DNA from: Schmidtea polychroa | Taxonomy: Eukaryota | Assembly: GCA_044892525.1 (NCBI GenBank) | Contig: CM097885.1 | Location: 32,676,001-32,740,000 of the forward strand | Reading direction: 5' to 3' | DNA length: 64,000 nt | Shown: piece after piece, positions 1-64,000 of the stretch | How positions within the stretch are numbered: position 1 is the stretch's first letter | Layout of the letters: every line of letters starts with the position of its first letter | The notes under the pieces: model-generated | Told to the model about the DNA's origin: nothing | The model's database searches: none | The model's input: only the letters and a program-made list of their open reading frames with translations | Program-made: the position numbers and the translations under genes

Positions 1-1
1 T

Positions 2-3000
2 CTAAAGAGCGGATACTGGCAAATTAAAGTTAAAGAGGAAGATAGAGAAAAGACAGCCTTTACCATCGGAAAAGATTTATATCAGTTTAAAAAGATGCCA
101 TTCGGATTAACAAATGCACCTGCTTCGTTTCAAAGATGTATGAACTTTGTGACACACGGAATTAAACAATGTATGGTGTATATTGATGATCTGTTAATTT
201 ATTCAGGTACTTTCGAGCAACACTTAATCGATATCAGAAACGTCTTCATAAGACTGAAACAATGGAAGCTGAAATTGAAACCGTCAAAATGCGATTGGGC
301 AAAGGAGAGAGTCACGTTTTTAGGACATATTGTGTCGGCAAAAGGAAAGGAACCAGATCCGAGAAACGTTGAAAAGATAAAAAATTGCCCGATACCAAAG
401 ACTGTGACTCAGGTACAAGAATTTCTGGGATTATGCGGATACTACCGCAAGTTCATCAAAAATTATGCAACTATAGCAAAACCAATTCAGGAACTAACGA
501 AAAAAGACACCCCATTTTTGTGGGAAAGAGAACAGCAAATAGCATTCGAATCGTTAAGAGATAAACTAATAGCCTCACCTATTCTAATACACCCAGATTT
601 TAAAAAGCCTTTTCTACTAGCAACCGATGCCAGTGGATATGCATCAGGAGCTGTGCTAGGACAATGGGATGAGGAGAAACGAGAAAGAGTCATCGGATAT
701 TATAGCAAGACGTTCAAAAAGCACGAAAAGAATTACTCAGTCACAGAAAGAGAAGCCTTAGCAATAATTCAGGCGATAAAACATTTCAAATATTTATTGT
801 GGGGACACGAGATAATTATTACTACAGACCATCAACCTCTAGTTTGGTTGGGCCAACACAAAGAAGCATCTAGTCGATTAATGAGATGGGCAATGCAGTT
901 ACAAGAATATTCCCCATACATCAAATTCAAGTCAGGAAAAGCAAACGCAAATGCAGACTGCATGTCGAGATTTGTATTTGAGGAACTCATGGATCATGAC
1001 GTCAGACGAATATGCCTGATAATCGCGGAAGATATCGATTTTACCAATCTAAAGAACGAACAAAAGGAAGACAATGAATTAAAACTAATAATTGAGTTCC
1101 TGGAAAAAAACGATATGAAAATATTCAACAACGATGATCGACTAAAAGAACACATGGAGAAAAATCGTCACAGATATACGATCGAGAAAGGATGGCTATT
1201 GGTAATGGATGGCGACAAACGATTGATGTGTCTACCAGAAAGTAGACGGAAAGAAATTATGATTCAATACCACGATGGTAAATTGGGCGGACATATGTCA
1301 GCCAAGAAAACAGAAGCAAGGCTCAAACAGAAATATTACTGGCCAAATATGAGCGATGACGTGAAAGAATGGATAAAGAACTGCCTGATATGCGCAACCA
1401 GAAAAACAACGGGCAGTAAACTAAAGCCACCATTGAAACCAATGCCGATACCGCCAGAACCGATGACAATGATTGCAATGGATGTAGTTGGACCACTACC
1501 AGAGACTAACAGTGGAAATGTGTATATATTGGTAATAACTGATTATCTGACTAAGTTCCCTGAAGCATTTGCGATGCCAGACCAAAAAGCACGAACGGTT
1601 GCAAGGATATTAGTGGAAGAGATCTGCTGCAGATATGGAACACCAAAACAAATCTTAACTGACCAAGGAACTAATTTCATGAGCGAGATAATAAATGAAG
1701 TGACAAATTATTTTAGAATCGCCAAATTGAGAACCTCACCATACCACCCGCAAACGAATGGTCAGACAGAAAGATTTAACGGCATACTAATAGACATGAT
1801 GTCCAATTACGTGAGTAAACATCAAAAGGACTGGGATGAATATATTAAGTTGTGTCTAATGGCTTATCGAATGTCAATACACTCAGCAACGAAAATGAGT
1901 CCGTTTAAACTCATGTATGGAAGGGAATGCAACATGCCGATGGATCTCGAATACCAACCGCCAATCTCACAATATATGGAAATAGATGATTATGTGACAA
2001 AGTTCAAAGAGAGAATGCAGGAAATATGGAAAACCGCAGGAATGAACATCCGATTCAACCAGGAAAGTTATAAAGAATTACATGATAAAAAGAAGAACGT
2101 GCAAAACCATCAATTTAAAGTCGGAGATTGGGTTATTATAGAAACACCCGAGTTAATCCCAGGAACAGCAAAGAAATTACAACGTAATGGCAGAGGACCA
2201 TATGAAATCATCTATGTAAACGAGAACAACGCTCGAGTAAAGTTGGTTAACAATCCACTAATTAGACCCATATACGTGAATACATGTCGATGTAAAGCAG
2301 TAGCGAAAACTGCCACTAAAGATCCAGAAACAAGGAAGATAATCACGAGATCACAAACAAATGCCACAACAGAACCAGAAGTAAGCGGTAGATTAACTAG
2401 ATCACAGACAAGACGGATATTCATGTTGAGGAGAGAAACAAGCAGCAGCGCCAATAAAGGAACCGAAACAGAAAGCGAAGCTGACGCAATGGCAAGGAGT
2501 CAAGCGACATGGAATATGACAGTAAAAATAGCACGAGAAATTGTACCAGAATGGGCCAATATAACCAATAAATACCAGGTATTAGGCAAACTAATGATAG
2601 TAGCAGAAAGATATGCAAAAGGACGAAGAAACGCTGAAGGAGTACAAGTACCGACTCAAATGTGTGAACTAGTCCGGAGATTACCAATCATGTTCCTAAC
2701 AAGTGATTTGAGTAATAACTGGCCAATCCATCATGCAGTCAAAGCAGGACAGGAAAAACGAGCATTAGAGATCATACGAATAATGGAAAATTGCAAACAA
2801 TCGACAAACGTTAAAAATAGTAAAGGGAAAACTCCACTGATGAAAGCCATAGCAATAGGCGCGTCAAGAGAAGTACTCAGAGAATTATTGAGAACGGGAT
2901 CCACGTTGAAAGAAAAAGACAATAAACAACGAACCATTTTACGTTACGCCGTCAAGTCAAAAAGACCTAGCATACTAAGCTTTATCACGGGAAATGCAAC

Positions 3001-5179
3001 AACCGAAGAAGCCGAGGTGTTGGGACAGAGCATTGAACCAATTCTGGAAGCCATCAGAGGAAACTTAGACAGAACAGCAGCAATGTTAATCAAATGGAAA
3101 CAAAACGAATTAAGAGCGGAAGTAATTGATATAAATCAATTCCAAAACAACGAAAATATCGTACTAAGAAGCGCCATATACTCAAGACCACCAATGCCAA
3201 AAACCATTAAAGCAATATTACAAAGAAATAGAGCAGAATTGACAGGTAATTGGTGGAAATGCACAAAAGCACATACGATGAAAAAGCAACTAGAAATACT
3301 AGTGTGGGAATGGCACCGAAAACAACGGAAATATCAAGGAACCAAAGAAGAACGAGAAAGTATCCACAACGATAAAAAAGAGATAATTAAAAAATACGAA
3401 GAGATGATCAAAGCGACAAATGTCGAGGACGACATTTTTGGGAAAACCCCGGGTGAGAGGAATGACGACGATGACGACGACGAAAGGATGGGGGATAACG
3501 ATAACAACCCAGAGGAAAACGACAGAGAACAAAATCCGGAGGGCGGAGAAACAACGGATGATGATGAGGAGTTGGAAGAAGACGACGATGACCAATGTCG
3601 AGGTGAAGATCAAGGATTCGACAAAACAGAAAACAAAAAACGAAAGTTCCCACTACATAGCATAATGTTTCGAAATCAAATCCAGCCAATCCTACTACAA
3701 AGAATATTTATAATATTAACATCTATCTGTTTAACGGAAACAAAAAATATGAGAATCGTAAGAGAAGCTTTCCAAGAAGGCGAAGTATTTATGATAAAAG
3801 TCAGCGATTACGACGGAAACGCCGTCGGAATATGTGTTCAACTAATGGAAGGAACAGGAGTAAGTTGTGATTTCAGATCGATAACAAAAGGAAAGATTTT
3901 TAACAGCCAAAAAAGAGACCCCAGGCTATGTGGAGATTATGACATTTGTAAAGACATAACAACAGAGGAAATGGAACTAGAAAGAGCTAATGAAACCGGA
4001 GTACATTTCCAACTTAACATTTTGGAAGAAGGTATCGAAATAGAAGATAAAGGGAGTCGATCAATTACACATGTATGCATCAGAGAAGACAGAGACATAT
4101 GCATAATAACTGATATGACACAAGACCACAAATTCTTCTGGGGAGAGGTCAAACCAAATACCCCTACTGTGGTATGCGCAGGAACACAAGGGATAGTAGT
4201 GTGTAAAGGAACAAGAACTGCACCAAGAAAAGACAAACCAAGGAGTATGGCAATTAAACAAGGTCCATTGACGGAGAAAACAACCAAGAAGCCCAAGAAA
4301 TCAGTTAGTACAAAAACAACAACAGAGCTAAATCGAAGCGAATTAATAACAACAACAACATGGATTAACGAAGTAATTAAAGACGAAAGACGGGAAGTGC
4401 AGATAACTATTAACCTCAACAAGAAAGGTGAAGAGGTAATTACAGTCAAAAACCAGGAAGGAGAACCAATCATAAGGATATGTGTAATGGATAAGACGGG
4501 AATAATCGACTGTACAACAACACCGATAGACAAAGGTACAGACGTTAAAATGGAGACAGGGAAACGGAAAGAACGATACCAAGTATGTATCCTTAAGAAA
4601 GGAAGAGGAACCAGCGTATGTCAACCAATAACTCGACAAAAACCCCAATTAATAAACATACCGTGGATACCCCGAGATCAAGAAGGGGGAGAGAAACGGG
4701 AAAATCACAGTCACCTAACAGAAAAAGAGAAGGAACGATTACATCAAGCATTCAAGAAAATCAAAGCACCAGAAACAAATACCACAGGTAGTACAATATT
4801 AACGACAGAAAAAACAAATAATGGAACAACGATCATCACAAAGATGATATGGATAACTAGCGCGATAGTAAGCACGATAATAGCGTTAGCAATGATTCAG
4901 TGGATAAGAACCACCAAAAGATGTAAACAAAAACCGAGAAACCAAAGAAAATGGCCCAAAGTGGAAAAATTTGAATACGGTATTCCAACAGAGAATCTGA
5001 ATCTAGAGGAATACGAGGTGGTAGAGGATCCCGGATCCAGCGGATTGTGGATGTCGGAGCTACCAAGAATACCCACGCCCAACGAATGGACACACGAAGT
5101 CGATATATACCGACTAACGGACGAAAGATATGGGGGAATGCGCACGCTGCATTCCGGTCCCATGGCGACACTGGTATAA
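2..5179 (+). CDS. pol: Pol polyprotein (5'-partial): RT, RNase H, integrase with GPY/F, then ankyrin repeats, acidic tract, Cys-rich region, TM helix and cytoplasmic tail
   Basis: Frame is open from base 2 (LKSGYWQI...KTAF...MPFGL). YIDD at 179-190; RNase H TDAS/EALAI/TDH; HHCC (HDGKLGGH..CLIC); DDE (MDVVGP, TDQGTNF, QTERFN); RGPY ~2192; ankyrin-like WPIHHAV, GKTPLMKAI, RTILRYAV ~2714-3090; TM MIWITSAIVSTIIALAMIQWI 4844-4906. Confidence 0.95.
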   Translation, partial: LKSGYWQIKVKEEDREKTAFTIGKDLYQFKKMPFGLTNAPASFQRCMNFVTHGIKQCMVYIDDLLIYSGTFEQHLIDIRNVFIRLKQWKLKLKPSKCDWAKERVTFLGHIVSAKGKEPDPRNVEKIKNCPIPKTVTQVQEFLGLCGYYRKFIKNYATIAKPIQELTKKDTPFLWEREQQIAFESLRDKLIASPILIHPDFKKPFLLATDASGYASGAVLGQWDEEKRERVIGYYSKTFKKHEKNYSVTEREALAIIQAIKHFKYLLWGHEIIITTDHQPLVWLGQHKEASSRLMRWAMQLQEYSPYIKFKSGKANANADCMSRFVFEELMDHDVRRICLIIAEDIDFTNLKNEQKEDNELKLIIEFLEKNDMKIFNNDDRLKEHMEKNRHRYTIEKGWLLVMDGDKRLMCLPESRRKEIMIQYHDGKLGGHMSAKKTEARLKQKYYWPNMSDDVKEWIKNCLICATRKTTGSKLKPPLKPMPIPPEPMTMIAMDVVGPLPETNSGNVYILVITDYLTKFPEAFAMPDQKARTVARILVEEICCRYGTPKQILTDQGTNFMSEIINEVTNYFRIAKLRTSPYHPQTNGQTERFNGILIDMMSNYVSKHQKDWDEYIKLCLMAYRMSIHSATKMSPFKLMYGRECNMPMDLEYQPPISQYMEIDDYVTKFKERMQEIWKTAGMNIRFNQESYKELHDKKKNVQNHQFKVGDWVIIETPELIPGTAKKLQRNGRGPYEIIYVNENNARVKLVNNPLIRPIYVNTCRCKAVAKTATKDPETRKIITRSQTNATTEPEVSGRLTRSQTRRIFMLRRETSSSANKGTETESEADAMARSQATWNMTVKIAREIVPEWANITNKYQVLGKLMIVAERYAKGRRNAEGVQVPTQMCELVRRLPIMFLTSDLSNNWPIHHAVKAGQEKRALEIIRIMENCKQSTNVKNSKGKTPLMKAIAIGASREVLRELLRTGSTLKEKDNKQRTILRYAVKSKRPSILSFITGNATTEEAEVLGQSIEPILEAIRGNLDRTAAMLIKWKQNELRAEVIDINQFQNNENIVLRSAIYSRPPMPKTIKAILQRNRAELTGNWWKCTKAHTMKKQLEILVWEWHRKQRKYQGTKEERESIHNDKKEIIKKYEEMIKATNVEDDIFGKTPGERNDDDDDDERMGDNDNNPEENDREQNPEGGETTDDDEELEEDDDDQCRGEDQGFDKTENKKRKFPLHSIMFRNQIQPILLQRIFIILTSICLTETKNMRIVREAFQEGEVFMIKVSDYDGNAVGICVQLMEGTGVSCDFRSITKGKIFNSQKRDPRLCGDYDICKDITTEEMELERANETGVHFQLNILEEGIEIEDKGSRSITHVCIREDRDICIITDMTQDHKFFWGEVKPNTPTVVCAGTQGIVVCKGTRTAPRKDKPRSMAIKQGPLTEKTTKKPKKSVSTKTTTELNRSELITTTTWINEVIKDERREVQITINLNKKGEEVITVKNQEGEPIIRICVMDKTGIIDCTTTPIDKGTDVKMETGKRKERYQVCILKKGRGTSVCQPITRQKPQLINIPWIPRDQEGGEKRENHSHLTEKEKERLHQAFKKIKAPETNTTGSTILTTEKTNNGTTIITKMIWITSAIVSTIIALAMIQWIRTTKRCKQKPRNQRKWPKVEKFEYGIPTENLNLEEYEVVEDPGSSGLWMSELPRIPTPNEWTHEVDIYRLTDERYGGMRTLHSGPMATLV

Positions 5180-5325
5180 CGAGAGGAGGAGTTGTTGTAA
5201 ATAATGTATAAATGAAATGATAAAAGTAGTGATAATAGTAGTAGTATGTACAAATAAAAATAGAAAATTAAAACAATATGTAGAAAATCAAAAACAAGTA
5301 TGATGACCATGTATTATAAATAGGA

Positions 5326-5781
5326 ATGAACCAGAGAAACGAATAGCAAGAACACCCAAATGGGATACCACATGTTGTTGAAGTAAGAGAACAGCCGCTA
5401 ATGAATGTACATCCAGTAGACATGATGGAAATGAACGTGCCAAACCAGCCGAGTCAGCCAACAGGATCCATGTGGAGGGCACAGTGTGAATTAATGACCC
5501 AATTGACAAATCAGACTCAAGAGCACTGGGTACGAAACCAAACGGCGTTGATAGAGAGTATTAATAGAAATGCAATATATATTACAAAAATAGAGGAACA
5601 ACACCAAATAATCGCGTAACTAGAGTATAATAACAATCAGTTAATAAGCCAAATCAGATGGCAAGCGGAAGAAATTAGAAGGTTGCATGAAAATCGACAA
5701 CATGATGATATTACCAGTTTAGTCGAGTGGATGACCGGGTTACCAGGAACAGGGGAACCGGACTCGACGGTAGATGTATAG
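5326..5781 (+). pseudogene. Disrupted cargo ORF, small coiled-coil protein
   Basis: ATG at 5326 follows an AG. The frame runs to TAG 5779-5781 with two in-frame stops (5344, 5617) and includes the listed 5401-5619 ORF; QAEEIRRL resembles motifs in the other coiled-coil ORFs. Confidence 0.6.
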
Positions 5782-5870
5782 GAGAGAAAGGAGTGAAATG
5801 TAAATAATCCTGTAAATAAATAGAGTTATAATCAAGTAGAAATCCCAAGATTAAAAATCATCATTGTAGA

Positions 5871-7294
5871 ATGCAAAACAAAGCAGAGGAAAACCGGAGA
5901 GAAGCAGAGGAACAAAAGATTAACTATGAGTTGATGAGAAAATACCAAGCCGAGCCGGACGAGTTCGAAGAGAGATTATTATGTGCCGATACAGCATGTA
6001 GAAGATTATTAATTGGAGCAAGTCAAACTCGATGCGGGTGTAGATTGTGCCGAGGGTGTGATATAAGATTAGCCAGACTAAAGCGAGAAACTTGTCCAGG
6101 ATGTGGAGAAGCATTTAAGTTGGTTCCCACTGGTACGATACCGGATAGAGCAATGAACCGAGAAATCAGAGAAGTGAAAATAAGATGCACCCAAAGGTCA
6201 TGCGAATGGACAGGCCGAGTAAAGGAGTTAAGAGCCCATACAGACGTATGCGAATATCTAGAATCGGAATGCGAAGCATGCACGGTAAAGTTGTTACGAA
6301 AAGAGAAAACCAAACATAAAGGGGAATGCGAAGCGCGAACGGAAAAATGCGAATTTTGCGGAGAAACTGCTAATTGGAGAGAAATCGAAATGGAACATCG
6401 AAACGCAGTAGAAAGACGGATTTGCGACGAATATACAGGGAAATGCCCAAACGAGTGTGGAGAAATTAACAACGTCAGATTAAATGAACATTGGGAGATA
6501 TGCACGAGAAAAGCAATAAGATGCCCAATGGTGACATTCGACTGTAGAGCACAATTACCAGCAGAAGAAATGAAGAAGCATGTGGAGGAGAATACATTCG
6601 AGCACATGCAAAAGATGATGAGAGCAATAGAGTTAACAGCAAGAGCAATTGAAGACGTCAAAGACGAACTCAAATCACATAAAATCATGATAAAAGAAAT
6701 GCTGAGCTCACAGGAAAGCTTCGAAAATACGAGAGAAGCCGTAACACAAAGGATGTTGAAATTAGACGACAAATTAGTCGAAGTAACTAAATTACAAACC
6801 AAATGGACTACAAAGGAACTGACAACAGAGGAACTACCAATACTACCATACATGTGGAAAATCCAAGGAATAACGGAAATAATGGAGCAAGCAAAGCAAG
6901 GAATCCAGACAACGATAGTGAGCAAACCATTCTACGCCAAGAAACATGGATACAAGATGAAATTGAGATGGTTTCCAAATGGTGAAGGAAAGTTTAAAGA
7001 TCGGTGCATGTCCATATATATGCAAATTTGTAAAGGAGATTTTGACGACCTAATAGCATGGCCATTCCGACATAGATTAAAAATATCTCTCTTAGGAGCA
7101 AAAAAGACACATATAATGTGTTTTCGAGCATCCAGTCCAGCAGGGAATAAACCGATTACAGAGGTTAATCCTGCGGTAGGAGTAGCAGAGTTTATGCAGC
7201 TATACAATTTAATGAAGGGTCCTACATAGAAAAGGACACTATATTCTTCCTAATCGAACTAGATGAGGAAGGACCAACAATAGAAATACGATAG
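5871..7294 (+). CDS. TRAF-family protein (RING, TRAF zinc fingers, coiled coil, MATH); frameshift near 7220
   Basis: RING-like CADTAC..CGCRLCRGC..CPGC; CEWTG..H..VC zinc fingers; MATH SKPFY..GYKMKLRWFPNG..SIYMQICKGDFDDLIAWPF. The last MATH strand SYIEKDTIFFLIE is in a shifted frame (7220-7294). Confidence 0.92.
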
Positions 7295-7434
7295 ACGGAT
7301 AGAAGGGAACTGTAAATATTTTGTAAAAACGATGTAAAGTAAATATAAAGTTATTGTATACAGTAAAGTAACTTGCCAAAACCATAAAAATTAGAAAAAG
7401 AAAATGTAAAAAGAAATGATGAAATTTATTATAG

Positions 7435-8613
7435 ATGATTAATCAAGAGAGACCGAATATCCGAAAGAAAACGATCACAATGAGAGAGGAAGAGGACAAT
7501 ATGTCACCTAGAGAAAGAGTGAAGGATGCGGAAGTCAGCAAAACAAAACCAAGTAGTTACGCATATTATCGAAGAATGGGAAACGATTATAATTGGGTAC
7601 ACGAAAATTTGAAACTGGGAGATAATGAACAATTCAGATGTGAGAACCAGAGATATCTGTCATTTGAAGATCAGACCATTTTCACCAAGGAACAGAGCCG
7701 AGCGCTAGCACGCGACGGATTTTTCTTCTCCGGAAAACCAGAGATACCCGATCAAGTAACGTGTCGTTTCTGTAAAGGGAAATTAGCAGAATGGAAAAAA
7801 GGAGAACACCCAAAGGAGGAACATCGTAGACGATTCCCAACTTGTCTATTCGTACTGGGATTTGATGTACACAACAAACCGGAAATCAAATACGAAGCCT
7901 TGGAGAAATTGAAAACTGAAGACGAAAAAGGAGGGAAAATGAGCATCGCGATAACCAGAATCGTTGATGAGTATGTTCCAACTTGTGAAGGGGAATTCCT
8001 CACGCAAATAGCAGATAATAGAATGAAAACGTTCGGAGATGATACGAGAGGACCTGAATTAGCAATAAGAGGGTTCTACCTAACAGAAAATCAAATACTA
8101 AAGTGTGAAAGATGCGAAAGCCAACAGAGATTACCGGAAGAAGGCATACCAGAAATTAGACATCAAGCATGGTGCCTATATCACAACGAACAAGAAACCG
8201 AATATCCGGAAGTACTAGTAACAGAGGAAGAGGTTGACGAAGTGGTAGACAAACCCAACATGTGCAGAGCGTTGAAAGCAGCCGGAATAGGCACGACAAG
8301 GGCAAAGAACATGATTAGAGAGAGACTACAGAAAAATGTACATATACCAACAACAACGTACGATATGATCAGAGCGATAACCCAGTATAGAGAAAAACCT
8401 GAAACAAAAATAAAAGAAGAATCAATAGTCAAAACAGCTATCTTACGAGATATCAAATGTACTATGTGTTGGGAGAGGAGTGTAGAAGTTATTCATATGC
8501 CATGCGGACATTTGATCGCATGTGCCACGTGTAGTAGGAAAATAAAAGAATGTCCAATGTGTAGACAGAGGATTGCGCAGCGAATCAAAGGATTTCGCTA
8601 CGCCGATCAATAA
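7435..8613 (+). CDS. Inhibitor of apoptosis (IAP): BIR, degenerate second BIR, UBA-like region, C-terminal RING
   Basis: BIR1 RYLSF..LARDGFFF..DQVTCRFC..W..H....C; BIR2 RMKTF..LAIRGFY..CERC..H...C; RING CTMC..PCGHLIACATC..CPMCR. Confidence 0.95.
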   Translation: MINQERPNIRKKTITMREEEDNMSPRERVKDAEVSKTKPSSYAYYRRMGNDYNWVHENLKLGDNEQFRCENQRYLSFEDQTIFTKEQSRALARDGFFFSGKPEIPDQVTCRFCKGKLAEWKKGEHPKEEHRRRFPTCLFVLGFDVHNKPEIKYEALEKLKTEDEKGGKMSIAITRIVDEYVPTCEGEFLTQIADNRMKTFGDDTRGPELAIRGFYLTENQILKCERCESQQRLPEEGIPEIRHQAWCLYHNEQETEYPEVLVTEEEVDEVVDKPNMCRALKAAGIGTTRAKNMIRERLQKNVHIPTTTYDMIRAITQYREKPETKIKEESIVKTAILRDIKCTMCWERSVEVIHMPCGHLIACATCSRKIKECPMCRQRIAQRIKGFRYADQ

Positions 8614-8696
8614 CGAAAAATAAAAATTTCGTGTATAAAGTGTAGATAATAAATGTATGAAATAATAGTAGTAGTAATAGTGTAATTATTTAGACA

Positions 8697-10295
8697 ATGA
8701 ATAAAGAATCACAAACCTATGTGGAAACCGAGATGCAACAACTCGAACAGTACAAATCCATCATACAAACATACGAAGCAGAAAGAGTAAAGAGAGAAAT
8801 AGAAATGTACAAAACCATGTATGAGAAAAAGCAACAAGAGTTAGAAGTGGAGAAGGCGGAAACACTAGCAGCAAAAGAGAAGTGGATGAAACAGGTAGAG
8901 GAATTAACCGAAGATGTGAGAAATACATCAACATACCAAGAATTGGAGGAGGAGCTCTCGAACTTACGAACTCAGCGGATTATGGAGATAGTTGGGTTAT
9001 GCGGAGAGATAATAATGCAGAAGACACAAATTAGAGAAGCAAAGGAGCAATACGAGGAAGAACAGCGTAAAACGGAACGAATAAAACTACAAGCGCAACA
9101 ATGGAAACGAAAATACGAAACCCTCCAAACGAGGCAGAATGATAGTCACGAACATCAAATACGAGGGTATAAAGTAGAACTAGAAGAAGCAAAGAATCAA
9201 TGTGCAATGATGAAAGAAAAATGGGAAAGATGCAAAAGGACCCTAAGCGAAGTCAGGGGACAAGGGAGGAGAACACCACGTAAAGAACCAATCGTTAAAG
9301 ATAACGTATTAGAGCGAATTAACGCACAAATAAAGATACAAGCTCAGAAATGGAAGTATAAATATCTAGGAAGTCAAACCCAAGTGCTCTATTGGAAAAT
9401 CAGTAGCAAGGAACAACTGCGATTACGAAAAGCAGACCAAGAATTTTACGAAATAAGGGCTACACAGCGAGAAGAAGAGGAAGTAGAGTGGAGAAAACGA
9501 CAGCAGAAATTTGAGGAAACCGAAGAGTGTCTCAAGCATCAAGCCCGAAAATGGAAAAAGAATTGGAAAGAGACCAAAGAGGAGTTAAGACAGTTACCAA
9601 TGAAACTGATGGAAAGAGACGAATTTAAAATGTGGGAAACGATAGAAAACCAAAAAGATGAGATCAGCCGATTGAGTAGAGAACATAGAATCAAGACGCG
9701 GACCAGCGACGGTAGACGGAGAGTCATAAAGAAACAGACTCGAGAAATAAGAAGGTATGAATACCAGGAAAAGAGATGGGAACAACAATTGACAGACCAA
9801 GATCGACAGATCCGACAATTACAAACAGAGGTAGAGGAAGCTAATCAAGAGATGAACGGATATAAAGGTATGTACACCCAAAGGGATGTGAATTGGAAGC
9901 ATCAGATTGCGCTTAATGCGAAATGTAGAGAGGAGTGCGATAAGGCAATTCAACAAGCCAAACAGGAAACCGAGATAATAAAACGATGCTTCGAAGAAAA
10001 TGAAGCGAATCTGAGAGCAGAAATCGAGAAGTTGAAAATGCTTGAAAAAACCCAACGATTGGAAGAGGAATTGGATGAGATGATAGAAAACGAAAGTAGA
10101 TTAACGTTTCTGTTGGATGAAGAAATAAACATCGCAACGGAATTGCGGGAGGAAGTAGAGCGGTTAAGAAGACAACCACCAATACTATTAATGCCACTCT
10201 ACCCGTTCCCATTACAAGTGCCACAGCCTGCCGAAGTTACAGCAGATGAAGGCTTCGAAGAAAATAACGAACAAAATAACGCAACATGGATTTAG
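8697..10295 (+). CDS. Long coiled-coil protein of unknown function (cargo)
   Basis: 532-aa intact ORF, E/K/Q/R-rich heptads, internal repeats QAQQWKRKY / QAQKWKYKY / QARKWKKNW, Pro-rich tail. Confidence 0.85.
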   Translation: MNKESQTYVETEMQQLEQYKSIIQTYEAERVKREIEMYKTMYEKKQQELEVEKAETLAAKEKWMKQVEELTEDVRNTSTYQELEEELSNLRTQRIMEIVGLCGEIIMQKTQIREAKEQYEEEQRKTERIKLQAQQWKRKYETLQTRQNDSHEHQIRGYKVELEEAKNQCAMMKEKWERCKRTLSEVRGQGRRTPRKEPIVKDNVLERINAQIKIQAQKWKYKYLGSQTQVLYWKISSKEQLRLRKADQEFYEIRATQREEEEVEWRKRQQKFEETEECLKHQARKWKKNWKETKEELRQLPMKLMERDEFKMWETIENQKDEISRLSREHRIKTRTSDGRRRVIKKQTREIRRYEYQEKRWEQQLTDQDRQIRQLQTEVEEANQEMNGYKGMYTQRDVNWKHQIALNAKCREECDKAIQQAKQETEIIKRCFEENEANLRAEIEKLKMLEKTQRLEEELDEMIENESRLTFLLDEEINIATELREEVERLRRQPPILLMPLYPFPLQVPQPAEVTADEGFEENNEQNNATWI

Positions 10296-10325
10296 TCGGA
10301 GAGAGGTTGCCTGTAAATAAGAATG

Positions 10326-10355
<30 letters not shown>
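10326..10355 (+). repeat. A30 homopolymer in a cargo spacer
   Basis: 30 consecutive A, shortly after TGTAAATAAG. Confidence 0.95.
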
Positions 10356-10360
<5 letters not shown>

Positions 10361-10454
10361 AAGCCAAAACCAAATAAAAATTACAAATTACAAAACCAAA
10401 AATTCAAAATAAAAGGGAGACGAAAGGAAAAATGATGTGTATATTTTTGTAGAT

Positions 10455-11165
10455 ATGAATTATTTAAAAGACAGAGAATCAACGAGTAACGCAAGAAAAT
10501 CAATTGACCAACCTGAACAAAGCCAGAATACGATACCAATCAAACAAGAACCGATGAAATATTATAGTAATAAATGGAGAGTCAGCAAGAAGTTGTTCAA
10601 AACAAAAATCGCAAATCAAAATGTAGAGATTACGAGATTGAGACAGCATATTGTTCAATCAAGACGATTAATAAACACTGTCAAGCAGGAAATTTTGAGG
10701 GAAATAAATGAATCGAAACTAAAAGAGACGGAAAATAAAAACCTGAGACAAGAGATAGTAGAGTTGAGAGCTCAGGCAGTAATCGAAGACTATTGGAAAT
10801 CAGAAACAAGGAAGTTGAAAAAGATTGTGAATATCGACCAAGTGTATATCGAACAATTGGAAGCACAATACGCTTATGCAAAAGCGAGAATGCGGGAAAG
10901 TAAAAAGGTCGACAAGAGAAACGCAAGACTCAAGGAGGAGATCAAGGAACAAAGAGAGGAAACAGAAAAACAATGGAAGTTGAAAGAGAATTATCGGAGA
11001 ATTTTAAATCAAAAACGACGAAGCATGCAAGCACTGCAGACGACAATGACCATCAGACAGAGAAAATGGAAAAGTGAAGAGAAGCGATTACAAGAAATGC
11101 CAGAATTAAAGAGACAGTTGATGGCAACGCAACTCGAAGTAATAAGGATGAACGAGTTGAGTTAA
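10455..11165 (+). CDS. Coiled-coil protein of unknown function (cargo)
   Basis: First ATG at 10455 after TTTTTGTAG; basic coiled-coil composition; IANQNVEITRL resembles IENQKDEISRL in the preceding ORF. Confidence 0.8.
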   Translation: MNYLKDRESTSNARKSIDQPEQSQNTIPIKQEPMKYYSNKWRVSKKLFKTKIANQNVEITRLRQHIVQSRRLINTVKQEILREINESKLKETENKNLRQEIVELRAQAVIEDYWKSETRKLKKIVNIDQVYIEQLEAQYAYAKARMRESKKVDKRNARLKEEIKEQREETEKQWKLKENYRRILNQKRRSMQALQTTMTIRQRKWKSEEKRLQEMPELKRQLMATQLEVIRMNELS

Positions 11166-11297
11166 GACGAGCACCTGAACCTCCCGTAAAATTAAGGGAT
11201 GAGGTCGGTGGCTCCCAATAAATGAGATAAAATAACTGTGTAAATAAATTGTAAATAAAGCCAAGTAATTATTATTAACGTATATGTATATGTAAAG

Positions 11298-12284
11298 ATG
11301 AGAAGCCTAACCGTGGTGATAATTATAATGACAATGCCCAGAATCCTGCAAGCTGAAGAATCAATGATCAGATGCCAGAAAGAATACCCATATCGCAGAG
11401 AAGATAGCACCTGTAGTAGCTTTAAATCAATCTGTGAAAAACCCAATGAAGAATGCGAACAAATCAAGTTGCAATGTTCGCAATGTCCACAAACAACTGG
11501 AAGTTCGACGGAAATGCAAATGGCTCAGACAATGAAAACAATATTAGAACAAGAAATGAAAGTTATCAGAACCCAGATAGCAACATTAGCCAAACAATTC
11601 CAAAGCCAGAAATCAAAGAAAGAAACCCAAACGGATCCGGCCGCAATGAGAATGATGGTAATAATATTAGAGGAAATAAAACAACAGGTAACAGCAACCG
11701 CCAATGGACGTTCAAGCAATTGCGAAATAGTAGTAAAATCTTTAGAGGAAATGAAAGGGAAAATAACTTCCATCATCAAAGAGGAACCCAGCATTAAAAA
11801 TGAGGTAACGAAAACATTGAAAGAAATGACAAAAGAAGTCCTAACTACCATAAACAAAAACCCAATGAACTCCGAGAAGATGATTAAAACCCTGGAGGAA
11901 ATAAAGAAAGTTGTCAACTCGGAAGAAAACAAATTCAACAAACCCGAAAAATCAGAAATTACAGATACAACCCAATTGGGAGAAATGATAAACAAACCCA
12001 GAGTAGTAGAACTAAGAGAATCTGAACCCCTCACAATATTGATCCTATTAGCGGCAAGCCTAATGATAAACATTACCGTACTGAGCCTGATTGCACTCAA
12101 ACCCAATTCCAGTAAAGCAAGAAACAAAACCCTCAAACTAAAAGAACAATCAAAGAATATTCATATCCCAATGGAAGAACAGCTAATCCAAACAACGAAC
12201 CAACCAAGATACTTCAAATCTTCCCCAAACATCGAAACCAGAGCCGTCATCGAGACGAGATCCCGAACAACAGAATTCTATTAG
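11298..12284 (+). CDS. Type I membrane protein: signal peptide, 6-Cys domain, helical stalk, TM helix, tail with PxEE (TNFR-like or env-like)
   Basis: N-terminal MRSLTVVIIIMTMPRILQA; C-x12-C-x6-C-x6-C-x6-C-x2-C; repeated KTLEE(I/M)K-type stalk units; TM LTILILLAASLMINITVLSLIAL; PMEE at 12168-12179. Confidence 0.85.
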   Translation: MRSLTVVIIIMTMPRILQAEESMIRCQKEYPYRREDSTCSSFKSICEKPNEECEQIKLQCSQCPQTTGSSTEMQMAQTMKTILEQEMKVIRTQIATLAKQFQSQKSKKETQTDPAAMRMMVIILEEIKQQVTATANGRSSNCEIVVKSLEEMKGKITSIIKEEPSIKNEVTKTLKEMTKEVLTTINKNPMNSEKMIKTLEEIKKVVNSEENKFNKPEKSEITDTTQLGEMINKPRVVELRESEPLTILILLAASLMINITVLSLIALKPNSSKARNKTLKLKEQSKNIHIPMEEQLIQTTNQPRYFKSSPNIETRAVIETRSRTTEFY

Positions 12285-13298
12285 TGTGACATCATGACAG
12301 TAAAAACATTTCACGACATTATAAACGATAAATCATCCTGATCGAACAATTGATTTCAAAGACTGAGACTACGATTAATGACACTGATTCTTGAGCATGA
12401 TAATGTTATTTTTATGTGGGCCGACCTCGGTCGTTCTTTTCCTTCATCTTTCAACCCATCTGTAAAATGTAGTGTAATAGTAGCATTTTTATGTATGTGG
12501 GTATTGAGGTCACGACCCTGTAGCTCGTGGACCCAATTTGCATGTAGGCACTTGTAATATAGTGCAAGTATTCTGAAAATTAATCTTATTCATCTTTGGA
12601 TTTAAATTGCGGGTCGCAATTTTATGGGCCCCCGAGTGTTTTATGTTGGGCTAGAACTGATTTCTAGACCCAAACTACTAATTGTGACTGAAACGTGCAG
12701 GTACACAACATGTAAAAAGCAAAAAGTATAGTTAAATATTAAAACCTACACCAAATAAACAATATTAACTAAAGGAGAAAGCAACAAAAACATAAACAAA
12801 GAAATTAAATAAAATTATACAGAAGCAAGAAGTGATGCAAAAATCTAACTCAAAAATAACCAAACAAACATAGAATTACCAAAAGCAAACTCGAATAACT
12901 TAAAAGACGATAAAAATAGTAAAACATTCCAGAAAGACCCAGAACATTCTATAAAATGGCGATGACCATCACAAAAGTCATCTAGAACAACAAAAGTTAA
13001 GGAAAATAAATGAATTAGTATTAAAAATAAAAAATCTCAAAAAGAAATTCATAAAAACATCAGTTAAAAATAAAAATTAAATTAAAAGTAAAATAGAATG
13101 TTCTGGAACCGTTCCAAATCCATCATGGACGTAAAGTAATGAAAAAATAATTAAAAAATAAAAATTTAAAAATAAAAACAAAAATTATAGCACAAAAATT
13201 TCCACAAAAAATATAAAAATCATGAAATAGAAAATTCTGGAATAAAAAGAATTCGAGTTTGTTTTAACGCATCAATACATACACGTGTACAAAATAGG

Positions 13299-13307
13299 TA
13301 TATATAC
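13299..13307 (+). promoter_or_regulatory. Candidate LTR TATA box
   Basis: TATATATACTG at the switch from A-rich to T-rich + strand; equivalent position to TATAAATACTG (~20756) in the short LTR. Confidence 0.4.
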
Positions 13308-16202
13308 TGACACGTTTCAGGCACATTAAGCATTATTTTGTTTATGCCAATATTTTATTAGAAATTTTCCGAAAATTATTAGTAAGTAGATTTTTCTTTT
13401 GTTATTCGATGTTATCATGATTAATGTAACTATTTTAATGTAGATTAATATCCATAAGATCAATTTCTTTTTATTTTTTATCTTTTATTAAAAATTTTTG
13501 TTTGAATACGACTGATCAGCGGCGTCTCAGTGCGTCTCTGTTCAGTCCTGCATTTGATATTAACAATTTTTGAAACATGCAGACATGCCATATTCTATAT
13601 ATATATTTTTTTTTGTTTGGTCATCGGAGGTCGGCCACTTCATGGTTCTACCATGGAGTTGTGTCGATAAAACCCCTCCGCTATGGCTCTATATGCTTTA
13701 TTTATCGGTCGACAGTGATGTTTCGACTCAACACAACAGTAGGGCTTGTCGTAGCGGTCACAGTGGGGCCGTGTAAGCAAGCATTCTTCCCGAGTACAAG
13801 CAAACATATTTAATTTCAACATTAAAAATCGTAGACAATAGGGTACACTAAGGTCATAATCGAGTAGATCTCAGACCCAAATTGAACACAGCAATTACAA
13901 TTCAGCTAATGTAGTCGGTTAAGACCTCTCCACTTACACGTTTGTCGAACCTCATTGAGAAATAATTTTTCGTATCAGTGTAAATGTCTCTCTCGAAATT
14001 GACCGTAATGATGCTCACGAAGGAGTTCGACAAGCGTGAATCGTAAAATGAACTATATACTCTCCTGTTACACTTAAACATCAGGCTATAAATGTATAAT
14101 GTTCCTAAACTATAGAATATATGTTAGAATTGCTAAATACTTAGAATTCCTAAATGGTAAAACATAACTTACTACCGTACTTAGAATTATATGTGATAAA
14201 TACGTAATACCTCTAAATTACAAATATGAGTTAATATTGTCTTCAAAAATATAATTTATAAAAGTTAAATTGTCAAATACCTCTTAATACTATGCCTGAA
14301 AATAATGCGGAATATTCATAAATTATAAAATTTTACTTTATACTATCCTCAAAATTATAATCTATAAATGTGTAAAACATAATTTATAAATATGAAATTA
14401 TAATATACATGCTTGAAAAGCAATTTTAAAAATGTGTAATATTCCTAAATTATGAAATTTTACCCTATATTATTCTTAAAATTATAACTTATACCTGTGT
14501 AAAAATATAATTTATAAATGTCAAATTGTAAAATATAACCTAGTACTATGCTTGGAGGTATAATTTATTATGAAATATAACCTATTTCTATACTTAAAAA
14601 TATAAGTTAAAAAGGTACGTAAATAATTTTTATTGTACCTAAAAATATGATTTATAAATATGTAATATTACTAAATCATAAGATTGTATTGCTTGTGGTT
14701 CGTAAATCTTACCTTGAGATTATCAGTAGCAAACTAAAATGTAAACTCATACTACGTATAAATTATAAATTATATCTTAGTATTTTCTGTATAAAAGTAT
14801 AAAGTCATGCTACTCATAAAGTACAAATTATGTCTTAGAATTATACACAAAAATATAAACTATAGGTTTATATTGCCCATCAATTATAGAATGTAACGTA
14901 TGCATAGAATGCAAATTACAAACTATAAGGTATGATTTTGGTTATAAGTTATAATTTCGGTATCCATAAATACAAATTATAAATTCCAAAGAATAGAAAC
15001 TATTACTAGCTATATATAGCTCATGAGTCCGTAAAGTGTAAATTGCAAGGCTGAAGTGTGGATTATGGAATAATTATATAAAGTATAAACCGTAGATTAT
15101 TTTTATAAAAGTATAATCTAATTATATGTCTAAATTATAAAATTATATATCAAAATTATCTATCTAAAAATTATATATCTAAATTACACCTCTAAATTAT
15201 ATATCTAAATTATATAAACTTATAAAATACCATCGTAAATTTAGATTACCAATTATAAACTATGATTTCATACTCCATATAAGGTAAAGGACCAAATTCT
15301 GAATTCTAAGTTTATATTTCGTATATAATTGATGAATGACGAATGTATAAAATGTACAGTTGCGTATGCGAAATTAGCTAGGTTATAATTAACCCCTACG
15401 CCAAAATCATGGAGTACAATGACAAACATAAAGGAGAAGCACGCCCGACCTCTAGATCGGAAACCGCAGTGAAGCTTGACGGTAATTTAATTAAAACTAA
15501 TTTAACATCCAGTCGAAAGAGAGAATAATATTTAACATTTATTTTACAACATCAAGGTTCTAGTGGGCTGAACCAGGATTGCCGAGAGAAGTTCATTGTG
15601 GGCTGGAGTCTTGCATACTCCAGCTGTTCCCGCTCGTTGCTGGGAATTGCAAATAGGATTGACAGTTGCGGATAATTCCTGAACTTTACGAATCTACTAA
15701 TTTTAAATTTACAGTCTAACTTACTTCGAAGGATCCAGATGAATTGCAACACAGAAGGGAATGAATCTAAAAATCTAATATACCAAAATAAACTAAATTT
15801 ATCAGAAAAAAGTTTTTAAATATTTAAAAGCCTTATAATTACATGTATTTAAAATTTACTATTCAAAACCATTGTAGTTTACTTTAAATTTGACCTTATT
15901 ATGATTGTTACGATAAAACACCGTAAAATATGATTAATTGGTAATTTCCGCGTAAGGTAAATTTTAATGTATAGTGAAAGACTTGAATTTTAATTTAAGC
16001 AAAAGTTGAGGGTACCCTTTCAAGTACAATTTAAGTTAATCTGATTAATTGTTTAAATTATGAACATTTGGAGTTTGTTTCGTATTTTAAGCAAATTTTT
16101 TTGTTGTGTGTGGTTTCATATTAGCCCGCGAGCGTTGTAGCAGAGAGAAGCGTTCTCGTTTGCATTGTGATAACCTTATTAATCATTGCTACCCAAACAG
16201 AT

Positions 16203-16568
16203 ATGTCACACTCAGACGACTACAGCGATGATGACGGCTACAGACAAATAATCACCCGGCTCCGGTCCCGGTACGTCTGGTTTCACATCCATCGGTGGAG
16301 CCAGGGACGGGACTTAGATTGTTCCAACCAAGTAATCCGGACGGGCCCCGAAGTGGATGCCCCGGCGTGGGTAAAAGTAGAGCCCACCAACAACGTGCTC
16401 CGGGAAGCCCGCGATCGAGCGGCCGATGAGGTGGTGGAGGCCCAAAAGCGGCTGAGGAGACTCGAGCTCCAACTCAAAGCCGAAACACTGGGGGTAACTC
16501 TTGAAGAGCTGGAGGAGACCGACACCCCTCCACGAAAACGGGGAAGGCCCCGCAAGAACCTGGCCTGA
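16203..16568 (+). CDS. LTR-encoded small protein with coiled coil and C-terminal AT-hook
   Basis: GC-rich ORF in AT-rich surroundings; ATG directly after ACAG|AT; PRKRGRPRK at 16530-16556. Confidence 0.7.
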   Translation: MSHSDDYSDDDGYRQIITRLRSRYVWFHIHRWSQGRDLDCSNQVIRTGPEVDAPAWVKVEPTNNVLREARDRAADEVVEAQKRLRRLELQLKAETLGVTLEELEETDTPPRKRGRPRKNLA

Positions 16569-16881
16569 CTCATCGACAGGCGCGGCTTGAATGGAATGGT
16601 TTTGACTGATTTCATCCAGTGATATTTTACCTTGTAGTAGCATGACGAATTGTATTTTTCTTTTGTTCGTTAAATCTTGACAATATAGTCTATCGTGTAT
16701 CTTCGTAGTGCAATAAATTAATTTTTGTTTCGCTATTACATTTTGAACTTTATAGCTAATGGGGTGTATTCATGATTGAGGTGCCCCTTTTCTCATCACC
16801 CACTTATTAATTTCATGCACGTACTCTAACCAACTTTGCGCACCTGGATGCGAGCGATGGAATTTATTATTATTTTCTTCA

Positions 16882-17316
16882 GTGTACCAGTTATTGGAAA
16901 ACCTACGAAAGGACCGCGAACAGGCCCAGCAACAATCCGAGGGTCTCCGAGGTCGGGTCGAAAAACTCAAGCTGAAGTATCGAGAACTCCAAAGTACGTG
17001 GTTCAGTCCGGCCGACATGAAAAAACAAACTACGCGCATCTCACAACTCCAGACCCAGGCGGAGCAAGATCAGCTCGAGATCCGAGCGCTGAAGCTACAA
17101 GTGCGCTCGCTCGAGAGTAAATTGAACGAAAGGATTGTCCAGGACACCCTTTGCGAGCAGATTCGTCCTCTTGCCGTAGAGTTGGCCCGGATATACCCAC
17201 CGGCCCAGACGAACAAGCCGAAACGCAAACGGTTAGGGCGGAACACCCGAGAGAAATTGAAAAGGGCCTGGCTGGCCGAGCAGGAGAAAGGGAAAGAGCC
17301 GGAAGGCAATCCATGA
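16882..17316 (+). CDS. LTR-encoded coiled-coil protein with basic NLS-like tail; needs splicing or a GTG start
   Basis: GC-rich ORF beginning at a strong acceptor TTTTCTTCAG; heptad pattern; KPKRKRLGR. Confidence 0.6.
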   Translation: MYQLLENLRKDREQAQQQSEGLRGRVEKLKLKYRELQSTWFSPADMKKQTTRISQLQTQAEQDQLEIRALKLQVRSLESKLNERIVQDTLCEQIRPLAVELARIYPPAQTNKPKRKRLGRNTREKLKRAWLAEQEKGKEPEGNP

Positions 17317-18360
17317 TCTTGGGAGGCGTTCGAGAGTGCGTGAACAATCCGTGTAATATGGTGGTGGCTTAATAAATGAGTCTTGTTATTTAATGAGTAT
17401 GAGAGTGAACTTTGCTGTTGTCAAAAACAGGATGGTTGGCGGGAAGGCGCTTGGAAAAACAATCTCGATGAGGGACCGAAATAAATCGGACACGTGCCTT
17501 CTATCGGCGTCCGTGAACCCATAGAGTGCTCGACAATTACAGTGCTTGGCGCGCTCACTTTTTGCGAGTACTCAACCCCTTGGTACAGTACCAACGTTGA
17601 TTGCTCAACGGGTACCAAGAGGAAAACAATGTTGTATTCTGGGTTACGCTGGTAACAGCACTTAAACATTCAACCACCAGTAACCCACCATGACTTTCAG
17701 AATATTTCTTATATATTTTGATGCCCCTTGCTCGCTTCGCCTGTTCTCTCATAATAAATTGTCACTACATTTTTTTATATAATATAAAGAGTAAAATAAA
17801 TTTGAGAATTTCACTAGGTGCCGCTTGTAAAGAATTTGTGGTGGCTAACCTATATCTAGGCGCAATTCGTTCAGTCGGTAATTTGTTAAGATCTTTTAAT
17901 TTAAATACGGAAAATTCAACTTTGAATTTTGAAATGAATCATTTTTTAACAAAAATGGTTAAAAATCTTTACTACTGAGAAAATTGAATAAAAGTGAACA
18001 ATTATTATTAATTATTTTTTAAATTAATCAAATTTAATTATTTAAATTTTATATCTTCTTTACCGCGGTAAATTAACCAAAATGGCTAAAAATGAAAATT
18101 TTGTGGGTAATGAATGCGTAAAAAAATATTTATACTATTTTAATATCAATTTAAACGCAATTTTAAATTGAAGATGTAATGTATCGGTGCAAACAAATAT
18201 AGTTTAGGATAATAGATGAAGAAGCTTCACCACTCGTGTCTTAGATACTACTGCATATCTCAATATAATGAAATATTTCAATTATAAATAACAAACGTTT
18301 TATATTTTGTCGTTTTTTTCATATTGAATATTAATTATCTTGAACATAAATATATTTCAG

Positions 18361-18657
18361 GGATTTTTTGTGGCTCTGATTTATTGCTTCCTCAATCGTG
18401 AAGTTAGATTTGTCTTAAAAGCAAAATATCGGAGTTTCCGAGGGTATTTGCCAAGTGCTAGTCGCACAAGACAAACTATTGATGATTCAATTGGTCCGGT
18501 TCGAAGGGGAAATTCAGCATTTAGACCTCTCAAACAAGATTATGACAATAAAGTTTTCAAATGTCGATCCTATCGCTCACAGCACAATAATAATGGAAAC
18601 AATGCTAACCCGGTTATTCAAAAGTATGAAACCAATGTTGAAAATCAACAAGCATAG
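18361..18657 (+). CDS. Terminal coding exon of a class B (secretin-family) GPCR: TM7, helix 8 and C-tail
   Basis: TTTCAG acceptor then (Q)GFFVALIYCFLNREVR, the class B TM7 signature; stop at 18655-18657; AATAAA at ~18835. Confidence 0.88.
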   Translation, partial: GFFVALIYCFLNREVRFVLKAKYRSFRGYLPSASRTRQTIDDSIGPVRRGNSAFRPLKQDYDNKVFKCRSYRSQHNNNGNNANPVIQKYETNVENQQA

Positions 18658-19191
18658 TAATCATAGAATTTAATCTTGTTTTAATTAACTGTCTCAATGT
18701 AATTCACATGTCCGTTTTACAGTTACAGAACGGAAATTTATGTTAATGTTTTGTGACTTCATTTGTTCATTTTATTCTGTATATAGGCATTCATAACCAT
18801 TTGTTTTGTTTTGTAATTGTCAACAAATATGAGGAATAAAAAAACTTTATTTTTGTTACAGAACTTCATTTTTATTTTGAAGTTGGAATAAACTCTGGGA
18901 GACTTTTAATTGTTTTCGTTAAATCTTTTATAACAAACAATAAATTTCAAATGTATATGTATTGGGGGAGGGGGGGGGGGGGGTAGTAACTTTAAAACCT
19001 AATGGGGCACTAGGACTAAAAATCGAGGGAATACTTTTTTTCGAAAATCTAAACTTTATATTTTAAAAACTCTAAACCGTCAAACAAACGAAGTATATTT
19101 TAAAAGAATCATATTTATCGTCAGTCAGCCATCATAATCTATATTAACAGTTATATACAGAAACAATAATGGCGTAATAGTTATAATTTAA

Positions 19192-19431
19192 CCCTCTCCG
19201 TGTAAAAAATAATGCTGATATTTATAGTGACCCGTTCTATTCCCACAAAAACGGTTACAAAATGTGCCTTCAGCTTCATCCCGATGGATTCAAAGCTGGA
19301 AAAGGGACACATCTTTCTGTTTTCTTTTTCATAATGCGCGGTGAAAACGATGTACTTTTGCAATGGCCTATGAAACTGGAAGTGACATCTTGCTTTAATG
19401 TCGAATATATTCGACAAATATACGGAGAGGG
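19192..19431. mobile_element. 240-bp piggyBac-like non-autonomous element containing a TRAF MATH-domain fragment
   Basis: TTAA-CCCTCTCCGT ... ACGGAGAGGG-TTAA; subterminal palindrome TGTCGAATATATTCGACA; + frame reads IYSDPFYSHKNGYKMCLQLHPDG..GKGTHLSVFFFIMRGENDVLLQWP. Confidence 0.75.
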
Positions 19432-20134
19432 TTAATGAGTTAATTAAATAATTTCAGTAAATTCGTTGCTGATTGAATGTTAATTGTGGGGGTTGTGATT
19501 TAGTAGCCAATGTCTGACATAAAAAAATTTTCCACCTAATATTAAAGATTTTTATATAAAATTTTAAAAGATTTTAAGTTAGTTGTCCTTTTACACATTT
19601 GCCTATATGGATTAACGTCTTTCTGAACTTGTATGTGTCACATATACTAAAGATACTTCTGTCAATTACGTAATCAAATTTGGTCTGCATCCTAATCTTT
19701 GTGCGTTGGATTTTTAATTGTTCTCATTTATATAACCCCGACAAATGTAAAGGCTAGAAATTTTTTAGCTAAATGTTTTGGAATTATTCTGAAGTTCTTT
19801 ATGATTTTAAGCAAATTATATTTTCACAATCTACCAAATTAAATTCTTAAATTTTATAATTGTTTTCTTTTATTAAAACAGTAACAAAAATTTTTATTAA
19901 TTCACTCTGACTCCAATCGTGTTCTTGTGTATCAAATTAATGAACTCCAACATTATTAATTTATTGATACCAAAATTTACAACATAAAATATAACACTGA
20001 GAATAAATTGGAAGTAATTATAAAATTATGCATACACCAACAAGAATGGCTATAAAATTAAATAGTGAGAAGATCTTGCCAATGAAATTATTTTTTATTT
20101 CTTAGTTCATTTGATTAACCTTCAATCTCTTCGT

Positions 20135-21753
20135 TATTTGGGCTAGAACCTAGAATTGAGAACTTGTTTTAATGAATCAAAAATATATAAAATATAAATC
20201 GCACCAAGTTAAATTAAAACACCAATCAATACAAATTAAAGTACATAATACATTGATGATAAATAAGACCCGGGTGATAAAATAAAGGAACGCAAAAAAA
20301 GTCGCCATCACTAACACAATTAGGAGAAATATCGCCTTCGGAATATCTAACAACTAAAAAATAAAATAATAATGAATAAAATAATGGGTAATAAATTAAT
20401 TAATAATATGGAAAATTTTTAAATAAATAAATTTGAAATCTAAAACAAAATATCTAGTAAACTCATAAAATGATAAAAAGTAGAATTAAAGTAGTAAAAT
20501 TAGATAAATTATAAAATTTATAAAACCAAATTGTTTAAATCAATGAAACTAAAATAAAATTAGCAAAAACTATTTAAATTATAGAATTTATAAAAATAAA
20601 TCTTAAAAATTAATAAAAATTAGAATTTTGATTAATTAAATTAATTAAATTTAAAAATAAACACATTCATGCATGCATGCAAAAATTAATCAGAATTGCC
20701 TCGCATCCTAATTGGATATAGTAGCAGAGAATGCGTAGGCGTACAATTCAATCAGTATAAATACTGATTACAAATTCATTTGAAAAAACTGGTTTTTCAG
20801 ATTTACACAACAAATCGTTTTTCAGGCAGTGAACATATGCTCTCAATTTTCGATTTTATGCCATCGTGGTATTGGATGTGGTAATTTTATTTGTTAATTT
20901 GTAATTTTTAGGTAAATTTTTGAAAGTTAATAAATCTTTGTATTACATTTAGTTTTAGTCAATTTTTTTTGTTTTTGTTCTTTTTAATTGTTTAATTTCA
21001 TTTAGTTTTTAAGTTTTAAATAATAATTTTTATTCGGTTCAACTTTTACATTAATTAATTTTGAATAGTAGTTATAGTGGAGCTGGAATCCAGTAGGCCA
21101 CAGCTTAAGGGACACTAGTTGTTCCTCTTGCGAGTAGGTTGGCTGGCTTTCAGATTCAGACGGATTAATCGGGCCATAACGTGGGGGCTTCTCCACTTGT
21201 CCGTCGCCGTAAGTATTTTGATTGGAACTTAGGTCAGAATTAGAAATACAGGCAGATCCCTGCTCAAATTTTTGAAGAATAATTTAAATATGGGAAATGT
21301 AGATTAACTTGGAAATAAGGTCCGATCCCTGTTCAAATTCTTTGGAAGATAGGTTAAATATTCATAGATATCAAGGAAAACAACATTTATTAATAGGAAA
21401 ATAAGGGTGGATCCCTGCGTAAAATTTTAGAAAAGAACAATTGGTAATACCCGTAATTGAGGACCACAGATAATCTAACAACAGCATAGATAGTGAATAA
21501 TGACGTAAGGCCTTCTATAGGCAGTCCAGAACCCGAAGAGAAAATACAATGCGGAGTAGTTTTAGCAATAGAGCTCAGCTGCTCATTGTTTTTTCGCCTT
21601 TGTGTACAGTATCAACATGGTCGTCACCATGGTTACACAAATGGTTTATAGTACAATAGTCATGGAGGTGCTTAGGAAAGAGTCGAGTGAATACCTGTGA
21701 TTACCCCTAACGTATTTAAAATTAAAAAATGACACACCCTTAAGTAACCAACG
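20135..21753 (+). repeat. ~1.6 kb LTR, probably the 5' LTR of a truncated Gypsy element
   Basis: Colinear with 40942-42627; termini decayed (TATTTGGGCTAG ... TAACCAACG); followed by a PBS-like sequence. Confidence 0.85.
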
Positions 21754-21760
21754 TGATTTT

Positions 21761-21778
21761 TGGGGGCTCAGTGGGGAT
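21761..21778 (+). promoter_or_regulatory. Primer-binding-site-like sequence (tRNA-Pro type)
   Basis: TGGGGGCTCAGTGGGGAT, 7 nt after the LTR end; the tRNA-Pro PBS is TGGGGGCTCGTCCGGGAT. Confidence 0.65.
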
Positions 21779-23102
21779 TATGATTAAACTTTTTGTCGAT
21801 TAAGGTGAAATTCACCGGGATTTAGATATATCAAATTGTGTTTGTCGGAAAACCACGAACAAATAATAATCGCCCTTACTCGGAAATTTTGTGAATTCTA
21901 GAACAAAATACTAAAAACTAGGGGAAAAGGAATAATATCAAATTGAAAAATTAAAAGGAATTAAAAAATTATCTTAGAAATAAAATTAATTATTAAAAAT
22001 ATAAAATCGGAAATTTAAAATAAAAAAATCTTCAGCAATATATTCTCTGGCAATTGCATACAATTTTGACGTTGAACAGTTTGCATAATTCATCGGTGTA
22101 ATTCCAATATTCGATACAAGAAGTGTGAGGAGGGTACTTGTTGGGTTTGATTGATTTGCGGAGTTGGTTGTGTCAGATGAAATGCGATACAGATGTGGAC
22201 ATTTACAGCAACTCGATGATGATGACCATTTACAGCAACTCGAAACATTGGAAAATAAATATTTCATTCAGTGAGAAATTCAGTGAAACATTTTGAAATT
22301 CATATTTAATTGGTCGATCCACATTTTGACACACATTCACCCATTGACATTCTTCTTCTTGGGGTTTACAGAGGAATGACGAATAATACATATACCTCAG
22401 AGGTCCTGTGAAACTCTATAAGCCAATGTATCAGAGAATTAAGGCGAAGAATACCAAGTAAAACTTCATTAAATTATAAAATTAACTTATTTTTCAAAAT
22501 TTAAAAGAAGTGATGGAATTTTGAAGAGAAAATGAAAAAATTTAATAGTAAGTTAAAAACCTGTTCCTGGTATACAACCGGTTGGCATAGTATTAATGTT
22601 GCCTAAAAACAAGTGTTATTCAGAAATTAAGGTTAACTGCCAGGACGCCAACAAAATTATATTCTTTTAATTTAGTAAATCTTATCCGCAAATAAAATGG
22701 GGAGAGTTCAAGAATATTGAGTAATTTTTGAAGATGAATTGATAATTTTATTAATTAACTAAATAAAAAATACTATAAAAATATATCTTTCATTGTTATT
22801 ATTAAATTTGATTATTAGTTCATTATTTTTATCCTGTTTTGTAAAATGTGGAATAAATTTGAACAGAAAAATTAAATAATTATCTAACTAAATACTAAAA
22901 TATTTTAAAGTTCATTAAATTACAATTTTTATCACTAACTCTCAATAAATTTCATTAACTTTTAAACACATTAAATTTCACTTCATTTCAAGGGCAACTG
23001 TACAAATATCTTTATAGGTTTTGTTTTAATTTTCTGTACTGTAACGTTTACAAACATAATTTTATTTGACGTGGTTTATCAACTACTACATCTCAGTTAA
23101 TC

Positions 23103-26100
23103 ATGAATGCCAAGTCTTTAAGAAAAAAAAATAAGAATCTTTCTTATTTCTCTCATGAATATGTAATACAAAATCATGGTGATATTGTAAGCTTTGTCGC
23201 AATGATCGTTGTGATGGGATTGATGTTTAAGGTACTTTTTATATAATCAAAGTTTATTATATGTTATTCAGATTTCTACTCCATTAGCTTCAATGTTTGT
23301 TGTTATGAGTCATAATGTTACAAATAATGGTTTTTTTTTATTATTTATAAAAATTTTTAACACTTATTATTTTATAGAAACGTTATCCAACAAATTGGAA
23401 AATCTGTATCTACCAGGTCGTAATGATATCTTATGCTGCATGTTCTATACATTAATTTGTATTGTTATTCATGCTGTCATACAAGAATATGTATTAGATG
23501 TAAGTGTAATTTCAAACTATTAAATAACAACATGAGATAATGTAGCATTTTTAATGATTTTTAACAATTGAAAAATATTAATGCTTCAAAATTTGTTTAC
23601 ATTTTAAATTTGTATATTAAATTGAAAATCTTTAACAAAGAATCAAGTACAAATTTAAATTTCATAAAATTTATTTGAAGTTATTTAACAATAACTAATA
23701 ATAATAATGTGTAAATATTCATTTTTATACATTTCTATGTAAATATTGTTAAAATTATTATATAAAAATTATGTTGCCGAAGTTATTGGCAATTTGTAAT
23801 TGATTTGGAATCTTTGAAAATCCTCTGAAATGATTTACAAGATTAAAAATTTCCAATTAAATATAAATGTATCAATAAATTATTATCTTGATTTATAATT
23901 TTTCTATTGGCTATTTAATTCAAAATAAATAAACCATTCATTAGTTTTTTATTTAATAAATTAAATTAAACTATTTTTTATAATAATATATTACATCTAA
24001 TTCATCAGTAGTATAACTTTCTTGGTTGAACACGTTACATTATCTATGTTAATGATGCATGAAATATTTGCTGGACAGATTAATTTTCATTAGAGATGTT
24101 GGGCAGTCCTTGAGTACGAAATTAAATACATCGTTTGATAAAAATTAATGTATTTAAAATTAAAAACCTTCCTTAATACATTTAAAATTGTGACCTTGGG
24201 AATAAAGTTGATCTAATGTACCACTGCGGTTAATGCAGTAGAATAATTTTTGGTTGGCTATAGTGGAAATTTTTTTTATAATCTCTCAATAGAATTGTAT
24301 CTAACTTTTGTTTCACGGACATTTTATTATAAATTATATCTATATGAATGTATTTGAAGATTGTACATAGACTGAAATACATGAGAACACATAAAAAATA
24401 TATAAATAGAATTCTGTGGGGTTAAAAAATATCAAGATTTTTGGAAATTTGGCGGTAAAATATAAAAAATATTAAATTATCTTAAAACAAATAATATCGA
24501 AATTTCATAATCATGTCCTTATTTTCGATCAGTGATGAATTGTAAATTTTCGGGATTTTTTCAATAGATTTTTTAATTTTTTGATTTTTATTAATTTGAC
24601 TAATAAATTTTGAAACGAAATAGTAAAATTTGATTGAAATTTTAGAAACTGAACAAAAAATTACATTTATCCAAGACCAAATACAGTAAATTCAATGAAT
24701 CGGGACAGTTGGCAGTGTTTTATCTCGTGTCAGCCATTTGCGGTGCTAATATAATCTACACTGAAAAATATATAACGAGCTTGAGTGATCTCTGGGAAAC
24801 TTATCCAAATATTCCACTGACGTAAACAGTTGTTTCTCATATTACAATTGAATTTTTATGTTTCTTTCAGATTTTGGGCGAAGTTCTATTTTATTTTTCA
24901 AGTAATTAAGTCAGCATTAAGTTTTGATATTTAATTGTGCCTTTCAGATATGCTATTGGTTGCATAACTTTCCGGAATTATATTTCCAGAAGGTGAAACG
25001 AGTAAGTTGTTATTCTTTGAAATAAAATTAATTAAGTTGATTAAAATGTCAAGTGTCAATTACGTTATTGATGAAGTAACTAATTAAAATGAGATAATAA
25101 TAAATTAGCACAATATTTTGTACCCGATCCACATAGCCGAGGAAAATAGCTGATTATATAAATTTCCCTAGTATTATGTGGCAATAATAATTAGCGTCAA
25201 ATAATTGTACAGTTTCCTATTGCAAATAGAGTTTGTTGCCTATTATGAGTAATAACTGATCCGACATGATTTGGAGATATCACCAAATTGGAGCTTGCGA
25301 TAAATTGTCTAAATTTATATACGATGCTGGCTTACAGTTGAAATTGAAAATAACCAAACGCCATAATAACAAAAAATATGTATAAAATGAAAATTCCTTC
25401 GATTGTAACGCATCGTAAATTTGCGTTGCATATTTTTATTTCAAATCAAATTTTGCGTTACATTCTGCTTTCATATTCTTTACTATATATAACAATAATA
25501 AATTATAGATTATCAATAAATTATCAATATTTAATTTATGGCCTCTATTTAGTTAACAATTAAGGTTTAAATGTTTGTAAAATATCACAGTACCATGAAC
25601 CAGTAGTTATGCATAGATAATATATAGGGAATTTATGAAGCAAGCAAATATTCACGTGGGAAGCATCGTATTGTATTAGATGTTATGAAATCAAATTACG
25701 TTTACTTTTCATTTTATTAATTGGCGATGGATATTACAATAATAATGGAATAATTTATTTTAAGGACGAAATGCCTGCTCGGGTACTTTATACAACTCTC
25801 TACTTATTCGCTGTTCTGATGCCTTATGTATTAAAGTAACTTATATTAAATATTTGGTCATCAATTTGAAATTCTGATAATTAGCATGACTCGTCTTGGA
25901 CTAGTGCTATTGGTTGCCAATTATATCGTAGAATTTATTTTCCACATTTCCAGATTAATCTATTTCTCTGGTAAAATTAAATATGCTAAAATTGGGTAAT
26001 TTTACTATATTTGCGTTTATTAAACCTTTAAAAATATCTAGATTTCTTCTGTGGGATGTTTTGTTTGTAGCAACTAGAATCCTCTGTACTGCTCTTGCAT

Positions 26101-27348
26101 TCTTATATTTCCAGTAAGCCTGATTTTATTAATAGACACAATTTATTATTCTTCAAGTGTCGGATTGGAGCAAAAGAATCAGCCAACTATCAAAATTGCT
26201 GAAGGAAACTTTAATACCAAAATCGTCAGGTAAAAGCTTTAATATTTTCTTTTAGATCCTGAAAAATCGTGATTTGTTGTAGATTGAATGGATTGGTGTT
26301 TATATTTGTCACTCAACTCTATGCTATGTGGAATTTCTTGCATTTCCACATGAAAAGATGGAGAGAGAAAGCTTCCACTGGAAAACAAGGCTCGAAAACG
26401 TTTCTCGACACCAAAAAGAAAGACGGAAACAAAAGAAAATGTAAATTTTATTCGTTATAAAAATAATTTTTAATTATAATTATGAATTTTATATGTAAAT
26501 CAATAAAATATTTCAATATTAAATACTATTGCTAATTAATTTCATATTATCTATGAACTTTAATTTTAATGGATTCGGCTGTTAATTGAAGCTTTATTTA
26601 CGTTACTAATAATGTAAATATAAATTCCTTCTATGTATTAGTCAAGTAGTTTATTTTTTCGATATTCAAATTCATAATTCAAATACTTAAATTAGTGAAA
26701 TCCACTAAAGTGACTTAAAATTTATTCTTACTGAATTATTCACAAATTTTATCAAAAAAATAAAGTGAATGGTGGATTTCATTAAATAAATTTACCATTT
26801 TCATTAATAATCTCGCGCTAGTAGTTAACATCCTGGTAAATATCCAGTAAATATCCATCGATATGCATCTGTATAACGGATACTGGCTTTTTCATAGCAG
26901 ATCTTGGTTGGTTATAAATATCAATTTTATTCATTAAAATATTTCGAATTCCTTATAAGAATTTTGAAATTTTAGGTAAATAAGAATAGAAAATAAAATT
27001 AAATAATTAATATATAAATCAATAAAATATTTCAATATTAAATAATTATTTTTATGTATGAAATAATTTATTTATATTTTACTTTGATAACATATTAATG
27101 GATTTGTCCGCTAATCTACAGTAATAGTAATGAATAATGGTATATAAGAAAACTCTAAAAAGTGTTTATGAATAAGATCTATTTTTTTCAATCTCATCTT
27201 GGTTTTCTGTGCCAGTTTAAAAAGCGAATAATTCCTAATACATTTTATTCTAGCTAAAAAAGACGAAGATGAATTGAACGAGCTGCCGGAAGCTGATCAG
27301 AACGAACAGAAAGAATTGAGACAGCGCAAATCAAAATCCAAATTGTGA
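23103..27348 (+). CDS. TRAM1: Translocating chain-associated membrane protein (TRAM1/2-like), multi-exon
   Basis: Manually spliced GT-AG exons: 23103-23231 (SHEYVIQNHGDIVS), 23272-23329, 23378-23499 (IHAVIQEYVLD), 24646-24820 (HLSKTKYSKFNESGQL), 24871-24901, 24948-25001 (YWLHNFPELYFQK), 25765-25835, ~25885-25995, ~26042-26113, ~26158-26229, ~26283-26440, 27254-27348. Confidence 0.93.
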
Positions 27349-27789
27349 ACTGATCGGCATTTACAAGGAAATTTCTCCCATTTAATGTTTAATCAAATTG
27401 CGTGAATGTGTTTTGAAAATATTTTGCATCTTTGTTTTGTTATTGACTTGTTTATTGTTATTTCAATTGTTCTTTATTTTCTGGTGGTTTGAAATCAGTA
27501 ATTTCTTAATAGTTGTGTTAAAATATAATTGGTGGTTAAAATGATTTTTAACAAATATTGGTTTATAAATTTATATAACATTTCCATGGTAACGGAATTA
27601 TATAGATACATTAAGAAAATAAAAATTTTTATTGATTTTATAAACCAAATTTAAACCCAGTGATGGGATTGAGTTAGTATTAGTTCTCTAGTAAGTGTGT
27701 ATGGATATTGTATTTATTTTACCAATCAATAAAAATTTGGAAAGCGTACGGTTCCACAGAAAATTGAATCCATCGCTGTTTAAAGTTTA

Positions 27790-29358
27790 ACCTAATTTCA
27801 GGACACAACACTGACAGCATTAACCAAGCAATCTTTAATAAATTCTGCATTTACAAATGACTTGTTTTGCTTTGCAATTTTATTGGCCAATATAAATCTA
27901 GCTTTCGTCGCGTTCTTTTGTAAAGATGACGTTTTACTGTTGCTTTCATCATTTTATCAGTTCAAGTGGCTTTCTTTTGCAGTTCTTTTGATAAATTGTG
28001 TCTGGTTTGAATATGCCGTTCCAAATTGTATTCTTTGAATAGACCAAACACAGCTTTAAATCCAACGTTGGTAAATAAACATCTTTCAGTTCACGATTTG
28101 TTAAAAACACGGATTCGTTTTCAACTTTTCGCTTTATAAATCGCTTTAAACAACTCATTTTGTGTAAATCTTTTTTAGATAATAAAGCTAGTATAAATTA
28201 AAATGACCCACTGCTTTTTCTTTACTAAAAATCTATATTTGGGTAGCAGTGTCAGAGTAACTTATAGTGAACAAACACGTTTTAATCACTTTGGTAGGTG
28301 TGGGAGTCAGTTGCCAGATTACACCAACCGGCATTTGATTATCATCAAATGGCCATTGATTTGCATATTTAATAATATAAATATTAACTTACCTATAATA
28401 AATGTATGTGTGTCATAGCCAGAAGGGACATTGAATTAGCTAGGTGACATTCAATTAGCTCTTACACTATAGAAAGATAGAAAAAATCGCTGTTGGAAGA
28501 AAAATAAATACATACAAACACGGTTCTATAATAAAAAATACACACTATAGGACATTGATTTATCATGCGGACATTCAATTAGCTAAAAATTTTCCATTTA
28601 AAATTAATTAATTATAAAAAAATATACAAGAATATGTCAGAAACTTCATCAGGATCGACTATTTCATTTCAAGAAATACATAGATGAATGCTCTTCAATA
28701 GATGGACGAACAAGAGATTCGGTAGATCACGAGTAGACAATAGAATTTATAACAATATACCAACAAATCGAGGTCTCAATTTTCAAAGATGAGCTAATCC
28801 ATTTACAATAATATATCTTCATTGACTATTCAAATAGAAAAATTGCCATATAATCCATTTTTGAACCCCATCGAAAGTGTTGAGCAAAATTAAAAATGCG
28901 GTAAGGACTAGAGTTTCTTCGGTTGATAGATTTTCCAGACAGATTTACCTTCAATGAATGATTTACTGCAATATTCCAAGCAGTTAACGAGAAACTTCGA
29001 AAACCAGATCATAATAATTTCAAAAATCATATTAATAATCATATTAAAGATTCTTCCCTAAATTCTTGATATTTTAATAAAACTATGAAAAATTTAATGT
29101 ATATTATAATAAATAAATAAATATCTTACTTCTTTATTCATTATTTTTAAAAAAATCTTAAAATTAACTAAAATCCAGAACAAAGCTTATTTGACAAAGC
29201 TAAATGAATGTCTCATTTATGATAATTAAATGCGCTTTGGTGTATTTGATGGTGCATTATGCTATTAGTTTTTTTTTGTATCTTTTTTAAAAATTCTAAC
29301 TTGACCTTAGCGGGCCGCATAAAAATATCATTCTGACTGTAGTTTTTGCTCATCCCTG
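27790..29358 (-). mobile_element. Decayed hAT (SPIN/Charlie/GTF2IRD2-like) transposon, 5' portion
   Basis: Minus-strand terminus CAGGGATGAGCAAAAACTAC...ATGCGGCCCGC at 29358; minus-strand remnants KRKVENE and ATKARFILANKIAKQNKSFVNAEFIKDCL. Confidence 0.65.
28426..29215 (+). mobile_element. Decayed IS630/Tc1-like transposon nested in the hAT remnant
   Basis: Remnants YIDEC (~28677) and LPYNPFLNPIE..SKIKNAVR (~28843-28905); GACATTCAATTAGCT-like motifs repeated on the left and inverted at ~29199-29215. Confidence 0.55.
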
Positions 29359-30027
29359 GTTTAAACCAACTTCATATTGATAACAAAAGGTTTTATTATA
29401 TAAATTGTGTTCATATTAAATCCTTGTTTGGGGTTACACGTATACTTGTTGAGTTCATAGGTACGGTAGTCTGTTTAGATTCCAAATGAACCAATTAAAA
29501 ATGTGTTTTTGTGTTTATTTAATAAATAATCCAAATTTTTACAAAGTAACTACACAAAAGTGATGCTGAACAATAAAGCAAGATATCAGTTTGTTAAACC
29601 GGTTTCAGGTATTTCTAGTTACCTGTCACAAAATGGACCAATAACTCGGTATAGATGAGTGATGAAAAATTAGGGATTCCTTACCGATAGCTTTTAATTG
29701 AGAATAACCAAGGGATATCAGTTTACTCAAATTCTCAAAACCTTGTGTGATAATGAATGAGATGAGATGGCAAAAAATGATGCAGCAGTATCTTTGGAAA
29801 ATCTTTGGAAAAGTTTTATTTTGTAATTACTGGGTATACGATAAGTATGGAATTTCATAAAGAACGGAAGTGGGATACGACTAAGACATTTTAAATCTAA
29901 CTCCAACTAATTAAAATGCGCGTTAAGTTGTTAAATGAATAAATAAACGATATGTTATATAAACTTTATTATTGATCAATCCAAATTCCTTTTACAATTA
30001 ACTAAAATACTATTTAAATTCCCAGTT

Positions 30028-30808
30028 AGTAGTAGGATTGGAGCTCCCCAGATCAGGAGCTCCCCGCATCACATATACCCCCTCCCCCCCCCCCCCGGGA
30101 AAAAAAATTTTTTTTTTTAATTTTTTGTTTTAATTAATTGGCCTGGCGGGCTCACACTTTTTTTCATCCCAAAAATTAATGTTCCCACCAACATATTTTA
30201 TTGACCGATACCTCATCTTAAAGCCCAGTCCAAGACCTTTCGAATGAGCTATAGGTATCATATATATCTTTAATAGTTTTAATGTTATTAACAATTGATG
30301 ACCACCATCTTTTCAACGTTAAATTATTATTATTATTCAAAATATTATTAATTGGCCGGGCGGGGACATACTTTTTCTCATCCCAAAAATTAATGTTCCC
30401 ATTATCCGAATTTATTAATCGATAGCTTATTTTGAAGCGTAGTCTAAGACCTTTCAATTGAGCCATAGAAGGTATCATCATCATTAATATTAACAAAGAG
30501 AATGACTCACCCAATGACTCACCCAACGATGTCTAATATTTTTAGAACGATGACTCATCAAGGTCATTCCCAAGGTCATATGACTCATCAAGGTCAAGGT
30601 CATTTTTTTTTAATTTAATTTTTTGTTTTAATTAAGTAATCTTTTTATTTTCAAGGTCATTTAATTTTCAAGGTCATTTATTATTTTCAAGGTCATTTAT
30701 TTTTTCAAGGTCATTTATTTTTTCAAGGTCATTTACTTTTCAAGGTCATTTAATTTTCAAGATCATTTATTAAAATAATTATTATTTTCTAAGTTTTTAG
30801 TTTCTAAG

Positions 30809-30868
<60 letters not shown>

Positions 30869-31997
30869 CATATATACACCGAGTCTATCCGACAAGATAT
30901 TCTGTCCCCCTATGGGTACTGCTCACAAATGTACTACTCACATTCAACAAGTCACAAATGTACTACTCACACTCAACAAGTCACATGGGTACTGTTCACA
31001 AAGCTACTGGTAAAAATATTCAAGACAAAACTTTCTAAATTCTAAATATTATTCTTTAAATATACACTAAAATTTATTAACACATTCACATTCATCATCT
31101 CCACAGTTCATAACATTTTCAACAACATGATCTATACAATCCCTATATACACACGGTTCAGTATCCGTAAATTCCTCCATAGGTTCATCAATTTCTTGAA
31201 TGCTTTCCTCATCATCTTGAGTGTTTTCTTCATCTGCTTCATCAAGGTCATTTATTTTTTCAAGGTCATTTATTTTTCAAAATATTATTTTCAAGGTCAA
31301 GGTCAAGGTCATTTATTTTTTCAAGGTCATTTATTTTTTCAAGGTCATTTATTTTTTCAAGGTCATTTATTTTTTCAAGGTCATATTTTAAAATTTAAAT
31401 GTACAGAGTTCCCGACAACGATAATTATTCAACGATAGCTCATTTTAAAGCCCAATGCAAGACCTTTCGATTGATTCATAGAAGGTATCATCATCATTAT
31501 TATTGACAAAGTTATTAACAATTGATGACCACCATCTTTTCAACGTTAAATTATTATTATTTTCCAAAATATTATTAATTGGCCGGGAGGGCCCCTACTC
31601 TTTTTCATCCCAAAAATTAATGTTCCCATTATCCGAATTTATTGGACGATACCTCATCTTAAAGCTCAGTCCAAGACCTTTCGAATGAGCCATAGAAGGT
31701 ATCATCATCATTAATATTAACAAAGAGAATGACTCACCCAATGACTCACCCAACGATGTCTAATATTTTTAGAACGATGACTCATCAAGGTCATTCCCAA
31801 GGTCATATGACTCATCAAGGTCAAGGTCATTTTTTTTTAATTTAATTTTTTGTTTTAATTAAGTAATCTTTTTATTTTCAAGGTCATTTAATTTTCAAGG
31901 TCATTTAATTTTCAAGGTCATTTAATTTTCAAGGTCATTTAATTTTCAAGGTCATTTATTAAAATAATTATTATTTTCTAAGTTTTTAGTTTCTAAG

Positions 31998-32058
<61 letters not shown>

Positions 32059-32253
32059 ATTATAATTATTATATACTCATAGTCTATCCGACAAGATATT
32101 CTGTCTCCCTATGGGTACTGCACACAAATGTACTACTCACATTCAACAAGTCACCAGGGTACTGCTCACAATCAACAACTCGCTAGGGTATTATTAGTAT
32201 TATTAATAATGACTAAGATATTTTCAAAGAATTATTATTACAACTCCCAAGAA

Positions 32254-32290
<37 letters not shown>
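30028..32290 (+). repeat. Left composite TIR (~214-bp units, TCAAGGTCA arrays, (TTA)n)
   Basis: Blocks are reverse complements of 37447-39546, with differences in unit number. Confidence 0.85.
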
Positions 32291-35200
32291 TTTATTATTC
32301 TAACACTTATTTTAACCCCTTTGAAGTTTATTATTAATTTATCACAGAATAATAAATAATTTCCTAACTTTAATGAAGATTCTTACCACCTGAGAATAAG
32401 ATTTTTTATCAAAATTTGTGTTAATTTGACTGATTCGATTTGATGGAGTTATTGTTAATTCGTTTTATTATATATATACTCTGAGTTTATCCGACAAGAT
32501 ATTTTCTCCCTCTATGGGTACTTTTCACAATTGGTAATGGTCGTAAGGGTACTGATCGTAAAGGTACTGATGTGTTTTAATGATTTTATTTAGGCAAATT
32601 TTTGGTTATTATTTGGAATTAAATTCATTGGTAATTTTTAGAGTTAGCGGGATTTTACCAACATTTTTTGTGAATAATTGAAAGAATATTTAAGGCTTAG
32701 TGTTAATTCTAAGATAAATTTAGTTAATTTCTTGATAATTTGCTATATTTTATTGACTTGTTTTAAAATTTTAAATAAAAATTAATTTTTAATGAGGTTA
32801 ATAATCAAGTGATAGGATAAATTTTGATGATGATGACTTTGTAATGATAATTTGACTAAATAATTTTTTCATATATTTTTCTAAGAATATTTACACATTG
32901 ATGAACTTTAAAATATTGAAAATCTAAAGTTGAAATCAACTAATTTTATCATGATGATGATATATTTGAAATCTACTTGAAAATTAATGTAAAATATACT
33001 GAAATTTGTGATTTAGTTTGAAAGATATATCATTTTATAATGGCTATAATTAGCCGAATCGATGATCAATCAATATATTTCATCTCTAATTAGATATTTG
33101 ATGGTGAATGTGGTGAAATATTTGTAGGAAATATTCATTTTAGCGAATTTTGATCTTTTACTGAGGTCTTTGAATTTAGCTACTAAATTATTTCAATGGA
33201 AGAATGTTTGTAACAATTAAATAAAATTCATATTTTGAAGAATTTTATATGGATTTTAAGATATATTAAAGGGCTCAAGTGGGTGAAATTATATTCGGTT
33301 GTATTTAGTGAAGGTTAAGATGGTAATATATACGATTTAAGGTGTTTAAAATGATAGAAATATTTGGTGAGGGATCGGTTAAGGTGGAAATGTTTGAAAT
33401 CTCTATTTAAATCGACAATGTTCTTATTGGTAAAATTTTAAAGGGAAATAGTCAGTATTTAGCTATGAATTAATAATAGTTCCTGTGAAATTATATCGTT
33501 TTAGAGGTTTATTAGGTTGTGATGAATGTTATTGCACAGTAATTTAGATTTATGTTTTTGAACCAGTTTTTTATTAATTATCCACTGTTTTATTAAGTCG
33601 TTTAGGGTTAATGATCAATTTACTTGGTTTTCACAATGAAATATTTGAAATCTTTAGAATTAATTGGGATGGATATCAAAGGTTATTGCTTTAAATTATT
33701 TATTTAAGAAGTTATTTTATTCATTGTGGGAACATCAGTGACAAAACTTGAGAAATATTGACTTAAAAGTTGGAAATCGACAACGGCTAAAGAAAACTGA
33801 TCTTTATTGAAGGAATTTTATGATTTTAATTAGAAATTAAATCGGTTGAATATTAAAGGTAAAATCTATTGAAGGAATATTATTATCGGATGGATAAGTG
33901 ATATTTTGCTAAATTACCTTTGCTAAATATTATTTTAAATCACTAAAAATGAGAAAATTAAGCACTATTCATAAATTGATGACCCAAAATATCAATGTTT
34001 TGGTTACTCAAACATCTTAAATTTCTCGCAAAGATATATTACGTCTAATGATCATCTAATTAAATTAGAAAATAATTGTTACTTTATATTTCTAACTAAT
34101 AAGCCCCTTAATTGGATAAATGATAACCATATTTCTATTATGACTCCTTTAATTATTTTTGCCTCAAACAAATTTACTCTAAATGATAAAGAATTTAAAA
34201 TTATCAATGAATAATTTTCTCATATTATTAACTATTGTAACGAACATTAGATGAATAAATTACCTTTTGCTTTAAATGTCTAAAAAGTTAACCAATAAAT
34301 TAGTCGCTCGACATAAGTGTAAAGTTACATTTAAAATATTCACAAATTTCTGATTATCTTACCTAAGAATTTCTAAATGATTAATATTGCGACTTGTTGA
34401 GTGTGACCAGTACCCTTGCTAGCAATACCCATAGGGGGACAGAATATTTTGTCGGATAAACTAGGAGTATATGGTCTTTATTGATATATCAAAATACTGT
34501 TATTTATAAATCAACTAAAAATACTCAAAAATACTATATTATTTTACTGAATGATACCTTAAATGTTTTTAATATACATATTTCTAAAATAAATCAACAG
34601 TTCAAACCAACAACATGTATGCAAGACCACCCATTGTTAATTTATTCCCAGTGTCACGTCCCTCAAAAATACCGTGAGTGTTTTAAGAAAGCTGAGCTAA
34701 AAGAAACTTTCCAGATAACAACTCACCTGAATGTTTTGAACAAAAATGAGCGAAATTGAGAACAAACGATTAGATGGCGATTAAATTCTGGCCACAACCC
34801 TAACAACATGAAAATTAAGATTTTAATTATTGAATTCGTTGTTTACTGCCTGGAAATACTAACAGAATATTTTTTAATTCAAAGAATCTTCATTATAAAT
34901 TTTGAATTTAAAAAATTAAATGAAGGATATATAAGTGTACATAAAATTATAATATTATATAAAATTATACTATATAATAATGTTAATGTTTAAATATGTT
35001 TAAATAACTAAATTGTTTAAATATTTTTAAATAACTAAATTAAATTATTTAAATTTAATTTATTTAAATATACTTTTGATATAACTTTATTTCTTTCGTT
35101 TTAGTATCCATAAAGTAAGTAAATAAAGAATTTACTAAAATATTTTAATTATTTTACTTAGTAATGAAGAAAATGAATTATATAATTATGAAGAAGATGA

Positions 35201-36516
35201 ACAAAATGGTGAAACACTAAATGACTTATGTTCTGGATTTAGAGATTTCTTATTAAAACATGAATTATAGAAGAAAATGAACCAGACAAAATGGTGAAAC
35301 ATTGCTATGTTCGGGATTTCTTAAATGAATTAGCTGATTGTGGGTGTCCTTCAACATGAATGTTTACTTAAATTATGTAAACTTTCAACGAATGTCAAGA
35401 AAAATGGGAAAAAACCGATGTTTTATCAATTAGATATTGTAAAGTACTACCTGAAGAATATTATTATTAATGTAAGACATGAATTAATTCTTTAAAATAT
35501 ATATATATTATATTTAGGTATCTGTGTTTTATGGTGGGAAATGACATTGAAAAGTATACCACAAATAACAGTTGCCTAATTTATCAAGCCTGTGACGATA
35601 AAATGTTAGATAATGTAAGTTAATTGCTTTTAAATCAATATAAATTTTAGCAATGATAGTTGACGCCGCATCAGAAACTAAGAAATATGTCCAATTCGCA
35701 AGATGTATTCCATGAAATCACTATCAAATGGCCTGATGGAGAGATTAATTTTGAGATAGATTACCAACAGAAGAGCGAGAAAAATTTGTAAATTAAATAT
35801 AATAGGGTTGGGTGGGTCCTCTTTATCCCTTAATTAATATATATTTACAAGCTGATCGTCGTGGTGGGCGGTTGTAATCCAACTAGTGGGAGGCCTCTGT
35901 AAATATATATTTGTGTTAGTGAAAACATTAATTAATTTGGTTATAGTGCCAATGACGCATGTATTTTGAAATTATACGTTTCGAATGTGCTGGTAGTTGA
36001 CTACCCATGCTAGGCGTAATGTTCCATACGGAAAACTATAATGCCCAGGTTCTTCTGACCCCACTTGGGGGAGGCACAGACGACCCTTGTGGACGCGAAC
36101 AAATATCCACCGTGTCTTTCAGGCACAGATATTTGGTCACTGCTCATTAGGCCTGGCAATACTAAATGCATTAACTTTGCCTTGTCCTCTCTTGTCTTGA
36201 TTTTTTTTCGTTTAAATAGTATGTGTGATAAGTTTTATTTACTAACCTTAATAAACCATAATATGCTTTAAAATCGAAAACCTTTGAGTGTGAGTAGTAC
36301 CTTTGTGAGCAATACCCATAGGGGGACAGAATATTTTGTCGGATAGACTAGGAGTATATACACCAATGTTAAACAAGGTATGTGTATATAGAATGTGTAT
36401 ATAAAATTATCGCTCCTTATTGACAACTTACTGTAAAGGCAAACACAGAATACTGCAAACATAATAATACTCTACCCCATAACTTAGTATGTAAAAATTA
36501 TTTAAGGTTTTTTCAC

Positions 36517-36532
36517 TAATAATAATAATAAT

Positions 36533-36622
<90 letters not shown>

Positions 36623-37145
36623 GTTTAATGGGTTGTATATGTGTGTAAAAAATATTTGAGGTTTTCACGAATATTGATAATAATAATGGTTTATGAGTGT
36701 TTTTATGTTTTTGACTAATATTTGCAATAATAATAATGGTTAATGGGTTGTGTGTGTGTGTGTAAAAATATTTTAGGTTTTTAATATTGATAATAATAAT
36801 AATAATGGTTAATGGGTTGTGTGAGTGTAAATAATATTTTAGGTTTTTGACTAATATTTGCAATAATAATAATAATAATAATAAGTTTAATGAGTTGTAT
36901 GTGTGTGTGTAAAAATATTTTAGGTTTTTAATATTGATAATAATAATAATAATGGTTAATGGGTTGTGTGTGTGTGTGTAAAAAATATTTTAGGTTTTCA
37001 CTAATAATGATAATAATAATGGTTAATGAGTTGTGTGTGTGTGTAGAAAATATTTTAGGTTTTTAATATTGATAATAATAATAATGGTTGAGGGGTTGTG
37101 TGTGTGTGTGTGTAAAAAAAATATTTTAGGTTTTCACTAATAATG

Positions 37146-37200
<55 letters not shown>
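36517..37200. repeat. (TAA)n microsatellites flanking a degenerate minisatellite containing (TG)n
   Basis: Repeated AATAATGGTTAATGGGTTGTGTGTG..AAAATATTTTAGGTTTT units between (TAA)n tracts. Confidence 0.9.
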
Positions 37201-37201
<1 letters not shown>

Positions 37202-37446
37202 TCCCGCGCGTGTTAATATCATTCCCAATAATAATGATGATAATAATTTTTATATATCAGTAGATAGATCTCGCACTGGGCCTTAAAATGAGCTATAGAT
37301 CAATAAAATCTGTTGGTGGGAACAATAATTTTTGGGATGAAAAAAAGTAGGTCCCCGCTGGATCACTTAATAATATTTTGAAAAATAATAATAATTTATG
37401 TGTCATCGTATGAGTCATCGAATGAGTCATCGTTCTAAAAATACAT

Positions 37447-37447
37447 G

Positions 37448-37525
<78 letters not shown>

Positions 37526-37720
37526 TTCTTGGGAGTTGTAATAATAATTCTTTGAAAATATCTTAGTCATTATTAATAATACTAATAATACCCTAGCGAG
37601 TTGTTGATTGTGAGCAGTACCCTGGTGACTTGTTGAATGTGAGTAGTACATTTGTGTGCAGTACCCATAGGGGGACAGAATATCTTGTCGGATAGACTAT
37701 GAGTATATAATAATTATAAT

Positions 37721-37811
<91 letters not shown>

Positions 37812-39546
37812 CTTAGAAACTAAAAACTTAGAAAATAATAATTATTTTAATAAATGACCTTGAAAAATTAAATGACCTTGAAAAGTAAATGACCTTGAAA
37901 ATTAAATGACCTTGAAAATAATAAATGACCTTGAAAAAATAAATGACCTTGAAAAAATAAATGACCTTGAAAAAATAAATGACCTTGAAAATAATAAATG
38001 ACCTTGAAAATAATAAATGACCTTGACCTTTTATTAAAAATTTGACCTTGACCTTGATGAGTCATCGTTCTAAAAATATTAGACATCGTTGGGTGAGTCA
38101 TTGGGTGAGTCATTCTCTTTGTTAATATTAATGATGATGATACCTTCTATGGCTCATTCGAAAGGTCTTGGACTGAGCTTTAAGATGAGGTATCGTCCAA
38201 TAAATTCGGATAATGGGAACATTAATTTTTGGGATGAAAAAGAGTAGGGGCCCGCCAGACCACTTAATAATTATATGACCTTGAAAATGATTTTTGGTAA
38301 AATGTTAATAACTTTGTCAATAATAATGATGATGATACCTTCATTAGCTCATTCGAAAGGTCTTGCATTGGGCTTTAAAATGAGGTATCGTCCAATAAAA
38401 TCCGTTGGTGGGAACATTAATTTTTGGGATGAGAAAAAGTATGTCACCGCCCGGCCAATTAATAATATTTTGAATAATAATAATAATTTAACGTTGAAAA
38501 GATGGTGGTCATCAATTGTTAATAACTTTGTCAATAATAATGATGATGATACCTTCTATGAATCAATCGAAAGGTCTTGCATTGGGCTTTAAAATGAGCT
38601 ATCGTTGAATAATTATCGTTGTCGGGAACTCTGTACATTTAAATTTTAAAATATGACCTTGAAAAAATAAATGACCTTGAAAAAATAAATGACCTTGAAA
38701 AAATAAATGACCTTGAAAAAATAAATGACCTTGAAAAAATAAATGACCTTGAAAAAAAATAAATGACCTTGAAAAAAATAAATGACCTTGACCTTGACCT
38801 TGAAAATAATATTTTGAAAAATAAATGACCTTGAAAAATGGTCTCGGTAAAACTTTAATAACTTTGCCGATGTTAATGATGATGATACCTTCTATGGCTC
38901 ATTTGAAAGGTCTTAGACTACGCTTCAAAATAAGCTATCGATTAATAAATTCGGATAATGGGAACATTAATTTTTGGGATGAGAAAAAGTATGTCCCCGC
39001 CCGGCCAATTAATAATATTTTGAATAATAATAATAATTTAACGTTGAAAAGATGGTGGTCATCAATTGTTAATAACTTTGTCAATATTAATGATGATGAT
39101 ACCTTCTATGGCTCAATTGAAAGGTCTTAGACTACGCTTCAAAATAAGCTATCGATTAATAAATTCGGATAATGGGAACATTAATTTTTGGGATGAGAAA
39201 AAGTATGTCCCCGCCCGGCCAATTAATAATATTTTGAATAATAATAATAATTTAACGTTGAAAAGATGGTGGTCATCAATTGTTAATAACATTAAAACTA
39301 TTAAAGATATATATGATACCTATAGCTCATTCGAAAGGTCTTGGACTGGGCTTTAAGATGAGGTATCATCCAATAAAATCCGTTGGTGGGAACATTAATT
39401 TTTGGGATGAAAAAAAGTGTGAGCCCGCCAGGCCAATTAATTAAAACAAAAAATTAAAAAAAAAAATTTTTTTTCCCGGGGGGGGGGGGGAGGGGGTATA
39501 TGTGATGCGGGGAGCTCCTGATCTGGGGAGCTCCAATCCTACTACT
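37447..39546 (-). repeat. Right composite TIR
   Basis: TGACCTTGA arrays; GGAACATTAA recurs at 38961, 39175 and 39389 (period 214). Confidence 0.85.
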
Positions 39547-40079
39547 CCAGTTGCTTGCCACAGGAAGGAAAATTGGTTAGTCAAACTGTCCTAAGGATTT
39601 ATTACTAAGAAATCAAGGCTAGTCCTAATTTGCACCAACAAAACGATATATATGATAAGGTAAAAGAGGAGCGATGTTTACAGAAGTTTAACGCGATAGT
39701 ATTGACCCAGACATTTTTTGATTTCTTGGCTTAATTTTAATCCCTCGGTAAGACAGTATCAAATATGATTACTGATACTCTTTTTATAAAAATTTGAATC
39801 AAAGAATAATTTCGTACCAAACGATTTCAATTGAATATCCACGCAATATAATTTCCCAAGTACTGTTGATAAGAGTAAATAGTATTTCCAAATACGCTTT
39901 CTAAATAATTTCTAAATGGATTTCCTAAATATCAAAATCAAAAATTGATTTTTATTGCTAGAATTTTTGTCTCGATCTGAAAATTATTTCTCAATTGACC
40001 AATTAAATTTTTCTAGATTGTACAATTTTGTTATCGTTTCTCGATTAGTATTTATCTCCTCTTTTAATAAAATTTATCT

Positions 40080-40127
<48 letters not shown>

Positions 40128-40941
40128 CAAAATTCAAAGTCCTTCACTTGAATCTTATCGCATGCGTTCGAAAATCAAAAATTGGTATATGAATGAGTTC
40201 AGTAAAAAGAACGAGTAATTAATTTTAGTTCATAAGAACGATTTATTTATTAGAAAATTTCTCAATACACAATATGGGGCATGAAAATACGATTGTCGTT
40301 GAGTAAATGACCTTGTTGAGGATTTGGCTTAATTTTGACCTTGACTTGATTTGCATTTCGAGAACGGGATGTTGCGACATAGAATTGCCCATGCGAAAAC
40401 ACTGAAGTTTGAAGACTTATGCCGACAAAAATATATCATATAAAAAGAATGTCATAATAAACTACTTACAATTGTTAATAATATAATTATAATTTTTTTT
40501 AAATAATCATAGTAAGCATTGAGCGTTACAGAATCAGTGAGTAAGTGAGTGACCTGGTCCTTTATATTGCATATTATTAGTAATATCAAATAATTAAAAT
40601 TACTTTTTTATTTATTTATAGTAATATTAAATTACTTTAGATACTTATTATTAATTAATTTCCAGAAATAGTAATAATAAATTAATTATTTTATAATATA
40701 CTAAAAAGATAGTGATTTGTAGTGGTTCGAATTGCTCTAACTCCTATTGAACCCTAACATTATATTAGATTACACCAGTTTTTATATTTAATCAATGAGA
40801 ATTTTAATAAAAATAAATCTAGAATTTTCCAATCAATTTGTCCTGTTAAAATAAATATGTCCCTTCTAACAGTCTTATTGCAGAATCAATGAAATCGTTT
40901 TGGGGGAGATGTTGTTTTCTGACAAAATCGGCCATTGATTT

Positions 40942-42627
40942 TGTTGGGCTAGAACCGAGAATCGAGAGCTTGTTTTAATGAATCAAAAATACATAACATA
41001 AAAATCGCACCAAGTTAAATCAAAACACCAATCAATACAAATTAAAGTACATAACACATTGATGATAAATAAGACCCGGGTGATAAAATAAAGGAACGAA
41101 AATAAAGGTCGCAATCACTAACACAATTAGGAGAAACCATCGCATTCGGAATATCTAACAACTAAAAATTAAAATAATAATAAATAAAATAATGAATGTA
41201 TTAATAATATGGAAGATTTCTAAATAAATAAATTTAAAATTTAAAATAAATTATCTAGTAAACTGGAGAAATAATAAAAAATGTATAATGAAAGTAGTAA
41301 AATTAGATAAACCATAAAATTTATAAAACTAAAACTAAAAATAAAACCAACAAAATTATTTAAATTATACAACTTATAAAACCAAATTGTTTAAATTAAT
41401 GAAACTAAAGTAAAATTAACTGAACTTATTTAAATTACAAAACTTGTAAAACTAAATTAAAATTAGCAAAAAACTATTTTGATTATAGAATTTATAAAAA
41501 TAAATCTAAAAAGTTAATAAAAATTAGAATTTTGATTAACTAAATTAATTAAATTAAAAAACAATAATTGCACACATACATGCATGCATGCAAAAATTAA
41601 TCAGAATTGCCTCGCATTCTAATTGGATATAGTAGCAGAGAATGCGTAGGCGTACAATTCAATCAGTATAAACGGATTGAAATTTCAGTTGTTCAACTTG
41701 TTAAATTAGTTTTCAGTTTTACACAACAAATCGTTTGTCAGGTAACGAACATATGCTCTCAATTTTCGATTTTATGCCCTTGTGGATTGGACTGGTAATT
41801 TTATTTTAATATGAAATTTTAGGTAATGTTTTAAGTTAAAAAATTTTTATATTCAATTTAGTTTAGTTTTTTTCATTATTGTTTAATTTCATTTAGTTTC
41901 AATTATATTATTTGTTGATTGTGAACGATAGTAACGTGGAGTTGAGGAACTTCATGTCATGGCATGAGGTGCCTTCGGGAGCTCAGCCGGTGGACATGAG
42001 GTTCTTCAATCACGCAGCTGGATTGGGCCGAAATGTGGGGGCTTCCTCAAGGGTCCTATCGCTGGAAGTACTTTGGCCAAACATAGGTTAGGACTGAGAA
42101 TACAGGCAGATCCCTGCTCAAATTTTTTTGAAGTACAATTTAAATATTATGGGAAGCGCGGATTAACTTGGAAATAAGGGCCGATCCCTGCTCAAATTTT
42201 TTTTGCGGGATAGTTTAAATATTCATAAATATCAAAAGAAATACCTAGCAACCTTTATTAATAGAAAAATAAGGGCGCATCCCTGCACAAAATTTTGAAA
42301 GGAAACAATAGAAAACAACTAGAAATGAAGACCATAACCGAATGAGATAGAAAAGTAAAAATAGAAAATGATCAATGACGTAAGACCTTCTATTGGCCGT
42401 CTAGAACCCGAAGAGAAAATACAATGGGGAGTAGTTTTAGCAATAGAGCTCACCTGCTCATTGTTTTTTCGCCTTTGTGTACAGTACAAACATGGTCGTC
42501 GCCATGGGTACACAAATGGTTAAATTGCAATAGTCATGGAGGTGCTTAGGAAAGAGTCGAGTGAATATATATGATTACCCCTAATGCATTTAAAAATTTA
42601 AAATGACACACCCCTAAGTAACCAACA
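40942..42627 (+). repeat. Solo LTR (1686 bp)
   Basis: TGTTGG...CCAACA termini; 4-bp TSD ATTT (40938-40941, 42628-42631); homologous to 20135-21753; three internal ATCCCTGC(T/A)CAAA repeats. Confidence 0.9.
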
Positions 42628-44205
42628 ATTTTTTGTTATTTTTATATGAAATCATCGAATAATTTTAAAATAAAATTAAACGAAATCAAATCCAAACAAT
42701 TAGTTAGGATTAGAAGTGATAGTAAAAGTTGATATTTAATATGAATTTACAGAAAATAAATGAATAATTATTACAATTTGAATCTGTTGAACGATAAATA
42801 ATAAAGTCAATAAAAATTAATCAATAAAATTTCCATACTCGATAGCTGTACTTTATAAAGGAAGGAGACCAATGGGGAATCCGAGAGATGGTGTTTTTAA
42901 AATGATATATCTCGACAGCTTTCAGAGATATTAGAATAAATGGACGTTAATTGATAAAAGTTAGTTCGTTATTGTTGTTAAACAAGACACACTTTGGAGT
43001 CAGATCAATAATATTTAATTTCACCGAATATTACAACAAATTTAAATTATTATAGCTAGCAAAATAAAGATACGTCGTTTCAGAATTTTGAGAAAAATGA
43101 ACGAGAAGAAATGAAGATATAATCAATCAATAAAATACTACGCATTCATGCGCGTCCGCAGGGGGGGGACAAAAATATTTTTTTACCAAGTAGACAATTT
43201 TTCTATGGGGACGAGTTGAAAAAAATGCATTTTCAATAATAAATATTTGGGGCATTATACAAATAGGACTTTTCCCGTTTATTTACAAAATAGAGCGCAT
43301 CTATTAAAATTTGTTTAAATTAATCGAAAAATAGAATGGGTTTGGAAATCCATGGGAGGACAAGTGCCCCTTTTGGACGCATTCGTTATCAAATCAAAAG
43401 ATAAAACAAACAAATTGAGAAATGGAATTGCATTATGTCGACAGTTACGTATTGTCCACATAAACCAGGAATGAAAAGAGCCATATACCTGCCTACTTCC
43501 ATTACGGACAGTTCCACAATCTAAATTTATTAATCATTTCATTGTCAACATAAACATGCATAGTATTAAAATGAATATAAGGTATTCAATAACAAAGGGA
43601 AATCTTCGTAACTTACCGAATTCCATCCAGAAACTATTACAATTGTATCTGTCAACCATGCCAGGTCTCATACAAAGGGAAATCCAATAGCTAATATTAC
43701 TAATCCTACTATATAATTACGCTCATCACTGATTGGTTAATCCTAACAATATCATAAAATTCTCTCTCACTAATACTATCATAGAATTTTTACAAGAATA
43801 AAGATTTTTGAAAAAGCGCTTTCTAAGTTTATTTTGCAAAATAAAAATTAATTCGATTTTTCTATGTAAGTATAAATTAAATTAATCGACGCAATCAAAA
43901 ATAACTTGAATTAACTTTTAGGCATTCTTTACAACAATATTTATTACGAGCGTAATTATTTTATGATTTGTCAACGGGCGCCTTGCAATTAACTAGTTAG
44001 TAATAACTCAACATCATATTGATACAATTTTTTACCAGAAATAACTGATAAAATATAAAAAATCAAATGAAGAGAAATACGACGTTTTTTATTTAATATC
44101 TGATGTGTAACAAATAAAATGACCAAATAGGAGCAGCGACATCGAATAGATATATATATATATACAACATTTACATCCAATTTATATCATTCATCATTGC
44201 AAATC

Positions 44206-47200
44206 TCAATCATCAAGAACCATCGGGCTAATTATTAAATTCTCCAATTCTTCTATCCTCAACGGATTCACCTGACATCGTAATTCCTCAATGGGTTCCG
44301 GTAGGAATTCGATATTATTATCATCTTCCACCGGTTCACGAATTCTTTTTCTCTCAATTTCTCCAGAATCTCCCCCGATTTCCCCTTCATTATTATTCCC
44401 CCTCTGGCGTTTCAAACCAACTAAATCACTAGCCGTTTTCAATTCTTCCGTCTCTTCGTTACCCCTCCTAACAATCGGCACTAAATCACAAGCACTATAC
44501 AGATCATTTTTATTCAACAATAAAATCTGATCCGGTCTAATAGCTGTCAGCAGTTTCTTACAACTCGGATCGGGTTTGATTAGAATTCTATCCAATGATT
44601 TCTTCGAATCGATAATTATAATTTTCGATACCGGCGGTTTCGTTGTGTTTTCTTTGACAATTTCTATTATTTTCTCATTCACAATGTTCACATTGCTGGT
44701 GTTGCTGCTGTTGCTGCTGGTGATGATGATCTCCTGTTTGATTGATGATAAATTATTGATTTCTTCACATTCACTCGTGTTGCTTTGGATTTGGATGACT
44801 TTTGCCGATTTGTCATGTTTACGGCATTTGTGACGTTTTTGATTGGCTGAATGATTCCTACAATGGGACGTGGAACAATTTCCACAGAAAATCGATGCCA
44901 CTTGACCGCATTCAATGCAGAAATGTTTAGGGCAATACCACAATCCTTTGCAAGCGTCCGACATTCCTACGCACTGGAGATGGTAGCGTTTCTTGCAATT
45001 GGTTTTGTTACATGTAATCAGCTCCCCGTGACACCCGCAACGATGACAAATCACCTTTTCCTTCTCTCGATTATCTACCACCGGGATCTCTTCGATTTTC
45101 GTTGCGGGAACATTGGAACACAATCTATATGTCATGGGTTTCGGTTTCGATTGACTGTGACGCTGGTGGTTAATAGCCGATTCATCGATTATCCGATTGT
45201 CTATGCAACAGCGTGGCACTATTATATTGGTTTTGTTAGCAAACACCGAAGTCGGTCCGAAACTTTTCCGGCAGTTCAAAGCCCGGCAATTACACACGAA
45301 TTCACGCTTCAAAACCACACCGGATTTCTGGTAATCGATAGTGATTTCTTCATTGGCCAATGAACGCAAGGCTACAACAGCCAATCGCAATTCACCGGCA
45401 ACATTCCAACTGACCAATTCCGCATTGGCGTTGCAGGAATGGTTTAAAAATCGCCATTCGTTGCCGTATTTTTCACAGTCTAAAAACAAATTCTGTTCCA
45501 GTTGATAAATGTGATAGGATGGATTGATTAATTCGTTGGATTTCGTTGATAATTCAATTGCTTTATCCTGGGATATCAATCGGCCGCATAACTCGCCGAT
45601 TATGTCGCCCTGAAAATCAATAAAACAACATCTAAAACCGGTGCTATATATTAGTATTGTGAAACCTTTGAGAGACTTTCAAATACTTTCACCGAAGAAC
45701 GATTTGGGAATTCGTTTTCAGTGACAATTGGTTTTGCTTTAAAACCTTCGGTAAATTTCCCTGTGACACATGATGAGGTATGATAATCGCTTGAGACTTT
45801 ATCTCCGTATTTATTGCAATAGTTTCCAGTGCCAGACTCGTTAGTGGGTGAACAGGCACAAATTGTCAGCGGTTTGGAAGGAATTACATTCTGGAAAAGA
45901 TTGGAATTGGCAAAAATGAAAAATATTACGATTTAGAACTAAAATTTTCATAATAGTTTTATTTTAGTCTTTTTAAACATCGATTGAAAGATTTTTCTGA
46001 TAATTTGTCTGTATCAAATAAAAGTACATGAAACTAAATGGATGCGCTATATAACATGTAATCGCAAGCAATGTTCCCTCTAAGCCATAAGCAGCAGTGT
46101 GCGCAAAGTCAGCTGCGCTGAGCAGCCTTTATTTACAAATGAGCGTCAACGTGCTATAACGTGGTTGTAAGAGTTTTAAAACGACACTACTGAAATATAC
46201 CGTTATTATGCATCTGGTTATTAACATTGAAAATTTTTAAATATTCAAAATGAACCACATAATAATATTGAGTATCAAAAATTCGTATTGTTTTATAATA
46301 TGTTAATTGGAAGGTGAAAATAAAATAAAAAATAAAGTATACTGCGCTGGGGTGTTGGAGGTGCTGCGCGCGTGTTCGCGCGCAGCTTAAAGGGAACGTT
46401 GATCGCAAGGTGATTGGATAATTCGTGTGCTTCTTTAAAAAGAACAATACGCAACTTTATTCGAGAAGAATCAAAGGAGAAAGCTTGAAAGAAAGACAGG
46501 AAGCAATCAGATTATCAAGTAAAACGCTATTCGACCGAATAAACACTTTAAAGTAGCTACTCGTAATCTCATTGGATAATTCGTGTACATCTTTAAAAAT
46601 AACTATTCGCAAATAGAAAGCTTGAAAGGAAGACAGTAGTCGGATTATCAAAACATTATTCGACAGAATAAAAGCTTTAAAGTAGCTAATATTTATCTCA
46701 TTGGATAATTCGCGTATATCTTTAAAAAGAACTATTCGCAACTTTATTCGAGTATAATCAAAATGGAAAGCTTGAAAGAAAGACAGGAATTTGTCGACTT
46801 AATGGTACAATAGAATTCTTATATAAAAGAAATAGAATATTTAACAAAAGATTATAAGTCATTTGTTCTAGTTTTTTTAAGGAATGAAAGCCGCTATAAT
46901 ACATAGCTGAGAGAATGTGACTGAATTCATTTAGATAGTATTTACATAAACATACAATTTTCCTTTTTTCATTAACTGTTCGTTTGTAAAAAATACCATT
47001 ATTATTATTTATTAAATATCAATTTATTATATCAATATCGATTTAATTATTTATATTCTTTAACGATATATTTTAATTGATATTTTTTGCCATAATTTAC
47101 TTATTGGATTATTATAGTCTTCATATTTAGGCAGAGCCGTGATACCCTAATTAAGAAACACTGCAATAAAGTACCTACATAAAGTATATGTGTTTAATGA

Positions 47201-50200
47201 ATCTTAAATTAAATATCCATTGGAAATCTTATGAGTAAAAATTATTCTTAAGAAAGAGAAAAATTGATTTCTAAATAAGATAGAAATAAAAATATCCTAT
47301 AATCGATTATTTTATGCAACGATATAATTAGATAATAAATATTTTCGCATTGACTTCGACTTTGACCTAATTGATATTATATTAATTATTAAATTTATAA
47401 TTGATATCTTTAAAATCTTACCATAGCTATCTTAAATTAATCGATAATATAATTTGAAAATCGATCTATTCTATCAAATACCGTACAATTTATTCTTTAA
47501 CCCTTTTGATCATCTTTAATGTTTTTATTTTCTTTTAACATCAATTATTTCCATTGTGACAATAAATAATCGATTCCTACCATGATTTTTCAAGTGTTAT
47601 TTAATAACAGAGTTATTAATATTATTTTCAATGAATTATATTATAAAAGATTAATTGGACATAAATTTTCAAAGATTATCGATTAATTTCTTTCCTTTGG
47701 ATTCGAAAAGAACGAAAAAACTTTTCATTGTTTTTATTGCATGTCTTCATCGAACATAAGAGTACGCATCTTTTTATAGCGGGCCACTGAGGTAAATTCA
47801 GGCTTGTTCACATAGTTAGAAGTGAAAATTTTTTTTAACAAATTTATCTTAGCGACCAATTTTGAGTATTATCGATTTGTTTTGAAAAAATCAATATATT
47901 ATAAAAAAATTAATAACAGTCATTAATAATATTATAAAATAATAATAATGCTAATAATGCTAAGGTAAATTCAGACTTGTTTACATAGTTACAAATTAGA
48001 AAAAAATGTACCTTAGCGACCCATAGGAAAAAGATGAGTATAAGGATTTTTTTATTTTTGAAGACTAACGATTTATTTTGGAAAAATCGATATATTATGG
48101 AAAAATTAATAAGAGAGTTATTAATAATAATTTCAAGGATTTATATTATAAAAGATTAATTGGACAGAATTATTTTCAAAGATTATCGATTAATTTCTTT
48201 TCCCTTGGATTCGTAAAGAACGAAAAATCTTTTCATGATTTTTATCATATGTTCTTATAGAACATAAGATTACGAATATTTTTCTTGTGGGTTGCTAAGG
48301 TAAATTCAGACTTGTTTACATAGTTACAAATTAGAAAAATTTTAATTTAACAAAATTTACCTTAGCGACCCATAGGAAAAAAAATGCGTATAAGTATTTT
48401 TTATATTTTTGAAGACTATTGATTTATTTTTGAAAAATCGATATATTGGAAAAAAACTAATAATACCTTAACATTGTCATCGTAGATATTTTTTGTGACA
48501 TATTCGTATTTGGAATTCGGAAAAGGTTTACCGAGAGATATTGTCGATAATTTCATCAGTTCTTCTTGGGCAATTGTTGGAGATTTTTCAGAGAAAAATG
48601 GCCTCATGCGTTTACGCCAATTAAAATAGACCATATTCATTATTTTAGCACACTCAACGACTGGAAAAAATAATTCCACGTGGATAGAGTAATAAAATCT
48701 ATTGATACCTTTCTTATTAGTCGTCATAGAATCTTTCAGAACGATTTCTCCAATTAGAAACGTGACTAATTCACAGGGCTCGACGGTACGGTAGCAACCG
48801 TTTTCAATGAGACGAACAACGAGAGATTTGTAATCGTTTTGTTGAAATGCCTGGCTGACAGGCCGTTTATGGGCCACTATTTCAGCAGGAGTCCAAACAC
48901 TATCAATCTCAGTCCATACTAATTGCCCGTGAAACATCGGCTGGTCCAATCTACAACAACGCGTTCCAGAGGTCGATTGCAAAATAAAATCCCATTACTT
49001 GCAAGTTGAACAGACAAAGTCTTTCAGTAAATCAGCGTACGTTGCCAAACCCATACATTTCGGATGGAACACACCTCGACAGCGACAGCATTTCAACTTA
49101 ACGAGCAAAAGGTAACCGAGATAATTGGAATTACAAATGAAAATACTGTTGCGTTTTCATTGAAACAAACGAAACACCGGGTCAAATTGCTGCCGGATGA
49201 TGAGTTCGTTTCAAAATGTCTATGACAAATTATTTTCCGTTCGCTAATTACTCTACAGCCGGCAGGAATGCATAGCATGTTGTTGTGATATGATATAGGA
49301 CATCTGAAATGCAACCAATTGGTTATCAATCGATATATTGCTAATATTTGCACTTTTCCATTTTAGATCAATATTTTTATTAATTTAACAATTTTTTTTC
49401 AGAAATAAATTGAAAACCAAATCGAAGTTAGAAAATAATATGGATTGGTACAGAAAACAGAACAGAATTTAGCTGGTGCAAAAATCGATAAATATGGAAT
49501 TGAGATTTTAAAAATTGATTGAAAATGTACCTTAGAGGCTCCAAGAAAAATATTGATGGATGCAAATAACAGAACAGGTATAAAAATCGATAAAAATTCG
49601 TAATGATTGAAATTGAAACTTTAAAAAATGACGGAGAATAGTAAAGTGAGAAGGAAATTATCTTTGAAAGATTTTATTATGATTACTTTAGCTTTAAATT
49701 AAGATTTAACAATATACAAATATATTTTATCTTCATTTAAGACCATAAATTTATTTCTTATTTATTTAACAACTTTACGACACAGCCTTTTCAAATGTTG
49801 ATACAAATTTAATAGAAAATAAAAATCGAAATAAATTAAAAATAATCTAACGAAAAGCAAAAGAAATTGTACAATTATAATAAATAAACAGCTAATAAAC
49901 TGTCATATGACTGTCAATGTTTGTTAATTATTTATAGATTTACTTATAGATTTTAATTATATAAAATCTTTATATTTTATATGAATTAAGGTGAGGTTAT
50001 AGAAAAATGAGTTTACCTAATGCATGTAACTAACGATCCGAGATTATTACAAGGATGTTTACTGTCTTCCCTGGAACAAGTCAAACAGCTGTGATTAGGG
50101 CAAACTACAATTTCCTTCTCATCCGATGTACTATCAATGAAATTCAAAAACTTCATGCATGTTGTGTGGAAATATAACGGACAGTCAGATTTCTATTCGA

Positions 50201-53200
50201 CAATATAAAGCTAAAGATTGCTTTTCAAAAAACAAGAAACCAAATACCGAGCATTTATCAAGAAACATTTTCTTCATATATTTCGAATTTTTACAAATAC
50301 AGCAAAGAGGTTCCTTCGGGACACAATTAACACATTTGTTGATATCGTCGGATCGGAATAATTCTAAATAAATATATATATTGGATAATGAGAAATTCAT
50401 GGATAAGCAATATTGGTCTTACTGTGTGTTAATGAGCACATTAAATGATATGTTGCTTCACAATCACCATTGCAAGACCTTTGTCTGTCATTAGGCTTAA
50501 ATGGTTGCAAGCATTGATGGCAAATATTCGACATAATTGATAACTCGTTATTGGCAATCAATTTGAAAATTTCCATCGAGGAATTCTAAAGAGAAATGTT
50601 GTAAAAATGGAATCTAGGAAGCGATTTAATCATGCCTGAATTGTAACAGATTTCAATAATGAAATATCTAGCGTTTCCCTATTGATAGAATTTAACTGCA
50701 ATGATGGAATAATTTCTTCGGAATGAACTTTGAATTCTTCACTGCACGGAATTGACGAATTAAATGAACTTTCCTGAGAACTAGATTTTTTCTTTTCCAT
50801 TGCTGGATCAGAAATTCTTTTGCGTAACGTAGCTTTTTTCATGTCCTCTAACTCATTGATTCTACGGAGGCGAGATGGGACCTTGATAGAGCAATATTAA
50901 CATGAGATAATGAATTGTTAATTTCCAACTTTGATTTTACGACCAGAAACTCGAGATTTTGAAATATTAGATGCCTCTCCGTTCAAATAAAGCAATTTGG
51001 TTTCTACATCAAGAACACTCCATTGGTCATTAAGTAGGTTTTCTATTTCCAACTGATTTTTCAATACAGAGTTGTTTTTTATTCGATTTTCTGTTTCTTC
51101 CACTAAATATACTCTGCGACAAATCTCTTCAATTTCTGTGTCTAGCAAACCATCCTTCAAGTTTTGATCTTCTGCATCTAAATATCATAACCATAATTTA
51201 CTAATTTTAATAGTTTTCTTCTGATCTCCTTTACACACAAAGCTGATATCGATTTATTTTGAAATAAAAACAATATTTATAAAATATCAACACAATTCAT
51301 GAATGACATAATAGGCATTAAATAAAACAATGTTAGTCAGAAATCTGAAATAAATAAAAATACCGTATTTCCTCAAATAGAACTGACACAGGTCGCAGCT
51401 GTATGGTGCAATTTAATAGGGGTCGCATATAAACTTTGTGGGATTAACAGGAAGTCACAATAACACTGGTAAGAAAGCTAACGCATAGGGTATTTTATTT
51501 TATTAAATTTATAATACTATTTAAATTATTTTTCAATAAAAATAATAGAATAATCATTGTATAATTAATTAGAATCAATATTTAAGTTTAATCGATTTAT
51601 TGCAAACATTGAGCTTGTTTAGATTTGCATAATTTTACTATATTATGCTTTAAATAATTAGGCTACCAATATTTTAAATATTTCTTCTCTCATACCGCTA
51701 AGAATTTGCATATGACTGTTTGAGAACCTGTCATAGAGCATGCAAAAAAAACTTCGAACAATGCTGCTGTAAAGGTGTATTGTATTCCACGATCCTTAGT
51801 GATTGATTGAAGAAAGTAAACATTGATTCAAGAAAAATATCCCAACACTATGAGGAAATGTGACGAGGATTTGAAAATGAACCAGAATATCTTGTGAGAA
51901 AATTTTCAAATTCTTCAGTCGTTTTCTGGGGAAAAAACTGAAGAATTATATGACATTGTAGAAAAAATAGTGAAGAAATAAAGTTTAAGTTTTCAAAGGG
52001 ACACCTTATTCAGAAACAATGTTGTGCGGCGGCGAACCACAGGTAAATAACAAAATACTTTTTCTGACTACATAAACATTTTCTGGATTTCCGAAAAAGA
52101 TTTTATGATCCAGTTATACATGATTTACGCTACTGACGAGACATCAGTTTAGCTAGATCTATCTTCTACAACTCTCACTTCACATAGATCAAAAGTTCCT
52201 AACTGTTGATGCCCGAAGCGAAAGAAAGCTAAGTAGGAAAATATTGAATGGTGTAATTTATTTCATGATGTTATTCGATTTCGCATTATTTTGGCAACAA
52301 AAAATTGTAAACTCTCTAATTCCTGATGGATGTACGTGATTTATTCAACCAGTCAATGTCTCTTGGAACAAGCTCCTCAAAGAAAAAGAATGAATTTACA
52401 AAATTGTTGGATATTTCAATGAAATCTTCCTGTGACACGAACGGGAGCAAATATTGTCCCATCCTCAAAAAATATCTATTTACAATAGATTTGTGAAATA
52501 CTATTTCAGTTGATGTAATAAAACGTCTTTGTATTGTATGTGGAATTACAATCGCGCATGAAGTTGGTGATAATAAAATTCCGAATGGTTTTTTTATCCA
52601 ATGGCTTGAAGCGAAAAAAACGAAGAGATACAATTGAAGTAGATTCGTACAACTCACAAACGATGGTAACAGATCTGGAATGTTTGGAAATAAATGAACC
52701 ACATTCAAGTCAATACTTAATTTGTGTTATAAATTCTGTATTATAATCTTTCTGTATTTGTATTTACTTAACTTAACAAGTATTCCTTTGTATTGTATTT
52801 TTTTAATTTTTATACCAAAAATCGCTTTGAAATAATACACTAACATGTCGTTCTACTTGAGTAAATACGTATTTGCAATAGAATCAATTTTTTATTAAGT
52901 TTTTTATTAGCATCTTTAAAGATTATATGTGAGTATCATAGATGAAGTAGATGAGTAGCACAGCAAGAAACTTTCGGGCTAAATTAAGTTTGTTAATTAT
53001 ACTCGGTAAGTTAAGGGAAATGTTTGGTATTCGTTCTTATTTTAATGAACTGAAATTTGACAATAATGTTTAAAGTTTAAAAGCATATTCTTATTGATTC
53101 TAGGACTTTTCATTGTTTGTCAGACAAACTGAGAGGAATTTAGTAATTTCTAGGTTCAATTAATTTGGATGAACCGTCCTCTGATGAATCCCCCAGGCAC

Positions 53201-56200
53201 GAAAAGTCAGCATACGATTCTTATTTGTTCCCAAATAAATTTATAATGAAAATACCCACTACTGATCCGGATCGTTTTGGTTGATTTTAACCCGCAGCCA
53301 AATAAGGTTGCCAACACGTGATTTATAGTATTCCAGACTTTGCTTGAAGATCCCACTACATTCTCCAATCGATACAATTATTGGATTCTATAGAGGGATC
53401 TTCAAGCAAGGTTTCAATTTATATGAAGCAGTTCCATTTAATATAGTTTCTATTTCTTACACACGAACAAATATGGGAACATTTTAAGAATATTGTGTTC
53501 CAAAAATTCATGTTGGATAAAAATATTGATCTGATATATTTGAAAAATGAATAAAGTTTTACTGTTGGTGGCGTTTTGATCAGAATTATAAACAATTTGT
53601 GTAATATTTCGATATTTTGATGAGGAATGAGTTCTCAAAAAATGAAAGATCGATCGGAACGAATTGGACAGTAGTCATCCTGCATAGGGCGCTTTGTATT
53701 GATATTGTTCAATTCTCTACGTGATATGATACAGACTACTGTCGGAGTTATATCAAACGGTAATTCCAATGAGATACACTTAATATACGAAAAGATATGC
53801 AAAAGACAAGTAAAAACTGATGCATGTATGTTTTACTTTATTGTATTTATTTTATAATTGTCTGCCTGTATTACTTGGTCTTTTCAATCATTGGTAGAGG
53901 TTTTTGCAGATTTGTGCCTAGACAGAAATCACTAGACGTGGAATAAATCTCAGCATAACTTAGGGGTATTACTGTGTCGTTTTTTTGAATAAATTACAAT
54001 AAATGAATTTCATAATCATTTTGTTTATAATTCAATATAAACTCAACATTATTCAGATACTGAAATAAATAATAATAATAATAGCCCATTTTGAGATAAA
54101 ATAGATAAGCTATTGGCCAATTTTGTATATCAACTTATTGGGATTGTTTTTGAAATTTTTATTTATTATTATGATAGATTTTAGGGCTTTAAATGGGAAC
54201 ATGTGGAATTGAGAAGGAGCGATGGTATTATCTGATTCATGGACTAGAAATTACCCATTTTGTGATAAAATTAAACTCTTGCAAACATTTGATGAATTAT
54301 ATGAGAAATAAATATGAAATCAGTTAGCTCCCCCTCCTGTAACCTATTGGTCAACAATGTGTTACAATTTATTGGTATCATTTTTTAAAATTTTACTTAA
54401 TTACTATGATAGATTTTATATTTTAATTTGATAATATTTCTATAGTAAATAACTGACCACCAATACATGTCCATTTTAGGACTTTAAATGGGAACACGTG
54501 GAATTGAGAAGGAGCGATGGTATTATCTGATTCTTGCACTAGAAATTACCGATCTTGTGATAAAATTAAACTTCTTGCAAACATTTTATGGATTATATGA
54601 GAAATATATATTAAATCGGTTAGCTCCCACCTCATTGGTCGATAATGTATTACAACTTATTGGTATCGTTTTTGGAAATTTTACTTATCATTATGATTTA
54701 TTTTGGTTTGAGATTGTCAATAAATGTCCATTTTAGGTTATTAAATTGTAATGGAAGAGGTGGCAGCGGGCCTATTGGCATTATCTTGGAACTAGGGTGC
54801 TGAAATTTTGCATGTGGCCCTCATTTGACTCGGGACAGGTCATAGGCTATGTTTCAACCCCATGTGACCCCCATAGGGTACCCTAACCCTACTCAGGGTC
54901 ACCTTGATTTACCACAGTTGATACGCATTAACATTTTTCAAATTTTTAAAGCGTTATTATACTTAGTTTTAAATTCCATCTATACATTGCACTACTGAAA
55001 ATTGCATCAGAAGTCGGCTTCCCATCGTAAAATTTGGTCCCCAAAAGCAACTTCCGAGATTTTTTAAATTAATTTTTAATGTATTATATAAATTTTTTTT
55101 TAAATGAATGAACTGAAATAAATTTCTTTATTTTGAATCTGTTTACTATTTTTGAAATCATGCAACCCCAGATACCCAAGCTAGAAAACGTAAATTATTG
55201 GCCAATTTTGTATTACAACTTATTGGTATAGTTTATGAAATTTTTATTTATTATTATGATATTTTTAAATATTTTATTTTGATAATATTTCAATAGAATA
55301 AATCTAATCAATATTAATTGGAAGTATATGTAATTTGGGGACATTATGTAATTCGGTCGATAAATTTGCTTTCAACAACAAAAGATAATCCTTTTTGAAA
55401 TAAATTATCACTACTTGAATGGATATTTGGTTTATAAAAAGATAAATATAACATTTCCTTGCACGCCCCCCTTTAAAATTGATTACCCAATTTTGTTTAT
55501 TGGTATCGGTTTTGTTTATTATTATATTAAATTTGTTTGAAAGTGTTTTGTAGTAAATAACTTATACTAATAATTATCATTTTATGGCATTAAACGGGAT
55601 GATTACATAAAGAGGGTGTGAGGAGGGTGGGGGGGGGCTAACATGATTTACCTCAGATATCACTATTGATTGCGCCAATCCCATAAATATACAGATAAGA
55701 ATGAAAAAGAAATAGAAAATCTCTTTAATAACCATTGAAACCCTTTACCGTTATGTGTATGTGTGTGTGTAATACGCCAGGAAATGAATGAGCTAATATG
55801 ATAGAAGAAGTGGATACCACAAGCTCCGGTGACTTTATGCTAGTATCCAAATAGTAAAATGAAAAACATGTATAAGTATATAATATAAGTAATTCGAAAT
55901 TAATAAAAAATACATTATGTGAAATGCCGTCCAATAAATATCCAAATATGTTAACATACACACAAACATGATACTAAAAATAGCTTCAAAATTAAATATT
56001 TAATGTTTATTAATTGAAAAATTATTAACGTTTTGAAAGATAGCTAAAAATGAATCTAACCATTTTATAATTTATCTAACATTAGTAATGAGTGATTATT
56101 GGGACATAAATTGAATTAAATTTGAAAATTAGTTAATCGCTTAATAATTGGGGTTTAGAAAATAAAATATAATATCTTACCAATACATTTTGTTTCGACA

Positions 56201-56800
56201 GATATATTATCCGACAAACTACTGGTTTCGGAAAATTTACAGCTAGTTCTGATAGGCTTTCTTTTAGATTTTGGCTTTTTTACAATAGTTAATGATTCAT
56301 TTAATTTAGGCAATCGAACTATTCGTTCAATGTTTGGTAGGGGATAAATATTTTCAGCATCTTGACAAGCCTGTATCCACATGGCTTGAATTTGGCCGGT
56401 CATTTTCATTTCATATATTAATTTATGCTTTATATATAGAGTTAATATCTTGTATAGTAAGTAATCTATTAACTTGTGGAGGCAAAGAACTTCTTAGTTG
56501 TTGTTCGACATAAGTTTCAAAGTTTTCAGTACCGTTATATTTGATTAGAAAATTACTGGTTATCCAGCAAGCATCATAAACTTGTCCAATAAATTGCACG
56601 TGATACTGGATACCAGGTTTTTCTAGAAGTGATTTAATTTTTAGTAGATATATATAATAGATTTATATAAAGGAAATTTGTAAATTCTTACTTCGAGTTC
56701 GCTTAATTTCATTATTGCTGCTTTTCATAATTACACAGGGCCACCATGGATAGGATTGTGACTTACCCCAGAACATTTCTCCTAATTCGTATGTAGTCAT
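44206..56800 (-). CDS. NSD/Mes-4-family chromatin protein (PWWP, HMG-like, PHD fingers, PWWP, AWS, SET, post-SET, PHD/C5HCH); divergent, multi-exon
   Basis: Exons: 56800-56692 (MFWGKSQSYPWWPC), ~56622-56474 (YHVQFIG..ACWI), ~56450-56180, ~51177-50930, PHD exons ~50585-48990, second PWWP ~48980-48467, 45890-45666, 45609-44206 (RFLNHSC, EITIDY, CNCRALNC, PHD). Further 5' exons are possible. Confidence 0.88.
46069..46401. mobile_element. hAT-type MITE (333 bp) in an NSD intron
   Basis: TIRs CAATGTTCCCTCTAAG / CTTAAAGGGAACGTTG; perfect 8-bp TSD ATCGCAAG (46061-46068, 46402-46409). Confidence 0.9.
46415..46787. repeat. Three degenerate tandem units (~130-155 bp)
   Basis: TTGGATAATTCG..TCTTTAAAAA..AAAGCTTGAAAG.AAGACAG recurs at ~46415, ~46572 and ~46702. 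Confidence 0.8.
47600..48465. repeat. Intronic tandem duplication
   Basis: AAGATTAATTGGACA..GATTATCGATTAATTTCTTT at ~47647 and ~48151; AGGTAAATTCAG.CTTGTT.ACATAGTTA occurs three times. Confidence 0.75.
51361..52871 (+). mobile_element. Decayed pogo/Tigger-like (Tc1/mariner superfamily) transposon in an NSD intron
   Basis: TA-flanked TIRs TACCGTATTTCCTCAAATAGAAC / GTTCTACTTGAGTAAATACGTA; remnants ATDETS (~52129), IQPVNVSWNKLLKE (~52343), VCGIT. Confidence 0.8.
54110..54740. repeat. ~296-bp tandem duplication
   Basis: TTTAAATGGGAACA.GTGGAATTGAGAAGGAGCGATGGTATTATCTGATTC at ~54188 and ~54483. Confidence 0.85.
54765..55184 (+). mobile_element. Possible non-autonomous Helitron-like fragment
   Basis: CTGAAATTTTGCATG and CATAGGCTAT motifs; 3' end GCAACCCCAGATACCCAAGCTAG resembles the hairpin+CTAG Helitron terminus, but is not followed by T. 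Confidence 0.4.
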
Positions 56801-59800
56801 TTCTAAAATTTATACAAATATATATTAGGAATACATAAAAGTTTATTTAAATGTATCCAAACAAAATAAATGAAAATTATCACGAAAATATTATTAAGAA
56901 ACATTTTTAATTATTCAATTAAATGCCATTTCAGTTCAATTTATAATAATTAAAACAATTAAAACTAGCTGATTTCAAATTATTTTTTAAAAGTCTTTGT
57001 CTTGGATTAATAAAAAATTATACTGATATCGCCTGAATCTTTGACCATTTTACTTATTGTTAATAATTAATATGAACACATTTCTTGTATAAGCTTCAAA
57101 TGAATCAAGTGGAAGGTCAAGTTTGTTTTAAAATATTTCAAACGTAAATTTTAAAAACTATAATTCCATAAATTAAAATTTAATTTCTTAATTAATATAA
57201 ATTAAAGTTATTCATAGAACTTATTTGGAAAAAAACCTTGAGGATGTAATCATATTTGTTTTAATACTTATACCAACATTCTTAATTCAATTAACTTTTT
57301 ATCCTTAACTAAACGTTAGAAGCTTTATTTTAATTATAAATTACAAGGAAAATAGCATTAAAACATTGATATTGATAAATAAAATCTTGACACTTAGAAT
57401 GATTAGATCTATTTTTAGATACATAATTCAAGTTGTAAGAATAATAATTTAATAAATATAAATTTCAAACGATAATTATTGAACTCTGCAAACTTTCTAA
57501 CAAAGCTTTTTTCGATGTTTTAAATGTGCATTTATTAACAACTTTCTGGTACATTAACCCCCTCCATTTTTCTTTTCGGGGTCCTTATTTGGGAATTGGT
57601 TTTGTTTTCCTATATGATTTTTAGTTTGTGTTTTAAAATATGTTAAAAATTCTGATGAAAATAATTAATAAAAAAGCTGCTGTAATTCAGTATATTCGTC
57701 AAAAACAACTGCATCAATGAAAAAGGATTTATACTAAAGCTTTTATGAAAAAGCGTTTCTCAAATGATAAATACTTTAAGTTAAATTTTCTTTGGATGAA
57801 ATTGTTTTTGAATGGAATATTATATATAATTTTTTGGACTTTTCATAGTTTATATCTCACCTAAAATTTATTATAATTTTATTCAAAATTTTTAGTTTTT
57901 ATATATTAACTTCTTGATTAAATTATTAAATTATCTTTTCAAAAACATTTCCTATTTTTTATATAATATTGAATGAAAAGTATTAATAAAAGCTTTGAAT
58001 TTTGATGCAGCAAAATGTTGGACAGTTTAATTTGGAAAGGCTAATGAATGATTAAAATGTATAGTTTATACATATCTAAGTTGAAATTATATGTTAATTT
58101 AAATTTCAAATCAAAATAGCTTTTTCACCTTGAATTTTAATGATATTAATCTTTCGTCTGGTGTACTTGCAACCGACAGGCTCATATGTACACTTTTCTG
58201 TACTACCTGTAGAGTTTTCTCAGTTTACAACACTAGCCAGTCAAAAATAATTTCAAATTAAATTTTTGACAAAGACAAATTCATTCTTTTATTGGAAGAC
58301 TTGGTCTTTGGGAAACGGTGATTATTTACAGATAGACATCGGACGTGTCAATAATAGTGTCACTTTAATTTTTTAGTAATTTATTAATTATCATAATTTT
58401 AAATTTTATTCAATATTATATTAAAAAATATCAATCATAATATTTAACAATTAATTTAAATTGTATTTATTAAAAAGAAATCAGTGGTGAATATTGACAG
58501 AAAAAGTTCTTATAATTAATTTAAAGTAATTTACTATTAAATTAGAAATTAACATGGTTATCAAATCTCAACTTGATGATATTATACAAATAAAAATGTA
58601 GGTATAACAATTGATTATCGACTAGGCTTACCACTCGTTCGGTTTTCGCACTACATTTAGGTAATCAAATGAATTGTTCGTTGTTCGTTTGGCACCCAGG
58701 CCGAAAGTTAAAATGTTCGGTTATTGTATCAATTAATTAAATTTCATGTAAAAAAATTAATTTAGCTTAAAAATATTGTTTTACATTATCTTAATTGCCA
58801 CTACCTGTTTGTTAATATCTGGAAGAAGAAGTGATAATTCTTCCATAATGACTGATATATTTATTTAATATATTATGAAATAAAAAGTGTTAATTTTAAT
58901 TTTTTGTTTTTGTTTTTGTTTTTTCGTTTATACATTTAATATTAATATTTAAATAAATATTGTAGATACACTTATTATAAAATTGATTTTTTATTTAAAT
59001 TATTATTTTTTTAATTGGTTTGAGTGTTTGTATATCGGTCGAGAAAAAGGTGGTAACCCTATTATCAATCCTTATAAAAACGTTTACAATAAATAAATTT
59101 ATGTATATCAAACTTTTGAAATGTTTTGAATGTAATTTGTTGAGTTTCGTATATTTTTTGAATGTTTGTATTTTGGCTCCTAATTTCAGCACTTATTTAC
59201 AGTTCTTCTGAATAACAGAATATTTAAGGGCGACCTTACTGAGAAACAAATTATTTGTTATACTAATATTATCTGTCAATGATTTTTAAGTATTTTTAAG
59301 TAAGTTATTATTTTTTATTTATTTATGCACTGATTGTTACAAAAAATCCGCGAACTCTATTATCATTGTCAATATAACTTAAAAATGACAGTTTACAAGC
59401 AAAAATAATATTTGACCACAGTTTTTTTCATTAAAGATTCATAAATCTTTGAAATATGGCTGACGTGGTAGCTATAGAAATGTCGTTCTATTGAAATCAT
59501 ATTGAATGTTTTTCAATAAAAATGTAGTTTTCAATTTTGAAGATTCTTCAATTTCTACTTGATAATAAACATTTCTTGAATTAATAATCGAGAAATATTT
59601 GCTCTACGTAAAACATCCAGATTTTCATTTTATTTGTAATAAGAAAATTGGCCTTCAATGTACGATAATCCGAGCATATTCTAATATCACTGCTGTCTTT
59701 TTTTATAAGCATACTAATAATAGATATTTTTACTTTGTAGTAGTTCTGCTATGTTGTCACTTTCGGAATATTTTTTCTATTTTTCTATTAAATGTTGTGA

Positions 59801-62800
59801 ATGTTTATTACATTTGGACTACATTTAGTGAGTCATTGAGGCTTTAAAAATTCAGATTTCCCAACATCTCATTTATGTTTCATGAAAATGCACTCAAAAG
59901 CATTAATTTAAAGTAATTTTGAATTTATCTTTGCGCATTTAATCAAATGAATTTTCATTAATTTAATTTACCTTATCTTTGATTCTTTTCGTCGACAAGT
60001 CAAAATCAAATTTGTCATGGAAATCTATTTCTCCTATTACTATGTAGTTCATATTGTTGGAAACTCCAAATTTCACTTCTTGAAGTTAAGGAATTCCATT
60101 AAAATTTACCGGTAGAATAGATTTACCATAAATTTCAAAATGACGCATCTTAACTGTAAATTATTTTTAATCATATTAAAAATTATGGATTGGCCACATT
60201 TTAGCTATGATTTTATTTCACAAAACAGATGTATGTTTTTGAAGCACTATTTAAGTAAAAAGTATCATAATAAATAATATTATTATGAAAATAGGATATG
60301 CCTAAGCATCTTTTGTTTGTGTTGGATGATAGCGGTCGAGTCATCAATTCATATGTACTAACGAAACATTACAGAACAGGCCCGAACAGATACCAGGTGA
60401 ATATCTTCGCAGAATACAGATCCCGAAACCCCAATCAACATACTAAAATAACTATTTAATTTATTCAAGTTTTATTTTTAACATTAGTAATTTATAACAT
60501 TTAGAGTATTTTTATTTTTATATCGGTTATAATTTATTTCTTTATTTGTTATATCTGTTGTAATTTTATTTTTATATAATCAGTTATTGGTTTCAATCTA
60601 AAACAAATATCCAAAGTAAATTAGTTCAAATATTTATATTGATTACATAACTAAATTTAGTATAAACACCGCATAAAACTCAGTACAATCGCCAAAATTA
60701 GCGTTACTTCTGTCTTCTAAAGTTAATCTTAATGTGACATTAATCGGGAACAGTCACCGTTCAACACAATCTTTGCACGCACTACATAACCTAAAAACAT
60801 ACATTTTCACAAAGTATAACAGGCACTTTTTATAATTCATATCTTTGGAAAACTCTTAAATTCTATTAATAAAAGTTTATACAAAGTCTTTTAAATATAA
60901 AGTTATCTATATAGTAACCAGTACATGTTGAGAGCCTCAAGCGTTTTTTTGAGAACTCAACATTGGTTTGTCAGTGAATAATGGTGTAATGGCGAGTAAT
61001 GGACTCCATATGTACAAAGACAAACTTCAAAATATGTATAAAAATATATTGATTAGCACAATTTCAATATACTTTCCACTTAATTGATACAACTACTTAT
61101 ACTTGGCATTTAGTTAAAGTTTACTATTTCGTTTCTTTTAATTTTTAAGTAAAAGAATACAAATTCCATATCATGTTTCAATTAATGAGCTTAATTATTT
61201 ATTTATATAACTTCTCAGTCAATATTATATTCTTTCGCCTACTGTCTTCGGGTACCTCTCTTGAAATAGTCAATTTTATATTACAAACGATCTCATTTTA
61301 AATTAATTTTTACTCTAGCACGTCGATCCAAGCGGCAGACTGGAATGAGAAATTTTATTCTCTTGTCATTCGAGAATAAAATCACCAAGATTTCAAAATT
61401 TAGACACCGAAAGAAACGCTTGCTAATGTATTATTGTTCCAGTAGTGTAATTTGCACCCAGTTTCGTAAAAATTTTTAATTTTTCTTGCCCAAAAATTTC
61501 TGTGGGGGTGATGACATCAATACCTACGAAAAAGAGGACTGCAGGATAACCGTAAATAATACCTATTTGAAATAATATTATTGCATGATGAATTTCTAAT
61601 ACTGGATATTACATAATGTATGTATGAATGTCAAAGGTGCGATATTGTATTATTTATGCCTGTGTATCTGGCTCAAGACACTTACAATATAATAAGTTTT
61701 TTAGTATTAATAAATAAATAATATTAACCGGAATATTTCTGACTTATTTATACCAATAACGTTAATCTCTAGTCAAATACAAATCCTAAATACTATTCTA
61801 AACCTGTTTGTAAGACAAACTAAATAATTTCATTTTGCTAGTTAATTTGAGCAGTTGTTTAGTTTGCAAAACACTATTTAAAAACAGAAAAGCTTTAACA
61901 AAACAAATAGTGAGACTTTATTTAACCGTAAAATCACAATAAATTCACACTGTTTGATAATGTTGTTTTTAGAAATTACAATAATAAAGGGTAACTTTGT
62001 AAAGCCTTTAAATGAAATAGGCACAATAAACTAGCCAAAATAAGAAATCTATCAAATTGTTTTCATTATGAGATGTTAAATATGGAGAAGGATTCTCATC
62101 TTATCACATAAATACTTCTGAATAATTTCAATTGAACCAAAAACTGCATTCAGTGAAGGCAAAATAAAAATCTTTACACATTTTCCAAAACCAAACTTGA
62201 AGACAAAAGTAAATCGATTTATTTAAAACATCAGTTAGTCATCATAAGGTAACAAGGCTAAGCAACATAATCACAACATTCACAGAAGTTTAACCAAATA
62301 TAAAACTGTGTAGGACTCAAAATTCAAAACAAAAATAAAATTACATAATGTCGAAACTAATCAATGTAACGATTTTGGATAATAGAAATTCAACTATGAC
62401 TCTAATGGTAAGCCGTTAATAAACTATTATTATAACTTAGATTTACCCAGAGTCAAACCGTTCCAATAACTGTAGCAGTAGTCATTTTCACAACAGCCAT
62501 CATTTTCATAATTGTATGTCATATTCTAATAAGAAAAAGACGAAACGTAGTTTTAGTAGATAAAACAGTAAGTATATTATTAAAAATTTTAAATTACTTT
62601 TTTTTACTGTCGATTGATTTGTAGAAGTAAGCAAAATAATAGTTTGATTTTACAAAATTCCATTTATAAACTCATTTTCTTTATAACTTTTCATAATATA
62701 TGTTTTCTTATCGAATTATTAGTTAACTTTAATTTTCAATATGACTTACACATTTATTTGAATCATAAATTATCAAGTATGATTAATACATTTAAACAAC

Positions 62801-64000
62801 ATGTACATAGTTATTACATCCTTATGTATTATGAATATAACTTTTTGTCAATAATCGTTTTGTCAAGAGTTTTGGAAAATTTTATTAAATACTTATTTGT
62901 AATATGATTTAGTTATTTTCAAAATTGTCTTGTGTAATATTTATCCGACTGTATGAACGTTCTTTTTTTATCAAAATAAATAAATACAAAAGTATCGAAA
63001 CTAAATTTCAATTTAAAACGAATTGATTTGTATTAATATTTTATTAAAAAGAATAATATTAAAATCCAATATATTTTCTGTAAAAAGTAAAACATTTAAT
63101 AACATTCTAATGTATTAGGAGCTAGTTATCATTCACAGAACATCTATTTTCACTGAGCGACCCCCTCCTCCCCTGATGGGAAAAGCTTTTTTGTTTTAGT
63201 TATTTTTGGTACATGATATTATGTATCGGATTTTTGTGGTCTCAAATTCTTGAATAACACACATTTGCTTTAAACAAGCTTTTCATAGTTCAGCCAAGTC
63301 TAAGTGAACAACATTTTCCTCTTATATTCTTGGCATCGTTAACAATGGAAAGGATATTTATTTTAAAGTATCAATGTAAACTATTCAATTTTCCATGCTT
63401 TTCAATTCAATTTTTTGAAAAGTTTCTTAATTCACATATTATTTTAACAATATTTTTTCACGTCATCTGGAATATTCTGACTGCCAACAGTTCCGATGGG
63501 CATTTCGAAAATGTTTTTTAGAGTTGGATACATTTATTTCATTTTCTATTATATTACGTTAAACAAATGAACTTAGATAATGAAATAATAACTTAATATT
63601 TTACTTCTATTTTCGAATATAAAGTTTATCATAAATTATTCAAAGAAAAATTTTGCAGAGAAAAATAAATTAAAACTTTTGAAAAATGAATTTATATAAC
63701 GAAATATTGGAGGCAAGAAATTATTATAGAATTTAATTTTGTCATATATTTTCAATTATTTTTCAATTTCCTAAAATTTTACATATTTTAAATATCTTTT
63801 AATTTTTCTTCTATTTTTAAAGCAATTAATTTTATTTATTTATTCCAATTTTAATTAGGAACTTCAATTTAATTTACTTTAGAAAATCCACCCTATAAAA
63901 AAGAAATCAATTCATCCCAATACATATTCAAGAGTAATTAAACGGGAATTTGCATTTGGAAATTTTGAAAATTTTGAAATTAGAATTTATATATTTTTGT

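Follow-up and report, generated by a model that had tools for sequence, protein, structure and literature searches.

Can a retrotransposon carry a signalling pathway of its own? The question is raised by a 64,000-nucleotide stretch of the Schmidtea polychroa genome (the window), in which an earlier note saw a Gypsy element encoding ankyrin repeats, a TRAF, an IAP and two type I membrane modules, and read them as a self-contained kit for survival or immune signalling. We compared the family of this element (family A) with family B, represented by four copies (L051, L057, L058 and L061), and with family C, represented by its 3' part. Coordinates are those of the window, and all features given lie on its + strand.

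The element is 35,510 bp long, with LTRs of 5,047 bp, an internal region of 25.4 kb and a 4-bp flanking target-site duplication (TGAC). Its 3' LTR (12644..17690, 5,047 bp, TG...CA) shows three mismatches to the 5' LTR. The Burro (or GYPSM1) elements, Gypsy-like LTR elements of giant size found in dugesiid planarians, are described as exceeding 30 kb, about 25 kb of which is internal, and as having, in Burro1, a giant ORF of 4,873 aa, against 4,688 aa here (PMC6431247). Both have a polyprotein with Gag, three CCHC-like knuckles, MATH, an env between gag and pol, PR-RT-RH-IN and ankyrins, and BIR and coiled-coil (Smc-like) cargo is common to both (PMC6431247). Thousands of Burro copies have been reported (PMC6431247); our queries each gave at least 93-150 scored matches. 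The guess that this is a Burro element is thus borne out by anatomy, the assignment being made from the published description and not from alignment to the Burro1-4 / GYPSM1 reference sequences. MATH, BIR, ankyrin and BCL2 cargo has already been published for Burro elements, as has, in the form of a hypothesis, meddling of this cargo with host apoptosis (PMC6431247). The portion of that account covered here describes neither a downstream RING-zinc finger TRAF ORF nor the two type I membrane modules, and neither selection on cargo nor a spacer motif. Some of these may appear in the primary descriptions (Grohme 2018, Jurka 2007). Nothing on membrane modules, cargo selection or a spacer motif was found in the literature beyond PMC6431247. 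An env between gag and pol likewise occurs in the GAG-ENV-POL errantiviruses of Platyhelminthes, Nematoda and Bryozoa, in a paper whose main text (supplements aside) does not use the words Burro, TRAF or ankyrin (PMC13524379, covered in part).

The polyprotein (4,688 aa from the first Met) begins some 8.9 kb before the window, in a frame that stays open through two upstream loci (L012, L011) and into the window. Its upstream part contains Gag/CCHC, MATH, a weak BCL2-like domain, Env and protease, with Env, in frame ahead of the protease, matching Monjiviricetes_fusion (E 2.4e-70). The C-terminal 1,725 aa (2..5179) carry the end of RT, RNase H and integrase (2..1804; Pfam, in Gypsy order), the ankyrins and a membrane module. 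The ankyrin repeats (2726..3271; Pfam match at about 2726-2986, Ank_2 E 1e-7) and acidic tract (3434..3637; 46% D/E over 68 aa) reported earlier are both confirmed, inside the pol ORF. These ankyrins look generic, their best PDB matches being designed ankyrins, and no IkB appears among the best 60 of 147 PDB matches. The BCL2-like domain has no Pfam match in the family A element and reaches E 0.066 in family B; the segments of the two families are 35% identical, and their profile finds no match in the PDB. The TRAF3 segments R/Y, PDPxS and IASG are retained in the polyprotein MATH, which suggests a largely intact, TRAF3-like pocket. To the features first noted are to be added two coiled-coil ORFs and a small ORF in the window and, upstream of it, a RING ORF, env and another MATH domain. 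A MATH piece at 19187 was considered as a host exon and rejected, being a repeat.

The first membrane module (TM1) is the C-terminal end of the polyprotein. It starts with an internal signal-peptide-like hydrophobic segment (3680..3742, hydropathy 1.69), comparable to one that precedes the ectodomain in families B and C, followed by an ectodomain of three related beta-rich repeats (3782..4654) and by a helix (polyprotein aa 1615-1633) with a 90-aa cytoplasmic tail (4844..5176). Both type I modules first described have their TM helices, but this one is not a separate gene. Repeat 3 is modelled as an all-beta sandwich (pLDDT about 85) with an Ig-like match (Z 9.3, rmsd 2.5, 71 aligned); repeats 1-2 are modelled with low confidence, yet align with repeat 3, and the family C counterpart of the ectodomain has a weak fn3 score (E 0.12). 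As modelled, the TM1 ectodomain is Ig/FN3-like and not TNF-receptor-like: it has no cysteine-rich CRD ectodomain of the TNF receptor superfamily, and no TNF receptor appeared in the fold-match lists for the membrane modules, though such lists may miss one. The ectodomain profile found no match in the PDB, its search returned one bacterial repeat protein, dismissed as spurious, and fold matches from a viral library were disregarded for their very high rmsd. Neither TM1 nor TM2 found homologues in Atlas. The TM1 tail carries two YxxPhi motifs and no TRAF2, TRAF3 or TRAF6 consensus.

Six ORFs follow the polyprotein. The small ORF (5401..5619) has a homologue in the corresponding position of family B (30%, E 6e-10). 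The stand-alone TRAF (5871..7229) has the full order of RING, zinc fingers, coiled coil and MATH (MATH E 9e-23; RING E 0.022 here and 9.5e-5 in the sister family), as claimed, but in the window copy its frame breaks near the 3' end (~7200-7229), leaving 465 aa against 487-491 aa in 92/93 scored matches. It shares 28% identity across 446 aa, and a CGC RING, with an intronless, host-like TRAF found in the same genome; its MATH pocket is altered, the Y, serine run and IASG serine being lost. The IAP (7435..8613), announced as BIR-BIR-RING, has an IAP-type RING and one intact BIR (Pfam E 1.6e-15); the other BIR is degenerate, with no Pfam BIR match and 6.6 bits against a cIAP1 BIR. Single-domain scores place the intact BIR at 51 bits with XIAP BIR2 and 43 bits with cIAP2 BIR1, a modest gap; the TRAF2-binding BIR is BIR1, according to the covered part of PMC9204419. 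Homologue searches with the IAP and the TRAF found just 3 and 4 distant proteins, respectively. The coiled-coil ORFs CC1 (8697..10295, an open frame of 533 aa) and CC2 (10455..11165) are both common to family B. A ten-row MATH tree was unresolved, with 0 starred branches, and no donor or order of capture is therefore claimed. The cargo is also covered in four contig sets, which say nothing on expression, starts or splicing.

The last ORF, TM2 (11298..12284), encodes a signal peptide, an N-terminal six-cysteine domain, near-invariant among family A copies, a stalk predicted to be helical and oligomer-prone, a TM helix and a 61-aa tail. The six-cysteine part has no Pfam or PDB sequence match (model pLDDT <50), a homologue search with TM2 found none, and a supposed likeness of its cysteine spacing to small TNF-receptor ectodomains gained no support from Pfam or the PDB. 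The PxEE motif first reported in a tail is indeed present as PMEE (12168..12179), which fits the TRAF2 major consensus, but it is not clearly beyond chance, as the TM2 tail, when shuffled, yields [PSAT]x[QE]E in 25% of cases and PxEE in 3%; the former consensus also recurs many times in the element's other proteins. PMEE is unchanged in 23/23 other family A copies and absent from family B tails. Among eight tails, one has the TRAF2 major consensus, and the family C tail has one PxQxT; a TRAF-binding tail motif is kept within family A only. Predicted in complex with the polyprotein MATH, in a run without controls, the TM2 tail scored 0.31 against a mark of 0.34, which speaks neither for nor against binding. 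Of all the ORFs TM2 changes fastest, B1 and B2 being 41% identical. Since the sequences of A and B2 give no significant alignment, the grounds for calling them homologous are position, topology and a few residues of the tail.

All six inter-ORF spacers (6/6) contain, on the sense strand, the motif UGUANAUA (TGTA-N-ATA), at 5196, 5799, 5811, 7311, 8641, 10312, 10448, 11239 and 11250 (5196..11257). The downstream ORFs would need their own messages or internal starts, and this conserved motif probably marks such control.

Selection was one of the checks proposed for the cargo, and it turned out to be purifying in each of the six cargo ORFs tested among family A copies (p < 1e-5 for each), with transition-corrected pN/pS of 0.11 for the TM1 part, 0.25 for CC2, 0.28 for CC1, 0.31 for the IAP, 0.33 for the TRAF and 0.48 for TM2; the small ORF gave no significant result (2 silent and 2 amino-acid changes). 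In family B, with saturated or failed B1-B2 dS values left out, dN/dS is 0.06-0.18 for the polyprotein end, TRAF, CC1 and CC2, and 0.46-0.49 for TM2. Constraint in the family B modules is strongest on the FN3-like domain (0.04-0.08) and the TM helix, the tails reaching 0.31-0.73. Shared changes in the family A TM2 divide into 0 amino-acid and 7 silent ones for the cysteine domain, and into 6 amino-acid and 5 silent ones for the tail. The tails are thus among the least constrained parts of the membrane proteins; as short linear motifs may work while a disordered tail drifts, they may signal all the same. The cargo also proved to be common to the genomic copies, which together with purifying selection argues for functional cargo of a virus-like element.

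This cargo is not a fixed set. Family B keeps ankyrins, TM1, TRAF, CC1, CC2 and a TM2-like ORF, and its four copies have no IAP match, no MATH in the polyprotein and no TRAF motif in the tails. Family C (RT-IN 45% identical) ends in integrase-signal-fn3-like-stalk-TM-tail, and 17.5 kb of it gave no match to ankyrins, a TRAF or an IAP. Env and the FN3-like membrane module are therefore core parts, TRAF, ankyrins, coiled coils and TM2 are parts found in two families, and the IAP and polyprotein MATH are optional. Since sister families mix and match their cargo, it resembles separate tools and not one receptor pathway.

A pathway confined to family A would have TM2 as a receptor mimic, clustered by its stalk, with the cysteine domain sensing a ligand or serving as a decoy, PMEE recruiting the protease-released MATH, the element's TRAF or a host TRAF, the IAP acting as ligase in a survival signal, and UGUANAUA providing control. 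The herpesvirus protein LMP1 and its like act in much the same way. The invariance of PMEE in all 23 copies, the invariant cysteine-rich domain above an oligomer-prone stalk and the TRAF3-like segments of the polyprotein MATH are what such a mimic would show, as is the joint presence of PMEE, IAP and polyprotein MATH in A and their joint absence in B, a pattern drawn from two families. We nevertheless consider it unlikely: a quarter of shuffled tails yield the consensus and seven of the eight natural ones do not have it, the stand-alone TRAF has an altered pocket, the intact BIR scores higher with XIAP BIR2 than with the BIR1 type that binds TRAF2, and no IkB is found among the best ankyrin matches. 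Clear NF-kB homologues were moreover not identified in a planarian, in the covered part of PMC13563047; our own genome search for a Rel domain (RHD) gave no match anywhere, its controls being equally without match, and so has no bearing on this. The locus does recall the TNF receptor-TRAF2-cIAP complex in encoding a TRAF, a RING-bearing IAP and a [PSAT]x[QE]E membrane protein side by side, but it differs in its Ig/FN3-like TM1, altered TRAF pocket, XIAP BIR2-like BIR, tail motif not kept across families and IAP missing from family B. The self-contained receptor-TRAF-IAP-IkB reading of the earlier note is thus weak, as the BIR, stand-alone MATH pocket and ankyrins do not clearly display the cIAP-BIR1, TRAF2-pocket and IkB hallmarks. 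Of the coherent module it opposed to random capture, the selected cargo stands, but the coherence finds no support, as IAP, ankyrins, polyprotein MATH and PxEE vary from family to family where the membrane modules are retained.

Capture of host mRNA pieces as functionless passengers could account for the A-run of 19-69 nt after CC1 in 11/12 loci examined, as captured messages would show, and for 3'-UTR-like motifs after stop codons. It is very improbable, however, being refuted for six ORFs (not for the small ORF) by pN/pS well under 1 and contradicted by open frames colinear across families at 28-34% identity and by TM2 frames without a stop in 115/122 scored matches; purifying selection on six ORFs therefore means that the cargo is not random capture. 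We are also doubtful that particle assembly, exit and cell-to-cell spread, rather than immune modulation, are what the membrane, coiled-coil and ankyrin proteins are for, with only the IAP, RING and BCL2-like parts acting against death. TM1 is translated together with Env and Pol and occurs in A, B and C, family C keeping it without signalling cargo in its 3' part; Env is a Monjiviricetes-type fusion protein, and constraint is greatest on the FN3-like domain and TM helix. Yet the TRAF is kept under purifying selection in A and B, we know of no assembly role for a TRAF, and the rapid change of TM2 is more like that of a host-facing factor.

We favour, as the probable reading, a very young, full-length Burro-type Gypsy copy with an env gene, whose accessory genes, judging from sequence, were gained and lost singly, are functional and would act mainly on host targets. 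Each would help the element-making cell survive: the IAP and upstream RING ORF would be ubiquitin ligases or binders of caspases or their antagonists, the BCL2-like domain would have mitochondrial death as its target, and competition with the host's many TRAFs, or their re-wiring, would fall to the TRAF and MATH domains. The two membrane proteins, in which selection acts chiefly on the outer portions and TM helices, are therefore most likely surface or particle proteins (for attachment, adhesion or decoy binding) and not receptors signalling to the element's TRAF. Baculovirus IAPs, poxvirus ankyrin and Bcl-2-like proteins and herpesvirus TRAF-recruiting membrane proteins are accessory genes of this kind in complex viruses. 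The likeness lies in selected, modular, host-derived anti-death and ubiquitin genes beside fast-evolving surface proteins in an env-bearing element; here, however, they sit on a Gypsy retroelement, partly within its gag-pol polyprotein, with roles that domain families suggest.

Burro elements fill planarian genomes, and both their type and the idea that they tamper with apoptosis and ubiquitination (2007-2019) were known; what is added here is the selection on their cargo, the modular comparison of families and the spacer motif. As its selection indicates, the cargo is of use to the element; with the comparison of families, what was a vague idea becomes a set of questions on single genes in an RNAi-friendly animal. 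If the receptor mimic were real, a retrotransposon would be equipped with a survival-signalling circuit of its own. Planarian TRAF gene counts may, in addition, be inflated by thousands of element-borne MATH domains.

The window element is a Burro-type retrotransposon whose cargo is both selected and modular. An ORF scan finds seven long ORFs on the + strand (window 2-12284). The first (2-5179) is the end of a main ORF of 4,688 aa, counted from the first Met, whose product runs from Gag with CCHC knuckles through MATH, a Monjiviricetes-type fusion Env (E 2e-70) and protease to RT, RNase H, integrase, ankyrins, an acidic tract and a first membrane module (TM1), with a coiled coil-RING ORF located in the leader of the element. 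Pfam places RT, RNase H, integrase and ankyrins within 2-5179, where the earlier note had rightly read ankyrins and an acidic tract, and further downstream (+) finds zinc fingers and MATH of a TRAF (5871-7229) and one BIR plus RING of an IAP (7435-8613). The full TRAF architecture claimed there is present, but the window copy's frame is disrupted near its 3' end (open frame of 465 aa, where 92 of 93 scored matches have 487-491 aa); of the claimed BIR-BIR-RING IAP, the RING and one BIR stand, whereas the second BIR is degenerate. Both membrane modules are borne out by hydropathy, with TM helices near the end of ORF 2-5179 and in ORF 11298-12284 (TM2, +), the latter carrying PMEE in its cytoplasmic tail.

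A 5,047 bp LTR (window 12644-17690, +) differs by 3 mismatches from the other LTR, which lies upstream of the window at a distance of about 18 kb; LTR ends are TG...CA, the target-site duplication is TGAC, and the full element measures 35,510 bp and is very young. The LTR contains two ORFs (16125-16568, 147 aa, and 16780-17316, 178 aa; both +) that match no Pfam family, and the family B LTR region likewise has an ORF. Directly 3' of the 5' LTR lies a primer-binding-site-like sequence (L012:5235-5257, in a stretch upstream of the window) that resembles a tRNA-Pro site. A recurring motif at about seven domain borders of the polyprotein (upstream stretch L011 and window 2-5179) is a candidate cleavage signal.

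Burro/GYPSM1 of planarians exceeds 30 kb, has an ORF1 of 4,873 aa and carries MATH, BIR, ankyrin, Smc-like and BCL2-like motifs, with env between gag and pol; its apoptosis and ubiquitination domains were suggested to meddle with the host (PMC6431247). The window element is like it in length (>30 kb), single giant ORF, env position and MATH, BIR and ankyrin domains, so that the guess of a Burro affinity proved sound. Once PIWI silencing is lost, BURRO1 transcripts are reported to occur in the intestine (PMC8532177). In our literature search the membrane modules, cargo selection and spacer motif were undescribed, and figures or supplements of Grohme 2018 and Jurka 2007 may already show extra ORFs.

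The cargo is shared among copies, as genome searches gave at least 93 matches for TRAF (scored among 1,915 candidates, 98-100% identical), at least 122 for TM2 (among 1,076, 90-100% identical, 115 without a stop) and at least 150 for BIR (among 309), all three counts being lower bounds. Pairwise dN/dS for TRAF, IAP and the coiled-coil ORF CC1 (8697-10295) is 0.10-0.30 against copies about 93% identical. The pN/pS values, computed from distinct variants and corrected for a transition bias of 4.75, are 0.11 for the TM1 part (9 copies), 0.25 for the second coiled-coil ORF, CC2 (10455-11165; 11), 0.28 for CC1 (10), 0.31 for IAP (19), 0.33 for TRAF (19) and 0.48 for TM2 (23), each with p < 1e-5, in a non-random sample of copies returned by the searches, where related copies have variants in common. 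The small ORF at 5401-5619 holds too few changes for an estimate. Because pN/pS is low in all six ORFs (0.11-0.48), random capture of the cargo is ruled out, as the earlier note had supposed; a ratio near 1 was found in none of them. Shared changes in the IAP RING comprise 1 amino-acid vs 12 silent (degenerate BIR, 1 vs 11), and those in TM2 comprise 0 vs 7 in the cysteine domain and 6 vs 5 in the tail (p 0.08).

Modularity emerges from two sister families. Family B (RT-integrase 81% identical) ends its polyprotein with two ankyrin blocks, an acidic tract, a signal-like segment, one ectodomain unit, TM and tail, followed, colinear with the window, by the small ORF, TRAF (34%; at least 92 genomic matches), CC1, CC2 and the last type I membrane ORF; IAP is absent between TRAF and CC1, MATH is absent from the polyprotein, and the leader contains a RING ORF without BIR. 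Three further B-type copies gave no IAP match, two of them belonging to a subfamily (TRAF identity 69%). Family C (45% identical in RT-integrase) has a 3,051-aa frame ending in integrase, signal segment, fn3-like domain (E 0.12), Thr-rich stalk, TM and tail; over the 17.5 kb from protease onward, its 3' part only, neither ankyrins nor TRAF nor IAP gave a match. TRAF is thus independent of IAP, since family B keeps the former with no match to the latter, and TM1 is independent of TRAF, since family C keeps a TM1-type end with no TRAF match in the part read. One family B copy (L061:215-5581) has a deletion, seen once, that fuses the TM1 module in frame to TRAF, predicting a TRAF that is anchored in the membrane and closes the polyprotein. 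Another cargo ORF in family C (L055:4461-5525) resembles by eye a DEDD exonuclease, with no Pfam match.

This bears on the self-contained receptor-TRAF-IAP kit proposed in the earlier note, which fails in family B and which we consider unlikely even in family A (the window element and its close copies), although family A alone combines PMEE, IAP and a polyprotein MATH. PMEE is unchanged in 23/23 family A copies while adjoining residues vary, a constancy that weighs little at ≥90% identity; against it, the TRAF2 major consensus occurs in one of eight distinct tails, that of the window TM2, and in 25% of shuffled TM2 tails (PxEE in 3%). One family C tail has PxQxT. In family B, dN/dS is 0.04-0.08 for the FN3-like domain and 0-0.08 for the TM1 helix vs 0.31-0.73 for the tails. 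The model of TM1 repeat 3 is a small beta-sandwich (pLDDT about 85) with best fold matches to Ig-like domains (Z 9.3, rmsd 2.5, 71 aligned); the TM2 cysteine domain gave no match in sequence and fold comparisons and no confident model.

Among the intracellular parts, the polyprotein MATH aligns with TRAF3 and retains the arginine and tyrosine segments as well as PDPxS and IASG, which we take to form the receptor pocket; in the stand-alone TRAF, read in an unbroken copy, the tyrosine and the IASG serine are gone and the serine loop is shortened. Among single domains, the intact BIR scores best with XIAP BIR2 (51 bits, vs 43 for cIAP2 BIR1), BIR1 being the TRAF2-binding domain (PMC9204419). Matches to the ankyrins are generic repeats, and the best 60 of 147 include no IkB; in a planarian, no clear NF-kB homologues were identified, though it has seven divergent RHD factors (PMC13563047).

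An intronless host-like TRAF in the S. polychroa genome shares a CGC RING with the element TRAF (28% identity over 446 aa), a similarity that fits capture from the host; a tree including it gives no resolved placement of the element TRAF. A TRAF MATH fragment at 19187-19432 (+, Pfam E 3e-20) is itself a dispersed repeat: the 150/150 scored matches show 93-100% identity, lie in short open frames and are spread over each of the four large contigs, and it seems that a second mobile element spreads this piece. An expansion of MATH domains is reported for a planarian (PMC6109357), and dispersed copies could inflate planarian TRAF counts. Several other multi-copy ORFs genome-wide are Bcl-2-like, with short frames of about 150-200 aa, many having TAG at one place.

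Among neighbouring sequences, 18328-18657 (+) has, on visual inspection, the look of a class B GPCR's final exon (no Pfam match), and the element may therefore sit in a host gene. A 490-aa ORF at 44206-45678 (-) has a SET domain (E 2.5e-12) and PHD-like cysteines. Long inverted repeats that contain tandem arrays (30028-39546) and reach 99% complementarity over 471 nt are probably a DNA transposon. Upstream of the element, a 1,127-aa ORF (L014:2019-5399) resembles by eye a Polinton-type protein-primed DNA polymerase; Pfam finds Endonuclease_7 only.

The inter-ORF spacers carry TGTAAATA 7 times in 1,048 bases vs 0 in 11,235 coding bases (mean of 0.12 when the bases are shuffled, 0/5,000 shuffles reaching 7), and with any fifth base (TGTA-N-ATA) the motif is found on the sense strand of all six spacers (5196-11257). 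As it was noticed before testing and tested on the same DNA, the independent check is its recurrence in families B and C (L051, L057, L055), often 14-18 nt past a stop codon. The motif, which we take to equal a Pumilio element, to overlap UGUA-AAUAAA 3'-end signals and to resemble a forkhead site, is a candidate Pumilio or 3'-end element, a role in RNA being favoured by its sense-strand bias. An A-run after CC1 (10326-10355; 19-69 nt in 11 loci) may be either what is left of a captured message's poly(A) or a homopolymer that is unstable in length.

Rather than a kit, we think it fairly probable that the cargo consists of separate accessory proteins, which would blunt host death and TRAF signalling, together with two surface proteins that would have been selected for their outside parts.

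Follow-up and report, generated by a model that had tools for sequence, protein, structure and literature searches.

The single Gag-Env-Pol polyprotein of a giant Burro-type Gypsy retroelement in Schmidtea polychroa ends, downstream of integrase and ankyrin repeats, in a second predicted type I membrane glycoprotein, the parts of which are under purifying selection among genomic copies (dN/dS 0.09-0.20, apart from one stalk at 0.49). We tentatively favor the view that this conserved protein assists the element's gB-type envelope protein (Env) by mediating attachment or adhesion, a role to which we assign somewhat less than an even chance. Both the class of the element and its in-frame Env are already published; a second membrane protein after the integrase is not described in the portions of the literature covered here, the original Burro accounts aside (Grohme 2018, Lee 2026). 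New here is the Burro1-type form of this protein, with its three putative Cys-stapled domains and long tail, together with evidence against a separate start and an estimate of selection part by part.

The element and its reading frame

Positions 1-17690 of the window, the 64,000-nucleotide stretch of S. polychroa DNA that was analysed, constitute the 3' half of a young Burro-type Gypsy element of 35.5 kb, the length enclosed by its pair of 5.05-kb LTRs. The frame carrying the glycoprotein opens upstream of base 1 and stops at 5179, and when joined to the upstream genome stretch it forms one ORF of 4,791 aa. Pfam identifies zinc knuckles, MATH, a Monjiviricetes fusion glycoprotein (PF24664, E 4.9e-69) and protease upstream of the window, and RT, RNase H, integrase and ankyrin inside it, with TRAF and BIR-RING ORFs further 3'. 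The PF24664 protein, a gB-type Env, sits between Gag and PR, before the window starts. The features of the element in the window are as follows.

2..5179, + strand: 3' part of the single Gag-MATH-Env-PR-RT-RH-IN-ANK-GP2 frame, whose 5' part is in L031:804-9998
2582..3340, + strand: ankyrin-repeat region upstream of the glycoprotein, predicted to be cytosolic (Pfam Ank_2, E 1.3e-07; dN/dS 0.17)
5871..7229, + strand: downstream TRAF cargo ORF (Pfam), its 3' end shorter here than in most copies
7435..8613, + strand: downstream BIR-RING (IAP-like) cargo ORF (Pfam BIR, E 1.6e-15, plus RING)
12644..17690, + strand: 3' LTR (TG..CA ends; TGAC on both flanks; 99.94% identity to the 5' LTR)

Burro1/GYPSM1 is described as an element of more than 30 kb with one ORF of ~4,800 aa that encodes Gag-CCHC, MATH, an Env between Gag and PR, RT-RH-IN and ankyrin, accompanied by BIR cargo (PMC6431247), and the present element fits this description in length, long LTRs, single-ORF layout and BIR cargo. 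BCL2-like and Smc-like motifs were also reported for Burro1/GYPSM1 through HHpred (PMC6431247); Pfam, a different route from that of the published motifs, finds no Bcl-2 or Smc match in the window or in the upstream polyprotein. The sections of PMC6431247 covered here mention no further membrane protein downstream of the ankyrin region, and the original Burro descriptions may annotate one. With a gB/chuvirus-type Env between gag and pol, the element also fits the GAG-ENV-POL class of errantiviruses with HSV/gB-type Env from Platyhelminthes, Nematoda and Bryozoa, with which it has gene order and Env type in common (PMC13524379, main text). In an integrase tree of six rows, the element's family has no supported placement.

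Topology and domains of the second membrane protein

The C-terminal stretch of the polyprotein divides into the parts listed below, for which dN/dS is calculated from variants common to at least two copies.

3341..3664, + strand: acidic in-frame spacer from the ankyrin region to the internal signal, stop-free in about 44 copies (dN/dS 0.20)
3665..3745, + strand: internal signal segment, basic upstream, core at 3704-3736 (hydropathy, charge; dN/dS 0.16); the ATG at 3665 varies among copies
3746..3967, + strand: ectodomain D1, four Cys including the pair at 3923-3949, fold suggested by likeness to D3 (dN/dS 0.12)
3989..4219, + strand: ectodomain D2, four Cys and a worn FN3-like G-x-V-K-P-N-T segment (D2-D3 alignment; dN/dS 0.09)
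4220..4387, + strand: Thr/Lys-rich stalk 1 with one sequon, the least constrained part (27% Ser/Thr; dN/dS 0.49)
4388..4639, + strand: ectodomain D3, predicted Ig-like beta-sandwich of seven to eight strands, Cys pairs on neighboring strands (AlphaFold2; dN/dS 0.20)
4640..4843, + strand: stalk 2 with three sequons (sequon scan, 19% Ser/Thr, codon comparison; dN/dS 0.18)
4844..4903, + strand: transmembrane (TM) segment followed by a basic stop-transfer (hydropathy, charge; only conservative changes apart from singletons; dN/dS 0.18)
4904..5179, + strand: 91-aa cytosolic tail with YEVV, YGGM (YxxPhi) and a class I PDZ-type end, ATLV (dN/dS 0.11)

An earlier note on this DNA had proposed a membrane protein in this region, and the topology it described holds. 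The internal signal-like segment IFIILTSICLT is in frame at 3704-3736 and, together with the TM segment, which begins at 4844 as proposed (4844-4906), accounts for the two most hydrophobic stretches in the window's 1,725 aa (2.61 and 2.73, respectively, in 11-residue Kyte-Doolittle windows; the next reaches 1.87). Net charge drops from +5 ahead of the signal core to 0 behind it and is +7 over the 15 residues that follow the TM segment, the last bearing out the suggested basic stop-transfer, and the sequence points to a likely signal cleavage site after CLT or LTET. The Thr-rich stalks with N-glycosylation sequons are likewise present, with Ser/Thr contents of 27% and 19%, and five sequons occur in all, at 3989, 4331, 4703, 4778 and 4820. 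The protein has the features of a type I membrane glycoprotein, namely a signal, a luminal domain with sequons and paired Cys residues, one TM segment and a basic cytosolic flank, and the upstream Env has the same internal-signal build. YEVV (5012-5023) and YGGM (5129-5140) are in place in the tail; overlooked was the conserved C-terminal ATLV, which matches the class I PDZ ligand pattern, [ST]-x-[VIL] at a free C-terminus.

The five related Cys motifs noticed earlier, GICVQLMEGTGVSC (3827-3868), HVCIREDRDIC (4070-4102), VVCAGTQGIVVC (4169-4204), RICVMDKTGIIDC (4475-4513) and QVCILKKGRGTSVC (4580-4621), are all in frame at about the positions given for them, and a sixth pair that had been missed, RLCGDYDIC, lies at 3923-3949. 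A reading as five independent repeats was rejected: the six pairs fit three four-Cys domains, in which each motif makes more sense as a staple across a hairpin, and the fourth and fifth motifs both fall inside D3. The N-terminal half of the ectodomain splits into two segments that are roughly equal in length, each with four Cys. Single-sequence AlphaFold2 is confident only for 4388-4660, which it models with seven to eight strands (pLDDT 76-89); D1 and D2 remain below pLDDT 50 in the ectodomain model and reach about 35-36 when D1-D2 is folded separately. The strand positions in the predicted D3 suggest that the Cys pairs form disulfides. The structural check proposed in the earlier note thus gave a confident Ig-like sandwich for D3 and low confidence for D1 and D2, and Foldseek returned no match at E <= 0.001 in PDB and BFVD. 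VIA-align ranks Ig-like sandwiches first (a designed Ig domain, Z 8.9, rmsd 2.5 over 71 residues), a level that is also reached by models with no clear match and that points to a common fold and not to a family. FN3 chains are absent from the top 50 VIA rows, an absence that is not counted against FN3. With domain limits set by eye after inspection, global alignment against shuffled sequences relates D1 to D3 (p 0.0013, or 0.002 with Cys positions kept) and D2 to D3 (p 0.0003, or 0.003), and D1 and D2 show no significant likeness to one another (p 0.16-0.58). We infer an ectodomain of three beta domains of ~80 aa with two Cys pairs each, D3 being predicted by the model and D1 and D2 proposed from their likeness to D3. 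D2 carries VKPNTPT, lacking the Tyr of the FN3 signature L-x-P-x-T-x-Y, and Pfam recognizes no fn3 domain in the glycoprotein.

Searches for relatives returned no homologue among 5,476 candidates of near length or among 1,020 shorter proteins, no usable match in the Atlas and no match in a PDB sequence search. The sole match in a scan of 1.84 billion representatives, P0007, was discarded as an artefact, being a tandem-repeat ORF whose score is the sum of 12 weak stretches. Pfam gives nothing above its cut-off on the glycoprotein, which has small beta domains instead of a PF24664-like fusion ectodomain of ~600 aa. Because a PF24664 Env is already present upstream, the glycoprotein represents a second membrane protein and not the fusogen, and the earlier suggestion of an envelope protein finds no support in the fusogenic sense.

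Conservation among copies and in sister families

A protein search of the element's own genome yielded 576 candidates, of which 85 were scored; all are 96-100% identical. The 504 codons are free of stops in 81 of the 85, and about 40 retain a frame of at least 4,770 aa. Stops in the region are scattered among copies, with one position hit twice, and a search for more distant relatives of the element's own family in the genome returned only copies that are 85-100% identical. Codons were compared with 49 other copies, made up of the 29 best DNA matches and 20 copies of greater divergence; any given part is represented in 44-48 of them. For the same copy set, control regions gave dN/dS of 0.01 (integrase), 0.17 (ankyrin) and 0.20 (acidic spacer); all such values are rough because the copies are related and were chosen by similarity. 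Variants confined to a single copy gave 0.34-1.14 across the parts, the higher values being as expected of decay after insertion. The 12 ectodomain Cys residues show only four changes, each in one copy, the hydrophobic segments are kept as well, and ATLV followed by the stop is retained in 45 of the 46 copies covered. Conservation across copies, which the earlier note had put forward as a check, thus supports its reading, and Cys retention combined with dN/dS of 0.09-0.20 in all parts but stalk 1 rules out a chance ORF or artefact. Codon 3665 is Met in two of 44 other copies, Val in 40 and another residue in two; Met 3665 is therefore not the start codon. The non-conserved Met, with purifying selection on the signal, Cys residues, TM segment and tail, favors release from the polyprotein, and the surface glycoprotein predicted by the earlier note is backed by topology, in-frame fusion and the variable codon alike.

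The slot after the integrase, comprising a signal, beta ectodomain, stalk, TM segment and tail, is occupied in four of four sister families examined, which are 44-48% identical to the element in RT-IN or 54-59% identical in integrase. Two of these were found through a PF24664 family search: family A, with a protein of 3,334 aa and 48% RT-IN identity, and family C, the copies of which are broken. In both, Pol ends with a signal, beta ectodomain, TM segment and short tail. Families G and H are the fourth and fifth in-genome families with the slot, H having been reached through a Bcl-2 search. The sister C-termini read ETRL, ETWV, ETEV, and STLV or SSLV, such that a class I PDZ-type end occurs in five of five in-genome families against an expectation of about 0.023 per protein; families share ancestry and are not independent trials, and such an end is also found on one of six other ORFs of the element. 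An Env search for longer proteins gave two matches in 3,999 candidates, P0002 and P0003. P0002, from outside the genome, shares the slot, in which it carries an FN3-like segment, and ends in IQRM, with no PDZ-type end; P0003 ends before RT.

The sister ectodomains, including that of P0002, are FN3-like, with segments of the L-x-P-x-T-x-Y type, and family A gives a weak Atlas FN3 signal (0.94, a recognition below the reliable range). The FN3-type proteins of the sisters (L035, L040, L070, L088, P0002) and that of the element have position, topology, stalks and Tyr motifs in common, as well as the PDZ-type end in the in-genome ones, whereas the element differs in its three Cys-stapled domains, 12 Cys, an ankyrin block in front and a tail of 91 aa, compared with 18-41 aa for families A, C and H. 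BLAST of the ectodomain against four sister ectodomains reaches a best E of 0.023, and profile comparisons a probability of at most 1.5%. The D2 segment GEVKPNTPTVVC aligns with GNLQPNTNYTLC of family H at an hhalign probability of 1.5% and a shuffle p of 0.003-0.011, the best few of 24 comparisons. The Cys-rich ectodomain would be either a heavily altered set of three FN3 domains or a separate acquisition at this position. In one sister element, the ORFs of at least 90 aa within the next 10 kb 3' of the slot include no TRAF or IAP cargo, and a tblastn search that used the TRAF, IAP and ankyrin proteins of the Burro-type element as queries was negative next to the H-family slot; in the sister stretches read, the slot thus travels with Env and not with signaling cargo.

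Candidate functions

The reading to which we give most weight, still tentatively, is that of an attachment or adhesion partner of the gB-type Env. It is favored because the slot accompanies Env in all families studied, among them compact ones in which no TRAF or IAP cargo was seen nearby, and because fusion proteins of the gB type as a rule depend on another protein for binding (PMC13524379, main text). The observed single frame would be translated through Gag, Env, Pol and ankyrin, after which the internal hydrophobic segment, like the one before Env, would return the chain to the ER and be cleaved by signal peptidase. Three small beta-sandwich domains, predicted for D3 and presumed for D1 and D2, would then face outward on glycosylated stalks, and the TM segment would halt transfer and leave a cytosolic tail. 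Through its YxxPhi motifs and PDZ-type end, the tail may sort the protein to PDZ-scaffolded membrane, for example at cell contacts. Made 1:1 with Env, the protein could hold particles or producer cells against a target cell and so allow fusion by Env.

A function apart from the particle is also conceivable, and viral decoy receptors built of Ig- or FN3-like domains on stalks are known. The protein would in that case modulate the host cell surface or act as a decoy, binding a host cytokine, immune receptor or entry receptor for immune evasion or a superinfection block, and would be dispensable on particles. Such a role is consistent with the predicted stalk-borne domains of Ig- or FN3-like type and their putative hairpin disulfides, with the YxxPhi motifs for endocytosis and with the wide divergence of ectodomains between families, which have one to three domains; this variation fits an immune-facing or decoy function as well as attachment. 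However, within the element's family the ectodomain is under purifying and not diversifying selection, and production in a fixed 1:1 ratio to Env would be more in keeping with a structural protein. Nor did a host paralog of D3 appear in the best 150 of 422 candidates, all 96-100% identical, among which weaker paralogs could be hidden. We regard a decoy as unlikely, if worth keeping in mind.

Constitutive receptor mimics, such as LMP1, are also known from viruses, and the long tail could recruit host adaptors or the element's own TRAF and IAP-RING proteins and thereby switch on survival signaling. This would accord with the length of the tail relative to those of families A, C and H, its low dN/dS and two Tyr motifs, the TRAF and BIR-RING ORFs directly downstream, the MATH and ankyrin domains in the polyprotein, and the reported protection of stem cells by the Burro1 IAP (as given in PMC13465017). 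The tail carries one loose TRAF-type match, PxExxH, but no TRAF2 major or minor or strict TRAF6 match, the consensus patterns being vertebrate ones that may not fit the element's TRAFs. The sister families, moreover, retain the slot with short tails and no adjoining TRAF or IAP cargo in the stretches read, and a mimic is a doubtful account of the protein.

Expression from a separate spliced subgenomic mRNA, like that of the downstream cargo ORFs, with the Pol fusion incidental, is improbable. The ATG at 3665 does have, 4 nt upstream, a stretch that ends in AG and resembles a splice acceptor, and AG precedes the ATG by 0-3 nt in six of six downstream ORFs. Against this stand the presence of that ATG in only two of the 44 other copies, the acidic spacer, open and conserved in all copies covered, and a frame free of stops from integrase to signal in the element and in intact sister families; the cargo ORFs, unlike the glycoprotein, are set apart by stops. 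None of the datasets that contain the sequence is recorded as RNA. Among contigs of three runs guessed to be RNA (they may be DNA) and one other run, matched to 1500-13100, one spans 3587-4252; no joint or loose end falls at 3660-3665 among the contig matches listed, with 15 joints and 498 loose ends beyond these, and the contigs weigh neither for nor against splicing. Finally, a module of which the hydrophobic segments alone matter, an uncleaved or slowly cleaved signal anchoring the Pol C-terminus and ankyrin to the budding membrane with the ectodomain as passenger, would suit the topology and is largely refuted, and very improbable, with D1-D3 and the tail as constrained as the signal and TM segment (dN/dS 0.09-0.20) and the 12 Cys kept.

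The preferred attachment reading has parallels in viruses. Bunya-, flavi- and alphaviruses make two-glycoprotein polyproteins that are cut by signal peptidase, internal signals releasing both proteins 1:1, and split attachment and fusion systems include herpes gD with gB and paramyxovirus H/G with F. The likeness to the element resides in the internal signals, the 1:1 release and the pairing of a fusogen with a separate ectodomain; there is no sequence or fold match to these systems, and in the element the whole cytosolic Pol separates the two proteins. In a retroviral membrane protein with YxxPhi and a C-terminal PDZ motif, these are on the fusogen itself, whereas in the element they are on the second protein. 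A more elaborate proposal, which we consider unlikely in its entirety, is a two-component entry system of flatworm Gag-Env-Pol retroelements in which a gB-type fusogen acts with an exchangeable Ig/FN3-type attachment protein held in a fixed slot ending Pol and PDZ-aimed at cell junctions, the long tail of the Burro1-type form also coupling the surface to a TRAF-IAP survival module.

Retroelements are usually described with one envelope protein. For the gB-type errantiviruses, entry is considered unexplained because HSV also needs gD, gH and gL, and the entry partners are called unknown (PMC13524379); Pol C-termini were examined there for chromodomains, and the main text makes no mention of fibronectin, immunoglobulin, accessory or ankyrin. 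The conserved second protein, if displayed at the surface in a 1:1 ratio to Env, would be a concrete candidate for the missing partner. Additionally, Burro1 expression is reported in planarian tissues (passages of PMC8532177), and a contribution of Burro1 to the survival of stem cells is reported in work cited by PMC13465017, such that an element-encoded surface protein whose tail is predicted to bind scaffolds could also influence the contacts or the signaling of host cells.

Organization of the cargo and leader ORFs

The region downstream of the polyprotein contains a series of separate cargo ORFs, and further ORFs are located in the LTR and 5' leader of the element, with coordinates given in the genome stretch L032:

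Window 5180-12643: six cargo ORFs, with ATG at 5326, 5871, 7435, 8697, 10455 and 11298
Window 8694-11165: two long coiled-coil-like ORFs, of 533 aa and 250 aa
Window 11298-12284: putative third membrane protein, with a signal, a Cys-rich N-terminus, coiled-coil-like repeats and a TM close to the C-terminus
L032:5662-6853: two LTR ORFs, of 147 and 178 aa, whose identical sequence is present in the 3' LTR
L032:7952-8434: RING ORF in the 5' leader, upstream of gag

An AG is positioned 0-3 nt upstream of the ATG in all six cargo ORFs. The motif TGTA[ACT]ATA occurs eight times in the 7.5 kb of cargo region, in most cases directly 3' of stop codons; elsewhere, the pol part (5.2 kb) has it once and the flank (46 kb) 11 times. 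The cargo region resembles a cassette processed by splicing or trans-splicing, whose elements are either Pumilio-like or poly(A)-linked. No Pfam family was matched by the ORF at 11298-12284 or found for either coiled-coil-like ORF, the 533-aa member of which terminates in a class I PDZ-type motif.

Related elements

In sister family A, the short tail of the second membrane protein carries a PPSY (PPxY-type) motif immediately before YETRL (L035:4165-4194). P0002, an Env-Pol polyprotein from outside the S. polychroa genome, has three aspartyl-protease matches, one of which sits between the integrase and the second membrane protein.

Variation between copies

The TRAF ORF (window 5871-7229) is shorter at its 3' end than that of several other copies, whose frames extend to 484-487 aa, and the window copy appears to be frameshifted. 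Identity between copies is mostly 96-100% for the integrase and 86-99% for the second membrane protein, whereas the IAP ORF is much more variable in its N-terminal 140 aa (the BIR region, compared across L050-L068), at 74-96%. This variability possibly reflects diversifying selection or recombination.

What the first reader, a model, noticed from the sequence alone, without database searches (positions are those of the whole stretch)
5180..11300. Operon-like spacers: TGTA(A/G)ATA motifs after each stop and an AG acceptor right before each ATG
Seen: TGTAAATA at 5196, 5799, 5811, 7311, 10312, 11239 and 11250, and TGTAGATA at 8641, all in the short spacers; some overlap AATAAA. Each cargo ATG lies 0-3 nt after an AG: AATAG|GAATG 5326, TTGTAG|AATG 5871, TATAG|ATG 7435, TTTAG|ACAATG 8697, TTTGTAG|ATATG 10455, AAAG|ATG 11298, and ACAG|ATATG 16203 in the LTR. 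Known: UGUA plus AAUAAA marks poly(A) sites, UGUANAUA is the Pumilio element, and flatworms perform SL trans-splicing. Inference: one polycistronic RNA is resolved into monocistronic mRNAs by trans-splicing or nested alternative splicing from a common leader, possibly under Pumilio control.
Basis: partly seen in the sequence, partly recalled or inferred. Interest (0 to 1): 0.85.

Follow-up and report, generated by a model that had tools for sequence, protein, structure and literature searches.

The report
Operon-like gene array in giant retrotransposon
A 35-kb jumping gene of a likely planarian flatworm packs six extra genes in a row behind its main gene, separated by short spacers that keep, across very distant relatives, a predicted splice-entry site just before each start codon and predicted Pumilio-binding sites after each stop, so one long RNA is likely cut into single-gene messages, likely by the worm's own trans-splicing, though no RNA has been examined.

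Summary
The stretch is the 3' accessory-gene array of a 35.5-kb, high-copy Burro-type Gypsy retroelement. TGTANATA occurs 8 times in 6 of 6 spacers (0.69 expected). It recurs 11 times in 5 of 5 spacers of a second family whose cargo proteins are only 27-32% identical. It is protected from change, and only position 5 tolerates substitution: the Pumilio-element grammar, not a Forkhead, TATA or plain UGUA site. The host Pumilio carries the canonical code. An AG sits 0-4 nt before the cargo ATG in 123 of 126 and 45 of 45 spacer copies. The nearest AATAAA lies 44-55 nt above it in 7 of 8 spacers that have one. Gag-pol also has an upstream acceptor followed by 500-700 ATG-free bases in both families. 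So each gene is likely an acceptor-led, separately polyadenylated message. No RNA could be examined. Whether the 5' end is the host spliced leader (my pick, 0.45) or a cis-spliced LTR leader (0.35) is therefore open; one LTR exon likely needs a cis-supplied start codon. The element is known; I found no account of this expression logic, but could not read the 2026 Burro1 paper.

The parts
1..5179 (+). 3' part of the 4688-aa ORF1 polyprotein (whole: Gag-CCHC, MATH, fusion glycoprotein, protease, RT, RNase H, integrase, ankyrin); it starts 8.9 kb upstream of the window
5180..5325 (+). spacer 1: TGTAAATA 5196, AATAAA 5253, TAG 5321-5323, ATG 5326
5326..5781 (+). small cargo ORF (151 codons); this copy has premature stops at codons 7 and 98; homologue in family D 32% identical
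5782..5870 (+). spacer 2: TGTAAATA 5799 and 5811, AATAAA 5815 (55 nt above the acceptor G), TAG 5867-5869
5871..7229 (+). TRAF-like ORF, 452 aa (zf-TRAF, MATH)
7230..7434 (+). spacer 3: TGTAAATA 7311, no AATAAA (variants only), TAG 7432-7434; two out-of-frame upstream ATGs overlap the IAP start
7435..8613 (+). IAP-like ORF, 392 aa (BIR + RING)
8614..8696 (+). spacer 4: TGTAGATA 8641, AATAAA 8648 (46 nt above the acceptor G), TAG 8691-8693
8697..10295 (+). 532-aa ORF without Pfam match, coiled-coil-like by composition (not formally tested)
10296..10454 (+). spacer 5: TGTAAATA 10312, 30-nt A run, AATAAA 10408 (45 nt above the acceptor G), TAG 10450-10452
10455..11165 (+). 236-aa ORF, no Pfam match over cut-off
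11166..11297 (+). spacer 6: TGTAAATA 11239 and 11250, AATAAA 11254 (44 nt above the acceptor G), AAG 11295-11297
11298..12284 (+). 328-aa ORF with a hydrophobic segment near residue 247
12644..17690 (+). 3' LTR, 5047 bp, 99.94% identical to the 5' LTR 30.5 kb upstream; 4-bp target duplication TGAC
16198..16568 (+). LTR ORF1 (121 aa) with CAG 16198-16200 two nt before ATG 16203; AATAAA at 16712
16880..17316 (+). LTR ORF2 exon: pyrimidine tract and CAG 16880-16882, then TG and 44 conserved codons with no ATG before the Met at 17017; start codon likely supplied at a splice junction

Best explanation
The spacers of this Burro retroelement carry conserved RNA-processing signals, and they likely let one LTR-driven transcript be resolved, operon-style, into one mRNA per gene, likely by cleavage at each spacer's poly(A) signal coupled to host spliced-leader trans-splicing at the AG about 50 nt downstream, with the UGUANAUA elements predicted to put each message under Pumilio control. 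SHOWN in sequence: enrichment, conservation and position-5 degeneracy of the motif; conserved AG 0-4 nt before the ATGs; fixed AATAAA-to-AG spacing; an acceptor opening an ATG-free leader before gag-pol; canonical Pumilio code in the host. INFERRED: that the AGs are used as 3' splice sites (about 0.85); that the hexamers are used for 3' ends (about 0.7); that Pumilio binds (about 0.75); that the 5' partner for the 3' cargo is the SL rather than an LTR exon (the weak step). The LTR ORFs are likely cis-spliced from a leader inside the LTR. The genomic RNA must escape all of these sites; how is unknown.
For: Motif: 8 vs 0.69 expected in family A and 11 vs 0.74 with 0 antisense in family D, whose spacers show no blastn alignment to A. 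One-mismatch scan: only position 5 is tolerated (14 vs 1.2). Core positions differ from the column majority at 6 of 1176 vs 520 of 12,581 cells in A and 21 of 837 vs 786 of 6698 in D; columns with shared variants 5 of 77 vs 162 of 568, P=6e-6. All eight Pumilio recognition triplets are canonical in the host gene. Acceptors: AG 0-4 nt before ATG in 123 of 126 A and 45 of 45 D spacer copies, and YAG 1-2 nt before LTR-ORF1 in LTR variants whose upstream DNA mostly does not align. T fraction above the AG is 0.45 vs 0.22 in the rest of the spacer. Upstream ATGs within 50 nt occur in 8 of 11 starts, not depleted. The gag-pol acceptor is followed by 499 ATG-free nt in A (shuffle P=7e-4) and 657-705 nt in 4 of 5 D copies. 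For SL in particular: the nearest AATAAA is 44-55 nt above the AG in 7 of the 8 spacers that have one (P=5e-5) and 46 nt above the gag acceptor in A (background 6 of 118). Spacers of 53-205 nt fit flatworm operon spacing (PMC12582326, PMC8629364). SL is active in Schmidtea (PMC10899757). The Gypsy element Cer1 takes SL1 on a sub-genomic mRNA (PMC3315495). GTRAG donors are mildly depleted in cargo ORFs (P=0.02-0.07) but not in ORF1.
Against: No RNA evidence at all. Flatworm SLs end in AUG (PMC12582326); that AUG would be out of frame at 7 of 11 clear cargo/RING acceptors. Offsets drift between 1, 2, 3 and 4 among subfamilies, so the frame is not held. The spacing prediction failed at the family-D gag acceptor (no AATAAA within 120 nt in 5 of 5 copies) and at D RING acceptors (nearest about 91-99 nt), and 2 of 10 spacers have no AATAAA. 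Homologous A and D spacers are not fully independent, and tight packing of poly(A) signal, downstream element and AG would give similar spacing under cis-splicing. LTR ORF2 cannot get its frame from an SL AUG. Upstream cis donors normally out-compete the SL (PMC4558846). The column-wise test on the AG alone was not significant (6 of 252, P=0.2, partly alignment shift). The last D gene has an in-frame ATG upstream of its AG and was left out.
Confidence: 0.45

Rival explanations
1. Nested cis-splicing: a common AUG-less leader exon in the 5' LTR is spliced to alternative 3' splice sites, one before each ORF, and each message ends at its own poly(A) site (adenovirus major-late-like logic, recalled). 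The close AATAAA-AG pair is an either/or switch. Pumilio elements act as in the main reading.
For: All acceptor, ATG-free-leader and motif evidence applies equally. LTR ORF2 starts in phase 1 right at AG in 12 of 12 sequences (TG in 10), with 19-33 of 44 residues conserved before the first Met of A, and AG|TG in all 8+8 further rows, so an exon must supply the start. The majority young subfamily has AAG|GTAAGC 380 nt above the LTR-ORF1 acceptor, and a GTAAG site is shared with two divergent LTR variants. Free offsets suit an AUG-less leader. D gag and RING acceptors have long pyrimidine tracts without the 44-55 nt hexamer. Spliced env mRNAs from an LTR leader are the rule in Gypsy elements (recalled).
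Against: It needs introns of up to about 26 kb that skip up to nine upstream acceptors, several canonical hexamers and 22 GTRAG donors in ORF1. Donor presence in the LTR is not above chance by count and no common donor was identified. No spliced genomic copy was found, which is neutral if the donor lies above the PBS.
Confidence: 0.35
2. Each spacer holds a small internal Pol II promoter (TGTATATA/TATAAA as a TATA-like box, or GTAAATA as a Forkhead site) and each gene is transcribed separately without splicing.
For: Some D motifs read TGTATATAA; spacers are AT-rich; foamy-like elements use internal promoters (recalled).
Against: TATAAA and RYAAAYA are not significantly enriched in D (P 0.05-0.96). 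The motif is sense-strand only and varies at the position that a Forkhead or TATA site would need. Upstream ATGs lie within 50 nt of 8 of 11 starts. It does not explain the conserved YAG or the ATG-free gag leader.
Confidence: 0.08
3. The genes are read from unspliced polycistronic RNA by reinitiation or internal entry; TAG before ATG is a stop for short upstream frames, and the motif only tunes RNA stability.
For: Several short upstream ORFs end at or near the TAG.
Against: Offsets are 0-4 with no fixed stop-start overlap; CAG and AAG variants occur; TRAF and RING starts have no upstream ATG within 50 nt; the fixed AATAAA spacing is unexplained.
Confidence: 0.05
4. The motifs are by-products of A/T-rich composition or inert relics of captured host mRNA ends.
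For: AATAAA counts match composition; a 30-nt A run lies in spacer 5.
Against: 0 of 5000 and 0 of 1500 shuffles reach the observed counts; replication in a non-alignable family; 5-8-fold lower divergence at motif cores.
Confidence: 0.02

Closest known systems
Burro / GYPSM1 giant Gypsy-like LTR retrotransposons of planarians (Burro1; PMC6431247 section 7; Lee et al. 2026, known only through PMC13465017)
   Same: Over 30 kb; one huge ORF1 with Gag-CCHC, MATH, fusion glycoprotein between gag and pol, PR-RT-RH-IN and ankyrin; accessory BIR/RING and TRAF ORFs.
   Different: ORF1 is 4688 aa here vs 4873 aa reported. BCL2, SUMO-like and dUTPase motifs were not detected by Pfam. The passages read say nothing on how accessory ORFs are expressed or on spacer motifs.
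Flatworm and nematode operons resolved by SL trans-splicing (PMC12582326, PMC8629364)
   Same: Same-strand genes less than 300 nt apart, an acceptor before each downstream gene, and a poly(A) signal a short way upstream.
   Different: Here the array sits inside a mobile retroelement whose full-length RNA must stay uncut. The predicted intercistronic gap (about 10-40 nt) is shorter than the S. mansoni median of 99 nt. SL addition is not shown.
Cer1 of C. elegans (PMC3315495)
   Same: A Gypsy element with an SL1-trans-spliced, cis-spliced sub-genomic mRNA and a long mRNA that must skip consensus splice sites.
   Different: Cer1 makes one accessory mRNA, and its gag-pol mRNA is unspliced. Here about ten ORFs, gag-pol included, each have a predicted acceptor.
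Pumilio response element UGUANAUA (PMC5855632)
   Same: Exact 8-mer grammar with free position 5, sense strand, 16-84 nt after stops; the host PUM-HD carries the canonical triplets.
   Different: Binding and direction of effect are untested; in family D some copies lie within 20 nt of the next acceptor, below the hexamer.
Adenovirus major late unit / complex-retrovirus accessory-gene splicing (recalled, no call)
   Same: Many 3' splice sites serving tandem ORFs from one promoter.
   Different: No common leader donor was identified here; retroviruses normally use one LTR poly(A) site.

Membership tests
Burro-type giant Gypsy element | Length over 30 kb with long LTRs and target duplication | tested here: met
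   35.5 kb, 5047-bp LTRs 99.94% identical, TSD TGAC
Burro-type giant Gypsy element | Single polyprotein of about 4,700-5,100 aa with an env-like fusion protein between gag and pol | tested here: met
   4688 aa; zf-CCHC, MATH, PF24664, protease, RT, RH, IN, ANK in that order
Burro-type giant Gypsy element | Accessory BIR/RING and TRAF ORFs | tested here: met
Burro-type giant Gypsy element | BCL2-like, SUMO-like and dUTPase-like motifs | tested here: inconclusive
   Not found by Pfam at E<=0.01; the paper used HHpred for some
Burro1 / GYPSM1 specifically | Sequence identity to the deposited consensus | not testable with these tools
   No repeat library held; the protein search returned only host-type IAPs at 21-38%
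SL-resolved operon | Same-strand genes with intergenic distance of 300 nt or less | tested here: met
   74-205 nt in A, 53-192 nt in D
SL-resolved operon | 3' splice acceptor before each downstream gene | tested here: met
   By sequence only: 123 of 126 and 45 of 45; last D gene ambiguous
SL-resolved operon | SL joined at those acceptors in mRNA | not tested
   No RNA data were examined
SL-resolved operon | Poly(A) site between the upstream stop and the acceptor | tested here: inconclusive
   AATAAA in 8 of 10 spacers, 44-55 nt above AG in 7; absent at the D gag acceptor; no 3'-end data
SL-resolved operon | One promoter and a polycistronic precursor; SL RNA genes in this genome | not tested
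   SL genes are reported for Schmidtea but were not searched in G000
Pumilio response element | UGUANAUA with free position 5, sense strand, enriched and conserved | tested here: met
Pumilio response element | Host PUF protein with the matching recognition code | tested here: met
   SRQ, NYQ, CRQ, NHQ, CRQ, NYQ, SNE, NYQ; six of these are seen in the PUM1-derived chain, and the code-to-motif link is recalled
Pumilio response element | Location within the mature 3' UTR and physical binding | not testable with these tools
   Needs 3'-end mapping and CLIP
CFIm UGUA upstream element | Constraint limited to UGUA; UGUA bias and CFIm59/68 in the host lineage | tested here: not met
   AUA is also constrained; planarian 3P-seq reports neither (passage)
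Forkhead or TATA DNA site | RYAAAYA or TATAWA enrichment; orientation freedom for Forkhead | tested here: not met

The most novel reading that the evidence does not exclude
A 35-kb env-bearing retroelement is run as a roughly ten-gene eukaryotic operon. The host spliced leader caps gag-pol and each captured gene (TRAF, IAP and others) as a separate mRNA, and Pumilio elements in every 3' spacer tie them to the stem-cell post-transcriptional programme. This would explain how a retroelement can keep adding genes one after another in an SL-competent host.
Probability: 0.33. Interest if true: 0.85.

Novelty: new variant of a known kind. Interest (0 to 1): 0.62.

Why it matters
Burro elements are abundant in planarian genomes, and the IAP of Burro1 is reported to protect stem cells (seen only as cited in PMC13465017). 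How a gene lying 25 kb into a retroelement, behind a 14-kb ORF, is expressed is the obvious gap. The sequence gives exact, conserved junction and 3'-end predictions that existing planarian long-read, SL-primed and 3P-seq data can test at once. It also points to Pumilio, a neoblast factor (PMC5855632), as the likely regulator. If SL is the partner, it is a retroelement using host operon machinery for a multi-gene array. If the partner is an LTR exon, it is an adenovirus-like nested splicing unit in a retrotransposon.

Tried and rejected
RNA: no RNA holder was listed as on record and no reads were laid, so junctions and 3' ends remain open.

Spliced copies in the genome: short patterns asking for a non-genomic base three positions above the exon start found 0 matches for IAP, LTR ORF2 and the small ORF; the positive control found 171 IAP copies, all TAG. 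These patterns miss junctions that keep the genomic base there. The pattern for the last ORF was mis-designed and matched the genomic form (51 hits, all with AG).

Relatives outside this genome: none in metagenome or viral contigs. No protein homologue of LTR ORF2 and no usable Atlas lead.

Other families: two env-bearing Gypsy families with LTRs of about 1 kb had no cargo array.

Leader donor: a candidate phase-1 mini-exon (15409-15481) is not conserved in other LTR variants, and donor counts above LTR ORF1 are at chance level. AATAAA and donor depletion over all ORFs pooled is not seen.

The prediction of AATAAA 44-55 nt above the family-D gag acceptor failed. CFIm, Forkhead and TATA readings were rejected.

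Host acceptor control: only a few Pumilio-gene introns were seen by eye; the Smed454 splice-site table could not be read.

Papers not held: Lee et al. 2026, Grohme et al. 2018 and Rossi et al. 2014; they or their supplements may already describe Burro transcripts. PMC3319590 had no hits for the terms. Earlier scan notes gave nothing for this stretch.
Full report
CONTEXT. The window is G000:C1:32676001-32740000 of a 781-Mb genome with four large contigs. With 20 kb of upstream sequence, bases 1-17690 are the 3' half of one 35.5-kb LTR element. It has 5047-bp LTRs 99.94% identical, a TGAC target duplication and a 4688-aa ORF1. Pfam places zf-CCHC, MATH, a viral fusion glycoprotein, protease, RT, RNase H, integrase and ankyrin in ORF1; TRAF and BIR-RING in two cargo ORFs; and a RING in an ORF between the 5' LTR and gag. 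This is the Burro architecture described for planarians (PMC6431247, section 7 read whole); the host is inferred to be a planarian from this. The family is young and abundant: all 138 scored candidates round to 100% identity over a 280-aa RT-RNase H piece, and 171 copies match the IAP start exactly.

OBSERVATION. Coordinates are right. TGTANATA occurs 8 times in 6 of 6 spacers against 0.69 expected (0 of 5000 shuffles). AATAAA is not enriched (9 vs 6.3). A YAG lies 0-3 nt above 5 of 6 cargo ATGs (P=1.5e-4), and the sixth is AAG. The ORF at 5326 is broken in this copy at codons 7 and 98 and has its normal stop at 5779-5781.

THE MOTIF IS A PUMILIO-TYPE ELEMENT. I aligned 21 older copies (92-96% identical; 20 picked from the BIR hit list and one found in another fetch, not at random). 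Copies under 60% identical over a spacer were dropped (4 at spacer 5, 2 at spacer 6) and the A run was excluded. Core motif positions differ from the column majority in 6 of 1176 cells vs 520 of 12,581 elsewhere; columns with shared variants are 1 of 56 vs 90 of 609 (P=0.004). A second family, D, was found. It has the same cargo order without IAP, four cargo proteins 27-32% identical and no DNA alignment to A spacers. One D copy has 11 TGTANATA in 5 of 5 spacers vs 0.74 expected and none antisense; a second has 10 vs 0.69. Of 15 D copies, 10, 9, 11, 15 and 15 were usable per spacer; 57 of those 60 spacer copies hold the motif, and cores are again protected (P=6e-6). A one-mismatch scan over A and two D copies shows only position 5 free (14 vs 1.2 expected; next highest, position 7, 4 vs 1.4, P=0.06), while TATAAA and the Forkhead consensus are not significantly enriched. 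This is the UGUANAUA grammar (PMC5855632, passages). The host has a Pumilio gene whose eight repeats carry the canonical recognition triplets. The CFIm reading is weaker: planarian 3P-seq found no UGUA above poly(A) signals and no CFIm59/68 (PMC5068929, passages). Binding and its effect are untested.

THE AGs BEHAVE AS ACCEPTORS. An AG lies 0-4 nt above the ATG in 123 of 126 A spacer copies and 45 of 45 D copies (36 YAG). The last D gene was left out because an in-frame ATG precedes its AG. A column-wise test on the AG alone was not significant. The 15 nt above the AG have T 0.45 vs 0.22 in the rest of the spacers. Upstream ATGs occur within 50 nt at 8 of 11 starts and are not depleted (17 vs 12.2), two of them overlapping the IAP start out of frame, so this DNA is unlikely to be a scanned 5' UTR. 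LTRs differ strongly among copies with near-identical bodies, yet the variants listed keep YAG 1-2 nt before LTR ORF1. LTR ORF2 has a pyrimidine tract and YAG followed by 44 conserved codons with no ATG in A, starting in phase 1 in 12 of 12 sequences, so its start must form at a junction or be a non-AUG codon. Gag-pol has TTATTTTAG 499 nt above its Met with no ATG in between (shuffle mean 4.3, P=7e-4; 14 ATGs in the 500 nt above; ATG-free in 3 of 4 copies). In D a strong acceptor lies 657-705 nt above gag, 30 nt below an upstream ATG and ATG-free downstream in 4 of 5 copies. The D RING ORF has a long tract, TAG and 2 nt before ATG in the 4 copies shown.

POLY(A) GEOMETRY. In 10 spacers (6 A, 4 D) 8 hold AATAAA, and in 7 the nearest starts 44-55 nt above the acceptor G (best-window P=5e-5; homologous spacers are not fully independent). 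The A gag acceptor also has it at 46 nt in 3 of 4 copies (background 6 of 118 leader YAGs), but the same prediction failed for D gag (0 of 5) and D RING. With planarian cleavage 10-30 nt below the hexamer, 3' ends would fall about 10-40 nt above the next AG.

MECHANISM. Each ORF is likely an acceptor-led, separately polyadenylated message. I favour operon-style resolution of the 3' cargo by SL trans-splicing (0.45). The reasons are the spacing, the operon-range spacers (PMC12582326 and PMC8629364, passages), SL activity in Schmidtea (PMC10899757, passages), the Cer1 precedent (PMC3315495, passages) and mild donor depletion in cargo ORFs only. Pure cis-splicing from an LTR leader is close behind (0.35). 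The SL's terminal AUG would be out of frame at 7 of 11 clear acceptors, offsets drift, LTR ORF2 needs a start from elsewhere, a strong donor sits 380 nt above LTR ORF1 in the majority subfamily, and cis donors usually win (PMC4558846, passages). Both can share acceptors in flatworms. Internal promoters (0.08), unspliced translation (0.05) and chance (0.02) fit poorly. No RNA was examined; genomic searches for spliced copies were negative and are uninformative if the donor lies above the primer site.

NOVELTY. The element type is known. Searches (listings, with passages read in PMC6431247, PMC13465017, PMC8532177 and PMC11410931) showed no description of Burro spacer motifs, acceptors or SL use. 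However, Lee et al. 2026, Grohme et al. 2018 and Rossi et al. 2014 were not held and may cover transcripts. Recalled, not from calls: adenovirus late splicing, env splicing in Gypsy elements, the Pumilio code-to-motif link, and the likeness of the primer site to tRNA-Pro. Verdict: a real, conserved regulatory grammar in a known giant retroelement; new variant of a known kind; interest 0.62.

Noticed in passing
window 12644-17690 vs L074, L076, L092, L110, L112, L130-L144: LTR swapping: copies with near-identical bodies carry LTRs only about 65-85% alike where they align and mostly unalignable upstream of LTR ORF1; all 8 young copies sampled have a different LTR from the window copy.
   Followed up: partly
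window 16203-16568 and 16883-17316: Two small basic LTR-encoded proteins (RKRGRPRK and KPKRKR stretches), conserved at 32-87% across families, with no Pfam or database homologue for the frames searched; candidates for regulators of splicing or export.
   Followed up: partly
L012:804-1112 (and D copies): 103 open codons precede the first Met of ORF1 in A and 107-115 in D; whether they are translated is unknown.
   Followed up: no
L011:7552, 7576, 7952-8434: A RING-only ORF between the primer site and gag with TAG|ATG and two conserved TGTAAATA about 400 nt upstream; homologue in family D at 24-27%.
   Followed up: partly
window 10326-10355: 30-nt A run 14 nt after the start of a TGTAAATA in spacer 5; could be a tail relic or slippage.
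   Followed up: no
L013-L015, L017-L019, L029-L031, L021-L028: Other Gypsy families with an in-frame fusion glycoprotein between gag and pol (3319-aa ORF, LTRs of about 1 kb, no cargo array).
   Followed up: partly
window 44206-56800, minus strand: Multi-exon host gene with SET-, PHD- and PWWP-like exons (NSD-like by eye, not scanned).
   Followed up: no
window 30000-39550: Large inverted and tandem repeat block (471-nt arms 99% complementary, 214-nt and 18-nt units, AAT runs).
   Followed up: no
G000:C4:88412964 and 88553481: Two detached copies of one Pumilio exon far from the full gene at C4:75.19-75.21 Mb.
   Followed up: no
L157:3581-11564: A run of compact intronless ORFs, Polinton-like by eye, inserted in a family-D element.
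   Followed up: no

What the first reader, a model, noticed from the sequence alone, without database searches (positions are those of the whole stretch)
11298..12284. Env-position ORF looks like an atypical TNF receptor with a TRAF-binding motif
Seen: signal peptide; CQKEYPYRREDSTCSSFKSICEKPNEECEQIKLQCSQC; about five helical stalk repeats; TM helix; cytoplasmic IPMEEQ. From recollection, the C-x6-C-x6-C-x2-C spacing resembles the single cysteine-rich domain of Grindelwald/TACI-type TNFRs; this is not verified. Inference: a coiled-coil stalk could oligomerise the protein constitutively (functionally like EBV LMP1) and engage the element's own TRAF, or it may be a decoy. I saw no clear fusion peptide or furin site typical of env.
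Basis: partly seen in the sequence, partly recalled or inferred. Interest (0 to 1): 0.85.

Follow-up and report, generated by a model that had tools for sequence, protein, structure and literature searches.

The report
Retrotransposon carries captured TNF-receptor-like gene
The last gene of this giant retrotransposon is not its envelope gene but an intron-free relative of a host cell-surface protein family, likely captured from the host and likely of TNF-receptor type, and it travels beside the element's own TRAF and IAP genes, with which it would form a portable cell-survival signalling kit.

Summary
ORF 11298-12284 is the last accessory gene of a young 35.5-kb Burro-type gypsy element with at least 122 copies of this ORF. 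It is not env: the fusogen lies inside the polyprotein (PF24664, E 4.5e-69). Its six-cysteine domain is homologous to a clustered host family. All 22 host loci showing the motif carry a splice donor at the same place, and the element's gene has no intron, so retro-capture is likely. Across 64 distinct copies the cysteine domain is under strong purifying selection (1 shared amino-acid variant against 12 silent) and IPMEEQ never changes.

TNFR membership is likely, not proven. It rests on sub-threshold ESM Atlas leads (Grindelwald, TACI, Fn14), a moderate-confidence model with a hairpin plus two helices, and the type I layout; the cysteine spacing is non-canonical. The best reading is a receptor that recruits TRAF and IAP for survival signalling (0.45); a decoy is the main rival (0.25). 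An LMP1-like constitutive mode is less likely, because the ectodomain is the most conserved part and the stalk is a broken 25-residue repeat. Burro's IAP is published in a paper I could not read. The scan had not noted this ORF before.

The parts
11298..12284 (+). Last accessory ORF (328 aa): intron-free type I membrane protein related to a host single-CRD receptor family
11298..11354 (+). Predicted signal peptide, aa 1-19
   Evidence: hydropathy; host paralogs have a hydrophobic leader at the same place; no SignalP run
11355..11489 (+). Six-cysteine domain, aa 20-64; modelled as a beta-hairpin followed by two helices
   Evidence: shared-variant pN/pS 0.02; 48% identical to P0004 over 46 aa; model pLDDT 69.7
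11523..11597 (+). Looser fifth stalk helix, aa 76-100
11646..11945 (+). Four 25-residue helix-loop repeats, aa 117-216
   Evidence: period 25, 0 of 1000 shuffles; register
12033..12101 (+). Transmembrane helix, aa 246-268, with a mid-helix Asn258
   Evidence: hydropathy and pN/pS 0.12; N258 unchanged in 64 of 64 distinct copies
12165..12182 (+). IPMEEQ, aa 290-295, candidate TRAF-binding motif
   Evidence: unchanged in 64 of 64 distinct copies; one of 13 fully invariant six-column windows of 323
11280..11297 (+). T-rich stretch ending in AG directly before the ATG; possible splice acceptor
   Evidence: last 12 nt identical in 20 of 20 copies; similar signal at 5 of 6 accessory ORFs against 2.6% of background ATGs, criterion chosen after looking
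5871..7229 (+). Element's stand-alone TRAF ORF (zinc fingers, MATH; N-terminal Cys cluster RING-like by eye). This copy is frameshifted near its 3' end relative to 17 of 17 other full-length copies and lacks the last MATH strand
7435..8613 (+). IAP ORF (BIR + RING)
   Evidence: PF00653 E 1.6e-15, PF13920 E 2.3e-12; pN/pS 0.09
8697..10295 (+). Accessory ORF, 532 aa, coiled-coil-like by composition
10455..11165 (+). Accessory ORF, 236 aa, coiled-coil-like by composition
1..5179 (+). 3' end of the polyprotein frame (RT, RNase H, integrase, ankyrin, C-terminal TM module). The frame opens about 9.2 kb upstream of the window, where it holds Gag knuckles, a TRAF3-like MATH domain, the fusogen and the protease
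12644..17690 (+). 3' LTR, 5047 nt, 3 differences from the 5' LTR, which starts 17.8 kb upstream of the window; 4-nt target-site duplication

Best explanation
The ORF is an intron-free relative of a host family of single-cysteine-domain membrane proteins, likely retro-captured and likely of Grindelwald/Fn14-type TNF-receptor kind, which would bind an extracellular partner through its conserved cysteine domain and recruit a TRAF through IPMEEQ, so that TRAF and the element's IAP would push the host cell towards survival. Shown: not env; homology to an intron-containing host family; purifying selection on the CRD, TM and IPMEEQ; physical linkage to TRAF and IAP genes in most copies. Inferred: capture through a spliced mRNA; TNFR-type fold; expression from a spliced subgenomic mRNA; lengthening of the stalk by tandem duplication, which would hold the CRD further from the membrane. 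Untested: ligand identity, TRAF binding, which TRAF (stand-alone ORF, polyprotein MATH or a host TRAF), and the direction of the signal.
For: Fusogen PF24664 (E 4.5e-69) is in the polyprotein, as published for Burro (PMC6431247 section 7). The only database homolog, P0004, is a 244-aa protein with signal, CRD and TM, 48% identical over the CRD. Of 24 own-genome loci examined, 22 are host genes with the first half of the motif and a GT donor 10 nt after the third Cys codon (22 of 22), one has a stop inside and one is an element copy. Nine of 10 tried give a three-exon domain with all six Cys, 13-21 of 47 residues identical to the element. In 64 distinct copies the CRD shows 1 shared non-synonymous against 12 synonymous variants (pN/pS 0.02; whole ORF 0.33; P 3e-4 for so few variable columns). 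IPMEEQ is unchanged in 64 of 64 while positions 286, 287, 289 and 297 vary in 26-51 of 64. ESM Atlas ranks Grindelwald first for both this protein (0.82) and P0004 (0.80), with TACI-like and Fn14 clusters next (leads only). The AlphaFold2 model from a 21-row alignment gives hairpin then two helices, the layout described for Grnd (PMC8024323 passages). Fn14 recruits TRAF2/5 through PIEET (PMC7072601 passage). TRAF sequence lies upstream in 19 of 20 copies and IAP in 20 of 20, full length in 17 and 18. Burro1's IAP is reported to protect stem cells from caspase-mediated death (as cited in PMC13465017).
Against: Both Atlas scores are under 0.9, shuffled proteins reach 0.8 a third of the time, and the recognition value 1752 is under the 2300 mark. 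No TNFR family in Pfam matches the ORF or any of 21 aligned CRD rows. Six Cys against Grnd's eight, and a Phe sits where Grnd has Cys57 (mapping by eye). The model is only moderately confident (pLDDT 69.7, pTM 0.40; three of five models under 60), and a 5-row alignment gave an all-helical model. The TRAF consensus arises by chance in 25% of tail shuffles. I found no PMEE in the tail of P0004 or in the mappable tail exons of its nearest own-genome gene. The stand-alone TRAF's MATH is diverged around the segment that forms the peptide groove in TRAF2/3 (groove positions recalled). The copies are close relatives (88-100% identical) and the 40 added copies were taken from rows without stops.
Confidence: 0.45

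Rival explanations
1. Decoy or dominant-negative receptor. The conserved CRD soaks up the ligand of the host family, or pairs with host receptors, and IPMEEQ sequesters host TRAFs, damping a death or immune signal instead of sending one.
For: The CRD is the most constrained part. A stalk of about 180 aa against about 60 aa in P0004 would lift the CRD above host receptors. The host has at least 22 family members and dozens of MATH genes to interfere with. Poxvirus TNFR decoys are the precedent (recalled).
Against: TM and tail motif are also constrained, and full TRAF and IAP genes are kept alongside under selection. A pure ligand sink would not need them.
Confidence: 0.25
2. Ligand-independent signaller like EBV LMP1: stalk and TM helix self-associate and cluster TRAFs constitutively.
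For: Four amphipathic repeats. Asn258 in mid-membrane is unchanged in 64 of 64 copies, and polar TM residues often drive helix association (established knowledge). LMP1 mimics active CD40 through TRAFs (PMC3697994 passage).
Against: The repeats are broken by Pro/Gly loops and are under weaker selection (pN/pS 0.35) than the CRD (0.02), which suggests that the CRD still binds something.
Confidence: 0.12
3. A captured host membrane protein that is not a TNFR and serves in adhesion, particle attachment or cell-to-cell transfer; PMEE is conserved for another partner.
For: The element encodes a real fusogen that could use an attachment partner. Other Burro lineages hold an unrelated 203-224-aa type I protein in or like this slot, so the slot may need a membrane protein rather than a TNFR. 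The cysteine spacing is non-canonical.
Against: Two queries with different stalks and tails give TNFR-clan look-alikes. The modelled topology fits. The cargo is rich in TRAF, IAP and RING genes.
Confidence: 0.14
4. It is the element's env (fusion protein).
For: Only its position after pol and its type I topology.
Against: The fusogen is in the polyprotein. No RxxR site. The CRD is homologous to intron-containing host genes.
Confidence: 0.02

Closest known systems
Burro1/GYPSM1 giant gypsy-type LTR retrotransposons of planarians (PMC6431247 section 7 read; Lee et al. 2026 seen only as cited in PMC13465017)
   Same: Over 30 kb; one polyprotein of about 4,700 aa with Gag knuckles, MATH, env-like region before the protease, RT, RNase H, integrase and ankyrin; accessory BIR/RING gene.
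   Different: The texts I could read name no receptor-like accessory ORF. Grohme 2018 and Lee 2026, with their supplements, could not be read and may annotate it.
Drosophila Grindelwald and the single-CRD TNF receptors Fn14, BCMA, TACI, BAFF-R
   Same: Type I layout with one small CRD modelled as hairpin plus two helices; no death domain detected by Pfam; PMEE resembles Fn14 PIEET.
   Different: Six Cys with spacing 12-6-6-6-2 against eight in Grnd; lacks the Asp-x-Leu hairpin motif (Grnd lacks it too); long repeat stalk; no significant sequence match; encoded by a mobile element.
Viral TNFR mimics: EBV LMP1, poxvirus soluble TNFR decoys, herpesvirus TNFR homologues (LMP1 from PMC3697994 passage; others recalled)
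   Same: A parasite keeps a TNFR-pathway membrane protein to steer TRAF signalling.
   Different: LMP1 is a multi-pass protein without a CRD and the pox decoys are secreted (recalled). Here the candidate receptor, TRAF and IAP lie together in one retroelement.

Membership tests
TNF receptor superfamily, single-CRD type | Type I membrane topology with signal peptide, one TM helix and a cytoplasmic tail | tested here: met
   hydropathy; same layout in P0004; no SignalP or TMHMM run
TNF receptor superfamily, single-CRD type | Significant sequence or profile match to a TNFR CRD family | tested here: not met
   no TNFR Pfam family at E up to 0.1, 1 or 10; Grnd itself has very poor homology to other TNFRs; Atlas 0.82 and 0.80 are leads
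TNF receptor superfamily, single-CRD type | CRD fold: beta-hairpin module followed by a helix-loop-helix module | tested here: inconclusive
   DSSP of model m657ba5990e41 shows this order at pLDDT 69.7; fold searches could not confirm it
TNF receptor superfamily, single-CRD type | Canonical C2-module cysteine pattern (C-x3-C ... C-x3-C) | tested here: not met
   Phe/Tyr-x3-Cys in place of Cys-x3-Cys in 21 of 21 rows; hydrophobic-x3-Cys in the second helix; Grnd consensus
TNF receptor superfamily, single-CRD type | Binds a trimeric TNF-family ligand | not testable with these tools
   no ligand sequence was in hand to model
TNF receptor superfamily, single-CRD type | TRAF-interacting motif in the tail | tested here: inconclusive
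   PMEE fits the recalled consensus and is invariant in 64 of 64 copies, but 25% of shuffled tails fit too
Gypsy/Burro env (fusion glycoprotein) | Fusogen homology and a furin-type site | tested here: not met
   no fusogen family and no RxxR in this ORF; PF24664 matches the polyprotein
LMP1-like constitutive signaller | Ligand-independent oligomerisation | not tested
   no oligomer model was run; sequence arguments only
Retro-captured host gene | Intron-free copy in the element of an intron-containing host family | tested here: met
   22 of 22 host loci with a donor at one site; two introns inside the CRD in 9 of 10 tried; none in the element. Shown for the CRD only; a host origin of stalk, TM and tail is not established
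Burro-type giant LTR retrotransposon (the carrier) | Over 30 kb, long LTRs, polyprotein with MATH, in-frame env, PR-RT-RH-IN and ankyrin; BIR gene | tested here: met
   no direct alignment to a named Burro sequence was possible

The most novel reading that the evidence does not exclude
An env-bearing retroelement has assembled a whole TNFR-TRAF-IAP survival module from host genes and runs it in stem cells, and the captured receptor exposes an unrecognised family of more than 20 flatworm Grindelwald-like receptors that act upstream of the greatly expanded planarian TRAFs.
Probability: 0.3. Interest if true: 0.88.

Novelty: new variant of a known kind. Interest (0 to 1): 0.68.

Why it matters
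Viruses with large DNA genomes are known to carry TNFR-pathway mimics, and Burro1's IAP is reported to protect planarian stem cells. A receptor for the same pathway in the same cassette would turn single-gene capture into capture of a signalling chain, from membrane to ubiquitin ligase, by a retrotransposon. It also gives a handle on the host: TRAFs are required for cell survival in planarians (PMC7586133 summary), the passages I read name no upstream receptor, and the clustered micro-exon family found here is a direct set of candidates for RNAi.

Tried and rejected
Homolog searches: word-indexed search with the ORF found nothing among 1521 candidates; searches with P0004 and with a 3-row CRD profile returned only P0004. 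PDB sequence searches with the ORF, the CRD and three alignments gave no TNFR chain at E up to 1 or 10; the fusogen region had no PDB sequence match.

Ligand: PF00229 had no match in G000, but nothing rang in the controls either, so absence is not shown.

Expression: no RNA holder listed. Contigs of four runs guessed to be RNA cover the ORF in part, and no joint from a leader to the ATG was listed; this says nothing firm. The five listed differences inside the CRD are all synonymous (40 rows shown, 186 not shown).

Origins: a host origin of the stalk repeats is unresolved (best P0004 window 15.8 against 14.5 in an unrelated coiled-coil ORF), as is TM homology. CRD and MATH trees did not name a donor (long branches). 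The middle exons of the host gene could not be mapped. An alignment with second-exon rows misaligned and was not used.

Literature: ten searches listed no paper whose title or abstract start describes a TNFR-like ORF in Burro. Grohme 2018 and Lee 2026 were not held.

Full report
Context. The window holds the 3' half of one LTR retroelement. With 20 kb of upstream DNA, two 5047-nt LTRs that differ at 3 positions and a 4-nt target-site duplication bound a 35.5-kb element, so this insertion is very young. A 4791-codon open frame carries CCHC knuckles, a MATH domain, a viral fusion glycoprotein (PF24664, E 4.5e-69), protease, RT, RNase H, integrase and ankyrin repeats. Behind it come a TRAF ORF, an IAP ORF (BIR + RING), two coiled-coil-like ORFs and the ORF in question. 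This matches the description of planarian Burro/GYPSM1 elements, including env in frame between gag and pol (PMC6431247, section 7 read). That the host is a planarian is my inference from this match. The env slot is therefore already filled elsewhere, and this ORF has no fusogen match and no RxxR site.

Observation. The stalk has a 25-residue period that no shuffle of 1000 reaches. It is four clear helix-loop units plus a looser one, broken by Pro and Gly, so 'coiled coil' overstates it.

Selection. The genome search scored 122 of 1078 candidates; all 122 are 90-100% identical and 115 have no stop inside. I analysed 70 of them (the top 30, plus 40 taken from lower rows without stops; 64 distinct). 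Variants shared by two or more copies give pN/pS 0.33 for the ORF, 0.02 for the CRD (1 against 12), 0.12 for the TM helix, 0.35 for the stalk, and 0.8 to 1.4 for leader, linker and juxtamembrane parts. Five Cys never change and C46 changes in one copy. IPMEEQ is unchanged in 64 of 64 while its neighbours vary, and it is one of 13 invariant six-column windows of 323. With 29 further copies picked by CRD score, one copy of 91 has a change in the motif. The copies are relatives, so these are not independent events, but the synonymous excess shows that the protein was under selection as the family spread.

Origin. A full HMMER search of 1.84 billion representatives gave one hit, P0004 (E 1e-5), a 244-aa protein with leader, the same six Cys, TM and tail. 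P0004's best match in G000 is not an element but a gene whose CRD is split by short phase-1 introns. Searching with its first exon revealed a family clustered mainly on contig C3. Of 24 loci examined, 22 show the motif with a GT donor 10 nt after the third Cys codon, one has a stop inside and one is an element copy. A second exon was found for 12 of the 22 within the DNA fetched, and 9 of 10 tried gave the full six-Cys domain with two introns. The element's gene has neither intron, which is what capture through a spliced mRNA leaves. This is shown for the CRD only. That protein has many relatives down to 32% identity, so the CRD gene is likely a lineage-specific replacement.

Is it a TNF receptor? 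For: ESM Atlas puts Grindelwald first for both this protein and P0004, followed by TACI-like and Fn14 clusters. AlphaFold2 with 21 rows gives a hairpin followed by two helices (pLDDT 69.7), the order described for Grnd, Fn14, BCMA and TACI (PMC8024323 passages). The 12-residue gap between the first two Cys, with a fixed aromatic in the middle, matches BCMA and Fn14 as I recall them; no call tests this. Against: Atlas scores under 0.9 are leads that shuffled proteins often reach, no TNFR Pfam model matches, the C2-module cysteine pattern is not met, and the shallow alignment gave a different model. I put TNFR-superfamily membership at about 0.6 and do not file it as a member.

TRAF and IAP. In 20 copies chosen by this ORF, TRAF sequence lies upstream in 19 and IAP in 20 (full length in 17 and 18), and the IAP is under selection (pN/pS 0.09). 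The window's own TRAF ORF is frameshifted near its end relative to 17 of 17 full copies, which may be a private mutation or an assembly error. The element has two MATH domains. The polyprotein's aligns end to end with TRAF3 (E 1e-31); the stand-alone one is more diverged. The host has dozens more. PMEE resembles the PIEET by which Fn14 recruits TRAF2 and TRAF5 (PMC7072601 passage), and Fn14 signalling involves a cIAP1-TRAF2 complex (PMC3697994 passage). The motif is short and common by chance, so only its invariance supports it.

Expression. Five of six accessory ORFs have a T-rich stretch and AG within 2 nt of the ATG, against 2.6% of other ATGs; the sixth has AG at 3 nt (criterion set after looking). 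Spliced subgenomic mRNAs are therefore likely but not shown.

Mechanism. I commit to a ligand- or partner-binding receptor that recruits TRAF and, with the IAP, favours survival of the cell that carries active copies (0.45). This fits the report that Burro1's IAP protects stem cells, which I saw only as cited in PMC13465017. A decoy (0.25) explains the CRD constraint equally well but explains the retained TRAF and IAP less well. The LMP1-like mode (0.12) has the invariant TM Asn in its favour and the strongly constrained CRD against it. A non-TNFR surface role is 0.14 and env 0.02. Grnd itself transmits pro-apoptotic signals (PMC8024323 passages), so the direction of the signal is open.

Novelty. 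Burro, its in-frame env, MATH and BIR cargo are in print. In ten literature searches and the passages read (PMC6431247 section 7; passages of PMC11410931, PMC8532177, PMC7586133, PMC13465017, PMC13563047, PMC3245616, PMC13238120 and bioRxiv 10.1101/2024.07.27.603686) I saw no receptor-like Burro ORF and no such host family in Schmidtea. The two primary Burro papers and their supplements were not available and may bear on this. The scan's own notes hold nothing on this sequence. Verdict: a real, selected, likely host-derived receptor gene; a new variant of a known kind; interest 0.68.

Noticed in passing
G000:C3 about 86.1-86.4 Mb, 111.1 Mb and 117.5-119.1 Mb; C2:122.7 Mb; C4:18.6 Mb (L108-L130): Clustered host family of at least 22 single-CRD membrane or secreted protein genes built from phase-1 micro-exons. 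The CRD looks internally duplicated (two C-x2-F-x3-C-like units).
   Followed up: partly
G000:C1:260793-290807 (L182-L184) and L188-L203: A second Burro lineage has the same gene order but a different 203-224-aa type I membrane protein in the last slot. Three of 17 members have a CD40-like (P/S)VQE in the tail, most have a (P/S)QE and a Tyr-x-Asn motif.
   Followed up: partly
window 3700-5179: The polyprotein ends, after integrase and ankyrin repeats, in a second membrane module: internal hydrophobic stretch, about 400 aa with 13 Cys, TM helix and an 85-aa tail; no Pfam family above cut-off.
   Followed up: no
window 5871-7229: The window's TRAF ORF is frameshifted near its 3' end relative to 17 of 17 other full-length copies compared.
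   Followed up: yes
G000:C2 about 3-5 Mb and 105-124 Mb (L152-L181): Large host expansion of TRAF MATH domains, about 50 hits among the 150 scored.
   Followed up: partly
window 16203-16568 and about 16780-17316 (inside the LTR); L032:7952-8434: The LTR carries two short ORFs in a GC-rich part, and a 160-aa RING ORF lies between the 5' LTR and gag; the second lineage has a related RING ORF.
   Followed up: no
window 5850-11297: T-rich/AG signals directly before the accessory ATGs suggest a set of spliced subgenomic mRNAs as in complex retroviruses.
   Followed up: partly
window 30028-39546: A separate 9.5-kb structure bounded by 471-nt inverted repeats (99% complementary) with nested inverted and tandem repeats; likely a foldback or TIR element.
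   Followed up: no
G000:C1:292000-320000 (L185-L187): ORFs resembling a Polinton/Maverick element (packaging-ATPase-like, integrase-like and DNA-polymerase-B-like, by eye) next to the second Burro copy.
   Followed up: no

Follow-up and report, generated by a model that had tools for sequence, protein, structure and literature searches.

To our knowledge, proteins encoded within LTRs are uncommon, MMTV sag being one example. The sag/naf frame lies inside the MMTV LTR and can be expressed from the LTR promoter, and Naf is a transcriptional regulator (partial text of PMC9412291). CERV, encoded by the gypsy element Cer1 of C. elegans, is an orphan nuclear protein made from a spliced mRNA, with a leucine zipper or coiled coil and a monopartite NLS, and it is required since the Cer1 genomic RNA keeps its splice sites (PMC10309623, in the portion available). 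Additional ORFs of plant LTR retrotransposons are also orphans outside their elements, and some are spliced (PMC7264820, in part). Giant planarian retrotransposons are abundant, have tissue-specific expression, and are controlled by PIWI (PMC8532177, excerpted text). Burro/GYPSM1, which is very large, at over 30 kb in total, and has multi-kb LTRs, shows the RT-RNase H-integrase order, with env placed between gag and pol, and has ankyrin, MATH/TRAF, and BIR domains, a long Smc-like coiled-coil cargo, and accessory ORFs; its MATH, BIR, and ankyrin domains lie in one 4,873-aa gag-env-pol polyprotein, and the available part of its description names no ORFs within the LTR (PMC6431247). In the literature searched, the expression mode of the many accessory ORFs of giant planarian elements was not described, and no paper on AT-hook additional ORFs or on spliced ORFs within retrotransposon LTRs was found; Grohme et al. 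2018, whose extended data may already include LTR ORFs, and Repbase could be informative on how long the LTRs are and on ORFs within them.

The window analyzed here is a stretch of 64,000 nucleotides from Schmidtea polychroa that contains part of such an element and, downstream of its cargo, two GC-rich reading frames, ORF1 and ORF2. The locus is a real, unusual feature of a known giant-element kind. We favor, at a probability of about 0.5, the reading that the two frames are the element's own spliced LTR accessory genes, used as alternative last exons on an LTR leader, and that they encode nuclear self-regulators. The whole case rests on a single copy of the element.

The giant element and two GC-rich frames downstream of its cargo

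The window opens inside a Ty3/gypsy pol frame (positions 2 to 5179, plus strand), and the 5' part of that frame is cut by the window start. The RT-RNase H-integrase order of Ty3/gypsy pol is present (RVT_1, 2e-25; RT_RNaseH, 8e-39; Integrase_H2C2, 2e-21; rve, 9e-13) and is followed by ankyrin repeats (Ank_2, 1e-7) and a long tail. Six cargo ORFs follow on the same strand (5326 to 12284), namely a small ORF, a TRAF, a BIR-RING IAP, two coiled-coil ORFs, and a signal-peptide/TM ORF. The Pfam families found in the element are Ank_2, MATH, zf-TRAF, BIR, and RING; the coiled-coil ORFs match no Pfam family. The small ORF (5326 to 5619) has an acceptor and an ATG, meets a stop at codon 7, and has no Pfam match. 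From RT to the inferred LTR end, the visible length is 17.7 kb, the window opening inside pol. The element's sequence features make it a giant gypsy of Burro/GYPSM1-like type, and we class it as Burro-like, not as Burro1. Unlike the arrangement described for Burro/GYPSM1, ankyrin is fused to pol here, and the TRAF and IAP are separate downstream ORFs, each behind a splice acceptor.

The end of the element is bounded above by the last exon of a host class B G protein-coupled receptor (GPCR) gene at 18361 to 18657 on the plus strand (VIP receptor 2; E of 3e-6). The giant element thus likely lies within the last intron of this same-strand host gene, whose mRNA could be truncated by the element's acceptors and poly(A) signals. 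Other features of the window include an isolated TRAF MATH fragment at 19187 to 19435, with 40% identity over 52 aa to the TRAF of the element; a foldback-like structure at 30028 to 39546, with nested inverted arms of up to 471 nt at 99% around a 4- to 5-kb center, the arms being made up of (TAT)n tracts together with repeats of 18 nt and 214 nt; and a SET-domain ORF (E of 2.5e-12) of 490 codons without introns at 44206 to 45678 on the minus strand, with a GC content of 0.41, which is possibly transposon borne.

The cargo ORFs have a common layout. An AG stands 0 to 3 nt before the first ATG in all six (background, 113 of 324 ATGs; P of 0.002), and a YAG stands there in five of the six (background, 33 of 324; P of 6e-5), a count in which the TAG is in two cases also the bounding in-frame stop and in which the smallest ORF was delimited by eye. 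The motif TGTANATA, which was chosen by eye, is present in all six spacers upstream of the cargo ORFs (5180 to 11297), with 8 copies against 0.72 expected and 0 of 2000 shuffles reaching that number. We take it to be a Pumilio-element-like motif or a UGUA-plus-poly(A)-signal motif. It is absent downstream of ORF1, of ORF2, and of the final cargo ORF. One cargo spacer contains a 31-nt poly(A) tract at 10326 to 10356, 14 nt after TGTAAATA.

The ORF1 exon (16201 to 16568, plus strand) follows an AG at 16199 to 16200; its ATG at 16203 lies 2 nt past that AG, and it encodes 121 aa up to a stop ending at 16568. The ORF2 exon (16883 to 17316, plus strand) follows an AG at 16881 to 16882 and is open in phase 1 for 143 codons, with full codons from 16885 to a stop ending at 17316. 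The original observation that ORF2 has no ATG of its own held, the earliest in-frame ATG being at 17017 (codon 45, Met45). Phase 1 is the only open phase at both acceptors (121 and 143 codons). A splice acceptor had been proposed before each frame, and an AG is indeed present at both; that of ORF2 (ttttcttcAG) is good, but that of ORF1 (cccaaacAG) is weaker and ranks 9th among 137 AGs with a splice matrix trained on 5 heuristic introns alone and used for rough ranking. ORF1 and the cargo ORF at 10455 have the junction AG/ATATG in common. Because the cargo ORFs show the acceptor-then-ATG layout, ORF1 and ORF2 can be tied to the splicing scheme of the element.

The contrast in composition between these frames and the A-rich cargo, claimed from the start, was borne out. 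The GC content is 0.60 for ORF1 and 0.54 for ORF2, and the third-position GC content (GC3) is 0.68 and 0.64, respectively, versus 0.35 to 0.41 for pol and cargo, in which A occupies 0.41 to 0.50 of third positions, and 0.11 to 0.30 for three small host exons. Values computed for the pol tail and for the GPCR last exon from out-of-frame segments were left out of the comparison. An origin of ORF1 and ORF2 as host exons was ruled out by GC3 and also by their stops and poly(A) signals. An AATAAA at 16712 to 16717 (plus strand), after which a T-rich stretch follows, lies 3' of ORF1, and another at 17371 to 17376 (plus strand), with a TGTA 19 nt upstream, lies 3' of ORF2.

Length is weak evidence of coding for ORF1, which was reached in 104 of 2000 dinucleotide shuffles over plus frames and 369 of 2000 over six frames, and modest evidence for ORF2 (48 of 2000 and 150 of 2000, respectively). 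Codon-position bias is coding-like in both (P of 0.002 for ORF1 and 1.6e-5 for ORF2; 0.23 to 0.85 for three noncoding flanks), in a test on which the very choice of stop-free frames puts a slight bias. The remaining plus frames over the region have 1 to 7 stops each. Other ways of reading the region were rejected. In-frame splicing of ORF1 to ORF2 fails on phase, the three good donors within ORF1 being in phases 2, 0, and 0, not 1. The A-ending one of these, at 16332, is followed by GC-rich sequence, and its use leaves the ORF1 ATG out of frame. A +1 frame at 16848 to 17120 (ATG at 16848; 90 aa) shows the codon pattern that a shifted frame would give, and it matches no family; it has a hydrophobic start and overlaps the acceptor and the 5' half of ORF2. 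Among 20 sequencing runs listed as matches, 15 contain part of positions 12300 to 18700 and 4 contain at least half (one study), and no RNA run is among the matches listed.

Position relative to the inferred LTR

The inferred 3' LTR spans 12644 to 17690 on the plus strand (5047 bp; TGTTGGG ... CCCACCA) and was placed by a solo LTR of a related family at 40942 to 42627 (plus strand; TGTTGG ... CCAACA, with attt on both sides). A second solo-LTR-like copy of this related family, at about 20138 to 21753, has its start in common with the 12644-type LTR. The two copies are 77 to 80% alike and are 1.6 to 1.7 kb each. The first 14-mer of the solo LTR at 40942 occurs at only one other place in the window, which is 12644 (1.6e-4 expected), and the two have a common profile, A rich and then T rich. 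At the other end, 17690 scores highest of 7100 positions in the end-anchored comparison with the solo end, a score equaled at 15296, where the terminal CA is lacking; within 13 to 20 kb, 17690 is the best CA-ending match, with 1 mismatch in 7. Scores as high are found at 57 of 63602 window positions, and 17690 ranks third against the second solo copy and is one of 11 TIR-like 7-mers in 13 to 20 kb, the others including 14882 and 16199. These comparisons make the placement of the left end strong and make 17690 the best, though not a decisive, candidate for the right end.

No TSD was found around 12644 to 17690 and no TGG after the LTR, both as expected for a 3' LTR. No purine run of at least 10 was found before a TG in 11 to 19.5 kb, and the 19 nt before 12644 are mixed; without a polypurine tract, a canonical 3' LTR start at 12644 is less certain. 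The interval just upstream (12625 to 12643) has a small hairpin and a palindrome-like stretch rich in GC, and with no polypurine tract there, plus-strand priming in the family of this element may be unusual. Since the window starts inside pol and contains no second copy of the LTR, we infer the location of the ORFs inside an LTR from the evidence at its two ends. On that evidence it is probable that ORF1 and ORF2 lie inside a 5-kb LTR. The original claim that the ORFs lie inside the LTR is thus supported indirectly, and the missing polypurine tract and the indecisive right end leave it short of certainty.

The LTR contains a degenerate AT-rich tandem array at 14085 to 15350 (plus strand), with 127-nt and 13-nt periods and a GC content of about 0.2, which is a candidate AT-hook target. 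No counterparts of ORF1 or ORF2 were found in the two related-family solo LTRs of the window. Both of those copies have two overlapping open frames of 51 to 56 codons in their most conserved 3' part, with 4 to 5 GATCCCTG repeats between the two frames.

The ORFs might instead lie outside this LTR, because it ends earlier or because 12644 belongs to another element, and form part of a separate nested or neighboring mobile element. We consider this unlikely, although several observations fit it. The codon usage of ORF1 and ORF2 is sharply unlike that of the cargo and neither is followed by TGTANATA, which also counts against the reading that they are the element's own; in addition, there is the absent polypurine tract at 12644, the TIR-like 7-mers at 14882 and 16199, and the short related solo LTRs, which carry no such ORFs. 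However, a search around the ORFs for marks of a nested insertion gave no A/T run of at least 8, no direct or inverted repeat of at least 12 nt, and neither a TSD nor a TIR nor a poly(A) tail, and the family searches described below gave no transposase, RT, or viral match. Position 16199, the end that would put the ORFs outside the LTR, has a similarity score of 0 to the solo end, and ORF1 has the junction layout of the cargo.

Predicted proteins and searches for relatives

In the structure model of ORF1 (pLDDT of 61), the N-terminal part is of low confidence, aa 63 to 96 form a helix, and the tail is free. The tail sequence PRKRGRPRK that had been read from the DNA was found within TPPRKRGRPRK at aa 108 to 118 (16524 to 16556). 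AT-hooks bind AT-rich DNA in its minor groove. The ORF1 tail is identical at 8 of 11 positions to the AT-hook consensus TPKRPRGRPKK given in PMC11354804 (partial text), and it has the RGRP core with basic flanks; the pattern [RK].RGRP[RK] was matched by 9 of 100000 residue shuffles of ORF1. HMGA has the same core and flanks and differs in carrying three hooks, as far as the available part of PMC11354804 describes it, whereas ORF1 has a single C-terminal copy. Against the Pfam AT_hook family (PF02178), the 22-aa tail scored 14.1 bits (E of 0.043), below the gathering cut-off of 17.4. The AT-hook claimed for ORF1 therefore survives at the motif level but not at the family level, and the motif also overlaps PRKR, which, like PKRK in ORF2, is a monopartite NLS pattern. 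By its sequence, the tail is AT-hook-like and is not assigned as a PF02178 member. AT-hooks are also reported to bind RNA (PMC11354804, in part), and binding of its own AT-rich LTR DNA may be one of two possible functions of ORF1, RNA binding being the other.

The ORF2 model (pLDDT of 88) consists of long helices. Prediction of a homodimer gave a parallel coiled coil over aa 3 to 90 with a score of 0.57, versus 0.00 for the best of 3 controls, with contact agreement of at least 69% and pLDDT of at least 75 across the runs. Of 30 microbial pairs, 21 attained the mark used for this score, against 0 of 23 single chains; for eukaryotic pairs the figure was 17 of 29 (7 of 16 in animals), against 0 of 30 single chains. 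Likeness to solved coiled coils may be enough for a plain one to pass the mark. ORF2 is thus predicted to be a coiled-coil dimer with a basic tail, the latter containing PKRK at aa 112. Among the features of Rev- and CERV-type proteins, the NLS pattern is present and a homodimer is predicted, and NES-like patterns occur at chance level (2088 of 10000 shuffles).

Both proteins are orphans in the searches made here. No homologs near query length were found at an E of 0.01 or less for ORF1 (19 candidates) or ORF2 (81 candidates), nor longer homologs of ORF2 (921 candidates). The single ORF1 match among 50% representatives, a 701-aa repeat coiled coil matched at aa 52 to 90, was rejected as reflecting composition only. 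An atlas search gave no match for ORF1 and, for ORF2, matches at 0.90 with low recognition to unnamed phage-like clusters, which are leads only. Viral contigs had no match to either protein, and metagenomes had none to ORF2. A metagenome match of ORF1 (20 of 64 parts scanned) proved to be the antisense of a bacterial transposase, presumably of IS110 type, and was discarded as chance, the two sharing just 9 selected-for residues. Pfam and PHROGs gave nothing at cut-off for either protein, with no transposase, RT, or viral match. Fold searches with both models gave no hit at an E of 0.001 or less, the best Z being 5.2 for the ORF1 helix, and no sequence or fold match of CERV to ORF1 or ORF2 was found. 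Rfam had 0 matches over 12200 to 18400.

These data also bear on the notion that the frames are decaying or passenger sequences, ORF2 having lost its start in this copy or using Met45, and the basic tails being plain nuclear-import signals. All of the other cassettes have their own ATG right behind the acceptor, at least one cargo ORF in this copy is broken (that at 5326), the AT-hook score is below the cut-off, and PRKR and PKRK fit the monopartite NLS pattern. We nonetheless regard decay as distinctly improbable, since both frames are stop free with coding-like bias amid plus frames that are not, RGRP in its complete context seldom arises by chance, and the ORF2 coiled coil begins at residue 2 to 3, ahead of Met45.

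Expression schemes and comparison with known systems

The cargo acceptors occur in phases 0, 1, and 2, and therefore a noncoding leader is the simplest partner for them. A candidate leader lies at 13298 to 13381 on the plus strand, where a TATA-like box and a short noncoding exon precede a GTAAGT donor at 13382. This GTAAGT is the only one in the LTR, is preceded by A, and is 84 nt past the TATA-like box; beyond it, the number of T residues in 100 nt increases from 38 to 52. The leader contains a 5-codon upstream ORF at 13344. The order of TATA-like box, TTTATGCC, and donor is common to the LTR and both solo LTRs, but local alignment of the promoter and leader with the solo LTRs was not significant, 93 of 500 and 137 of 500 shuffles scoring as high. 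A leader at 13.3 kb implies that more than 4 kb of LTR lies past the start site, which is unusual. The original prediction held that a preceding exon ending in A would complete an ATG for ORF2 across the junction. A candidate for that exon does exist (13381/GTAAGT), yet chance would place about one GTAAGT in a 5-kb stretch and the homology to the solo LTRs is not significant, so the claim gains a concrete partner that is short of proof.

A second scheme, which we hold as a tentative alternative of lower probability, makes ORF1 and ORF2 the second exons of one gene with a common coding first exon, that is, two isoforms with the same N terminus expressed from a promoter just past the AT-rich array. 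The candidate first exon (15409 to 15481, plus strand) is 73 nt long, with an ATG in an A-3/G+4 context, 24 codons plus 1 nt, and a phase-1 donor (cg/GTAATT), and phase 1 is the only phase in which both LTR acceptors are open. Its donor matches U1 at 6 of 9 and ranks first among 50 GT sites in 15250 to 16200, GC content falls from 0.52 to 0.20 across it, and TATA-like boxes lie at 15322 and 15346. Against this, ORF1 has its own ATG 2 nt past the acceptor, the exon is in frame with just 2 of 6 cargo acceptors, and codon bias is undetectable in its 24 codons (P of 0.58). An upstream phase-1 ATG is moreover found at 14 of 50 GT sites (at 3 of 50 with at least 20 codons), and there is a second phase-1 candidate exon at 13577 to 13772. 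As an optional middle exon, 15409 to 15481 is compatible with the leader scheme, of which the coding-exon scheme is largely a variant.

The acceptors could also serve for trans-splicing of a spliced leader, by which a polycistronic RNA of the element would be resolved in an operon-like manner. Spliced leaders are known in flatworms, with AUG at their end (PMC12582326, partial text), short spacers with TGTA and AATAAA stand ahead of the cargo acceptors, and of the 6 cargo ORFs, 3 would be in frame with a phase-0 AUG. Such an AUG, however, reads 30 codons at the ORF2 acceptor and 16 at that of ORF1 and so cannot start ORF2, which makes this scheme very unlikely. The confidences that we attach to the rival readings overlap, and their total is not one.

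In the favored reading of self-regulating accessory genes, transcription from the LTR promoter would give a short noncoding leader ending at 13381 (A/GTAAGT) that is joined to the acceptor of either ORF1 or ORF2, and the final A of the leader together with the ORF2 exon would form an ATG across the junction. Solo LTRs would express the ORFs as well, because the LTR would contain the promoter and leader together with both exons and their poly(A) signals. The AT-hook-like tail of ORF1 would bind the AT-rich array of the LTR (14.1 to 15.3 kb) and support transcription, action at the RNA level being an alternative. The basic tail of the ORF2 dimer would bind nucleic acid and probably aid the passage of full-length RNA that is unspliced, a role that CERV has for Cer1; a requirement for a factor of this kind is suggested by the many acceptors and internal poly(A) signals in the genomic RNA. 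A wider version, which we find doubtful, would make the LTR a regulatory gene complete in itself and expressed by alternative splicing; the leader would serve eight alternative acceptors, two in the LTR and six in the cargo, in the manner of a viral late unit, with the ORF1 AT-hook transactivator and the CERV-like RNA factor of ORF2 forming an early switch that solo LTRs throughout the genome could go on supplying in trans.

If the favored reading is true, regulators encoded wholly in an LTR would persist wherever a solo LTR is left and might act in trans. Such trans action is a feature of complex retroviruses and is rare among retrotransposons. The acceptor-then-ATG layout offers a directly testable expression scheme for the accessory ORFs of giant planarian elements, and if ORF1 and ORF2 turn out to be passenger or decayed frames, it is this observation on cargo splicing alone that stays.

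Each of the known systems differs from this locus in arrangement. In plant elements, most additional ORFs are located after pol and before the LTR (PMC7264820, in part). CERV is likewise encoded between pol and the LTR, with exons in common with gag, and is a 517-aa protein with NES, Cys-rich, and G-like domains (partial text of PMC10309623). MMTV is a vertebrate retrovirus with one intronless ORF region in U3 (available part of PMC9412291), whereas the present locus belongs to a retrotransposon, has two exons, each with its own acceptor and poly(A) signal, and shows no sequence relation to the MMTV frame. ORF1 and ORF2 would resemble MMTV sag/naf as coding frames within an LTR and CERV as orphan nuclear proteins made from spliced mRNAs, and they are members of neither.
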